DNA from: Candidatus Nitrospira inopinata
Lineage (GTDB): Bacteria > Nitrospirota > Nitrospiria > Nitrospirales > Nitrospiraceae
NCBI RefSeq assembly: GCF_001458695.1
Contig: NZ_LN885086.1
Span: 2,220,001 to 2,252,000 of the forward strand
DNA length: 32,000 bases
Reading direction: 5' to 3'
In this document: piece by piece, positions 1 to 32,000 of the stretch
Layout: each line of letters starts with the position of its first letter
Position numbering within the stretch: the first letter of the stretch is position 1
Position numbers and translations under genes: made by a program
The notes under the pieces: model-generated
The model's input: only the letters and a program-made list of their open reading frames with translations
Databases searched by the model: none
Told to the model about the DNA's origin: nothing

Positions 1-857
1 TCGCCGTGGTCGCCACCGAAGTCAAGAACCTGGCGGCACAGGCCGCGGAAGCGTCGAAAGAGCTCGGGAAAATCCGGGCGGAGACGAGCGAGTTGGACCG
101 GCGATTCACGGAAAAGGAATGCGACCGTCTTTCGGAAAAGGCGCAAACTCTTGTGCAGTTGATCGTAAGGAATTTGTATGAACGGACCGCGGACGTTCGC
201 TGGTGGGCGACGGATGAGGCGCTGGTGCAGGCGTTGGAAACGGGAACCCAAACCGCCCTCGCCCGAGCGGGACAGCGGATGGCCCTGATCAACCGATTTT
301 ACAGCGTGTATCTCAACCTCGTGCTCGTCGGCGCCGACGGCAAGATCGTGGCCTGTTCCCAGCCGGATAAATATCCCAAACTGATCGGAGGCAACGCGTC
401 CGGGCTGTCCTGGTTCCGGAAGGCGATGGCGACGACGAGCGGCGACCAGTACGCCGTGGACGATATTTGTAACGACCCGCTGCATCAGAACAAAATGGTC
501 GCCGTGTACGCAGCGGCCGTCCGCAAGGAGGGACGAGTGGACGGGAAAGTCATCGGAGCGCTCGGGGTCGTCTTCGACTGGGAGAGTCAGTCGAAGACCA
601 TCGTTCGAAAAGAGGCGTCCTTTTCCGAATCTTCGTGGAAGCGGACACGGGTGATGCTGCTTGACAAAGACATGCGCGTGATCGCCGCCTCGGATGATCA
701 GGGACTGCTCCAACCGTTCGCGCTCGACCATCAGGGGAAAGAGCGAGGGTACTACGTCAATGACGATCATGAAGTGACGGCGTACGCCAAAACGATCGGA
801 TACCAAGAATACGACGGGCTCGGCTGGTACGGGGTCATCGTCAGGAAGCTGCAGTAA
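1..857 (+). CDS. 5'-truncated MCP-like protein: tail of a methyl-accepting signalling segment followed by a C-terminal double PDC/Cache-like sensor module
   Basis: The frame is open to the window edge. The first residues, AVVATEVKNLAAQAAEASKEL, match the conserved MCP signalling motif (compare [22 protein letters not shown] in the MCPs at 9205 and 11743). The following ~230 aa alternate helix and beta segments (LVGADGKIVACSQP, SWFRKAM, KVIGALGVVFDW, VMLLDKDMRVIAAS, GWYGVIVRK), as in Cache/PDC folds. No TM segment is visible. Stop at 855-857. Confidence 0.55.
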   Translation, partial: AVVATEVKNLAAQAAEASKELGKIRAETSELDRRFTEKECDRLSEKAQTLVQLIVRNLYERTADVRWWATDEALVQALETGTQTALARAGQRMALINRFYSVYLNLVLVGADGKIVACSQPDKYPKLIGGNASGLSWFRKAMATTSGDQYAVDDICNDPLHQNKMVAVYAAAVRKEGRVDGKVIGALGVVFDWESQSKTIVRKEASFSESSWKRTRVMLLDKDMRVIAASDDQGLLQPFALDHQGKERGYYVNDDHEVTAYAKTIGYQEYDGLGWYGVIVRKLQ

Positions 858-942
858 ATGAACAGGAACAAACGGGTCTCAAGAAACGGTCGGCGGGCGT
901 ACGCTCAAGTTTTTTCTCGGCTTGGCCGATATCGCTCACACC

Positions 943-1173
943 ATGAATGAAGCGGGATCAATGAACGGGGAACGGCAGGCGGTCGGCGTGTCCGAGGCGA
1001 ACGGCGAGATCTTGACCGTGATGGATGTGGCTCGTTTTCTTCGGGTGCCAAAATCGACGGTGTACAAGCTCGCCCGAGTCGGCGAATTGCCGGCTTCAAA
1101 AATCGGAAAGCACTGGCGCTTTCTCCGGCGCGACATCCATGAATGGCTCCGTGCCCGGTCTCAGCAAAACTAG
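943..1173 (+). CDS. small excisionase/MerR-type helix-turn-helix DNA-binding protein (HTH_17-like)
   Basis: The core ILTVMDVARFLRVPKSTVYKLARVGELPASKIGKHWRFLRRDIHEWL is the typical excisionase-family HTH plus wing. The start is uncertain (TTG 922, ATG 943 or ATG 961). No integrase is nearby. Confidence 0.7.
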   Translation: MNEAGSMNGERQAVGVSEANGEILTVMDVARFLRVPKSTVYKLARVGELPASKIGKHWRFLRRDIHEWLRARSQQN

Positions 1174-1222
1174 CGGCCATCGTTTTGTCGCGTCTTTCCC
1201 TCCTCGCGGTCGCGCGTCACCC

Positions 1223-1250
1223 TCATGTTCGATCATGAAGCCGCCGATAA
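1223..1250 (+). promoter_or_regulatory. candidate sigma-28 (FliA) type promoter upstream of cheY-cheZ-motAB
   Basis: TCATGTTC-N12-GCCGATAA compared with the enterobacterial consensus TAAAGTTT-N11-GCCGATAA. The -10 element is a perfect match, the -35 matches 5 of 8, and the spacer is one nt long. It lies ~130 nt upstream of the cheY ATG. Confidence 0.35.
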
Positions 1251-1381
1251 ACAAAAGCGCGCAACATCGGATTAAGCAAGGTTCAAGGAAACTGCGGTGT
1301 TCGCAAGCGCGTGCGCGATGAGACAGGTTGTCGGTGCCGCTTGTGCTGCCGCATCTGGGACGGCTTTATGGAGGAGGCGAT

Positions 1382-1762
1382 ATGCCGGCTGATCTGACGA
1401 TGAAAGTGCTCGTCGTCGACGATATGGCGACGATGAGAAGGATCGTGAAGAACGTCCTGAAACAGCTTGGATTCAGTCGCGTGGAAGAAGCGGAAAACGG
1501 CGCGGAAGCCCTGCAAAAACTGCGGGCGGAGACCTATGGTCTTGTCGTGTCCGATTGGAACATGCCCGTCATGACGGGCATCGACATGCTGCGGGCGATC
1601 CGGTCCGATGAAAAGCTGAAATCGATTCCCGTGTTGATGGTGACGGCCGAGGCTCAGCAAGGCAATCTCATCGAAGCGATTCAAGCGGGGGTCAGCAATT
1701 ACATCGTCAAACCGTTTACCGCGGAAACGATGCAGGAGAAGCTGGGAAAAATTTTCAAGTAG
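1382..1762 (+). CDS. cheY: chemotaxis response regulator CheY
   Basis: Single receiver domain, near-colinear with E. coli CheY: VLVVDD, phospho-Asp in [24 protein letters not shown] 1382 is preceded by GGAGGAGG. The ORF-track start at 1328 is probably an upstream extension. Confidence 0.93.
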
Positions 1763-1818
1763 CGCGCCGCGCGGGACTTTGCGCATCAGCTTTGCGCGGA
1801 AAGAAAGCCGAGCCTTCC

Positions 1819-2418
1819 ATGGAAACGGACGTCGAACGGAGATTGGGCACTCTGTATGGAGAGATCGGGGCGTTGGCGCGGTTCGTCGAGAACGCGATGA
1901 GAACCGTTTCGGAAGTCGGCCGCCCCCTGGTGGAGAGCGGCGCGGAGCTTCCGACCGTCACGTCTCACCTGACCGATCTGAGCAAGATGACGGAGACGGG
2001 GGCGCTTGAAGTGATGCGGCTGACCGAGCTGATTCAAGACAGCCACATCGGTATGGTGAAGCAATGCCGGGCGATCGCCGAAGCGTCCAGAGAGAGCGAC
2101 CATGCGATGCTCGCGGATAGAATCGAAAACGTTATCGCCGATTTGAACCAAGACGAGCGACGGTTGACGGAGATCATGACCGCCCTCTCATTTCAGGATC
2201 TCGTGGCCCAGCGGGTCAAAAAGCTGGTCGCGATTCTCGAAGACGTGCATGAGAAGCTGATGAAACTCGTGGTCGCCTTCGGCATCCAGCACGATCGGGA
2301 GGGCCGCGCGGGGGACGGGAAAACCGAAGAACTCCTCCGGCAGCTCGAGCAATCGCGAAGCGGTGCGATGAAGCAACACACAGCCGACGAAATTCTGGCG
2401 CGGTTCGGATTCCGGTAG
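1819..2418 (+). CDS. cheZ: CheY-P phosphatase CheZ
   Basis: Colinear with E. coli CheZ: IGALARFVENA vs IGSLTRMLRDS. The catalytic FQD-x3-Q box is IMTALSFQDLVAQRVKKL (nt 2185-2211) vs IMMAQDFQDLTGQVIKRM. The C-terminal CheY-binding peptide is ADEILARFGFR vs VDDLLDSLGF. The start is either ATG 1819 or TTG 1792. Confidence 0.85.
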   Translation: METDVERRLGTLYGEIGALARFVENAMRTVSEVGRPLVESGAELPTVTSHLTDLSKMTETGALEVMRLTELIQDSHIGMVKQCRAIAEASRESDHAMLADRIENVIADLNQDERRLTEIMTALSFQDLVAQRVKKLVAILEDVHEKLMKLVVAFGIQHDREGRAGDGKTEELLRQLEQSRSGAMKQHTADEILARFGFR

Positions 2419-2580
2419 CGCGCCGTCCGATCGTCGGATTTCAGGCATCGGGCCGGCAAAGGTGGAAAAGACTTGCTTTCAAGGACTCGTCGCCCGTCTC
2501 CGTTCGGTCCCGATCCTTCCCATCGCAAGGCGGCTGCGTCCATATGGGTCCGTCATCAAGGGCGATAAGGACGATAAAGA

Positions 2581-3351
2581 ATGGACATCGCCACAATCAT
2601 AGGCATCGTCGTGGCTCTTGGAGCCATCATCGGTGGTCAGGCGTTGGAAGGCGGCCACTTGGGCTCGATCCTTCAATTGACGGCCTTCGTGATCGTCATC
2701 GGCGGCACGATCGGCGCCTGTCTGGTCCAAAATCCGCTGCCGGTCTTCTTGAAAGCCATCGGCGCGTTGTCCCTGGCGATCGCCGGGCCCCGCATCGACA
2801 ATAAGGAAACGATCAAACTGATTCTCGACCTGGCCAACGTGTCCAGAAAGCAGGGACTGCTGGCGTTGGAAAGCAAGCTGAAGGAAATCAAAGATCCGTT
2901 CATGAAAAAAGGGGTGCAATTGATCGTGGATGGCACCGACCCCAAAGCCGTGCACGAGATTTTGGAAGTCGAGGTGGAACACCATGAAGAAGAGGGCATC
3001 AAGGCGGCCAAGGTATGGGAGGCTGCCGGAGGATATGCCCCCACGGTCGGCATTTTGGGCGCGGTGCTCGGGTTGATTCACGTCATGGAAAACCTTGCCG
3101 ATCCGTCAAAACTCGGCAGCGGCATCGCCGTCGCGTTCGTGGCCACGGTGTACGGCGTGGGCGCGGCGAATCTGTTTTTTCTGCCGTTGGCGAACAAGAT
3201 CAAAATGAAACTGAAAGAAGAAGCCGGCTCTCGCAATATGACCATCATGGGGCTGGTGGGGCTCGCGCACGGGGAAAATCCCAGGCTGTTGCAGGAAAAA
3301 CTCGAGGGGTTCCTGCCGCCCAACGAGCGGTCGAAACCGGCCAAGAAGTGA
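2581..3351 (+). CDS. motA: flagellar stator protein MotA/PomA family
   Basis: 256 aa. N-terminal TM pair (IATIIGIVVALGAIIGG, AFVIVIGGTIGACLV), a cytoplasmic loop, and a C-terminal TM pair with YAPTVGILGAVLGLI and GIAVAFVATVYGVGAANLFFLPLANK, typical of MotA/PomA proton channels. Confidence 0.9.
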   Translation: MDIATIIGIVVALGAIIGGQALEGGHLGSILQLTAFVIVIGGTIGACLVQNPLPVFLKAIGALSLAIAGPRIDNKETIKLILDLANVSRKQGLLALESKLKEIKDPFMKKGVQLIVDGTDPKAVHEILEVEVEHHEEEGIKAAKVWEAAGGYAPTVGILGAVLGLIHVMENLADPSKLGSGIAVAFVATVYGVGAANLFFLPLANKIKMKLKEEAGSRNMTIMGLVGLAHGENPRLLQEKLEGFLPPNERSKPAKK

Positions 3352-3452
3352 GCGGTCGGTGGCAAGAAGGTTCTCGGTTCTCAGTAGCCGGCGAAACTGG
3401 GAACTGACAACTGACACCTGATCCTCCGCCGTTCGGCGATGGACGGTCTTCA

Positions 3453-4313
3453 ATGGCGAAACAGAAACACGAAGAGCACGAAAACCACGAGCGGTGGCTC
3501 GTGTCATACGCCGATTTCATCACCCTCCTGTTTGCGTTCTTCGTGGTGATGTATTCGGTCTCAGCCGTCAATGAGGGCAAATTCCGCACGGTCAGCGAGT
3601 CGATCCGAGCGGCTCTCCGTCCCGTTTCCAACCCTGATACGTCGTCGGCGCTCTTCAGCATCGGTCAGTATCGGCCCGCATTGAGAACGCCGTCCGTTCC
3701 GGGGTCCAAAGAAATAGCGATTCGCCATCTGCGCGAGCTGGTGAAGTCGTCGCAGACGGCGTCCCAGTTCGCGCTGATTCACATGCTGGAGAAGGAAGAC
3801 GGGGACATCATCATCACGATACCGGATAATATTCTGTTCAAAAGCGGAGAGGCGGCGATTCGTCAAGAGGCGCTGTCTTTTTTAAAAGGCTTGGCGAGTG
3901 CGCTGTTGGAGTTAAATCGGCACGTTCGAGTGGAGGGCCATACGGACAACGTGCCCATCAGGACGGCGCAGTTTCCGTCAAACTGGGAACTCTCGGCGAC
4001 GCGGGCCGTGATGGTCGTCCGAGTGCTGTCCGAGCTGTACGGCGTGCCGTCCGATCATCTGGCGGCCATTGGGTACGCGGATACCAGGCCGGTGGCGCCC
4101 AATCTGACGCCCGACCAACGGGCGAAAAACCGGCGCGTGGAAGTCATCATTCTTGAACATGCCCCCGCCCTCTCGCCTCCTTTCTCGGACGACGACCAAG
4201 GGAGTTCCGATCGATTATCGAGCGGGATCGAGTTGTCTCCGCCCCAGCCTTTTCCGATGGACTCCGATTTGCCGAAAAGTCCGGACTTCCGGAAAGAAGA
4301 TAGAGTCCGATAA
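3453..4313 (+). CDS. motB: flagellar stator protein MotB (OmpA-like peptidoglycan-binding C-terminus)
   Basis: The N-terminus ERWLVSYADFITLLFAFFVVMYSVS contains the conserved channel Asp in YAD. The OmpA-like domain shows VEGHTDNVPI, SNWELSATRA and NRRVEVII. It ends in a Pro/Ser-rich tail. Confidence 0.9.
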   Translation: MAKQKHEEHENHERWLVSYADFITLLFAFFVVMYSVSAVNEGKFRTVSESIRAALRPVSNPDTSSALFSIGQYRPALRTPSVPGSKEIAIRHLRELVKSSQTASQFALIHMLEKEDGDIIITIPDNILFKSGEAAIRQEALSFLKGLASALLELNRHVRVEGHTDNVPIRTAQFPSNWELSATRAVMVVRVLSELYGVPSDHLAAIGYADTRPVAPNLTPDQRAKNRRVEVIILEHAPALSPPFSDDDQGSSDRLSSGIELSPPQPFPMDSDLPKSPDFRKEDRVR

Positions 4314-4451
4314 TCGGGCCGATGGAGCGGTTCCTATCAAGAATCGCAAGCGATCGGCCGATATCGTTTCCGACCCGGTGCGCTGCGTGGAGTGGGGCGG
4401 CCTGCAAACGGAAAACGCGGCGTCACGGCGGCAAGACCAGGAGTGTCCGAC

Positions 4452-4715
4452 GTGGAAGAAAACCCCAGACAGTTGACCCCGACGGGCGATCTGACGATTT
4501 TCGAAGTCGAAGACCTCAAAAAATCGCTGGTCAAGTTGTTTCAAAACGACGGCCTGGTTTCTCTGGATCTTGCGCAGGTGGGCCGTGTCGACACGGCGGC
4601 GATCCAACTGCTGTGGGCGGCTCGAAAGGAGGGGAGGATGTTCGTTATGGGCATGTCCGAGGGGTTGCGGGCGACGTTGAACCGATTGGGATTCTCCGAG
4701 CCGCTCGGCGAATAG
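4452..4715 (+). CDS. small STAS-domain protein (CheS-like position upstream of cheY-cheA)
   Basis: LTPTGDLTIFEVEDLKKSLVKLF...VSLDLAQVGRVDTAAIQLLWAARKEG is a STAS/anti-sigma-antagonist-like pattern. GTG 4452 sits 8 nt after AGGAG. Alternative starts are GTG 4392 and 4443. Confidence 0.55.
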   Translation: MEENPRQLTPTGDLTIFEVEDLKKSLVKLFQNDGLVSLDLAQVGRVDTAAIQLLWAARKEGRMFVMGMSEGLRATLNRLGFSEPLGE

Positions 4716-4721
4716 CCGGGC

Positions 4722-5273
4722 ATGATGGCCATGGCCGAGGAAACGGGCGGTCCCCGTGGATACCCGAACGATTCAACCGACGCCGATGAACTCCGGAGAC
4801 TGCGAGCGCATCAACGGGCATGGCGGGCGGTCGCTTCGTGCGCCGTGCGCCTCATTCCGATCTTGAATGAAGAAATGGCGTCCGTCACTCGGATGACCGA
4901 ACGCGCCGCGATGGAACTCGGAGCCCATCTTCAAGCATTGGCGGCAACGGAGGTTTCATCGCATCAAAAAGAACGCGCGGCAAGCGTTTCAAAAATCGTC
5001 ATGGCGCTGCAGTTTCAGGATATCGTCGGTCAAAAGTTGAACCATGTCGGCAAGGCGTTGAATGAGTGGCGCGGTCACCTGGATGACCTGCTTGACGCGA
5101 CTCAAGGCGAACGCGCGGCGGACCGGCTCGCGGACGTGGAAACGATCGAACGGAACCTGATCGCGATGGAGGTGCGGTGCTCCGATGTCTCGGCGTTGAA
5201 AGTTGCCGACCAAGAGCCTCCGGCGGACCGCGCGGCGCCGCCTCGGGCAACCGAATCGGTCACGCTGTTTTGA
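4722..5273 (+). CDS. minimal CheZ-like protein (candidate second CheY-P phosphatase)
   Basis: VTRMTERAAMELGAHLQAL aligns with E. coli CheZ VVQMTAQAAERALNSVE. KIVMALQFQDIVGQKLNHV (nt 5007-5033) keeps the catalytic D-x3-Q spacing of the CheZ FQDLTGQ box. It ends in ...ESVTLF. It lies directly upstream of a second cheY. Confidence 0.5.
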   Translation: MMAMAEETGGPRGYPNDSTDADELRRLRAHQRAWRAVASCAVRLIPILNEEMASVTRMTERAAMELGAHLQALAATEVSSHQKERAASVSKIVMALQFQDIVGQKLNHVGKALNEWRGHLDDLLDATQGERAADRLADVETIERNLIAMEVRCSDVSALKVADQEPPADRAAPPRATESVTLF

Positions 5274-5340
5274 GTGAGCCAATCGTCAGGACGGCAAAAT
5301 GCCTTGAAAAACCTGACCGTTGAAATCGGAGGATGAAAAG

Positions 5341-5709
5341 ATGGGAAAAACCGCGCTCGTCGTCGATGATTCGCCCACCATGCGCCAGATGGTCGCCTTC
5401 ACGCTCATGAACGCGGGGTTCACGGTGATCGAAGCCGAGCACGGAAAGGACGCCGTCAGGAAAATCGCCGGCAAAAAGATGGACATCGTCGTGACGGATC
5501 TCAATATGCCGGAGATGGACGGCATCGCGCTGATCAAGGAGCTGCGAAAGTCGGCCGATTTTAAGTACACCCCGATTCTGATGCTGACGACCGAATCAGC
5601 GGTCGAAAAAAAGATGGCGGGAAAGGAAGCCGGGGCCACCGGGTGGATCGTGAAACCGTTCAATCCGGACGTGTTGCTCGGCACGATCGCCAAAGTGCTG
5701 CCGGCGTAA
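5341..5709 (+). CDS. cheY: CheY-like single-domain response regulator (second CheY)
   Basis: Receiver motifs ALVVDDS, VVTDLNMPEMDG, LMLTTES and WIVKPF. ATG 5341 is 7 nt after GGAGGA. The ORF-track TTG 5320 is less likely. Confidence 0.9.
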   Translation: MGKTALVVDDSPTMRQMVAFTLMNAGFTVIEAEHGKDAVRKIAGKKMDIVVTDLNMPEMDGIALIKELRKSADFKYTPILMLTTESAVEKKMAGKEAGATGWIVKPFNPDVLLGTIAKVLPA

Positions 5710-5866
5710 CGGAAGAGTCGAGGCGCATCGCAGTTGCAAGGTATCGGTTTCCGGTTTCAAGAGAAGATCGGATGACGGCGCGGCGAAACGCTTGGGGCGC
5801 ACCGTCCGAACAACACCCGGTGCCTGAAGCAACTTTCAAAGCGGAGCTTGAGAGACAAGGCGGACG

Positions 5867-8044
5867 ATGAGCAACGATTTCGAGCAATTCCAAGACGCGT
5901 TTTTTGAAGAGGCGGCGGAACATCTCGCGATCGTCGAGGAAGGGCTGCTTCAGTTGGAGCAACGTCCCGAAGATCTTGATCTCTTGAACAAGATCTTTCG
6001 CTCGGCCCATTCGATCAAGGGCGCAAGCGGCATGTTCGGCTTCGACGCCGTCGCTCAGTTTACGCACAAGATGGAGACGCTCTTGGATCTTCTTCGGAGC
6101 GGCAAAAAAATCGTCACGCCGAGCGTCGCGGATTTGCTGCTCAAGTCCACGGACTGTCTGAAAACGTTGATGGAGGGAGTGAAACTCAATGCGCCCGTGG
6201 ACGAGAACGTCGTGCAACGGCTCTCGACCGAGCTGGCCGCCGTCAGCGCGGGGGAGGGCGAACGAGCATCCGCCTCGCCGACGCCGGTCGCCGAATCGCC
6301 CGCTTCCTCGTCGGGGAGCGCCTATGACATTCGCTGGACTCCGCCGGAATGGCTCTTTCGGCGCGGGCTCGATCCGCTGCAGATCTTCAAAGAACTGACC
6401 CGCATCGGGAGCCTCAGCCGCGTGAACGTCGATACGTCTCGGCTGCCGGACCTCAACGACGTGAATCCCGAGGCCTGTTATCTGTCCTGGACCATGCGGC
6501 TGGAAACCGCCGCGTCGCGGAAAGAGGTGGAATCGGTCTTTGAGTTCGTCCGGGAAGACAGCGAGCTTTCGATCGAAGCGGTCACGGCTTCAACGTTCGC
6601 GCCTGAGCCCTCAGGCGCGAACGTTCGGCGCGATCCCAAGAACGCGACGCTCGAAATTTCCGATGGCGGACCGAAGTCGATCGGCGAGATTTTAGTCGAA
6701 AGCGGGGCGGTCTCCAAAGAGGCGTTGGAGCGGGCGTTGTCTCAACAGAAGCGGGTCGGCGAGATTCTGATCGAACAGAAAGCGGCGACGCCCCAGCAGA
6801 TCGAGCAGGCTCTGCAAACGCAACGGCAGATGGAGGCCGCGGCGCAGGCCAAGAAGGCCGACACGACGTCCATCCGCGTCGACACCGCCAAAATCGACAA
6901 ACTGATCAATTTGGTCGGGGAGCTGGTCATCACGCAGTCGATGTTGAGCGATTTGGGAACCCGTTTTGAGATGGGACAGGTTCACGTTCTGCTGGAGCGC
7001 ATCGCGCAACTGGAGCGGAACACGAGGGAAATCCAAGAGCGGGTCATGAGCATCCGCATGGTTCCGATCGGGACGGCGTTCAGCCGGTTCCCCAGGCTGG
7101 TCCGCGATTTGGCCGGGAAATTGGGGAAAAAAATCAACTTGGTGCTGTCCGGCGAAGAAACCGAGCTGGACAAAACCGTCATCGAGGCGATCGGCGACCC
7201 CTTGACGCATCTGGTGCGCAACGCCGCGGACCACGGGCTGGAAACGCCGGAAGAGCGGCTGGACAACAACAAACCGGAGACCGGTGTCATCAAGCTGCAC
7301 GCGTTTCACGAAGGGGGCAGCATCTGCATCACCGTCGAAGACGACGGGCGCGGCTTGAATCGAGATAAAATCCTTGCCAAGGCCGTCAAACAGGGGCTGG
7401 TTTCGGACGGCGCCGCGTTGTCGGACGATCAAATCTACCCGCTGATCCTGAGGCCCGGTTTTTCGACCGCCGACAAGGTTTCCGATCTGTCGGGGCGCGG
7501 CGTCGGCATGGACGTGGTGAAACGCAATATCGAGTCGCTGGGTGGGACCGTCTCCATCAAGACGGCGTACGGCAAGGGAACGGCGTTTACGCTCAAACTG
7601 CCGTTGACGCTCGCCATTATCGAGGGCATGACGATTCGGGTCGGACGGGAAACCTACATCGTTCCGATGTTGTCGATTCTGGAATCGATTCAACCGAGGC
7701 CGGAGGCGGTGAAAACCGTCGTCGGAAAGGGAGAACTGATCGATGTGAGAGGAATCTATCTGCCGGTGGTTCGGCTGTACGACGTCTTCAACTTGAAGCC
7801 GGAACACGTCGATCCGGAGAAAGCCATTCTTCTGATCTTGGAAACGGAAGGCGAGCGGGTGGCGGTGATGGTGGACGAGATTCTCGGCCAGCAACAGGTG
7901 GTCATCAAGAGCATGGAGCAAAACTTCCGCAAGGTGCAAGGGATCGCGGGAGCCACGATTTTGGGCGACGGGACCGTCGGATTCATCTTGGACGTCCGCG
8001 GCCTGTTGGAAATCGCGCGTCAAGGAACGCCGATGGCCGCGTAG
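5867..8044 (+). CDS. cheA: chemotaxis histidine kinase CheA
   Basis: P1/Hpt with the phospho-His box FRSAHSIKGASGMFGF. Dimerisation and HATPase domains are present (HLVRNAADHG, EDDGRGL, GRGVGMDVV). The C-terminal CheW-like P5 shows LGQQQVVIKS and ILGDGTVGFILDV. 725 aa. Confidence 0.97.
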   Translation: MSNDFEQFQDAFFEEAAEHLAIVEEGLLQLEQRPEDLDLLNKIFRSAHSIKGASGMFGFDAVAQFTHKMETLLDLLRSGKKIVTPSVADLLLKSTDCLKTLMEGVKLNAPVDENVVQRLSTELAAVSAGEGERASASPTPVAESPASSSGSAYDIRWTPPEWLFRRGLDPLQIFKELTRIGSLSRVNVDTSRLPDLNDVNPEACYLSWTMRLETAASRKEVESVFEFVREDSELSIEAVTASTFAPEPSGANVRRDPKNATLEISDGGPKSIGEILVESGAVSKEALERALSQQKRVGEILIEQKAATPQQIEQALQTQRQMEAAAQAKKADTTSIRVDTAKIDKLINLVGELVITQSMLSDLGTRFEMGQVHVLLERIAQLERNTREIQERVMSIRMVPIGTAFSRFPRLVRDLAGKLGKKINLVLSGEETELDKTVIEAIGDPLTHLVRNAADHGLETPEERLDNNKPETGVIKLHAFHEGGSICITVEDDGRGLNRDKILAKAVKQGLVSDGAALSDDQIYPLILRPGFSTADKVSDLSGRGVGMDVVKRNIESLGGTVSIKTAYGKGTAFTLKLPLTLAIIEGMTIRVGRETYIVPMLSILESIQPRPEAVKTVVGKGELIDVRGIYLPVVRLYDVFNLKPEHVDPEKAILLILETEGERVAVMVDEILGQQQVVIKSMEQNFRKVQGIAGATILGDGTVGFILDVRGLLEIARQGTPMAA
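6677..6823 (+). other. two tandem MshEN/T2SSE_N-like 24-residue motifs inside CheA (between the P2-like region and P3)
   Basis: SIGEILVESGAVSKEALERALSQQ and RVGEILIEQKAATPQQIEQALQTQ were compared with the published MshEN consensus RLGxx(L/V/I)(L/V/I)xxG(L/V/I)(L/V/I)xxxxLxxxLxxQ. The spacer here is 1 residue rather than 5. Confidence 0.5.
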
Positions 8045-8071
8045 CGACATGGATCGGACGGGAGCGGAACC

Positions 8072-8419
8072 ATGGCGTTGATGATCAACGATCACTGCAT
8101 CGCCTGCGACGCCTGTTTGCCGGCCTGCCCCAACCAAGCGATCTTCGACAGGCGCAGCGCCGCCGAATCGAAAGGCTATCGTGTCGCGGGGCGATTGGGA
8201 ATCAAGGACGACATTTACGTCATCGCGCACGAACGGTGCACCGAGTGCGTGGGTCATTTCGAGGAGCCGCAGTGTATGTCCGTCTGTCCGATCGGCGAAT
8301 GTTGCGTGCCGGATCCGGAGCGGCCGGAGTCGCGCATCGTGCTGCTGGAACGGGCCCGTCGCCTCCATCCGAACAAGACGATCGATCAAGACAAGGTATG
8401 GGCTGGGGTCAGAGGATGA
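8072..8419 (+). CDS. YfhL-type 2x[4Fe-4S] ferredoxin
   Basis: MALMINDHCIACDACLPACPNQAI (CxxCxxCxxxCP) plus CTECVGHFEEPQCMSVCP (CxxCx8CxxxCP), as in E. coli YfhL. There is an ~18-aa insertion between the cluster motifs. It starts 27 nt after the cheA stop. Confidence 0.85.
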   Translation: MALMINDHCIACDACLPACPNQAIFDRRSAAESKGYRVAGRLGIKDDIYVIAHERCTECVGHFEEPQCMSVCPIGECCVPDPERPESRIVLLERARRLHPNKTIDQDKVWAGVRG

Positions 8420-8560
8420 CCGGGAGACGCGAAGAGGGCGTCAAGTTTCAGGAGGGGCATCCGAACGAATCAAGCGAGATGAGAGTGCGGAGGCGACGCG
8501 CAATATTCACGCAATTTTCTCGATCAGCCTCGGTGTGATCCGCAGGGGAAGGAGGAGCAG

Positions 8561-9076
8561 ATGGCGGCTGTAACGGCATTGGAAAGTTCGGTGAAGCAAC
8601 CGCACCAACCAAGCGGTGGGCACAGCGGCGCGGCGGACGGCAATCAATTGTTGACCTTCAAACTGGGCGACGAGCTGTACGGGGTGGATATTTTGCGTGT
8701 GCAGGAGATCAAGGGCTACACCACCGTCACCCGGATTCCCAACACCCCCGCCTATATCAAGGGCGTCATCAATCTCCGGGGCACGATCGTGCCGATCGTG
8801 GAGTTGCGGACGAAATTCGGAATGCCGACGATCGACGTGACCTCGTTCACCGTCATCATCGTGGTGGTCGTGCGGGAGAAGGTGATGGGGCTGGTGGTGG
8901 ACGCGGTCTCCGACGTGCTGACCATTGATCGGCAGGACATTCAGGCGCCGCCGGCCTTTGGGTCCAGGGTGGATGTGAGTTGCCTGAGCGGGATCGCCAA
9001 ATCGGGCGACAAACTGGTGGCGTTGTTGGATATCGATCGCCTGTTGGCGGACGGCGCCGCGGCGGACGGGGGATGA
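8561..9076 (+). CDS. cheW: chemotaxis coupling protein CheW
   Basis: LLTFKLGDELYGVDILRVQEIKGY, PAYIKGVINLRGTIVPIVELR, MGLVVDAVSDV and KLVALLDIDRLL. RBS GGAAGGAGGAG upstream. Confidence 0.95.
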   Translation: MAAVTALESSVKQPHQPSGGHSGAADGNQLLTFKLGDELYGVDILRVQEIKGYTTVTRIPNTPAYIKGVINLRGTIVPIVELRTKFGMPTIDVTSFTVIIVVVVREKVMGLVVDAVSDVLTIDRQDIQAPPAFGSRVDVSCLSGIAKSGDKLVALLDIDRLLADGAAADGG

Positions 9077-9204
9077 CAGATCTCGCTCCCTTATCGGATG
9101 CGGCATGGACGGGAGTCTGAGGAGAGCCGAAGCGTCTCTTCGGGTCAGGCGCAGAGACTGCGTCGCCCCGAGGAAGCGTGTCTTCGAGCAAAAGAGAGGA
9201 CAAT

Positions 9205-11625
9205 ATGCGGAACCTATTTGGGAGGAACATGAGAGGCATGAAAAATTTGAAAGAGTACGGTCAAGCTGCCGATCGCACGCAGGCCGTGCTCGAACTGGCC
9301 CCTGACGGGACGGTGGCGGCGGCGAATGATCGGTTTCTGATGCTCACGGGCTATGCCCTCGACGACATCAAGGGAAGGCATCACCGTCTCTTCTTCGACC
9401 AGGCGGAGGCGGACAGTCCGGAATATCGCGCGCTGTGGGAGCGGGTGCGTCGGGGTGAGGCCGAATCCCGAGTGATGAAATGGGTCGGCCAGAGCGGCAA
9501 GGCCGTTTGGCTGGCCGCCTCCTTGCTCCCGCTGGACGGGGGAGATCAGCCGAGGAAGATCCTCGTGGTCGCGACCGATGTGACGGCGCTCGCCACGGAG
9601 CTGGAAACGGTCAAGGAAGAACTCGCCGTCCGCCGGGCCATCATGGATCTCACCGGTGTCGTGTCGGAGGCTGATCTCAAGGGCAACATCATATACATCA
9701 ACGACTACTTTTGCCGGCTTTCCAAGTACAGTCGAGAAGAACTGCTGGGCACACCGCACAACATCGTACGGCATCCGGACATGCCCAAAGAGGTCTTCAA
9801 GCAGATGTGGGCCACGATTGGCCGGGGGCAGATCTTTCGGGGGGTGGTCAAGAACCGGGCCAAGGACGGCACCCCCTATTACGTGGACGCCGTCATTGCG
9901 CCGTTCGTGGACAAACAGACCGGCAAGCCCAAAAAGTATCTCGGCGTCCGCTACGACATCACCCAGTATGAGATGCAACGCCACAACATGCAGGGACTCA
10001 TGGACGCGATCAATCGGGCCTATGCCGTGATCGAGTTTCAGTTGGATGGCACGATTCTCACGGCCAATGACAAGTTTCTCACCACCACCGGCTATACCCT
10101 GGAGGAGATCCGGGGCCGGCACCATCGGCTCTTCTGCGACCCGGTGTATGCCGCCAGTCCGGACTATGCGGCGTTCTGGCAGAAGCTGGGGCGGGGGGAG
10201 TTCGAGGCGGGGGTCTATCGGCGGCTGGGCAAGGGGGGGCAAGAAGTGTGGCTGCAGGCCTCCTATAACCCCGTCAAGGACGAGATGGGCCGGCCGTTTA
10301 AGGTGGTGAAATTGGCGACGGACATCACGGCGCAGAAGCAGGCGCAAGCGGAAGTGGAACGGTTGATCAAAGCGGCCGCCGACGGGCATCTGTCCGACCG
10401 CATCGCGCTCGAACGTTTCGAGGGATCGGCCCGGGAACTGGTGGCCAGTTTCAATCAGTTGCTCGATGCCGTGGCCACGCCGCTTGCGGAGGTGCAGGCG
10501 GTGATGACGGCGGTGGGGGAAGGCGATCTCACCAAGCACATGACCGGCGACTATCGCGGAGACTTTGCCTCGATCAAAACCAGCACCAACACGGCCGTGG
10601 ATCAATTGACGCAGATGATCAGCACGGTGCGGGAAGCGGTGGAATCGGTCCGTTCCGGCTCGGAGCAGATCACCCAGGGGAGCGATGATTTGGCGCAGCG
10701 GACGAGCGAGCAGGCGTCGGCGTTGGAGGAGACGTCGGCGTCGATGGAGGAGATGACGGCGACGGTGAAACAGAACGCGGACAATGCGCGGCAGGCGGAG
10801 CAGTTGGCGCAGGCGGCGCGGGAGACGGCGGACAAGGGGGGGGTGGTGACGCAGCGGGCGGTGGCGGCGATGCAGGCGATTAATCAGAGCAGTGCGCAGA
10901 TTGCGGAGATCATCACGGTGATTGATGAGATTGCGTTTCAGACGAACCTGTTGGCGCTCAACGCGGCGGTCGAGGCGGCGCGGGCGGGGGAGCATGGGCG
11001 GGGGTTTGCGGTGGTGGCGGCGGAGGTGCGGAATTTGGCGCAGCGGTCGGCGACGGCGGCGAAGGAGATCAAGGGGTTGATTCAGGCGTCGCTCTCGCGG
11101 GTGACGGAGGGCAGTGCGTTGGTGAATCAGGCGGGCAAGACGTTGGAGGAGCTGGTGCAGGCGGTCAAGCGGGTGACGGACATCATGGCGGAGATCAGCG
11201 CGGCCAGTCAGGAGCAGGCGAGCGGGATCGAGCAGGTGAACAAGGCGGTGATGGCCATGGACGACACCACCCAGCAAAACGCCGCCCTCGTCGAACAACT
11301 CACCAGCGCCAGCCAGTCGCTCAAGATGCAGGCGGACGATTTGCTCCGGCGCGTGCAGAAGTTCACCTGCCGCGTCACCGAAGAGCAAAAGGCCCGTATG
11401 CCGGAGATCGACAACCTCAGAAAATCCGTCGCCGGCTCGGTGCATCGTGTCTATGGGGGAAAAAAAGGATCATCGACTCAGGGCTCCAGTCGCGTGTCAA
11501 CGACGACGACAGGGCTTGCCGATAGCCAAGACCTCGATGAGACCCCGATGGCCGAGACCGGCGCTGGAATCGGAGCGGGCGCTCATCGGCCTGAGAAAAA
11601 CATCGATGACTTTGAGGAGTTCTGA
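9205..11625 (+). CDS. soluble multi-PAS methyl-accepting chemotaxis protein (PAS, Aer-type PAS, PAS, HAMP, MA)
   Basis: No TM segment. It has three PAS modules, two of them with the GRHHRLF signature. A HAMP-like segment ([22 protein letters not shown]) is followed by the MA domain ([41 protein letters not shown]). It ends in DDFEEF. ATG 9205 follows GAGAGGA; GTG 9178 is possible. Confidence 0.95.
9637..9966 (+). other. Aer-type (FAD-binding class) PAS domain within MCP 9205-11625
   Basis: [54 protein letters not shown] closely parallels E. coli Aer [52 protein letters not shown]. Confidence 0.7.
10028..10346 (+). repeat. PAS-coding block duplicated in the downstream MCP gene (copy A)
   Basis: Aligns without gaps to 12983-13301 (offset 2955 nt). 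I counted roughly a dozen mismatches by eye, about 96% identity. Confidence 0.9.
10683..11318 (+). repeat. 636-bp MA-domain block nearly identical in the downstream MCP gene (copy A)
   Basis: Aligns without gaps to 13521-14156 (offset 2838 nt). Only two differences were seen (aaa/aag and agt/agc), both synonymous. The flanks diverge abruptly. Confidence 0.95.
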
Positions 11626-11642
11626 GCGCGTCAACGTGCGTG

Positions 11643-11664
11643 CAGGACATGGGCAGGACATGGG
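11643..11664 (+). repeat. perfect 11-bp tandem direct repeat (caggacatggg x2) in the mcp-mcp intergenic region
   Basis: Read directly: tgCAGGACATGGGCAGGACATGGGattg, ~80 nt upstream of ATG 11743. Confidence 0.8.
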
Positions 11665-11742
11665 ATTGATCAGACACGCAACCGGACGTAACGGATTTGT
11701 ACCCCGCGCAACTCGACGGGTCAGTTTACCGGAGGGAGGCCT

Positions 11743-14397
11743 ATGCTGAACCGATTCCTGAACTTGAGCATCAAATCCAAGCTGCTCGTTGCTTGCGGGA
11801 TTTCCGGCATCATGCTCGTGATGCTCGGGGGCATGGCCTTTTTCGGCATGAATCGCCTCAGCGGTCAGACGGAATTCATCTATAAAACGAACGTCAATTC
11901 GTTGATGTTGTTGAGCGATCTGCGCGCGGATTTGGCGCGCCGATCGAATCACGTTCTCTGGCACATTTTGGCGCAGGATCCCGCCGCCATGAAGGAACAG
12001 GAGCGGAAGATCCATGACCTTGACCAAACGATCGAACGGCTGACGGAACAGTACGAGCCGCTCATCGTGACGGAATCCGAACGGGCGACCTATGACCGGC
12101 TCAAGAAGAGCGGCGCGGAGATCAAAGAAGCGCGCGAGAAGGTGTTGGCCTTGAGCAGAAGTTTCAAGAAAGAGGCGGCGGCGGACGTGCAGCGCACCGA
12201 GATGGCCGAGAAACTGGCCGAGCTCTTCCGAGCGGTTGATGGATTGGTCGAGGAAAATGACAAGCAGGCGAAAGAGAGCTACGCCGCCAGTCTGAGTCTC
12301 AGCGCCACCCTGAATTGGACCTTGATCGCGTTGAACCTCGGGGCCTTGTTGATCGGGGCCTGGGCGTTGCGGTTCGTGTCGAACATCATCGTTGAGAACC
12401 TCACAAACGTCTTGGATGCGGCTCAGCAGCTCCAGCAGGGCCATCTGACCCACCGGGCCACCGTAGCGACGGGAGATGAAATCGGAAAATTGGCGAGATC
12501 ATTCAATCAGATGGCCGAGACGTTGCAGCAAGCCGCAGTCAAGCAGGAAGAGGCCCTCAAGGCCCAAGCGGCCGAGCTCAATGGCATGACCAGAGCCATC
12601 GATCGGGCGCAGGCCGTGATCGAGTTTGCTGTGGACGGGACGATCCTCTCAGCCAACGAGAATTTTCTCGCCACCATGGGCTATAGCCTCGATGAGATCA
12701 AAGGTAAGCATCACCGGCTCTTCTGCGAGCCGGCCTCTGCTCAGAGCCGGGAATACGCAGATTTTTGGGAAAAACTGAGCCGAGGAGAAGTACAAGCTGG
12801 TGTCTATCGTCGGGTAGGCAAGGGAGGCAAAGAGGTCTGGATTCGGGCCTCATACAGCCCGATCAAAGATGCAAATGGCAAGGTTTCAAAGATTGTTGAA
12901 TTTGCGACCGACATCACGGCGGAACAGAAACGCCAAGCCGAGTTCGAGGGACTGCTCAGCGCCATCAATCGTCAATACGGCATGATCGAGTTTCAGTTGG
13001 ATGGCACGATTCTCACGGCCAACGACAAGTTTCTCACCATCACCGGCTATACCCTGGAGGAGATCCGGGGCCGGCACCATCGGCTCTTCTGCGACCCGGG
13101 GGATGCCGCCAGTCCGGACTATGCGGCGTTCTGGCAGAAGCTAGGGCGCGGGGAGGCGGAGGCGGGGGTCTATCGGCGGCTGGGCAAGGGGGGGCAAGAA
13201 GTGTGGCTGCAGGCCTCTTATAACCCCGTCAAGGACGAGATGGGCCGGCCGTTTAAGGTGGTGCAGTTGGCGACGGACATCACGGCGCAGAAGCAGGCGC
13301 AGGTGGAGTTGGAGGCCTGCATGGCCGAGGCGCGAGAGGCGTTGGGGGCCGTGGCGGCGGGGGATTTGACCCGGCCGATGACGGGCACCTACGGAGGGGA
13401 GTTGGCCACGATCACGGCCAGTGTGAACGAGACCGTGGCGCAGTTGACGCGGACCTTGGCGGCGGTGCGGGGGGCGGTGGAGACGGTGACGGCGGGGGCG
13501 GAGGAGATCACCAAGGGCAACGATGATTTGGCGCAGCGGACGAGCGAGCAGGCGTCGGCGTTGGAGGAGACGTCGGCGTCGATGGAGGAGATGACGGCGA
13601 CGGTGAAGCAGAACGCGGACAATGCGCGGCAGGCGGAGCAGTTGGCGCAGGCGGCGCGGGAGACGGCGGACAAGGGGGGGGTGGTGACGCAGCGGGCGGT
13701 GGCGGCGATGCAGGCGATTAATCAGAGCAGCGCGCAGATTGCGGAGATCATCACGGTGATTGATGAGATTGCGTTTCAGACGAACCTGTTGGCGCTCAAC
13801 GCGGCGGTCGAGGCGGCGCGGGCGGGGGAGCATGGGCGGGGGTTTGCGGTGGTGGCGGCGGAGGTGCGGAATTTGGCGCAGCGGTCGGCGACGGCGGCGA
13901 AGGAGATCAAGGGGTTGATTCAGGCGTCGCTCTCGCGGGTGACGGAGGGCAGTGCGTTGGTGAATCAGGCGGGCAAGACGTTGGAGGAGCTGGTGCAGGC
14001 GGTCAAGCGGGTGACGGACATCATGGCGGAGATCAGCGCGGCCAGTCAGGAGCAGGCGAGCGGGATCGAGCAGGTGAACAAGGCGGTGATGGCCATGGAC
14101 GACACCACCCAGCAAAACGCCGCCCTCGTCGAACAACTCACCAGCGCCAGCCAGTCCATGAAAGTCCAGGCCCAAGAACTGCTGCGACATATCGAGGTTT
14201 TCAAGTTCAATGAAACGGGAAGGCGTCACGACCGTCAGGACGGGGGCTCCAAGGCTCAGGATAAAGAGCCGATGACCGGCGGCTCTTTCCATGGGGCCGT
14301 GGATCGAGCGGTGTCGCGGTCGCAAGAGCCCGTGGGTGTCGCCGGGCAGACCGACAGGAGCCGATCCGTTGGGTCTGAGGAGTTCGATGAGTTTTAG
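11743..14397 (+). CDS. transmembrane methyl-accepting chemotaxis protein (4HB-type periplasmic sensor, HAMP, PAS, PAS, HAMP-like, MA)
   Basis: TM1 is [24 protein letters not shown] helical ~150-aa periplasmic region follows, then TM2 [27 protein letters not shown] shows [18 protein letters not shown]. Two PAS modules carry GKHHRLFC and GRHHRLFC. The MA domain protein sequence is identical to the upstream MCP over 212 aa. It ends in EEFDEF. RBS GGAGGGAGG. Confidence 0.95.
12983..13301 (+). repeat. PAS-coding block (copy B of 10028-10346)
   Basis: See copy A. Confidence 0.9.
13521..14156 (+). repeat. 636-bp MA-domain block (copy B of 10683-11318)
   Basis: See copy A. Confidence 0.95.
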
Positions 14398-14469
14398 GGA
14401 TTTTTCAGGAATTGATTGATCGGCCGGTGTCGTATCCATGGACGAAGATGTAAAGAACAGGAGGAAGCC

Positions 14470-14844
14470 ATGGTTCACAAAGAAGAGATTATGAAAGCCA
14501 TCAGTGCGCACGGTCTGTGGAAAAGCCGTTTGACCCGGGCGATTGAAACAGGAAAAACGGATGCGACGGTCGAAACGGTTCGTGCCGATAATCAGTGCGC
14601 GTTCGGCAAATGGCTCCATGGCATGACGTTGGATGCCAAGGACAAACTGTCGCCCCATTACAAAGAAGTCCGAGCGTTGCACGCCAAGTTCCATGAGGTC
14701 GCCTCTCATGTGTTGGAGTTGGCGTTATCGGGGAAAAAACAAGAGGCGCAGCGATTGCTCTCGCTTGACGGAGAGTACGCCAAGGTGTCGTCACAACTCA
14801 CGACCGCCATGTCCGCGTGGACCAAGAGCCTGCCGGCGCAGTGA
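14470..14844 (+). CDS. stand-alone CZB (chemoreceptor zinc-binding) domain protein
   Basis: AHGLWKSRL ... DNQCAFGKWLHG ... HYKEVRALHAKFHEVASHV is the His/Cys signature and four-helix pattern of CZB domains, as in H. pylori TlpD and E. coli DgcZ. ATG 14470 follows AGGAGGAAG. The ORF-track start 14416 is an extension. Confidence 0.75.
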   Translation: MVHKEEIMKAISAHGLWKSRLTRAIETGKTDATVETVRADNQCAFGKWLHGMTLDAKDKLSPHYKEVRALHAKFHEVASHVLELALSGKKQEAQRLLSLDGEYAKVSSQLTTAMSAWTKSLPAQ

Positions 14845-14932
14845 GAGGCGTTTTCGGAACCGTCGATGGGTTCGGTTTTCCTGCGTGCCCGGGTCGGGAC
14901 GGATCGGTGTTCGGTTGTGCTCCGGGAGAGGC

Positions 14933-15751
14933 ATGATGTACTCGATTACGCGGGACGAATTTCGTCGTTTTCAGAAATTGATCTACGATGAAAGCGGCAT
15001 CGCGCTCAATGATCAGAAGGAATCGTTGCTCGTCTCTCGCCTGATGAAACGATTGCGCGAGTTGGGCGTGGACACCTTCTCGGAGTACTACGAGAAGGTC
15101 ACCGGCGATCCTACGGGGGAGGAATTCACGAAGCTGCTCGATTGCGTCTCGACGAACAAGACCGACTTTTTTCGCGAGCCGAGACATTTTGCGTTTCTGC
15201 GGGAGCAGATCCTTCCTCAGTTGGAGCGCGACAAACGCGTTCGGATCTGGTCGTCGGCCTGTTCGACGGGCGAGGAGCCCTACACCATCGCGATCACGCT
15301 CTACGAAGGCGTTCGGGACCCGGCGCAATGGGACTTCAAAATTTTGGCTTCCGACCTGTCCACGCGCGTCCTGGCAAGGGCGGCCTCCGGCGTCTATGAG
15401 GAAGAACGATTGCGCGACGTCGAGCCGGCCGTGCTGCGCCGGCATTTTCTCCGAGGGCGAGGAGAGCGGGAAGGGTTGTTCAAAATCAAACCCCATCTCG
15501 CGTCCGTCGTGCGATTTCGGCGGATCAATCTCATGGACGATCAATTTCCCATCAAAACGCCGCTCGACGTCATTTTTTGCCGCAACGTCATGATCTATTT
15601 CGATCGTCCGACGCAAGAGCAGCTCGTCAACAAGTTTCATCGGTACCTCAAGCCGGGCGGATATCTGTGCATCGGCCATTCGGAGAGTCTCCAGTGGGTT
15701 CGCCACCCCTTCAAGTTAGTGGCTCCGACGATTTATCGGAAGGAGTTGTGA
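14933..15751 (+). CDS. cheR: chemotaxis protein methyltransferase CheR
   Basis: N-terminal helical domain (FRRFQKLIYDESGIAL) and SAM-MTase motifs TDFFREPRHF, RIWSSACSTGEEPYTIAI and IFCRNVMIYFD. The ATG at 14933 follows GGGAGAGG. The ORF-track start 14633 overlaps the CZB gene and is rejected. Confidence 0.93.
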   Translation: MMYSITRDEFRRFQKLIYDESGIALNDQKESLLVSRLMKRLRELGVDTFSEYYEKVTGDPTGEEFTKLLDCVSTNKTDFFREPRHFAFLREQILPQLERDKRVRIWSSACSTGEEPYTIAITLYEGVRDPAQWDFKILASDLSTRVLARAASGVYEEERLRDVEPAVLRRHFLRGRGEREGLFKIKPHLASVVRFRRINLMDDQFPIKTPLDVIFCRNVMIYFDRPTQEQLVNKFHRYLKPGGYLCIGHSESLQWVRHPFKLVAPTIYRKEL

Positions 15752-15756
15752 CCAGC

Positions 15757-16380
15757 GTGGCTTCAGTCGAGGGAGAAGAATTCCGTCACATTCGCCGCAT
15801 GCGGGACGAGCGATTTCCCCATGAAATCGCGGCGATTTTGCCTGGTGAATTCTTCGTCAGCAGAGACCCGATGATCGTCTACACGGTCCTCGGTTCCTGT
15901 ATTTCGGCCTGTATTCGCGACCCGATCGTCGGGGTCGGAGGAATGAATCACTTCATGCTGCCCGAGCCCAAAGACGCCGCCACCGATTCCTGGGGCGAGT
16001 CCACGCGCTATGGATCGTTCGCGATGGAGTCGTTGATCAACGAAATCCTTAAGCGGGGAGGCGTCAAGAGCAGGCTGGAGATCAAGCTGTTCGGCGGAGG
16101 GAGAATTTACGAGGGCGGTGCGGATATCGGGGGCAGAAACGCCGAGTGGGTGCTCAATTTTCTCGAGCAGGAGGGGCTGGTTCCCTCGAAGGCCGATCTC
16201 GGAGACGTGTTTCCACGGAAAGTCTATTACTTCACCGATTCAGGCCGAGTGCTCGTGAAAAAGATCGAGCGGCTCAAGAATCGCACGATCATGGATCGCG
16301 AGTCGGAGTATGCCGCCAAAATACGAACTGCAATACAAACCGATCGACAGGGAGCGGCGGACGCGGTCACGTTGTTTTAG
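15757..16380 (+). CDS. cheD: chemoreceptor glutamine deamidase CheD
   Basis: [45 protein letters not shown] is the catalytic Cys/His region of CheD. The start is GTG 15757 or 15748, immediately after the cheR stop (15749-15751). The ORF-track start 15577 lies inside cheR. Confidence 0.88.
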
Positions 16381-16469
16381 ACGTGAGCGGTGCGCGCCTG
16401 CGGTCGCGGCGTCGTGGTTGGAAGGCGAGCCGCGGCCGGCGGCTTGAAACCGGAAACCCGGGAGCATTC

Positions 16470-17549
16470 ATGGCGAAAATTCGCGTTCTGACGATCGATG
16501 ACTCGGCGCTCATGCGGCAAGTGTTGGCGGCGTTGTTGTCGCATGATCCGGAGATTGAAGTGGTCGGATCGGCGCCGGACCCCTACATCGCCCGAGAAAA
16601 AATCAAGGCCTTGAATCCCGACGTCCTGACCTTGGATGTCGAGATGCCCAAGATGGACGGGCTGACCTTCCTTGAGAAATTGATGCGAGGCCATCCGATG
16701 CCGGTCGTCATGGTGAGCACCTTGACCGAAGCCGGTTGCGAAACCACTCTGCGGGCGCTCGAACTCGGCGCGGTCGATTTCATCACCAAACCGAAAATCG
16801 ACGTTCAAAAGGGTATGAGCGACGTCGCGCAAGACTTGATCGACAAGGTCAAATCCGCCGCGTGCGCGAAGGTGAGGAGCAAGGGATCGGAGGCGAGGGG
16901 ACAGTCGGGCTTCGAAGCATTTCCCCCCGCTTCGCATCCCTCAGGCCTCGCGCCTCAAGGGGCGATGCTCAAAACGACCGATACGATCATCGCCATCGGC
17001 TCGTCGACCGGAGGAACCGAAGCGGTGAAGGACATTCTGACGGCGCTTCCGGCTCACACACCACCCATTCTGATTACGCAACATATGCCGCCCCGGTTTA
17101 CTCGGACATGGGCTGAGCGGCTGAATAGCCTGTGCCGCATCTCCGTCAAGGAGGCGGCGGACGGCGACAGTGTGCTGCCGGGCCACGCTCTGGTAGCCCC
17201 AGGAGGGTATCACATGGTCTTGGACCGCAATGGCGCCCGTTACACGGTTCGGGTTAACCAGGATCCGCCGGTGAATCGGCATCGACCGTCGGTCGATGTG
17301 TTGTTCGATTCGGTAGCGAAATACGCGGGCCGCAACAGCATCGGAGTGATTTTGACGGGAATGGGAGGCGATGGAGCCAAGGGGTTGCTGGCCATGAAGC
17401 AGGCGGGCGCTTCGACGATCGCGCAGAACGAGGCAAGCTGCGTGGTTTTCGGCATGCCGAAAGAGGCCATCAAGCTCGGCGGGGTGGACAAGGTGCTTCC
17501 GCTCGGCGACATTGCCGGTGCGGTGATGGAGTGTGTCGGGCGGCAGTGA
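16470..17549 (+). CDS. cheB: chemotaxis methylesterase/deamidase CheB (REC plus esterase)
   Basis: REC motifs: [38 protein letters not shown]. Esterase motifs: [34 protein letters not shown] 16470. Confidence 0.95.
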
Positions 17550-17580
17550 AAAGACCGGCGAGATAAAAAAGGAGGCAATC

Positions 17581-17931
17581 ATGGCGTTGCAAGTACGGGA
17601 GCGTTCCATGCCCAACGGGGTGATCCTTGAGTTAGCGGGGGATCTGACCTATGCGAACCGCGAACAATTCAAGACGGCCGTGGAGTCGGTTCGCCAGCGG
17701 GGGGTCCGGCATCTGGTGTTGGATATGTCGAGTGTGCGGTTCATCGACAGTTCCGGCCTGGGACTGTTGGCGCTGGTGGCCCAGCAATTCAAATTGACGC
17801 AAGGACGGTTGAGTTTGTTGAAGCCCCAGGCGTACGTGCGGGAAATCATGGCGCTGGCCAACATTCCGTCGTTGATCCCCATGTACGAAAGCGAGCAGGA
17901 TGCCGTGGCCTCCTGTGCGAAAGCGGCGTAG
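17581..17931 (+). CDS. STAS-domain anti-sigma-factor antagonist (SpoIIAA/RsbV family)
   Basis: VILELAGDLTYANREQFKTAV, HLVLDMSSVRFIDSSGLGLLAL (the conserved phosphorylatable Ser lies in DSSGLG) and LSLLKPQAYVREIMAL. ATG 17581 follows AAGGAGG. Confidence 0.85.
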   Translation: MALQVRERSMPNGVILELAGDLTYANREQFKTAVESVRQRGVRHLVLDMSSVRFIDSSGLGLLALVAQQFKLTQGRLSLLKPQAYVREIMALANIPSLIPMYESEQDAVASCAKAA

Positions 17932-17971
17932 GGACGCAGGAGTGTTTTGATGCCGAAACAAGCGAGACACG

Positions 17972-19201
17972 ATGAAGCCATCTTGTCCTCACGATGATCC
18001 GATCGGCCGGTCTGGAGCCGCCGAGGAGACAGCCGTCAAGGAGCGCCAGACGGTGCTCATCGTGGATGACGATCCGGTGGCCCGCTTGGCCATGACCGGC
18101 AGGGTGAAACGGCTCGGTTACCGCGTCCTTGAAGCCGCCGATGGGCGAAGCGGTCTTGAACTCCTCCGGCGTGAGCGGCCGGAACTGACCATTTTGGATT
18201 GGATGATGCCCGATCTGGACGGACCGTCGTTTTGTGAGCAGGTGCGCGACGATCCAGAGGTCGGCTCAAGCCAAATCCTCATGATGACGAGCAACGATCA
18301 CCCCGAACACATCGCGGAGGGGTTGGCGCGCGGGGCGGATGATTTTTTAAGCAAGGCGGCGAGCCGTCAAGAGATCATCGCCAGGGTCCAGGCCGGGATC
18401 AGAGCGGCGCTGTTGATTCGTCAGTTGGAACAGGTCACGGACGAGTTGCGGAGCAAACAGGCGTTGTTGGACGAGGAGCTACAATCGGCCGCCCGCTATG
18501 TGGAATCTCTTTTGCCGATGCCGGGCATCGTGCTCCCCGGCGTCGAACTGGCTCATCTCTACCGTCCTTCGCTGGCGCTGGGCGGTGATTTGTACAACGT
18601 CGTTCGATGTGGCGATGACTCAGTGGGACTCTATTTGCTCGATGCCTCTGGACACGGGGTGTCGTCGGCCCTTCGGTCCGCCGCTCTTGCCACGTTTCTG
18701 CGGGAGGACAGTCTGCTGCGTTACGTCGGCTCTCGCGATCCCGGCGCCATTGTGACGGAGGCCAACCGGCTGTTTCCCCTGACGGAACGGGGCGACTATT
18801 TCACGATTCTCGTCGCGCGGCTGGATCTGCGATTTCAGCGGCTGCTCTATGCCACGGCCGGTCACTCCGGAGCTTGTGTTCATCGGCGGGGGGGAACGAT
18901 GGAATGGTTTGTGCCGCCCAGCCTGCCCTTGGGATTTGCCCCGGGTCAGCGCTATCGCACCGTGGAGATCGGTTTTCTGCCCGGCGACCGCTTGTATGTG
19001 ATGAGCGATGGCCTCTATGAAATTCCCAATTCGACCGGAGAACTGTGGGGCAAAGAGCGACTGGGGTTCGCTTTGAAAGAGGCAGCCGGCCGACCATTGC
19101 AGGATGCCCTGTCTCATGCTGTTGCGGAGGCGGCGCGATGGTCCGGTCAGAATTGCTTTCCGGACGACGTGGCGGTGATGGGGATTGAGCTGAAGGCATG
19201 A
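17972..19201 (+). CDS. response regulator with PP2C/SpoIIE-type serine phosphatase output (RsbU-like)
   Basis: The REC domain is intact: LIVDDD, ILDWMMPDLDG, LMMTS, FLSKA. A coiled linker follows, then the PP2C domain: LGGDLYNV, YLLDASGHGVSSAL, YATAGHS, YVMSDGLYE, DDVAVMGIEL. Confidence 0.9.
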   Translation: MKPSCPHDDPIGRSGAAEETAVKERQTVLIVDDDPVARLAMTGRVKRLGYRVLEAADGRSGLELLRRERPELTILDWMMPDLDGPSFCEQVRDDPEVGSSQILMMTSNDHPEHIAEGLARGADDFLSKAASRQEIIARVQAGIRAALLIRQLEQVTDELRSKQALLDEELQSAARYVESLLPMPGIVLPGVELAHLYRPSLALGGDLYNVVRCGDDSVGLYLLDASGHGVSSALRSAALATFLREDSLLRYVGSRDPGAIVTEANRLFPLTERGDYFTILVARLDLRFQRLLYATAGHSGACVHRRGGTMEWFVPPSLPLGFAPGQRYRTVEIGFLPGDRLYVMSDGLYEIPNSTGELWGKERLGFALKEAAGRPLQDALSHAVAEAARWSGQNCFPDDVAVMGIELKA

Positions 19202-19238
19202 CGGCGTGTGCCATGAATCGAGGTCGGCGAGGTGACGG

Positions 19239-19598
19239 ATGAATCGTAATACCGTGTTTGATCTCCGGGAGGCGCTGAGTCGTATTGATGATGACCGCGA
19301 GACGCTTCACGCGATGATCGAGGTGTTCTTGGAGCAAGGTCCTCAGGATCTGGCGGCGGTTCGAGAGGCGTTGGATCGGCGAGATGCGGCCGCCGCGGCG
19401 CGATTCGCTCATCGATTAAAAGGATCGGCCCTTCAGTTTTGCGCGGATGCGGCGGTGGAGGCGGCGAAGGCGGTGGAAGCGGCGGGAAAAGGCGGCGACG
19501 TGGAAGAAACGGACAGACTGTTTCGGAAACTCGAAACCGAGGCGGCCCGCCTCTTCGAGGCGCTTCGCGCGGAGTTGGGCGGGGACCTGGCGGCATGA
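19239..19598 (+). CDS. single-domain histidine phosphotransfer (Hpt) protein
   Basis: 119-aa all-helical protein with the Hpt box FAHRLKGSALQFCA. GAGG sits 6 nt upstream of ATG 19239. Confidence 0.8.
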   Translation: MNRNTVFDLREALSRIDDDRETLHAMIEVFLEQGPQDLAAVREALDRRDAAAAARFAHRLKGSALQFCADAAVEAAKAVEAAGKGGDVEETDRLFRKLETEAARLFEALRAELGGDLAA

Positions 19599-20494
19599 AG
19601 ACGGAACGATCGTCCTGCAGGGTGTTGCTCGTGGATTCTTCCCGCGATCTTCAGGCGGATCTGGCCCGTGACGCCGAGCGGCTGGGGTTCACGTTGATTG
19701 CGGCATCAGGTCCGTCGGAGGCGGTGGCCTCGTTTGAACGGGAAGTCCCCGACGTGGTGATCACCGATTTATTCTCGTCCGATGAAGCCGGCCTCGCCTT
19801 GATTGAAGAGCTGAGAAGTCGCGGCGAAACCTGCCCCGTGGTCGTGATCGCGGCGGAGGCGTCGGGGGCCATGGTCGCCAAGGCGTTCCGCGCGGGGGCG
19901 ACGGATTATCTGCAAAAGCCGATCATCACGGAAGAGTTCACCCGCGTGCTGACCCGTGTTCGGCGCGTGGCGGCTCGGGCCGCGGCTCCGCTGCCCGGTT
20001 TGCTGACGTTCGAGCAGCGGCTCGTTCTGGCAAGCGACGTGAGCTTCGTTGAAGAAACGGTCCTCTGGTTGATACAGATGACGGCCATGATGGTGCCGGA
20101 GACGGCGCGAGCGGGCCTGCGCGGCGCGCTTCAGGAGTTGCTTCTCAACGCCGTGGAACATGGGAATCTTGAAATTTCCCATGAGGAGAAAAAACTCGCG
20201 GTGGCGGAAGGCCGATATGACCGCTTGCTGTCGGAGCGATCGGCCCGGTCGGCGCTCAGAGGTCGATGCGTCATCGTGGAAGTCTCCTACGACGCTGGAG
20301 CGCGTCGACTAAAGTATCGCGTTGCCGACCAAGGAGGGGGATTCGATTGGCGGGCGATGGTGGCGAAGAAGCCGGGCCTGGATGGATCGGTGGAGGGAAG
20401 CGGACGAGGGGTATTGCTCATACGGTCCCTGTTTCCCGATCTCTGCTATAACGAGCGGGGCAACGAGGCAACGTTTACGGTTCCTCTCGATTAG
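19595..20494 (+). CDS. receiver domain fused to an RsbW/SpoIIAB-like HATPase serine kinase (anti-sigma-type kinase)
   Basis: REC motifs: RVLLVDSS, VVITDLFSSDEAG, VVVIAAEAS, YLQKP. The C-terminal GHKL ATPase shows N box ELLLNAVEHGN, G1 VADQGGGFD and G2 GSGRGVLLIRSL. ATG 19595 overlaps the Hpt stop (ATGA). The ORF-track start 19439 lies inside the Hpt gene. Confidence 0.75.
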   Translation: MKTERSSCRVLLVDSSRDLQADLARDAERLGFTLIAASGPSEAVASFEREVPDVVITDLFSSDEAGLALIEELRSRGETCPVVVIAAEASGAMVAKAFRAGATDYLQKPIITEEFTRVLTRVRRVAARAAAPLPGLLTFEQRLVLASDVSFVEETVLWLIQMTAMMVPETARAGLRGALQELLLNAVEHGNLEISHEEKKLAVAEGRYDRLLSERSARSALRGRCVIVEVSYDAGARRLKYRVADQGGGFDWRAMVAKKPGLDGSVEGSGRGVLLIRSLFPDLCYNERGNEATFTVPLD

Positions 20495-20570
20495 CCGGTG
20501 GGAACGTGCGACGGTTGCAGGCCCTTTGAGAACTTCCTCCGGCACCGTGCGCGGGTGTTGCGTCATCCAG

Positions 20571-21524
20571 TCAAAACACCCGTAGATATTTGACGGTGCA
20601 GTGGCCTTTGTCCGCGTCTCGGTGCAAGACGACGAAGGCGTTCTTGACCGATTCATTGACCGTGATGGTGAGCCGGGCCGAAAAATAGTCGCTCTTGACG
20701 TCGTACACGGACCCGGATGCGCGCAACTTGGCGCCGATGTCCACGAAGCTCCCGATGCGGTTCAACTCCTCTTTGGTTTTGTAGGGGCGCCCCTGCACGA
20801 TTTCCGAGGCCATCGTCGGCGTGATGTCCGGGTCGAGAGCCTGGATGACGGCCGGCTCGGCCGTGTTGATGTTCACCGGCGCGCCGCCTTCGATCGGGTA
20901 CACGGTGACGTAGCGCGCGAGCCGATCGATGATGTCGGGCGTAAACCCTTTGATCAGCCGTAAATCGTTGATCGCCTGGAGCGGGCCGTTGGCGGCCCGA
21001 TAGGCGGGCCGCAACGATTGGTAGTGCAGGCTTTCCGCGCCGGTCGGTCTTGGGTTGTCATCCTGATCGAGCCAATCGATCAGGGCGTCGACCAGGTCGG
21101 GATTGATCTGAAGCAATTCGAAGAGCCGACGGATTCGGTCGATGCGGGTTTTGGATTGGATCGGGTCGTCGGCGGAAGCCACAAGATCGTTGAGATTCAG
21201 TTTGCCGCGCTCGTCCTGAATTTGGGCGCTCAACAATCCGTCGCCGATCGCGTAATTCTTGATCGGGAGCGCCCACAGGTCGAGCGGGCCGTCGAACCGT
21301 TCGCCGCTTCGTTTGTCGCGCAAAAAATCCCGTTGAAGAGCCGCGCTCGCCGCTTGAATGGCCGCGCGCGTCAACGTGCCGGACTTGACATGGTCGCGGA
21401 ACGCGGCCGCTTCGCGGTATTCGCGCCGCGCTTCCGCGTCGAATTCAAGAACGATCGCCGTCAGGAGCGCCAGCGCAAGCAGGGCAAGCAGCAGCGCGAT
21501 TCCTCGTTCATCGGCTTTTCGCAT
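20571..21524 (-). CDS. gspK: type II secretion minor pseudopilin GspK
   Basis: N-terminal RGIALLLALLALALLTAIVL lacks Glu at +5, as in GspK. Also AQIQDERGKLNLNDL, TGAESLHYQSLRPAYRAANGPLQAINDLRLIKGFT and PVNINTAEPAVIQAL. Confidence 0.85.
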   Translation of the reverse strand: MRKADERGIALLLALLALALLTAIVLEFDAEARREYREAAAFRDHVKSGTLTRAAIQAASAALQRDFLRDKRSGERFDGPLDLWALPIKNYAIGDGLLSAQIQDERGKLNLNDLVASADDPIQSKTRIDRIRRLFELLQINPDLVDALIDWLDQDDNPRPTGAESLHYQSLRPAYRAANGPLQAINDLRLIKGFTPDIIDRLARYVTVYPIEGGAPVNINTAEPAVIQALDPDITPTMASEIVQGRPYKTKEELNRIGSFVDIGAKLRASGSVYDVKSDYFSARLTITVNESVKNAFVVLHRDADKGHCTVKYLRVF

Positions 21525-22059
21525 AACTCAGCACCCGGAGCGTCGCTTCCAGGTTGACGGGGTCGTCGAATTTCGGGCGGATTTTCAAGTGACGGACTTG
21601 CAGGTCATAGGGCGCTTGGTCGATCGTCACGAGCAGATTCAGCAACTCCGGCAACTGTACGCCGTCCAGCCGGAGATCGACCGCCGTTTCTTCATATCCC
21701 GAGGGGAGCGTTTGAACCTGCGGCTGCATGCCGGCGATCCGGTCCCGCACGCGGGCCGTACCGGCGGCCTCCTCCATAAAAGCCAGCAGAGAAAAGTGAC
21801 CGCCCGCCTCCGGCAGACGTTGCTCGGTTTGCGAGAGACGCGCTCGTTTGACCGCGTACTCCTGGCTCAAGGCGGCCAATTCCTGAAGGTCTTTGCGCTT
21901 GCGCGCTTCCTGGCGGACCAGCCGGTCGTACGAGTCGAGCAGGGGGTCGACGACGAGCGCGAAGAGCAGGCCGAGGCCGACGACGATGCCGCCGACGAGC
22001 ACGATCGTTCGCTCGCGAGGAGAAAGCTGCCGCCAGCGTTCTTGGAGACTCTGCATCAT
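21508..22059 (-). CDS. gspM: type II secretion protein GspM
   Basis: 183 aa. WRQLSPRERTIVLVGGIVVGLGLLFALVVDPL is the GspM-type N-terminus with a single TM. A C-terminal ferredoxin-like region follows. The ATG overlaps the gspL stop (ATGA). Confidence 0.7.
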   Translation of the reverse strand: MMQSLQERWRQLSPRERTIVLVGGIVVGLGLLFALVVDPLLDSYDRLVRQEARKRKDLQELAALSQEYAVKRARLSQTEQRLPEAGGHFSLLAFMEEAAGTARVRDRIAGMQPQVQTLPSGYEETAVDLRLDGVQLPELLNLLVTIDQAPYDLQVRHLKIRPKFDDPVNLEATLRVLSYAKSR

Positions 22060-23639
22060 GGCCGACGCACCGTGACGGTCATGCGGAACACCACCTGGTT
22101 CGGCACCGCGCCCACGCGGGTTTCCGAGACGGAGACGTCCTCGAAACGGGCGCTCGACGCGAAGGCGTGTTTGATTTTGTCCACCGCGTCGAAGGACGAG
22201 GTCTCCCCTTCCAAAAGGATTGTTCCGGCGTCGACCGTCAGCTCACGGACTTTCACCGGGGTGCCGGACGGCAGTTCTTTGACGAACGCCGACAGTATCG
22301 GAAGAGCTTTTTCCCCTGAGCCGTCGATGACGGCCAGAGTTTTATCGATCGAAGCGATCCGATGGCGCGCTTGATCGAGTTCGTCTCCCGGCGCGGCGGT
22401 CGATCCGAACGCCTGCTCATAGCGCGATTGCAACGCCGCCTTCAGATCGGAGACGCGATTCCGTTGCAGCACGAAATGAATCGAAAAGTCGGCGACGGCG
22501 AGGAGTCCGATGATCAGCGCCGCGCCAAGGGCCAAGCGAAGGTCGGACTTGGAAGCCTTGGCTTTCGACGTTTCTTCGCCGGAGACGCTTTTGAAATCGA
22601 GGGCCAGGCCGTCCGCGGACGGCGTGAATCGCCAACGGGGTTTGACGATCTTCGGATGGACGGCCAGCCCGAACGCGATCGAGAAGGCGCGCGGGCTGTC
22701 GGGGCCGAATCCCTGTCTGGGGCCGACGGGATAAAGGCCCAATTGGCGGGCCACGAATCCTCCCATTTCTCGAAGCTTGGAGCCTCCTCCCGAGACCCAG
22801 CAGTGGGTCAATCGGCCGCGCTGCGATCCTTCGTAGGCTTGAATCGTGACGTAGAGTTCCCGAACCAGCGGGTCGAGCCACGCTTCCATCTGCTCGACCG
22901 CCATGCCGCGCTTGAGGCGTTCGGCCTCGGCAAACCCGCATCGCTCCCGCGTCGCCAAGGCGCGGGTCAGGTGGTTGCCGCCCCACAGAACGGTTCGAAG
23001 CACCACCGGTCGTCCTTCGTGAACCAGACAGAGGGTCGTCTTCGACGCGCCGACGTCGATGACGACCAGATCATCGGGGACGTCCTGGTGCTCGCTCCGC
23101 AGATACTGGGTGACGGAGAAGAGGGCCAGCGCGTCGACGTTGACGGCCGACGGTTCGACGTCGGCTTGGGCCAAAAATCGGAGATGCTCGGCCACCTTGT
23201 CTTTCGGAGCGGCGGTGACGAGCACTTCCGACCCTTTGTGCTCTCGGGACGACCCATCGGACACGCGACCGGGCGGCAAGACGACGCTGTCGATCGCCAG
23301 GTCTTCGAGCGGCATGGGCACCAGGTTTTCCACCTCGAAGGGGACGATTTGGGTCAGTTTGGCCGCATCCTTGAAGGGGAACGAGAGCGTTCGAACGAAC
23401 AAGTCGTGGCAGGGAATGGCGGTGACCAGGCGATCGGTGGCGTAGAGGCCGTGTTGCCAGAGAAACCCCCGCAGGGCCTGGACTCGGCGCGCGGGGTCCA
23501 AATCTTCGGGACGGGCGAACGGCAACGGCCGGTGAAAATAGTCGATGGATTCGCGTCCGCTCAATCGCCGGCGAAAGCGGACGGCTTTGAGCCCCGTCTG
23601 CCCGACGTCAAGTCCGACACATTCGGTCACGATCGCCAT
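22056..23639 (-). CDS. gspL: type II secretion protein GspL (PilM-like actin-fold N-domain, TM, periplasmic domain)
   Basis: The N-terminus VGLDVGQTGLKAVRF ... VIDVGASKTTLCLV ... WVSGGGSKL shows actin/PilM-like phosphate-binding motifs. The central TM is LALGAALIIGLLAVADFSI. Position between the N-like gene and gspM. 527 aa, longer than classical GspL. Confidence 0.72.
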   Translation of the reverse strand: MAIVTECVGLDVGQTGLKAVRFRRRLSGRESIDYFHRPLPFARPEDLDPARRVQALRGFLWQHGLYATDRLVTAIPCHDLFVRTLSFPFKDAAKLTQIVPFEVENLVPMPLEDLAIDSVVLPPGRVSDGSSREHKGSEVLVTAAPKDKVAEHLRFLAQADVEPSAVNVDALALFSVTQYLRSEHQDVPDDLVVIDVGASKTTLCLVHEGRPVVLRTVLWGGNHLTRALATRERCGFAEAERLKRGMAVEQMEAWLDPLVRELYVTIQAYEGSQRGRLTHCWVSGGGSKLREMGGFVARQLGLYPVGPRQGFGPDSPRAFSIAFGLAVHPKIVKPRWRFTPSADGLALDFKSVSGEETSKAKASKSDLRLALGAALIIGLLAVADFSIHFVLQRNRVSDLKAALQSRYEQAFGSTAAPGDELDQARHRIASIDKTLAVIDGSGEKALPILSAFVKELPSGTPVKVRELTVDAGTILLEGETSSFDAVDKIKHAFASSARFEDVSVSETRVGAVPNQVVFRMTVTVRRP

Positions 23640-23737
23640 CGATCAACCTTACAGAAGTGACGAGGATTCCGCGCGCGATGATTCACGTTTCCGGAAAATG
23701 CTCCTCCCCCGTCGAAATCGGAAACGTCCCCGCTACT

Positions 23738-24622
23738 TTACAATGCGATCCTGGGTTGTGCCAATGGGCCGACGATCTTGACGGTGATCGGCGAGCCGAC
23801 CGGGAGCGGAGGCAGCCCCAGGGCAGGGGCCTTCGCGGCAAATCCGGTTCCAGGCACAAGGGTCAGGGTCAAGGCCAGTTGGCTGTTCCGAATCGGATTC
23901 TGAATCGTGAGGGTTCCCTCTCCCGTGAACGATCCGTCGATTCCCTCGCCGTTGAGCACCGCCACCCTGCACACGCCGTCTCGACACTCCACGCCGATGG
24001 AGATTGTTGTGAACGTCAGCGACAGGGTTCGTCCGTTGCCCAGCGGGATGCGATCGATAGCGACGTCCGTCGCCTCGGCTTTCCACGTCCCTTCTCCGCC
24101 GATCTGTTGGGAGACGGGATGGGTCGATTCGACACGGTATGCAAACTCGCCGTCGATCACGCCGCGACTGACGTACCGGCCGAACAACCGAGACAAATCG
24201 ACGCGCTGAAGCCGCCCCGTCGCCGACCACGGCCCCTGCGCTGCCAGCGAGGAAGCCGACAGGCTGACGCGGGTCAGTCCGGCCGCGGGCGAGGCGGCGT
24301 CGGATCTGGCGCTAACGTCGAGAGCAAGGGTGCCGCCCAACGCCTGAAGCAGACCGACGTTTGCCTTGAGTAGGGCGAGTTCGATGGGGTCCCACTCGGG
24401 CAAGGACAAGGAGACCCGCCGCCATTCGATTCCCATCGGCCATGCGACCGACCACTCCTCCGCCCGGATGGTGATTCCGGTCGTCCGGTTCAGTTCGGAC
24501 GCGAGTCTCGTCTGCAACGCGTCGTAGGGAAAGGTCGCGATCAGGCCGAACCCGAGCGTGCCGAGTCCGATCGCGATCCACACGAGTCGTTCCTTTCGAG
24601 CGTCGAGCCGGGTTCCGATCAT
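23738..24622 (-). CDS. gspN: GspN-like type II secretion protein
   Basis: Single N-terminal TM (LVWIAIGLGTLGFGLIATFPYDAL) followed by a beta-rich periplasmic region with GspN-like length and pattern. ATG 24622 overlaps the gspJ stop (ATGA). The call rests on context and composition. Confidence 0.5.
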   Translation of the reverse strand: MIGTRLDARKERLVWIAIGLGTLGFGLIATFPYDALQTRLASELNRTTGITIRAEEWSVAWPMGIEWRRVSLSLPEWDPIELALLKANVGLLQALGGTLALDVSARSDAASPAAGLTRVSLSASSLAAQGPWSATGRLQRVDLSRLFGRYVSRGVIDGEFAYRVESTHPVSQQIGGEGTWKAEATDVAIDRIPLGNGRTLSLTFTTISIGVECRDGVCRVAVLNGEGIDGSFTGEGTLTIQNPIRNSQLALTLTLVPGTGFAAKAPALGLPPLPVGSPITVKIVGPLAQPRIAL

Positions 24623-25236
24623 GATGCCGCTTCGAGCGTGATCCATTCGCGGACGGTCCAGGGGTCCGTATTGGGCGGCTGAACGGTGAGTTCAATCAAC
24701 ACCGCCTTGGGCAATTTGTTGAGCCCTCCCCACTCGTCGAGCCATACGCGGGTTTGCGCGTCGAAATAGCGGAGATTGAACGACCGGACGTGGTTCGCCA
24801 ATTCCACGCGATCGATCGATTCGTCGGTGAGGCCGTACAGATTCTTTTTCGCGAATCGCAACAGGCGGTCGCCCTCGCGTGTGTACACCACGCGGATCAA
24901 TTCGGTCTCCCGCGCCGCCGGCCCGCTTGAGCCGTCGTTCATCGCGAGAAAGGCGACGGTGTCGGCCGGCCGCCCCTCCTGCCATCCGTTCGTTCCCACC
25001 CACGGCAAGGCCCCGTCTTGTCTGCTCAAGGACAGGTCTTCGGCCATGAGGCGGAGCACTCTTCTGATCGTCTGTTCTCGGGAGGAGGCGTCTCGTCCGA
25101 CTTCGACGGCGTGATTCGTCGTCATCAGCGAGCCGAACACCATCGAGGCGATAAGCCCGAGCAAGGCGATCGCGATCAGGATTTCGATCAGCGTAAACCC
25201 GCCCTGCGGTTTAGAAAGCGTTGCCGGCGAACACAT
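24619..25236 (-). CDS. gspJ: type II secretion minor pseudopilin GspJ
   Basis: Prepilin-type N-terminus KPQGGFTLIEILIAIALLGLIASMVF. ~200 aa. Position after gspI. Confidence 0.75.
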   Translation of the reverse strand: MCSPATLSKPQGGFTLIEILIAIALLGLIASMVFGSLMTTNHAVEVGRDASSREQTIRRVLRLMAEDLSLSRQDGALPWVGTNGWQEGRPADTVAFLAMNDGSSGPAARETELIRVVYTREGDRLLRFAKKNLYGLTDESIDRVELANHVRSFNLRYFDAQTRVWLDEWGGLNKLPKAVLIELTVQPPNTDPWTVREWITLEAAS

Positions 25237-25651
25237 AGGTGCTGACTTCGACCGTTTCTTCGGTTCTTCCTCGCGGCCAGGAGATCGTCACCCGAACCTC
25301 CCGAACCAACTCAAGCGGCGTCGGCGCGATCGTTTGTTTCCATCGATACCCCGCCGGCCGGTCCGACGTACGGTCGACCATGGGCGCGCCGAGCGGCGGC
25401 ATTCGGAATTCTCCCGTGGTTTCTCCGATGGGGTATAGGCCGGCCAATTCGGTTTCCAGCAGTTTTTCCTGCGCCAGGAGCGTCGCCGTGGTCAACTCGC
25501 GCGCGCGATGATGAAGGTCGATGTCGAAGTTGCGGAGACCGAGGAGAACGGGCAGCGCGATCGCCAGCAGAGCGACGGCCAGCATCACTTCCAGCAGGGT
25601 GAATCCGCTCTCGCGAGAGAAGGTGGTCGGCATGTCGTACGGCGCCGTCAT
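25211..25651 (-). CDS. gspI: type II secretion minor pseudopilin GspI
   Basis: Prepilin-type N-terminus SRESGFTLLEVMLAVALLAIALPVLL. 146 aa. ATG 25651 overlaps the gspH stop (ATGA). The longer ORF-track start 25981 runs through gspH and is rejected. Confidence 0.8.
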   Translation of the reverse strand: MTAPYDMPTTFSRESGFTLLEVMLAVALLAIALPVLLGLRNFDIDLHHRARELTTATLLAQEKLLETELAGLYPIGETTGEFRMPPLGAPMVDRTSDRPAGYRWKQTIAPTPLELVREVRVTISWPRGRTEETVEVSTYVFAGNAF

Positions 25652-26238
25652 CGGGGCGGAACGGCCTGCAATAAAGTTTTGACGCGATCCGGAATCGGTC
25701 GAGGGACGGGCGGATCGGGTCGTCGGTCGAACGTCGTGACGTTGCCGGTCAGGTGGTCGATCATCAGCGTCAACAGGTTGTTGCTTCCGTCCGTAAAATA
25801 AATCGTCGCCGGATCGAGGCGGCCGTTCGGGAAGAACAGCAGCTCCACCTGCCCGTACGTGCGCGTGACGTTTCTTACGGAGACTTCCGCCACCCGAACG
25901 GCCTCCGGAAACGATCGGGGAGACGCCCAGACGGCGTCGAGAGGACGCCGCTCTTCCCGTCCCTCCACCACCATCACCCAATAGGTGCCACGGTCGAGAT
26001 CCAAGTAGAGTTTCACCGGCCTCTGCCCGATTTCGGCCATTCGCTGCAACGCGCGAAGCGTGCCGATGAACTTTCGCCCCGTCGCGCTGAGGTCGTCGCC
26101 GAGGACGATTCTCGGAACCGTCAGCGCCATCACCGTGCCCACCAGAAACAACACGATGAGCATCTCCATGATCGTAAATCCGGGGGGTGTGCCGCGAAGC
26201 GCGGCATTCGGTCGCGTGGCGGATGACGCGTCGCGCAT
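25648..26238 (-). CDS. gspH: type II secretion minor pseudopilin GspH
   Basis: Prepilin-type N-terminus GTPPGFTIMEMLIVLFLVGTVMALTVP. ~195 aa. Position after gspG. Confidence 0.75.
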   Translation of the reverse strand: MRDASSATRPNAALRGTPPGFTIMEMLIVLFLVGTVMALTVPRIVLGDDLSATGRKFIGTLRALQRMAEIGQRPVKLYLDLDRGTYWVMVVEGREERRPLDAVWASPRSFPEAVRVAEVSVRNVTRTYGQVELLFFPNGRLDPATIYFTDGSNNLLTLMIDHLTGNVTTFDRRPDPPVPRPIPDRVKTLLQAVPPR

Positions 26239-26250
26239 ATTCGATGCCGC

Positions 26251-26721
26251 TTAGTCCTTGTCCAAATTCCAGTTGGTGATGTCCGCGTTGGCGCCTTCCC
26301 CTCCGACTTCCCCGTCGACGCCGAGGGACACGATTTCATATTCGCCCCTCGGGCTCGGGCTCTGGTACTTAAACGGATTTCCCCACGGATCTTCCGGAAG
26401 CTTCGGCAGGTAGCCGCCCGGTTTCCACTTTTTCGGAATCACGCCGACGGTCGGTTTTTCCACCAGCGCCCTGAGTCCCTGCTCCGTCGAGGGATAAACA
26501 CCGTTGTCCAATTTGTACAGTTGGAGCGCCCCCTCGATGTTTCTGATTTGTACCTTGGCCGCCGTGCGTTTGGCTTCGTCCGTCCGTCCCATGATGCGGG
26601 GGACGACCAACGCGGCGAGAATGGCCAAAATGGCCACCACGACCATGATCTCGATAAAAGTGAATCCGCGTTCGCCGACGCGGCGCCGCGTCCATTCCGT
26701 CGTCCGTCTGATCGTCTGCAC
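26251..26721 (-). CDS. gspG: type II secretion major pseudopilin GspG
   Basis: ERGFTFIEIMVVVAILAILAALVVPRIMG, LYKLDNGVYPSTEQGL and DPWGNPFKYQSP ... SLGVDGEVGGEGANADITNW are classic GspG signatures. Confidence 0.95.
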   Translation of the reverse strand: MQTIRRTTEWTRRRVGERGFTFIEIMVVVAILAILAALVVPRIMGRTDEAKRTAAKVQIRNIEGALQLYKLDNGVYPSTEQGLRALVEKPTVGVIPKKWKPGGYLPKLPEDPWGNPFKYQSPSPRGEYEIVSLGVDGEVGGEGANADITNWNLDKD

Positions 26722-26745
26722 GGTTTCCTCCCTCCTCCGTCGTTG

Positions 26746-27981
26746 TCACACCATCTGCCCCATTTCGAAGATGGGCAGGAGAATGGCCACCACGATGAAA
26801 AACACGATCAAGCCCATGGTCAAAATCATGACCGGCTCCATGAGCGACGTCAATCGGGTGATCACTCGCTCCACTTCGCCGTCGTAAATCTGACTGAGGC
26901 GTCCGAGCATTTCCTCCATCTCGCCGCTGCGCTCTCCGACGGCGATCATGTGGGTGACCAGCGCCGGAAATTCGCCGCTCCGCTTCAAGGGGTCGGCGAT
27001 GGTTTCGCCTTCGCGGATGTTTTGCCGGGCGCTTTCCACGGCCTCTTCCAAGATTCGATTGTTCATGACGCGCTTGGAGACGTCCAACGCGTCAAGAAGC
27101 TGAACGCCGCTGGCCAGCATCGTCGCCAGCGTGCCGGCCAGTCTGGAGATCGACACCATCCGCGCGACTTCCCCGATCAGCGGCAACCGCAGAATCAGTC
27201 GGTCCGCCGTCGTCCGGCCTCGTTCGGTTTGCAGGGATTTTCGAACGAGGATCGCGCCGCCGGCGACGAGGCCGACCAGCAGCGGCCAATAGTCCGAGAA
27301 AAACCCGCTCACCGCCATCAGCGCGACGGTCGGCCACGGCAAGGCGTGGTTCATGTCCGCAAAGACGGCGGTGATCTTGGGCACGACGAAGGTCATCAGG
27401 AAGAACAGGACGGCGACGCCGACGACGAGCATCAGGGCTGGATAGAGGACGGCGTTGGTCACTTTGTGCTTGAGCGCCAACTGTTTTTCCAAAAATTCGG
27501 CCAAGCGGAACAGAATCTGATCGAGCGCCCCGCTGGCTTCCCCGGCTCGGACCATGTGCACGTAGATGCGGGAGAAGTCTTTCTCGTGCGCTTCCAGGAC
27601 GTCGCTCAGCGATCGACCGGCTCGAATCTGCTCACGAATGTCCGCGAACAATGCCTTGACGGGTTTTTTGTCGGCTTGGTCCACGATGACGCCCAACGCG
27701 TCGACCAACGGCAGGCCGGCGACCAGCAGGGTGGCGAATTGCCTCGTGATCAGCGCCAGCTCGCCGGAGGTCAAGGAGGCGGAGCGGCCGGAACGATAGG
27801 TTGGGTCGGTTCTTGTTCCCGCCGCGCGTCCGATCGACGAGCGGGCTTGTTCGGCGACCTCGGTGGGAAAGATTCCTTCTTTTCGAAGCTTGAGGCGGGC
27901 GACCTTGGGGTTCTCGGCGTCGATGATGCCGGCCGCGGAGCCCCCGTCGGTGCGATAGCCGCGGTATTGATAGACAGGCAT
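26746..27981 (-). CDS. gspF: type II secretion inner-membrane platform protein GspF
   Basis: MPVYQYRGYRTDGG at the N-terminus. Duplicated GspF-type domains (ALITRQFATLLVAGLPL and MVSISRLAGTLATMLASGVQL) and the terminal ILLPIFEMGQMV. ATG 27981 is 2 nt after the gspE stop. The ORF-track start 28221 lies inside gspE. Confidence 0.95.
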   Translation of the reverse strand: MPVYQYRGYRTDGGSAAGIIDAENPKVARLKLRKEGIFPTEVAEQARSSIGRAAGTRTDPTYRSGRSASLTSGELALITRQFATLLVAGLPLVDALGVIVDQADKKPVKALFADIREQIRAGRSLSDVLEAHEKDFSRIYVHMVRAGEASGALDQILFRLAEFLEKQLALKHKVTNAVLYPALMLVVGVAVLFFLMTFVVPKITAVFADMNHALPWPTVALMAVSGFFSDYWPLLVGLVAGGAILVRKSLQTERGRTTADRLILRLPLIGEVARMVSISRLAGTLATMLASGVQLLDALDVSKRVMNNRILEEAVESARQNIREGETIADPLKRSGEFPALVTHMIAVGERSGEMEEMLGRLSQIYDGEVERVITRLTSLMEPVMILTMGLIVFFIVVAILLPIFEMGQMV

Positions 27982-27983
27982 GG

Positions 27984-29726
27984 CTAGATTTCGACTTCCT
28001 GCTGAGTGATCCGCATCACTTCTTCGAGCGAGGTCTGGCCTTGCAACACGCGCTCGACGCCGTCCTGCTTGAGCGTCGTCATGCCCTTGGCGATCGAGGC
28101 CTGTTTGATGGCCGTCGCGTCCGCCTTGCTCCCGATCAGACGCCTGATTTCGTCGTCCAGCACCATCAGTTCGAAGATGCCCGTCCGCCCGCGATAGCCG
28201 GTCTGCGAGCAGGCCTGGCACCCGGCTCCCCGATACAGAGTCGCGTTCGATTTCGGCGGAAGGTCGAGGCGGCTCAGTTCTTCGGCGCTCGGCTTGTATG
28301 GGGTCTTGCAGTCCGGACAGATTTTGCGGATCAACCGCTGCGCCAGGACGGCCACCACGGACGAGGCGACCAGGAACGGCTCGATACCCATGTCGATGAG
28401 GCGGGTGGCCGCGCTGGCCGCGTCGTTGGTGTGCAGCGTGGAAAACACCAGGTGCCCGGTCAGGGAGGCGTGAATCGCGATTTCGGCCGTTTCGCGGTCC
28501 CGGATTTCTCCGATCATGATGACGTCGGGGTCCTGACGAAGAATCGAGCGCAATCCCGCGGCGAACGTCAGGTTGATCTTGGGATTGACCTGCATCTGGC
28601 CGATGCCGAGCAATTGGTATTCCACCGGGTCCTCGATCGTGATGATGTTCTTGTCCGGCGAATTGATGTGGCTCAACGCGGCGTACAGGGTCGTGGTTTT
28701 ACCGCTGCCGGTCGGGCCCGTGACGAGAATCATGCCGTGCGCGAGTTGGATCAATTGGTGGATCGTGGACAGGCGCTCTCCGGAGAACCCCATTTCGGAC
28801 AGATTCAGCAGACGGGTTTCTTTTTCCAACAACCGCAGCACGACCCGTTCGCCGTGGGACGTCGGCAACACCGACACGCGCAGGTCCACGTCCTTGCCGG
28901 CCGTCCGAATCGCGAACCGGCCGTCTTGGGGAAGCCGTTTCTCGGCGATATTGAGGCCGGCCATGATTTTGATGCGAGCGATGATGCTGGCTTGCAGGCG
29001 TTTGGGCGGAGTCAGGACCGGATACAGGACGCCGTCGATGCGGTATCGGATCACCAGGCCCCGCTCGAACGATTCGAAGTGAATGTCGCTGGCCCGCTGG
29101 CGGACGGCCTGAAACAAGACGGAATTGACCAGCCGAATGATCGGGGCTTCGTCCGTGGCGTCCAACAGGTCCTGCGGCTCGTCGAGCTGGTGGGCGATTT
29201 GATCGAGGCTCTCGCTGGCGGCGATGTCCTCCATGACTTGCTCGGCGCCGTCCGGATCGGCGGTTTCGTCGTACGCGCGATTCAGACGGGCGAGCAAGGC
29301 GCCGCCGGTGGTCAACACGGGCTTGACGGGCTTGCCCAGCAACAGGCGAAGATCGTCGAGCGCCACGGTTTCCAGCGGATCGGTCGAGGCCACCAAAACG
29401 GCGCCGTCTTCCTGCCGGAGGGGAAGCACGCGGTACCGTCGACAAAACGTGATGGGCACCTTTTTGATCAGGTCGTGATCCACGGCCACGGTTTCCAATT
29501 GAGGCATCCATGACAGTCCGAATTGGATGGCGAGGCCTTCCAGCAATTCTTCTTCGCGCAGCGCGCGCAAGTTCAGCAGAACTTCGCCCAACCGCCCTCC
29601 CTTTTCCTGTTGGTGGGCCAACGCTTCTTCGAGTTTGGCGCTCGAAAGTTTGAACCGTTCTCCGAGGATTCGTCCCAGAAGGGGTCTGCCGTAATGCGAT
29701 TCCATGTCAGTGTCGGCCGAGATCAC
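27984..29726 (-). CDS. gspE: type II secretion ATPase GspE
   Basis: Walker A VTGPTGSGKTTT, Asp box, Walker B DPDVIMIGEIRD, His box TGHLVFSTLHT, and the tetracysteine CPDC...CQAC. The N-terminal T2SSE_N-type repeats are present. GTG 29726 follows AAGGCGG. Confidence 0.97.
   Translation of the reverse strand: MISADTDMESHYGRPLLGRILGERFKLSSAKLEEALAHQQEKGGRLGEVLLNLRALREEELLEGLAIQFGLSWMPQLETVAVDHDLIKKVPITFCRRYRVLPLRQEDGAVLVASTDPLETVALDDLRLLLGKPVKPVLTTGGALLARLNRAYDETADPDGAEQVMEDIAASESLDQIAHQLDEPQDLLDATDEAPIIRLVNSVLFQAVRQRASDIHFESFERGLVIRYRIDGVLYPVLTPPKRLQASIIARIKIMAGLNIAEKRLPQDGRFAIRTAGKDVDLRVSVLPTSHGERVVLRLLEKETRLLNLSEMGFSGERLSTIHQLIQLAHGMILVTGPTGSGKTTTLYAALSHINSPDKNIITIEDPVEYQLLGIGQMQVNPKINLTFAAGLRSILRQDPDVIMIGEIRDRETAEIAIHASLTGHLVFSTLHTNDAASAATRLIDMGIEPFLVASSVVAVLAQRLIRKICPDCKTPYKPSAEELSRLDLPPKSNATLYRGAGCQACSQTGYRGRTGIFELMVLDDEIRRLIGSKADATAIKQASIAKGMTTLKQDGVERVLQGQTSLEEVMRITQQEVEI
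29523..29681 (-). other. two MshEN-type 24-residue motifs with a 5-residue spacer at the GspE N-terminus
   Basis: LLGRILGERFKLSSAKLEEALAHQ, then QEKGG, then RLGEVLLNLRALREEELLEGLAIQ, compared with RLGxx(L/V/I)(L/V/I)xxG(L/V/I)(L/V/I)xxxxLxxxLxxQ. The second motif is a good match and the first is partly degenerate. Confidence 0.55.
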
Positions 29727-29867
29727 GCCGCCTTATTTGATTGGGGAGAGACTCGCGATGTCCGCGGGATTGCCGAGACCGTTTTGGAAGGGGGGCATGC
29801 CGCGGGACGCCGAACGATCTTTTCCCGCATCGTCTTGCTCCTCGTATGGTGACGGATCGGAGGGGAA

Positions 29868-30752
29868 TCAGCGCAGTTCGTACGTGACCGTCGCGCGTTG
29901 ATTGTTGCGGACGATGTCCAGCTTGACGACGTTCTCATTCTTCAACTGCTGAAGCAAGTTCAACACCGTTCCCGGGTCGCGAATCTCGACACCGTTGACC
30001 CGCTGGAGGATGTCTCCCGTCCGAATGCCGATTTTCTCATAAAAACTGGCGGGAGCCATGTAGTCGATCCGAAACCCGTTGATGGCGCCGTTGACCATGT
30101 AGGGAACCGCGCGGGCCTGGGTCAGAAGTTTGGGCAAATCGCTCATGGCGTGATCCACTTCCCGTCGGTCGATGACTTTTTTCATCGACGAGGTCGGCAG
30201 GGCCGCGGCCGGGGGAGGAGACATTACGCCGGGATTTGAGACAAGCGGTTGTTCCGACAAGGTCAATTCCACTAGTTCCTCAAGATTTCCCTGTCGAACC
30301 ACGATGCCGTTCCGCCGAATGTCTGCAACCTCTCCGACGTCGGGAATATAATCGTGAAGCCGATACAGCGTCTGGTTCTTGGAAGCCCGTTCCTCCACAA
30401 TGGCGAAGACTCCTTCTCGGTCTCCCATTACGACTCCGATCAGGCTTATCTTTGCGGCTGCCCCCAATGAAGCCCGAACCGGCGTGGAGGGCGATCCATC
30501 TGAGTTCTCTTGCTCCTGTCTGGAGGGCAAGGCAAACAAACCACTGGATCGAACGTCGTCAGCGTAACGTGTCGGGGAATAAGACGCCGTCACCCCGACT
30601 CCTGACCCATTGGGCGGTTGGGATACGGCGGCCGCAAGGGGAGCAACCTGTAATGCGTCGGCCACGAACGCATTGATCGAGTGAGCGGCCAGAAGACCAC
30701 CCCCGACGATGCAAATCAACATACCGATCGGTCGCAAGGACTGACTGTGCAT
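29868..30752 (-). CDS. gspC: type II secretion protein GspC (N-terminal TM, HR domain, C-terminal PDZ)
   Basis: TM: IGMLICIVGGGLLAAHSI. HR-like segment: LIGVVMGDREGVFAIVEE...YRLHDYIP..GEVADIRRNGIVVRQ. PDZ: GFRIDYMAPASFYEKIGIRTGDILQRVNGVEIRD. No clear RBS, so the start is uncertain. Confidence 0.8.
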   Translation of the reverse strand: MHSQSLRPIGMLICIVGGGLLAAHSINAFVADALQVAPLAAAVSQPPNGSGVGVTASYSPTRYADDVRSSGLFALPSRQEQENSDGSPSTPVRASLGAAAKISLIGVVMGDREGVFAIVEERASKNQTLYRLHDYIPDVGEVADIRRNGIVVRQGNLEELVELTLSEQPLVSNPGVMSPPPAAALPTSSMKKVIDRREVDHAMSDLPKLLTQARAVPYMVNGAINGFRIDYMAPASFYEKIGIRTGDILQRVNGVEIRDPGTVLNLLQQLKNENVVKLDIVRNNQRATVTYELR

Positions 30753-30982
30753 GCGTGTTCAACGGATCGTATTTTGAACGAAGCTTATAGTACCTGCTCA
30801 TGGTGTCTTATGCAAATGGGAGGCGATTTGACGCCCTTGGCGGATAGCGGGGGGTGATTGATTGACCGTGCCGTCTTCAAATAATCGTCATCGTTCGTTA
30901 AACATTTGTTGCCGTCCGGCAATGAAACGGAAATCTGATGAAAGCCAGAGTCTCGGAGGCTCCTTTGCCAGCGTGATCCGAG

Positions 30983-31010
30983 ATTGATGCTGTTCCATTG
31001 ATGCTGTTCC
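30983..31010. repeat. perfect 14-bp tandem direct repeat (attgatgctgttcc x2) in the AT-rich divergent intergenic region
   Basis: Read directly: gagATTGATGCTGTTCCATTGATGCTGTTCCaaag. Confidence 0.85.
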
Positions 31011-31167
31011 AAAGTGGTCGGGGATTGCCAAGAACTGTGTCGGTCGTCTTTGTGTATAAGAATTCTCCATGCGGAAATGAGGGAAGAAGAAATCTAGAAC
31101 GAATTGATTTCTAAAATGATTCTGCTCGTTCATACCGGGAGATTCTAAAAGCCGGCCTCGTTTTGAC

Positions 31168-31183
31168 TGGCATGAATTCTGCT
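31168..31183 (+). promoter_or_regulatory. candidate sigma-54 (-24/-12) promoter upstream of the TPR gene
   Basis: TGGCAT-gaatt-CTGCT compared with consensus TGGCAC-N5-TTGCW. The GG and GC dinucleotides are separated by exactly 10 nt. It lies only ~11 nt upstream of ATG 31194, which would argue for the downstream start at ATG 31245. Confidence 0.3.
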
Positions 31184-31193
31184 CGATCTTAAA

Positions 31194-31748
31194 ATGCACA
31201 AGAGTCATGAGAAGAAACGTTCTTTATGGCATGGACTTATTAGGATGATAGAGGCACAAAGGCCGGGCGAAACAGGACAAGCGGGTGTTTCAGCGGCGGA
31301 GCGGTACGAACGGGGGCTGGCGCTGAAAAATGCCGGATTGTATAAGGCGGCGATCGATCAGTTCGAGCTGGCCGTGGCCGATCCCGGTTTTGCGGTCAAG
31401 GCCTATGCGCAAATCGGGCTGTGTTTAAAGGTCAACGGTATGTGCGAAGAGGCGGTGGCGGCCTTCCGCAAGGCCCTTGCCTGTTCGACCGGCTCTCCCA
31501 AAGAAACCGTTCAGGTACTGTATCTCTTGGGCCGGACCCTCGAGTTCTTGGGGAGAATGGAAGAAACCCTCGAGGCCTATCGCTGGATCAGGCGGGAGGA
31601 TCCCGGCTACCGCGACGTGGCCGCTCGCATCGAACAGTTGAGTGCTCGACGACCAAGTCCGTCCGGCAGAAAAGGTCGAGCGGACGAAACCGGTCCAACG
31701 GGTGGTTTCTTGAACATTCGACAAACGCTGCTTGGAACTTCCAAATAA
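31194..31748 (+). CDS. TPR-repeat protein
   Basis: Repeated 34-residue helical-pair pattern: ERYERGLALKNAGLYKAAIDQFELAV, AYAQIGLCLKVNGMCEEAVAAFRKAL, VLYLLGRTLEFLGRMEETLEAYRWI. The start is ATG 31194 or ATG 31245. Confidence 0.7.
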   Translation: MHKSHEKKRSLWHGLIRMIEAQRPGETGQAGVSAAERYERGLALKNAGLYKAAIDQFELAVADPGFAVKAYAQIGLCLKVNGMCEEAVAAFRKALACSTGSPKETVQVLYLLGRTLEFLGRMEETLEAYRWIRREDPGYRDVAARIEQLSARRPSPSGRKGRADETGPTGGFLNIRQTLLGTSK

Positions 31749-31898
31749 GGTGTGATCACCGGCTCTTCACGGCTCGAAGCGCGCCGGCCGATTGCCGAGC
31801 CATGTTCCAACCCCTGCCATGTCGCCCTCTTCCCTGACCGACGGTGATTCAGATACACTGCGCTCGCCATAGGGGATAACTGCCGGAGGGGACGATCG

Positions 31899-32000
31899 AT
31901 GGACTGTCTATTGATCCGTCATGGAATTGCCGTGAGCCCTGAAGAATGGGAAGGGGGTGAAGACAAGCGTCCGTTGACCCCGAAGGGGAAAAAGCGAGTG
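31899..32000 (+). CDS. 3'-truncated SixA-like phosphohistidine phosphatase (histidine phosphatase superfamily)
   Basis: My own translation gives MDCLLIRHGIAVSPEEWEGGEDKRPLTPKGKKRV. The RHG catalytic motif and RPLT.KG match the SixA N-terminal pattern. GGAGGGG lies upstream of the ATG. Only 34 codons are visible, and the ORF is not in the supplied track. Confidence 0.45.
   Translation, partial: MDCLLIRHGIAVSPEEWEGGEDKRPLTPKGKKRV

Follow-up and report, generated by a model that had tools for sequence, protein, structure and literature searches.

MshEN of Vibrio cholerae (PDB 5HTL) and the GSPII domains of Thermus thermophilus PilF (6f8l, 8pdk) regulate T2SS/T4P ATPases, at whose N termini they are located. 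Both contain tandem 24-residue motifs (RLGxxhhxxGhhxxxxLxxxLxxQ) that form the MshEN_N half of the domain, and an MshEN_C subdomain follows. The isolated MshEN_N (VcMshE 1-65) suffices for c-di-GMP binding. The MshE mutants G11L and G40I bind c-di-GMP poorly, if at all; mutants in the hydrophobic positions lose more than 10-fold in affinity and Arg mutants less than 5-fold (PMC5013675). VcMshEN also binds cGAMP, but weakly (KD 330 µM versus 0.5 µM for c-di-GMP). The homolog XpsE, which does not bind the nucleotide, has lost key residues (G11V, G40L, L29R, L54H and Q61V). Bdellovibrio Bd2402 and Escherichia coli NfrB, both validated c-di-GMP receptors, have the module fused to non-ATPase partners, with other output domains (a glycosyltransferase in NfrB). 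The spacer between the two motifs varies among the validated receptors that were checked: three residues in Bd2402, four in NfrB, five in MshE and others, and about nine in the chemotaxis kinase CheA of Aeromonas veronii.

A CheA of this type has already been described. The architecture HPT-P2-MshEN_N-P3-P4-P5 is listed in Supplementary Table 4 of Wang et al. 2016 (Nat Commun 7:12481; PMC5013675), under Actinobacteria and Proteobacteria only, and residues 261-390 of A. veronii CheA bind c-di-GMP with a KD of 2.6 µM, as determined by ITC (Supplementary Table 6 of the same paper). Since architecture and binding were both published in 2016, the connection between CheA and MshEN is real but not new, and the novelty implied in an earlier note on the DNA analyzed here was overrated. 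Our literature searches and the reviews consulted yielded no test of how c-di-GMP affects an MshEN-bearing CheA, and Wang et al. 2016 was the only paper on such CheAs that they led to.

Other routes by which c-di-GMP acts on chemotaxis or motility include the motor brakes YcgR/FlgZ, the MapZ-CheR1 interaction in Pseudomonas aeruginosa, chemoreceptors with a PilZ domain such as Cbp1/Tlp1, and binding to the CA domain of the kinase CckA. These act at the motor, the methyltransferase, the receptor or the catalytic domain of a kinase other than CheA. In the CheA of Ca. Nitrospira inopinata described below, by contrast, CheA itself contains the candidate receptor module, which is of the MshEN rather than the PilZ type.

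Domain organization of CheA and its genomic context

The window is the whole stretch of 32,000 nt that was analyzed. The following features are relevant (all on the + strand):

5320-5709, +: cheY (Pfam Response_reg), directly upstream of cheA
5867-8044, +: cheA, an ORF of 725 aa with 100% identity to Ca. Nitrospira inopinata CheA
5876-6250, +: P1 (Hpt), aa 4-128; Pfam Hpt at aa 10-99; five-helix region in the AF2 model, pLDDT 80-93
6314-6586, +: P2-like alpha/beta domain, aa 150-240; AF2 strands and helices at 151-239, pLDDT 74-90
6587-6673, +: linker, aa 241-269; AF2 pLDDT below 50
6677-6748, +: MshEN_N motif 1, aa 271-294, SIGEILVESGAVSKEALERALSQQ
6749-6751, +: spacer K295, a single residue that replaces the canonical five-residue loop, an example of which is KNTGR
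6752-6823, +: MshEN_N motif 2, aa 296-319, RVGEILIEQKAATPQQIEQALQTQ
6824-6865, +: connector, aa 320-333, which extends the last module helix and then leads to P3; AF2 helix 309-328, loop to 339
6866-7054, +: P3 dimerization domain, aa 334-396; Pfam H-kinase_dim, E=1.2e-19
7199-7609, +: P4 ATP-binding kinase domain, aa 445-581; Pfam HATPase_c, with matches to CheA P4 structures in the PDB
7622-8011, +: P5 CheW-like domain, aa 586-715; Pfam CheW, E=2.4e-28
8561-9076, +: cheW, downstream of cheA (Pfam CheW, E=4e-39), a coupling protein of the same pathway

The assignment as CheA is well founded. Four Pfam domains (Hpt, H-kinase_dim, HATPase_c and CheW) were found, the NCBIfam profile PRK10547 matches with E=2e-180, and P1 carries the phospho-acceptor His48 (in FRSAHSIKG), which is invariant in 75 homologs. 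The gene is part of a che cluster, flanked by cheY, cheW, MCP genes, cheR, cheD, cheB, cheZ and motAB. One of the neighboring receptors is encoded at 9178-11625. CheY, whose adjacency to CheA is kept in related loci, is expected to be the response regulator that receives the phosphoryl group from CheA. An antisense ORF that overlaps cheA (6692-8389, 565 aa) has no family match and was treated as a shadow ORF in GC-rich DNA.

The domain order is that of the published architecture, with the module (aa 271-319) between the P2-like domain and P3; for P2, this relies on the predicted fold. A Pfam search for P2 gave no match in CheA, and aa 150-240 are called P2-like on the basis of their position and the modeled fold. 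The linker ahead of the module is probably disordered; both its sequence and its length differ very strongly among 120 Nitrospira CheAs. In every locus that carries the module, 18-31 aa lie between motif 2 and the P3 anchor.

Signatures of c-di-GMP enzymes (GGDEF, EAL, HD-GYP) are absent from the 32,000-nt window. Genes for such enzymes are not enriched beside module-bearing cheA loci (1 of 33, versus 4 of 47). A GGDEF/EAL protein is known from at least one Nitrospira (PMC8553950).

The tandem motif and its homology to MshEN_N

Positions 6677-6823 translate exactly and in frame to SIGEILVESGAVSKEALERALSQQ-K-RVGEILIEQKAATPQQIEQALQTQ, which corresponds to CheA aa 271-319. Two tandem 24-residue MshEN-like motifs between P2 and the dimerization domain had been proposed for this segment, and translation, domain order and the NCBIfam profile NF053729 are all in agreement with this. 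In motif 1, S271, I272, G273, L287, L291 and Q294 correspond to MshE R9, L10, G11, L25, L29 and Q32; in motif 2, R296, V297, G298, I312, L316 and Q319 correspond to R38, L39, G40, L54, L58 and Q61. All of the essential glycines and the hydrophobic and Gln contacts are kept (G273, G298, I272, L287, L291, Q294, V297, I312, L316 and Q319). The relaxed motif of Wang et al. 2016 ([RKPN]hGxxhhxx[GAS]hhxxxxhxxxhxx[QNKRYWST]) is matched at 10 of 11 constrained positions in each half, so that the proposed fit to most consensus positions holds. The two misfits are S271 at the start of motif 1 and K305 at the central Gly of motif 2. The leading Arg is present in motif 2 (R296), while motif 1 has S271, which is outside [RKPN] and is preceded by K270. 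Because Arg mutants of MshE lose less than 5-fold in affinity, S271 is expected to be a mild defect. When the CheA sequence was shuffled 20,000 times, a tandem pair of equal quality arose once.

That the segment is related to c-di-GMP receptors, as previously suggested, is borne out by profile and sequence searches. NF053729 ("cyclic di-GMP-binding domain, MshE-related") matches aa 272-319 with 44.7 bits (E=8.3e-12), above its curated cutoff of 38 bits and covering model positions 2-53 of 53; the isolated piece of CheA scores 51.3 bits. In an hhalign comparison, 18 CheA modules aligned to 12 bona fide MshEN_N with a probability of 99.3% (E=2e-20). The only gap, a deletion of 4 aa, falls in the loop between the motifs. 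Upon a phmmer search of the PDB, T. thermophilus PilF (6f8l) was found with E=8e-14, the entry 8pdk, deposited as "c-di-GMP binding domain of PilF", with E=1.7e-5, and MshE (5htl) with E=0.01. Judged by these comparisons, we consider CheA aa 271-319 a genuine homolog of the MshEN_N c-di-GMP-binding module.

A search with Pfam PF05157 (MshEN/T2SSE_N) had been suggested as a test. This profile has no match in CheA, even at E<=10, nor in the 89-aa piece, but it is the wrong model for the purpose. In the GspE encoded in the window, the PF05157 match (aa 76-155) lies C-terminal to the c-di-GMP motif (aa 17-68), and it is NF053729 that covers the latter. Since the model represents this downstream region, and since CheA is devoid of the MshEN_C half, the failure of PF05157 is no argument against membership in MshEN_N. 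The sole Pfam signal in this test was DUF4388, which is below threshold (23.6 versus 25 bits).

Compared with MshEN and PilF, with which it shares the conserved Gly, hydrophobic and Gln contacts, the CheA module consists of the MshEN_N half only and is embedded in the tether of a histidine kinase. Its loop is shorter by 4 residues, and S replaces R and K replaces G at two motif positions. The spacers of Bd2402 and NfrB are shorter than the canonical one, yet still longer than the single residue found here. A. veronii CheA has the same domain order, with MshEN_N directly before P3, and a motif 1 that also lacks the leading Arg (MLG..., with Met), but it is gammaproteobacterial, not from Nitrospirota, and its spacer is much longer.

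Structure prediction, also proposed as a check, gave an ambiguous picture. In the full-length AF2 model of CheA, the module (pLDDT 59-76) has four separate helices (272-279, 284-291, 297-303 and 309-328), as would fit two hairpins. When the segment is modeled in isolation (pLDDT 86), by contrast, helices 2 and 3 are fused (284-303) and a compact bundle is not formed. A Foldseek search of the PDB with this isolated model gave nothing significant, the best match being the N-terminal domain of Xanthomonas citri PilB (E=4, TM 0.40).

Conservation and distribution

A survey of CheA homologs, as called for in the earlier note, found the module in 120 Nitrospira CheAs, where it is almost invariant, and in 62 diverse CheAs from several phyla. 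Among the latter, which have 32-74% overall identity, the equivalents of the ligand contacts are the best-conserved columns: G273 and Q319 in 62 of 62, G298 in 61, L316 in 58 and Q294 in 57; positions 272, 287, 291, 297 and 312 are always hydrophobic. The module is under strong purifying selection. S271 is unique among the 62 sequences, 45 of which have K or R at this position. Position 296 is Pro in 26 of the 62, which speaks for helices 2 and 3 being separated by a break, as in an arrangement of hairpin next to hairpin. Canonical CheAs from Enterobacterales and Burkholderiales lack the module and have an Ala/Pro-rich linker instead, which confirms that the insert is foreign to canonical CheA.

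The earlier note had listed S271, K305 and the one-residue spacer as deviations from the consensus. All three are real, but the spacer is no peculiarity of this protein: it is 1 aa long in 46 of 104 motif-bearing CheA representatives and 1-2 aa in 73 of them. As this is the commonest state among the CheA-embedded modules sampled, a reading of the spacer as an oddity or error of N. inopinata CheA was rejected. Short-spacer modules occur, in our sample, in Nitrospirota, Methylomirabilis, Desulfobacterota/Geobacter, spirochaetes, Planctomycetota and Armatimonadia. In a rough P3-P5 tree of the sampled CheAs, the carriers occupy one part, and they come from several phyla. Geobacter, Desulfovibrio and Aeromonas are carriers amenable to experiment. 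The prevalence of the 1-2-residue spacer in sampled CheAs and its spread over several phyla are less documented than the architecture itself.

Possible functions of the module and their meaning

We consider it rather probable that aa 271-319 are, as a whole, an MshEN_N-type c-di-GMP receptor module in the P2-P3 tether that modulates the kinase. The module would consist of two helix-turn-helix hairpins, each holding one guanine of c-di-GMP, mainly by hydrophobic contacts. It lies about 15-20 residues ahead of the dimerization domain. By analogy to the A. veronii CheA fragment, its affinity for c-di-GMP would be roughly micromolar, if not better. On binding of the ligand, the tether next to the P3/P4 hinge might fold or become rigid and so alter the access of P1 to the ATP site of P4, and phosphorylation of CheY, hence flagellar switching, would depend on the cellular level of c-di-GMP. 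As to the direction of the effect, we slightly favor a kinase whose output is inhibited when c-di-GMP is high.

The resemblance to MshEN_N could in principle be fortuitous, given that the segment is short, helical and rich in Q, E and L, and that PF05157 has no match. We reject this reading of the segment as a mere helical linker or coiled coil. The E-value of the curated HMM, the hhalign probability and the shuffling result argue against it, as do the position-specific conservation of Gly, Gln and hydrophobic residues over several phyla and the unrelated linker that canonical CheAs have at this place. More weight, although still on the unlikely side, is given to a degenerate MshEN_N that does not bind the nucleotide and serves the P2-P3 tether as a site of protein interaction or in a structural role, for example by docking a PilZ-like adaptor. 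There are precedents for this: X. citri PilB docks PilZ through its N-terminal domain, and N-domains of GspE/XpsE that do not bind the nucleotide are another case. The top Foldseek match, albeit not significant, is the complex of PilB(N-terminal) with PilZ (7lko). A spacer of one residue is shorter than those of the validated receptors that were checked, the isolated AF2 model departs from the canonical bundle, and the gene neighborhood lacks a gene for a c-di-GMP enzyme. However, the positions that are lost in XpsE are the most conserved ones in the CheA module across several phyla, and the NF053729 scores of the latter (44.7-51.3 bits) exceed the 38.8 bits reached by the N-terminal module of the GspE from the same genome.

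Two further readings retain ligand binding. In the first, the CheA modules with a 1-2-residue spacer form a distinct, old MshEN_N subfamily. Their loop would leave no room for the canonical fold-back, and the two hairpins might instead pair between the subunits of the CheA dimer, just above P3, where one c-di-GMP would bridge or re-register the subunits and so gate the kinase directly; we regard this as improbable. It is very improbable that the module prefers another cyclic dinucleotide, such as 3',3'-cGAMP, over c-di-GMP. Signaling by cGAMP is known from the genus Geobacter, whose CheAs are within the short-spacer family; the binding pocket might differ in shape owing to the altered spacer, and cGAMP is bound, if weakly, by VcMshEN. 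Against this, the contact residues are the set typical for c-di-GMP, and the sole CheA-embedded module that has been assayed, that of A. veronii, binds c-di-GMP.

The module is not a curiosity of Aeromonas, as CheAs from several phyla carry it in our sample. With its carriers in several phyla and in one part of the rough tree, the question of how c-di-GMP acts on CheA, which dates back to 2016, concerns many taxa. If the hairpins pair across the dimer, a whole chemosensory clade would have a built-in second-messenger switch, by a mechanism undescribed in MshE-type ATPases. If, as we favor, binding of c-di-GMP to the module changes the output of the kinase, CheA would read the signal for a motile versus a sessile life directly, without an adaptor, a brake or a receptor domain. 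For Nitrospira, a biofilm-forming nitrifier, flagellar navigation would then be tied to the decision to settle.

The tandem motif in CheA

5867-8044, + strand: cheA, a 725-aa ORF
CheA aa 10-99: Hpt (P1; Pfam)
CheA aa 271-319 (6677-6823, + strand): the MshEN_N-type module, with motif 1 at aa 271-294 and motif 2 at aa 296-319
CheA aa 334-396: H-kinase_dim (P3; Pfam)
CheA aa 445-581: HATPase_c (P4; Pfam)
CheA aa 586-715: CheW (P5; Pfam)
27984-29726, - strand: GspE ATPase, in the T2SS cluster at ~20571-30752

The 725-aa ORF is 100% identical to Candidatus Nitrospira inopinata CheA and matches the NCBIfam CheA equivalog PRK10547 (E=2e-180). An antisense ORF (6692-8389, - strand, 565 aa) extends over most of cheA. 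No family matches it, and a shadow ORF arising from GC-rich coding DNA is the most likely explanation.

Positions 6677-6823 (+ strand) translate, in frame with the CheA ORF, into SIGEILVESGAVSKEALERALSQQKRVGEILIEQKAATPQQIEQALQTQ. The earlier note had read two tandem MshEN-like motifs here, and this description stands as written. When scored with the relaxed MshEN motif of Wang et al. 2016 (PMC5013675), each 24-residue half fits at 10 of 11 constrained positions. Motif 1 misses at S271 and motif 2 at K305, and a single residue (K295) separates the halves. Shuffling the CheA sequence 20,000 times produced a tandem pair of equal quality once.

Three independent tests agree that CheA aa 271-319 is a homolog of MshEN_N, so that the proposed MshEN-type identity is supported. 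(i) NF053729, a curated NCBIfam domain model of 53 positions ([quoted passage not shown]; cutoff 38 bits), matches aa 272-319 with 44.7 bits (E=8.3e-12) and the isolated 89-aa CheA piece with 51.3 bits. (ii) With the same piece, phmmer retrieves from the PDB sequences Thermus thermophilus PilF (6f8l, E=8e-14), chains named “c-di-GMP binding domain of the ATPase enzyme PilF” (8pdk and others, E ~2e-5) and Vibrio cholerae MshE (5htl, E=0.01). (iii) hhalign of two profiles, one built from 18 CheA modules and the other from 12 bona fide MshEN_N sequences, gives a probability of 99.3% (E=2e-20), and the only gap is the loss of 4 residues from the inter-motif loop. Only the MshEN_N half is found in CheA, without MshEN_C. 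A match to Pfam PF05157 (MshEN/T2SSE_N), which had been envisaged as a check, was not obtained for CheA. This miss is uninformative, since PF05157 covers aa 76-155 in the GspE of the same window, outside the region matched by the c-di-GMP motif model (aa 17-68).

Pfam DUF4388 gives a sub-threshold match to the segment (6617-6883, + strand; 23.6 bits vs 25; profile positions 21-78), and matches at E up to 1e-3 occur in 5 of 62 related CheAs. An MshEN_N-like element may thus be part of DUF4388.

The AF2 model of full-length CheA is of middling quality overall (mean pLDDT 63.7). It predicts P1 and an alpha/beta P2-like domain (151-239) with confidence and disorder in the linker 241-269, and it gives the module four helices (272-279, 284-291, 297-303, 309-328; pLDDT 59-76). 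When modeled in isolation (aa 266-330, pLDDT 86), helices 2 and 3 merge into one (284-303). Foldseek with this isolated model found nothing significant in the PDB (best: Xanthomonas citri PilB N-terminal domain, E=4). Position 296 is Pro in 26 of the 62 related CheAs, which speaks for a break between helices 2 and 3 as the rule in this family. The 3-4-residue turn may permit the canonical intramolecular bundle, or else pairing across the CheA dimer.

Conservation, spacer length and spread

Among 120 Nitrospira CheAs (73-100% identical), the module is nearly invariant, and both the length and the sequence of the linker before it (aa 241-269) vary greatly. A HMMER survey (query aa 262-400) against 1.84 billion representative proteins gave 3,145 matches at E up to 1e-3, and 104 of the best 150 have the tandem motif. 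Pfam verified 62 full-length carriers as CheA (Hpt 60, H-kinase_dim 62, HATPase_c 59, CheW 58). Across these (32-74% identical to the query), conservation is highest in the columns equivalent to the MshE ligand contacts.

Conservation of module positions in the 62 CheAs
G273: 62/62
G298: 61/62
Q319: 62/62
L316: 58/62
Q294: 57/62
272, 287, 291, 297, 312: hydrophobic in every CheA

In MshE, mutagenesis showed that the Gly and hydrophobic positions are decisive, while Arg substitutions cost <5-fold (PMC5013675). S271 is found in the N. inopinata lineage alone; 45 of the 62 have K or R there.

The one-residue spacer had been raised as a caveat. The length is correct, but it is not unusual: it is the modal form of the CheA-embedded modules sampled (n=104; 1 residue in 46, 2 in 27, 5-9 in most others).

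In the GTDB species genomes scanned, the tandem motif lies 18-31 residues ahead of the P3 anchor. Carriers occur in Nitrospirota, Methylomirabilis, Spirochaetales, Planctomycetota, Geobacter, Desulfovibrionaceae and other Desulfobacterota, and Armatimonadia. At the corresponding position, an Ala/Pro-rich linker is found in CheAs of Enterobacterales, Burkholderiales and many Gammaproteobacteria, which bears out that the insert is not part of canonical CheA. In a rough neighbor-joining tree of the P3-P5 core (without bootstrap), carriers fall in one part that also includes two non-carriers, a pattern suggestive of early acquisition and occasional loss. Carrier and non-carrier loci are alike in gene order (cheY-cheA-cheW-mcp-cheR-cheD-cheB).

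Neighboring genes

1328-1762 and 5320-5709, + strand: two CheY genes
1792-2418, + strand: clear CheZ
4722-5273, + strand: weak CheZ-like (E=1.5e-4, below cutoff)
8072-8419, + strand: YfhL-family 2x[4Fe-4S] ferredoxin, between cheA and cheW (NF033683, 94 bits vs cutoff 86)
9178-11625, + strand: large chemoreceptor, multiple PAS and HAMP, without ligand-binding-domain or transmembrane-associated match
11743-14397, + strand: large chemoreceptor, 4HB-HAMP-PAS, multiple PAS
14416-14844, + strand: small CZB (zinc-binding) protein
17533-20494, + strand: partner-switching set, directly after cheB

motAB lies between the two CheY/CheZ-like pairs (1328-2418, 4722-5709), an arrangement that recurs in the Nitrospira loci L001-L003. 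cheW is followed by the two multi-PAS chemoreceptors and the CZB protein. The ferredoxin might feed redox information into the chemotaxis pathway. A homolog sits between cheA and cheW in L001 and comes after cheA in locus L004; the other loci compared have none. The partner-switching set comprises a STAS protein, a response regulator-PP2C (SpoIIE) phosphatase fusion and a response regulator-HATPase_c_2 anti-sigma-type kinase fusion; homologs are present in L002. With this set, the chemosensory cluster may have a second output other than the motor.

The T2SS cluster codes for GspC, E, F, G, I, J, K and a PilM-like L. GspE aa 17-68 (LLGRILGERF...GGRLGEVLLNL...) has a canonical-spacer MshEN_N motif that barely reaches the NF053729 cutoff (38.8 bits vs 38). 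This brings the candidate c-di-GMP receptors in the window to two, of which the CheA module has the higher score.

Ligand binding and its consequences

The association of MshEN with CheA was already stated by Wang et al. 2016 (PMC5013675). An Aeromonas veronii CheA fragment (261-390) binds c-di-GMP with a KD of 2.6 µM (Supplementary Table 6, PMC5013675), and the isolated MshEN_N of MshE is enough for binding (PMC5013675). By analogy, the N. inopinata module probably binds c-di-GMP as well, and a built-in receptor in the P2-P3 tether is the best reading. The inter-motif spacer differs, however, being ~9 residues in A. veronii CheA and 1 in N. inopinata CheA. Other validated receptors have 3 (Bd2402), 4 (NfrB) or 5 residues, and none of those that could be checked has 1-2. 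A ligand-free protein-contact or structural module is a less likely but serious alternative. At least one Nitrospira codes for a GGDEF/EAL protein (PMC8553950). Genomic context gives no extra support for c-di-GMP, as the window has no GGDEF, EAL or HD-GYP gene and such genes are not enriched near carrier loci. That another cyclic dinucleotide is preferred is improbable, and a chance resemblance is hardly credible beside the concordant homology tests.

If the module is such a receptor, its fixed place 15-20 residues before P3 implies that ordering upon ligand binding should shift how far P1-P2 can reach, or how they are oriented, with respect to P4, or else affect the P3/P4 hinge. In either case, the phosphorylation of CheY would change. 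The sequence does not predict the direction; we lean weakly towards inhibition at high c-di-GMP. Our literature search found no study of a c-di-GMP effect on an MshEN_N-bearing CheA.

The module is real, was rightly interpreted and is of the kind published in 2016. As judged from its sequence, N. inopinata CheA is a new Nitrospirota member of the short-spacer form. The additions made here are modest: the short spacer is the commonest form in the CheAs sampled, and it is present in several phyla.

Follow-up and report, generated by a model that had tools for sequence, protein, structure and literature searches.

The cluster of flagellar motor and chemotaxis genes of Candidatus Nitrospira inopinata ends in a conserved four-gene cassette, which in our assessment probably encodes a partner-switching module based on serine phosphorylation, similar in type to the HptB-HsbR-HsbA and RsbY-RsbV-RsbW systems. 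This assignment draws on the observed domains and conserved residues of its components, on their synteny and on the families to which they are related. Within the window, by which we denote the entire 32-kb stretch of DNA that was analysed, the genes coding for a STAS protein, a REC-PP2C protein, an Hpt protein and a REC-HATPase_c_2 protein occupy positions 17581-20494, directly 3' of cheB. They are spaced by 31 nt (cheB to STAS), 40 nt (STAS to PP2C) and 37 nt (PP2C to Hpt), with the Hpt and kinase genes overlapping in an ATGA, and no promoter-like or terminator-like sites were found in the short intergenic gaps of the module. The initial annotation of this DNA had described the same co-directional reading frames and spacings, and each motif quoted there (FIDSSGLG, AHRLKGSA, NAVEHGN, DQGGGFD and GRGVLL) is present in the translations, while Pfam profiles match all of the proposed domains (STAS, Response_reg, SpoIIE, Hpt and HATPase_c_2).

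Upstream of the cassette and on the same (plus) strand, Pfam scans assign a series of motility and chemotaxis genes (1328-16380), which comprises a cheY-like gene, cheZ, motA, motB, one gene without assignment, a weakly cheZ-like gene, cheY and cheA, followed by genes for a 4Fe-4S ferredoxin, cheW, two PAS-containing MCPs, a CZB protein, cheR and cheD. Two pairs of CheY and CheZ-like proteins are present in the window. The last classical che gene is cheB (16470-17549, plus strand), which encodes a REC and a methylesterase domain (Pfam CheB_methylest, E 1e-67), and the identity of these upstream genes bears out the proposed location of the module at the end of the che operon. On its opposite side, the module is followed by a convergent type II secretion operon, of which gspK (20571-21524, minus strand; Pfam T2SSK) is encountered first. 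This gene lies outside the module and shows where the transcription unit ends. A convergent gspK is found directly downstream in 11 related loci and is elsewhere either 4.5 kb away or absent.

The first gene of the cassette (17581-17931, plus strand), which is preceded by the strong Shine-Dalgarno sequence AAGGAGG, encodes a STAS protein of the anti-sigma-antagonist type of 116 amino acids (Pfam STAS, E 2e-20), which is also matched by the family model TIGR00377 (ant_ant_sig) above its cutoff. Its Ser57, located within FIDSSGLG, occupies the phospho-acceptor position and aligns with Ser58 of SpoIIAA (1TH8/1AUZ), and the 'DS' of this motif is invariant in 21 sequences. The protein is by its sequence a single-domain STAS antagonist with a conserved and predicted phosphorylatable serine. 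The second gene (17972-19201, plus strand) encodes a response regulator of 409 amino acids with a PP2C/SpoIIE output domain (Pfam Response_reg 9e-25, SpoIIE 6.5e-35), whose REC spans approximately positions 18053-18391 and whose PP2C domain spans approximately 18614-19192. The metal-binding motifs of the latter (LGGDL, LDASGHG, SDGLYE and PDDVA) are kept across 21 orthologues, and the best relatives in the PDB are RssB from P. aeruginosa, SiaA and SpoIIE. The REC of the phosphatase contains a canonical DD..D..T..K quintet and shows the highest conservation within the module, with a mean pairwise identity of 72%.

The last gene (19595-20494, plus strand) encodes a protein of 299 amino acids, which combines a degenerate REC (approximately 19622-19945; Pfam Response_reg 1.2e-16) with a GHKL serine-kinase/anti-sigma domain of the RsbW/LvrC type (approximately 20075-20479; HATPase_c_2 1.4e-12). 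An intrinsic receiver had been regarded as an unusual feature of such a kinase, but proteins of about 300 residues composed of a REC and an RsbW-like kinase form a large known family with a solved and characterised member, LvrC from Leptospira. LvrC (PDB 9QIH, deposited as 'SenB') is matched by the Nitrospira protein from end to end (phmmer 2e-15, residues 9-296), its match to the kinase domain in a profile search reaches 1.7e-23 and it is the top match of the AF2 model of the protein (pLDDT 85.6) in Foldseek (E 4e-20), whereas RsbW (6M36) is matched by the profile of the kinase domain with an E value of 9e-5. The correspondence includes the insertion of about 35 residues following the N box that characterizes the LvrC-type subfamily, although the sequence identity to LvrC amounts to only about 23%. 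None of the 25 locus sequences deviates in the N, G1 and G2 boxes, and E181/N185/H189, D245-x-G-x-G and G270-R-G are likewise invariant in 60 aligned homologues plus the same 25 sequences. Since these ATP-binding motifs are invariant, the GHKL domain does not, by sequence, appear to be a dead ATPase fold, a concern that had been raised at the outset.

Conversely, the receiver attached to this kinase has diverged. While each of the two enzymes does carry a REC, as had been proposed, only that of the phosphatase is canonical. The pocket of the kinase REC in the window reads D-S-D-A-K, with a serine at the position of CheY D13 and an alanine at the position of T87. The Mg-binding aspartate corresponding to D13 is found in none of the 22 Nitrospira orthologues and the T87 position is variable among them, with the threonine mostly lost, which contrasts with the canonical pocket of 50 out of 56 family members outside Nitrospira. 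With a mean identity of 46%, compared to 72% for the REC of the phosphatase, the kinase REC also evolves faster than any other part of the module. Because the aspartate at D13 is absent in 22/22 orthologues and the threonine switch is variable, a gating of the kinase by phosphorylation in a conventional manner is doubtful, and the same applies to the view that both enzymes would be receiver-gated. The positions equivalent to D57 and K109 are still mostly conserved in the Nitrospira orthologues, and some phosphorylation or Hpt-dependent chemistry might therefore be possible in this domain.

The grouping of the four genes is a conserved property. Their order is kept in all 21 loci of Nitrospira and Nitrospiraceae with sufficient flanking sequence, down to a kinase identity of 37%, a coincidence that is far beyond chance. 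Of 22 loci, 17 retain the ATGA overlap between the Hpt and kinase genes, and in these 17 the phosphatase and the kinase are separate reading frames with the Hpt gene between them. About 20 Nitrospira orthologues share the catalytic signatures, including Ser57 of the STAS protein, the histidine of the Hpt, the metal motifs of the PP2C domain and the N/G1/G2 boxes of the kinase. In 15 of the 21 related loci, cheB immediately precedes the cassette, which implies that CheA could act as donor to the REC of the PP2C protein.

The initial annotation had gone further in suggesting the adjacent CheA as phosphodonor of a relay proceeding from CheA via a REC and the Hpt to the receivers gating phosphatase and kinase, so that chemoreceptor input would set the phosphorylation of the STAS protein. 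Besides the distance of merely 31 nt to cheB, with no terminator-like site in between, and its recurrence in related loci, such a relay would be in line with the existence of chemosensory clusters with a partner-switch output, such as the Shewanella che1 locus containing crsR and crsA (PMC9855816), with the proximity of kinase relatives from other phyla to cheA, cheW or cheB (L037, L044, L052 and L071) and with the presence of two receivers and one Hpt as minimal parts list. We nevertheless regard it as unlikely. It is at odds with the loss of the D13 aspartate and the variable T87 position in the kinase REC, and the cassette follows motAB without intervening cheA, cheR, cheD or cheB in three loci (L006, L009 and L018). 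In L006, the upstream order is fliD, fliS, a fliT-like gene, GGDEF and PilZ genes, a ParA-like gene on the opposite strand, cheY, motA and motB, and neither cheA nor cheB is found within 7.6 kb upstream of the module. Across loci, the cassette is found in mot/che/fli clusters. A further locus, L014, contains no che genes and has the order STAS, REC-PP2C, PAS-HisKA-HATPase-REC-REC-Hpt and REC-kinase, and here the Hpt is not a stand-alone protein but the last domain of a PAS hybrid histidine kinase.

The properties of the lone Hpt point in the same direction. This protein of 119 amino acids (19239-19598, plus strand; Pfam Hpt, E 1.3e-12) carries its histidine in AHRLKGS, and the His, Lys and Gly of the H-x-L-K-G motif are invariant in 20 sequences. 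It shares 36% identity with the Hpt at the C-terminus of the hybrid kinase from L014 (E 3e-23), compared to an E value of 1e-3 for the P1 domain of the CheA encoded in the window, and is by sequence similarity of the hybrid-kinase rather than the CheA-P1 type. No hybrid kinase without its own Hpt was found within the 32 kb of this genome.

The closest analogues of the module are HptB-HsbR-HsbA from P. aeruginosa, RsbK-RsbY-RsbV-RsbW from B. cereus and Che1-CrsR/CrsA from Shewanella, judged by their described architecture. The first two, which include the closest system containing an Hpt and a split REC-PP2C/RsbW pair, had not been considered in the initial annotation. With classical partner switches (RsbU/V/W and SpoIIE/AA/AB), the module shares the STAS protein, the GHKL kinase domain and the PP2C domain, but their sigma factor is usually encoded with the system whereas none is found in the Nitrospira window, where the target may be distant. 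The clustered genes of HptB, HsbR (PA3346) and HsbA (PA3347) provide a lone Hpt, a REC, a PP2C domain, an RsbW-like domain and a phospho-Ser STAS protein, a likeness to our module that concerns described parts and logic rather than sequence orthology. HptB phosphorylates the REC of HsbR and thereby activates its PP2C domain, upon which dephosphorylated HsbA binds FlgM (PMC6482189; PMC8256260), while the phosphorylated STAS protein binds a diguanylate cyclase. In P. putida, the hsbAR-hptB genes are among the subjects of a study on the flagellar gene cluster of this species. HsbR is a single REC-PP2C-kinase polypeptide whereas phosphatase and kinase are separate proteins in Nitrospira, where the Hpt gene is placed between their genes and overlaps that of the kinase, and where the kinase, as a member of the LvrC-type subfamily, has an extra degenerate REC. 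HptB is charged by several hybrid histidine kinases, which may find a parallel in the fusion protein of L014.

In the equally split system of B. cereus, the REC-PP2C protein RsbY is phosphorylated by the hybrid histidine kinase RsbK and dephosphorylates the STAS protein RsbV, opposed by a separate RsbW (PMC4574943). Differences concern the absence of an Hpt (PMC4574943), an RsbW without receiver, the sigB gene encoded alongside and the lack of a link to motility genes. In Shewanella oneidensis, the pair CrsR-CrsA resides within a locus containing cheA, cheY, cheW, cheR, cheD, cheB and MCP genes. CrsR is a single regulator that possesses an anti-sigma factor domain (PMC9855816), whose homologue HsbR has the organization REC-PP2C-kinase (PMC6482189). 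This system contains no Hpt and targets RpoS, and Che1 belongs to the non-motility F7 systems, while the Nitrospira cluster is located with motAB. Fused relatives in other phyla combine a kinase of the LvrC-type subfamily with PP2C, either as REC-kinase-REC-PP2C with one receiver per enzyme (L037) or as REC-kinase-PP2C (L044 and L071). All three adjoin che or MCP genes and two of them (L037 and L044) have a STAS gene nearby, but unlike in Nitrospira both enzymes share one polypeptide, their receivers are canonical and a stand-alone Hpt is absent. The Nitrospira module represents known systems, such as HptB-HsbR-HsbA, in split form and is no new kind of signalling device. From the initial interpretation, the partner-switching type of the module has stood, with its phospho-Ser STAS protein, a PP2C enzyme with canonical REC, an Hpt on its own and a GHKL protein of the RsbW type; the gating of the kinase is doubtful, the link to CheA is weak, and the REC-kinase belongs to a known family.

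With respect to the output, Pfam scans detect no sigma or anti-sigma gene elsewhere in the 32-kb window, as had been noted before, and no sigma factor, FlgM or diguanylate cyclase that could serve as partner is encoded there. It is possible, if on balance doubtful, that the REC-kinase acts mainly as an anti-sigma factor holding a sigma factor encoded elsewhere, with the STAS protein as antagonist, the PP2C protein as activator and transcription as output according to the RsbU/V/W logic. This proposal coincides with the core of the HptB/RsbY-type explanation, from which it differs solely in the output. It is consistent with the resemblance of the protein to LvrC over its entire length and of its kinase domain to RsbW, with the sequestration of RpoS by CrsR and HsbR through their kinase domains (PMC6482189) and with LvrC itself, described in the accessible passages of its report as a Rec-regulated RsbW/SpoIIAB-like anti-sigma factor that is phosphorylated by a histidine kinase and is proposed to hold a sigma factor (PMC13269768). 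The same passages mention no STAS, PP2C or Hpt partner (PMC13269768), and the REC of LvrC, which is phosphorylated by LvrB, is canonical whereas that in the window lacks D13 and T87. The proposal is weakened by the absence of a sigma factor gene from the window and from the vicinity of the cassette in L005, L006 and L013, and by the non-sigma targets of STAS proteins in related systems, which include FlgM and HsbD (PMC6482189), CheA (PMC12654446) and a glycosyltransferase (PMC13555669).

In a different scheme, the STAS protein would bind CheA or modulate the dephosphorylation of CheY, and the cassette would tune chemotaxis in response to an external kinase instead of reading out CheA. Precedent is found in CheS, a STAS-only protein of alphaproteobacterial che operons that binds CheA and alters the flow of phosphate between CheYs (PMC12654446), STAS genes recur in several chemosensory classes (PMC9239204) and the two CheY and CheZ-like pairs of the window would fit this scheme. 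Yet the STAS protein of the module has kept the SpoIIAA-type phospho-Ser position together with a dedicated kinase and phosphatase, and the cassette is retained at loci lacking adjacent che genes, which makes this scheme very unlikely.

For the phosphotransfer steps, the direction of regulation and the output of the preferred partner-switching module, we infer the following working. The RsbW/LvrC-like kinase would transfer phosphate from ATP to Ser57 of the STAS protein, from which the PP2C enzyme would remove it. The phosphatase would be the regulated step, its canonical and highly conserved REC being phosphorylated by the Hpt, which in turn would be charged from the REC of at least one hybrid histidine kinase encoded elsewhere, as is HptB in Pseudomonas; in the relative L014, a kinase of this kind has remained joined to the Hpt. 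The REC of the kinase, with its pocket degenerate across Nitrospira, would most likely be an atypical, phosphorylation-independent regulatory or dimerisation domain and possibly docks the co-translated Hpt. The phosphorylation state of the STAS protein would select a binding partner encoded outside of the window. Candidates are a sigma factor sequestered by the kinase domain or, as targets of the free STAS protein, a FlgM-like protein, an enzyme or CheA, and the outcome would be a switch of motility-related behaviour. In a bolder version, which we consider rather improbable, the phosphorylated Hpt would activate the PP2C enzyme via its canonical REC and the Hpt would in addition bind the pseudo-receiver of the kinase, driving both opposing enzymes reciprocally. 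The pseudo-receiver could then be a phosphorylation-independent sensor of the Hpt encoded by the overlapping gene instead of a relic, with the kinase modulated by the phosphorylation state of the Hpt. If, in the most ambitious form of this version, the Hpt were charged from the chemoreceptor array via a receiver phosphorylated by CheA, chemoreceptor occupancy would set a lifestyle switch in a nitrifier.

The kinase protein is a clear example of a receiver whose phosphorylation pocket was lost in a single clade, with the adjoining kinase remaining intact by sequence. In several phyla, REC-anti-sigma proteins of the LvrC type are accompanied by STAS and PP2C partners, and a STAS antagonist may hence be the missing partner of LvrC in Leptospira. 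As a natural split regulator of the HsbR/CrsR type, the cassette would also allow the phosphatase and kinase arms to be studied separately. Nitrite oxidation and complete ammonia oxidation in soils, waters and treatment plants are mainly carried out by members of the genus Nitrospira, which for the most part live in aggregates and biofilms. A cassette present across the genus and attached to the genes of the flagellar motor and of chemotaxis is a plausible control point for their decision between a motile and an attached life.

The forward strand of the window harbors a long co-directional series of motility and chemotaxis genes, whose products, as assigned by Pfam, comprise a CheY-like protein, CheZ, MotA, MotB, the product of an unknown gene, a weak CheZ-like protein, CheY and CheA, followed by a 4Fe-4S ferredoxin, CheW, two PAS-containing MCPs, a CZB protein, CheR, CheD and CheB (16470-17549, +). 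At a distance of 31 nt from cheB begins a cassette of four genes on the same strand, encoding a STAS protein (17581-17931; Pfam STAS, E 2e-20), after 40 nt a PP2C phosphatase with N-terminal receiver (REC-PP2C, 17972-19201; Response_reg 9e-25, SpoIIE 6.5e-35), after another 37 nt a lone Hpt protein (19239-19598; Pfam Hpt 1.3e-12) and, overlapping with the latter in an ATGA sequence, a REC-HATPase_c_2 protein of 299 residues (19595-20494; Response_reg 1.2e-16, HATPase_c_2 1.4e-12), to which we refer as the kinase. Spacing and domain composition thus agree with the initial annotation, whose cited motifs were all recovered in the translations of the four ORFs, as was the absence of any sigma or anti-sigma gene from the 32-kb window. 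None of the four proteins corresponds to an NCBIfam equivalog. Since promoter- or terminator-like sites were found in none of the short gaps, with scans overall scoring at or below shuffled expectation, co-transcription of the cassette with cheB appears plausible.

The surrounding operon displays further features of its own. The small 4Fe-4S dicluster ferredoxin encoded between cheA and cheW (8072-8419, +) is an unusual passenger of a chemotaxis operon, which may hint at a redox input to the array. Between the second MCP gene and cheR lies the gene for a stand-alone chemoreceptor zinc-binding (CZB) protein (14416-14844, +), which is also present in the related locus L002, and motAB is flanked by two CheY/CheZ-like pairs (1328-2418 and 4722-5709, +), one consisting of a cheY-like gene and a clear cheZ, the other of cheY and a weak CheZ-like ORF (E 1.5e-4, under the Pfam cutoff).

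The catalytic elements of a partner switch are preserved throughout the cassette. In the STAS protein, the Asp-Ser pair of the FIDSSGLG motif is invariant across orthologues, and alignment to solved structures places Ser57 at the position of Ser58, the phospho-acceptor of SpoIIAA. The H-x-L-K-G motif of Hpt is invariant at its His, Lys and Gly. The phosphatase, whose nearest solved relatives are RssB from P. aeruginosa, SiaA and SpoIIE, contains all four motifs with which the SpoIIE/RsbU family binds metal (LGGDL, LDASGHG, SDGxYE and PDDVA) and a receiver whose DD, D, T, K quintet is canonical. The assignment of a phosphorylatable serine to the STAS protein and of an intact receiver to the phosphatase was therefore well founded. 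Finally, the N box (E181, N185, H189), the G1 box (D245-x-G-x-G) and the G2 box (G270-R-G) of the kinase show no variation among 60 aligned homologues or among all 25 locus sequences, which on sequence grounds rules out a dead ATPase fold, the possibility on which the initial proposal might have foundered.

The kinase itself belongs to a widespread family. Its best match in the PDB, extending from end to end, is 9QIH (whole protein, E 2e-15; kinase-domain profile, 1.7e-23), followed by RsbW at 9e-5, and 9QIH is also the first hit in a Foldseek search with the AF2 model (E 4e-20). This entry, deposited as 'SenB', is LvrC from Leptospira, which is described as combining a Rec domain with a Bergerat-fold, RsbW/SpoIIAB-like anti-sigma domain and is phosphorylated by the kinase LvrB, its Rec domains participating in crystal dimerization through α4-β5-α5 surfaces (PMC13269768). 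A relationship to SiaB/SiaC-type kinases was also considered; these searches returned LvrC and then RsbW but no SiaB, and SiaA is a relative of the phosphatase only, which leaves this assignment unsupported. When 1.84 billion representative proteins were searched exhaustively with a profile, about 12,000 matches were obtained at E≤1e-30, with roughly 100 of the best 150 being full-length proteins of ~290-330 residues, and with one genome counted per GTDB species the family occupies at least 600 loci in many phyla. Kinases of the partner-switch type that carry a receiver of their own are therefore common in nature rather than peculiar to this window, and the family now has a characterized member.

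We then compared the receiver of the kinase with E. coli CheY, the other four receivers of the window and LvrC. In receivers, the Mg2+ on which phosphotransfer depends is bound by D13 together with D57, whereas T87 provides the coupling between phosphoryl group and output face. In CheY numbering, the kinase receiver of the window carries Asp 12, Ser 13, Asp 57, Ala 87 and Lys 109. Among 22 Nitrospira orthologues, position 12 varies (D, N, E, S, G, H or V), position 13 is never Asp but Pro in 15 and Ser in 3 (Ser being also the residue of the window) or else Gly, Ala or Glu, position 87 is occupied by A, S, G, T or I, while D57 is retained in all but one and K109 in most sequences. Although the assignment of position 13 is alignment-based, the adjoining β1 strand (VLLVD) provides a good anchor and three independent alignments concur. 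The canonical signature [D/E]D-D-[T/S]-K is present in 50 of 56 family members from outside Nitrospira and likewise in LvrC. The mean pairwise identity in the Nitrospira set is lowest in the cassette for this receiver (46%) and highest for the receiver of the phosphatase (72%), with values of 65% for STAS, 58% for the PP2C domain, 54% for the kinase domain and 48% for Hpt. Its fold is nevertheless maintained, as the AF2 model (pLDDT 85.6) shows a clean (βα)5 domain. Most economically, the domain is read as an atypical, largely phosphorylation-independent receiver that has arisen within the Nitrospira clade. Receiver gating, proposed for both opposing enzymes, is thus upheld in the case of the phosphatase and open to doubt in that of the kinase.

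The closest homologues of the kinase are all from Nitrospira. The matches listed from a scan with one genome per GTDB species include 24 Nitrospira and Nitrospiraceae loci (L001-L024), onto which the proteins of the window were mapped by tblastn and ORF extraction. The order STAS, REC-PP2C, Hpt, REC-kinase is found in all 21 loci with sufficient flanking sequence, at kinase identities ranging from 77% down to 37%, and the 4-nt overlap of the Hpt gene's stop with the start of the kinase gene, with start codons of orthologues picked automatically, in 17 of 22. A second STAS paralogue, equally carrying the Asp-Ser motif, directly precedes the STAS gene in most Nitrospira lineages (L004, L006, L009, L010, L012, L013, L015-L021 and L024; for example L006:7586-7936), and a single STAS gene is found in the lineage of the window, L001 and L002. 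A second, apparently degraded copy of the cassette (L027:500-2200), which shares its metagenome-assembled genome with L007, contains a frameshifted REC-PP2C and a kinase domain with a non-receiver N-terminus and is devoid of Hpt.

The same survey bears on the phosphodonor, which had been proposed to be the adjacent CheA. In 15 of the 21 loci the cassette directly follows cheB. In L006, L009 and L018, it instead directly follows motA-motB with no cheA, cheR, cheD or cheB in between, the order in L006 being fliD, fliS, a fliT-like gene, GGDEF, PilZ, a ParA-like gene on the opposite strand, cheY, motA, motB, two STAS genes, REC-PP2C, Hpt and REC-kinase. The conserved neighborhood is thus the flagellar/motor cluster rather than CheA itself. 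The divergent Nitrospiraceae locus L014 has no che genes in its vicinity, and the position of Hpt between STAS/REC-PP2C and REC-kinase is taken there by a hybrid kinase of 1030 residues with PAS-HisKA-HATPase-REC-REC-Hpt organization (L014:6912-10004), whose Hpt domain shares 36% identity with the Hpt protein of the window (E 3e-23). The equivalent comparison with the P1 domain of the window's CheA gives 29% over 51 residues (E 1e-3), which disfavors Hpt as a liberated P1 domain phosphorylated by CheA in trans. Together, the motAB-adjacent loci, the L014 fusion and the resemblance of Hpt to a hybrid-kinase tail weaken an obligatory role of CheA and point to an HptB-like route, in which phosphate would pass from the receiver of a hybrid kinase via Hpt to the receiver of the phosphatase. 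CheA could still phosphorylate this canonical receiver directly.

Downstream, the cassette converges with a complete type II secretion operon on the reverse strand (20571-30752, −; gspK, M, L-like, J, I, G, F, E, C). As gspK immediately follows the cassette in 11 related loci but not in all, a functional tie between the two is unsupported. In L005, four genes (L005:10994-15360) encoding a single-domain REC, a HEAT-repeat protein, a TPR/YaiO β-barrel and a 604-residue family-2 glycosyltransferase (GT2) separate the kinase gene from gspK, a weak hint that the cassette may be linked to exopolysaccharide; equal spacing in L007 suggests probably the same insertion. The corresponding insertion in L013 contains phosphate-uptake genes, and a sigma factor that could serve as target was found downstream of the cassette in neither L005 nor L013.

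Beyond Nitrospira, most members of the kinase family in 56 loci stand alone, a PP2C being encoded within 4 kb in about 10 and a STAS protein, which if divergent can escape detection, in 7. Searches with tblastn and home-made HMMs, which a divergent Hpt can likewise escape, revealed a lone Hpt near the kinase in none of the 56. Relatives of the kinase that are embedded in che clusters of other phyla include STAS, CheA, Hpt-CheW and REC-kinase-PP2C in Aminicenantes (L044), MCP and REC-kinase-PP2C in Rhodospira (L071), and overlapping genes for cheB, REC-kinase and PAS-PP2C in Syntrophaceae (L052:487-2663), where the kinase receiver is also degenerate, with its phospho-acceptor Asp replaced by Asn in parallel to Nitrospira. 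In SAR324 (L037), a chain of 734 residues with REC-kinase-REC-PP2C organization (L037:9944-12148, −), in which each enzyme has a receiver, is accompanied by a STAS gene (L037:12122-12469, −) and adjoins a cheB...cheA cluster. That the cassette arose when a fused gene of the HsbR kind was recently split is unsupported, as the fused proteins of L037, L044 and L071 differ in domain order (REC-kinase-PP2C) and their PP2C identity amounts to 25-33%.

Several known systems resemble the cassette. STAS genes are a recognized feature of che clusters (PMC9239204, PMC8256260), and the CrsR/CrsA pair in the che1 locus of Shewanella (PMC9855816) is a precedent for a partner switch embedded in che genes. 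The Pseudomonas HptB-HsbR-HsbA system contains the same list of parts, but in Nitrospira the regulator is split and has an LvrC-type kinase arm. A split REC-PP2C/RsbW layout is already known from RsbK-RsbY-RsbV-RsbW of B. cereus, which, unlike the Nitrospira cassette, lacks an Hpt and a kinase receiver and has sigB alongside. Our literature search found no paper describing the cassette in Nitrospira. New are the present combination and its conservation across an environmentally important genus, the translational coupling of the Hpt and kinase genes, and the clade-specific decay of the pocket in the kinase receiver.

In the proposed mechanism, of which we infer every phosphotransfer step and the output, the kinase would phosphorylate Ser57 of STAS and the PP2C would remove the phosphate. 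Phosphorylated Hpt would modify the receiver of the phosphatase and so alter its activity; in HsbR (PMC6482189) and RsbY (PMC4574943), phosphorylation switches the phosphatase on. The pseudo-receiver of the kinase may serve as dimerization or regulatory domain and possibly also dock the Hpt encoded by the overlapping gene. The phosphorylation state of STAS would then select a partner encoded elsewhere. Precedents for such an output include retention of a sigma factor by the kinase domain, as in RsbW, CrsR and HsbR and as proposed for LvrC (PMC13269768), binding of FlgM or of a diguanylate cyclase to the STAS protein HsbA (PMC6482189), a glycosyltransferase in the HenR system of Anabaena (abstract of PMC13555669) and CheA itself, via CheS (PMC12654446). 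The flagellar context, GGDEF and PilZ in L006, and the single-domain REC and GT2 in L005 favor an output in motility or lifestyle, without being decisive. The cassette presents the HsbR/CrsR logic in naturally dissected form and provides a clue to the partners of LvrC-type proteins.
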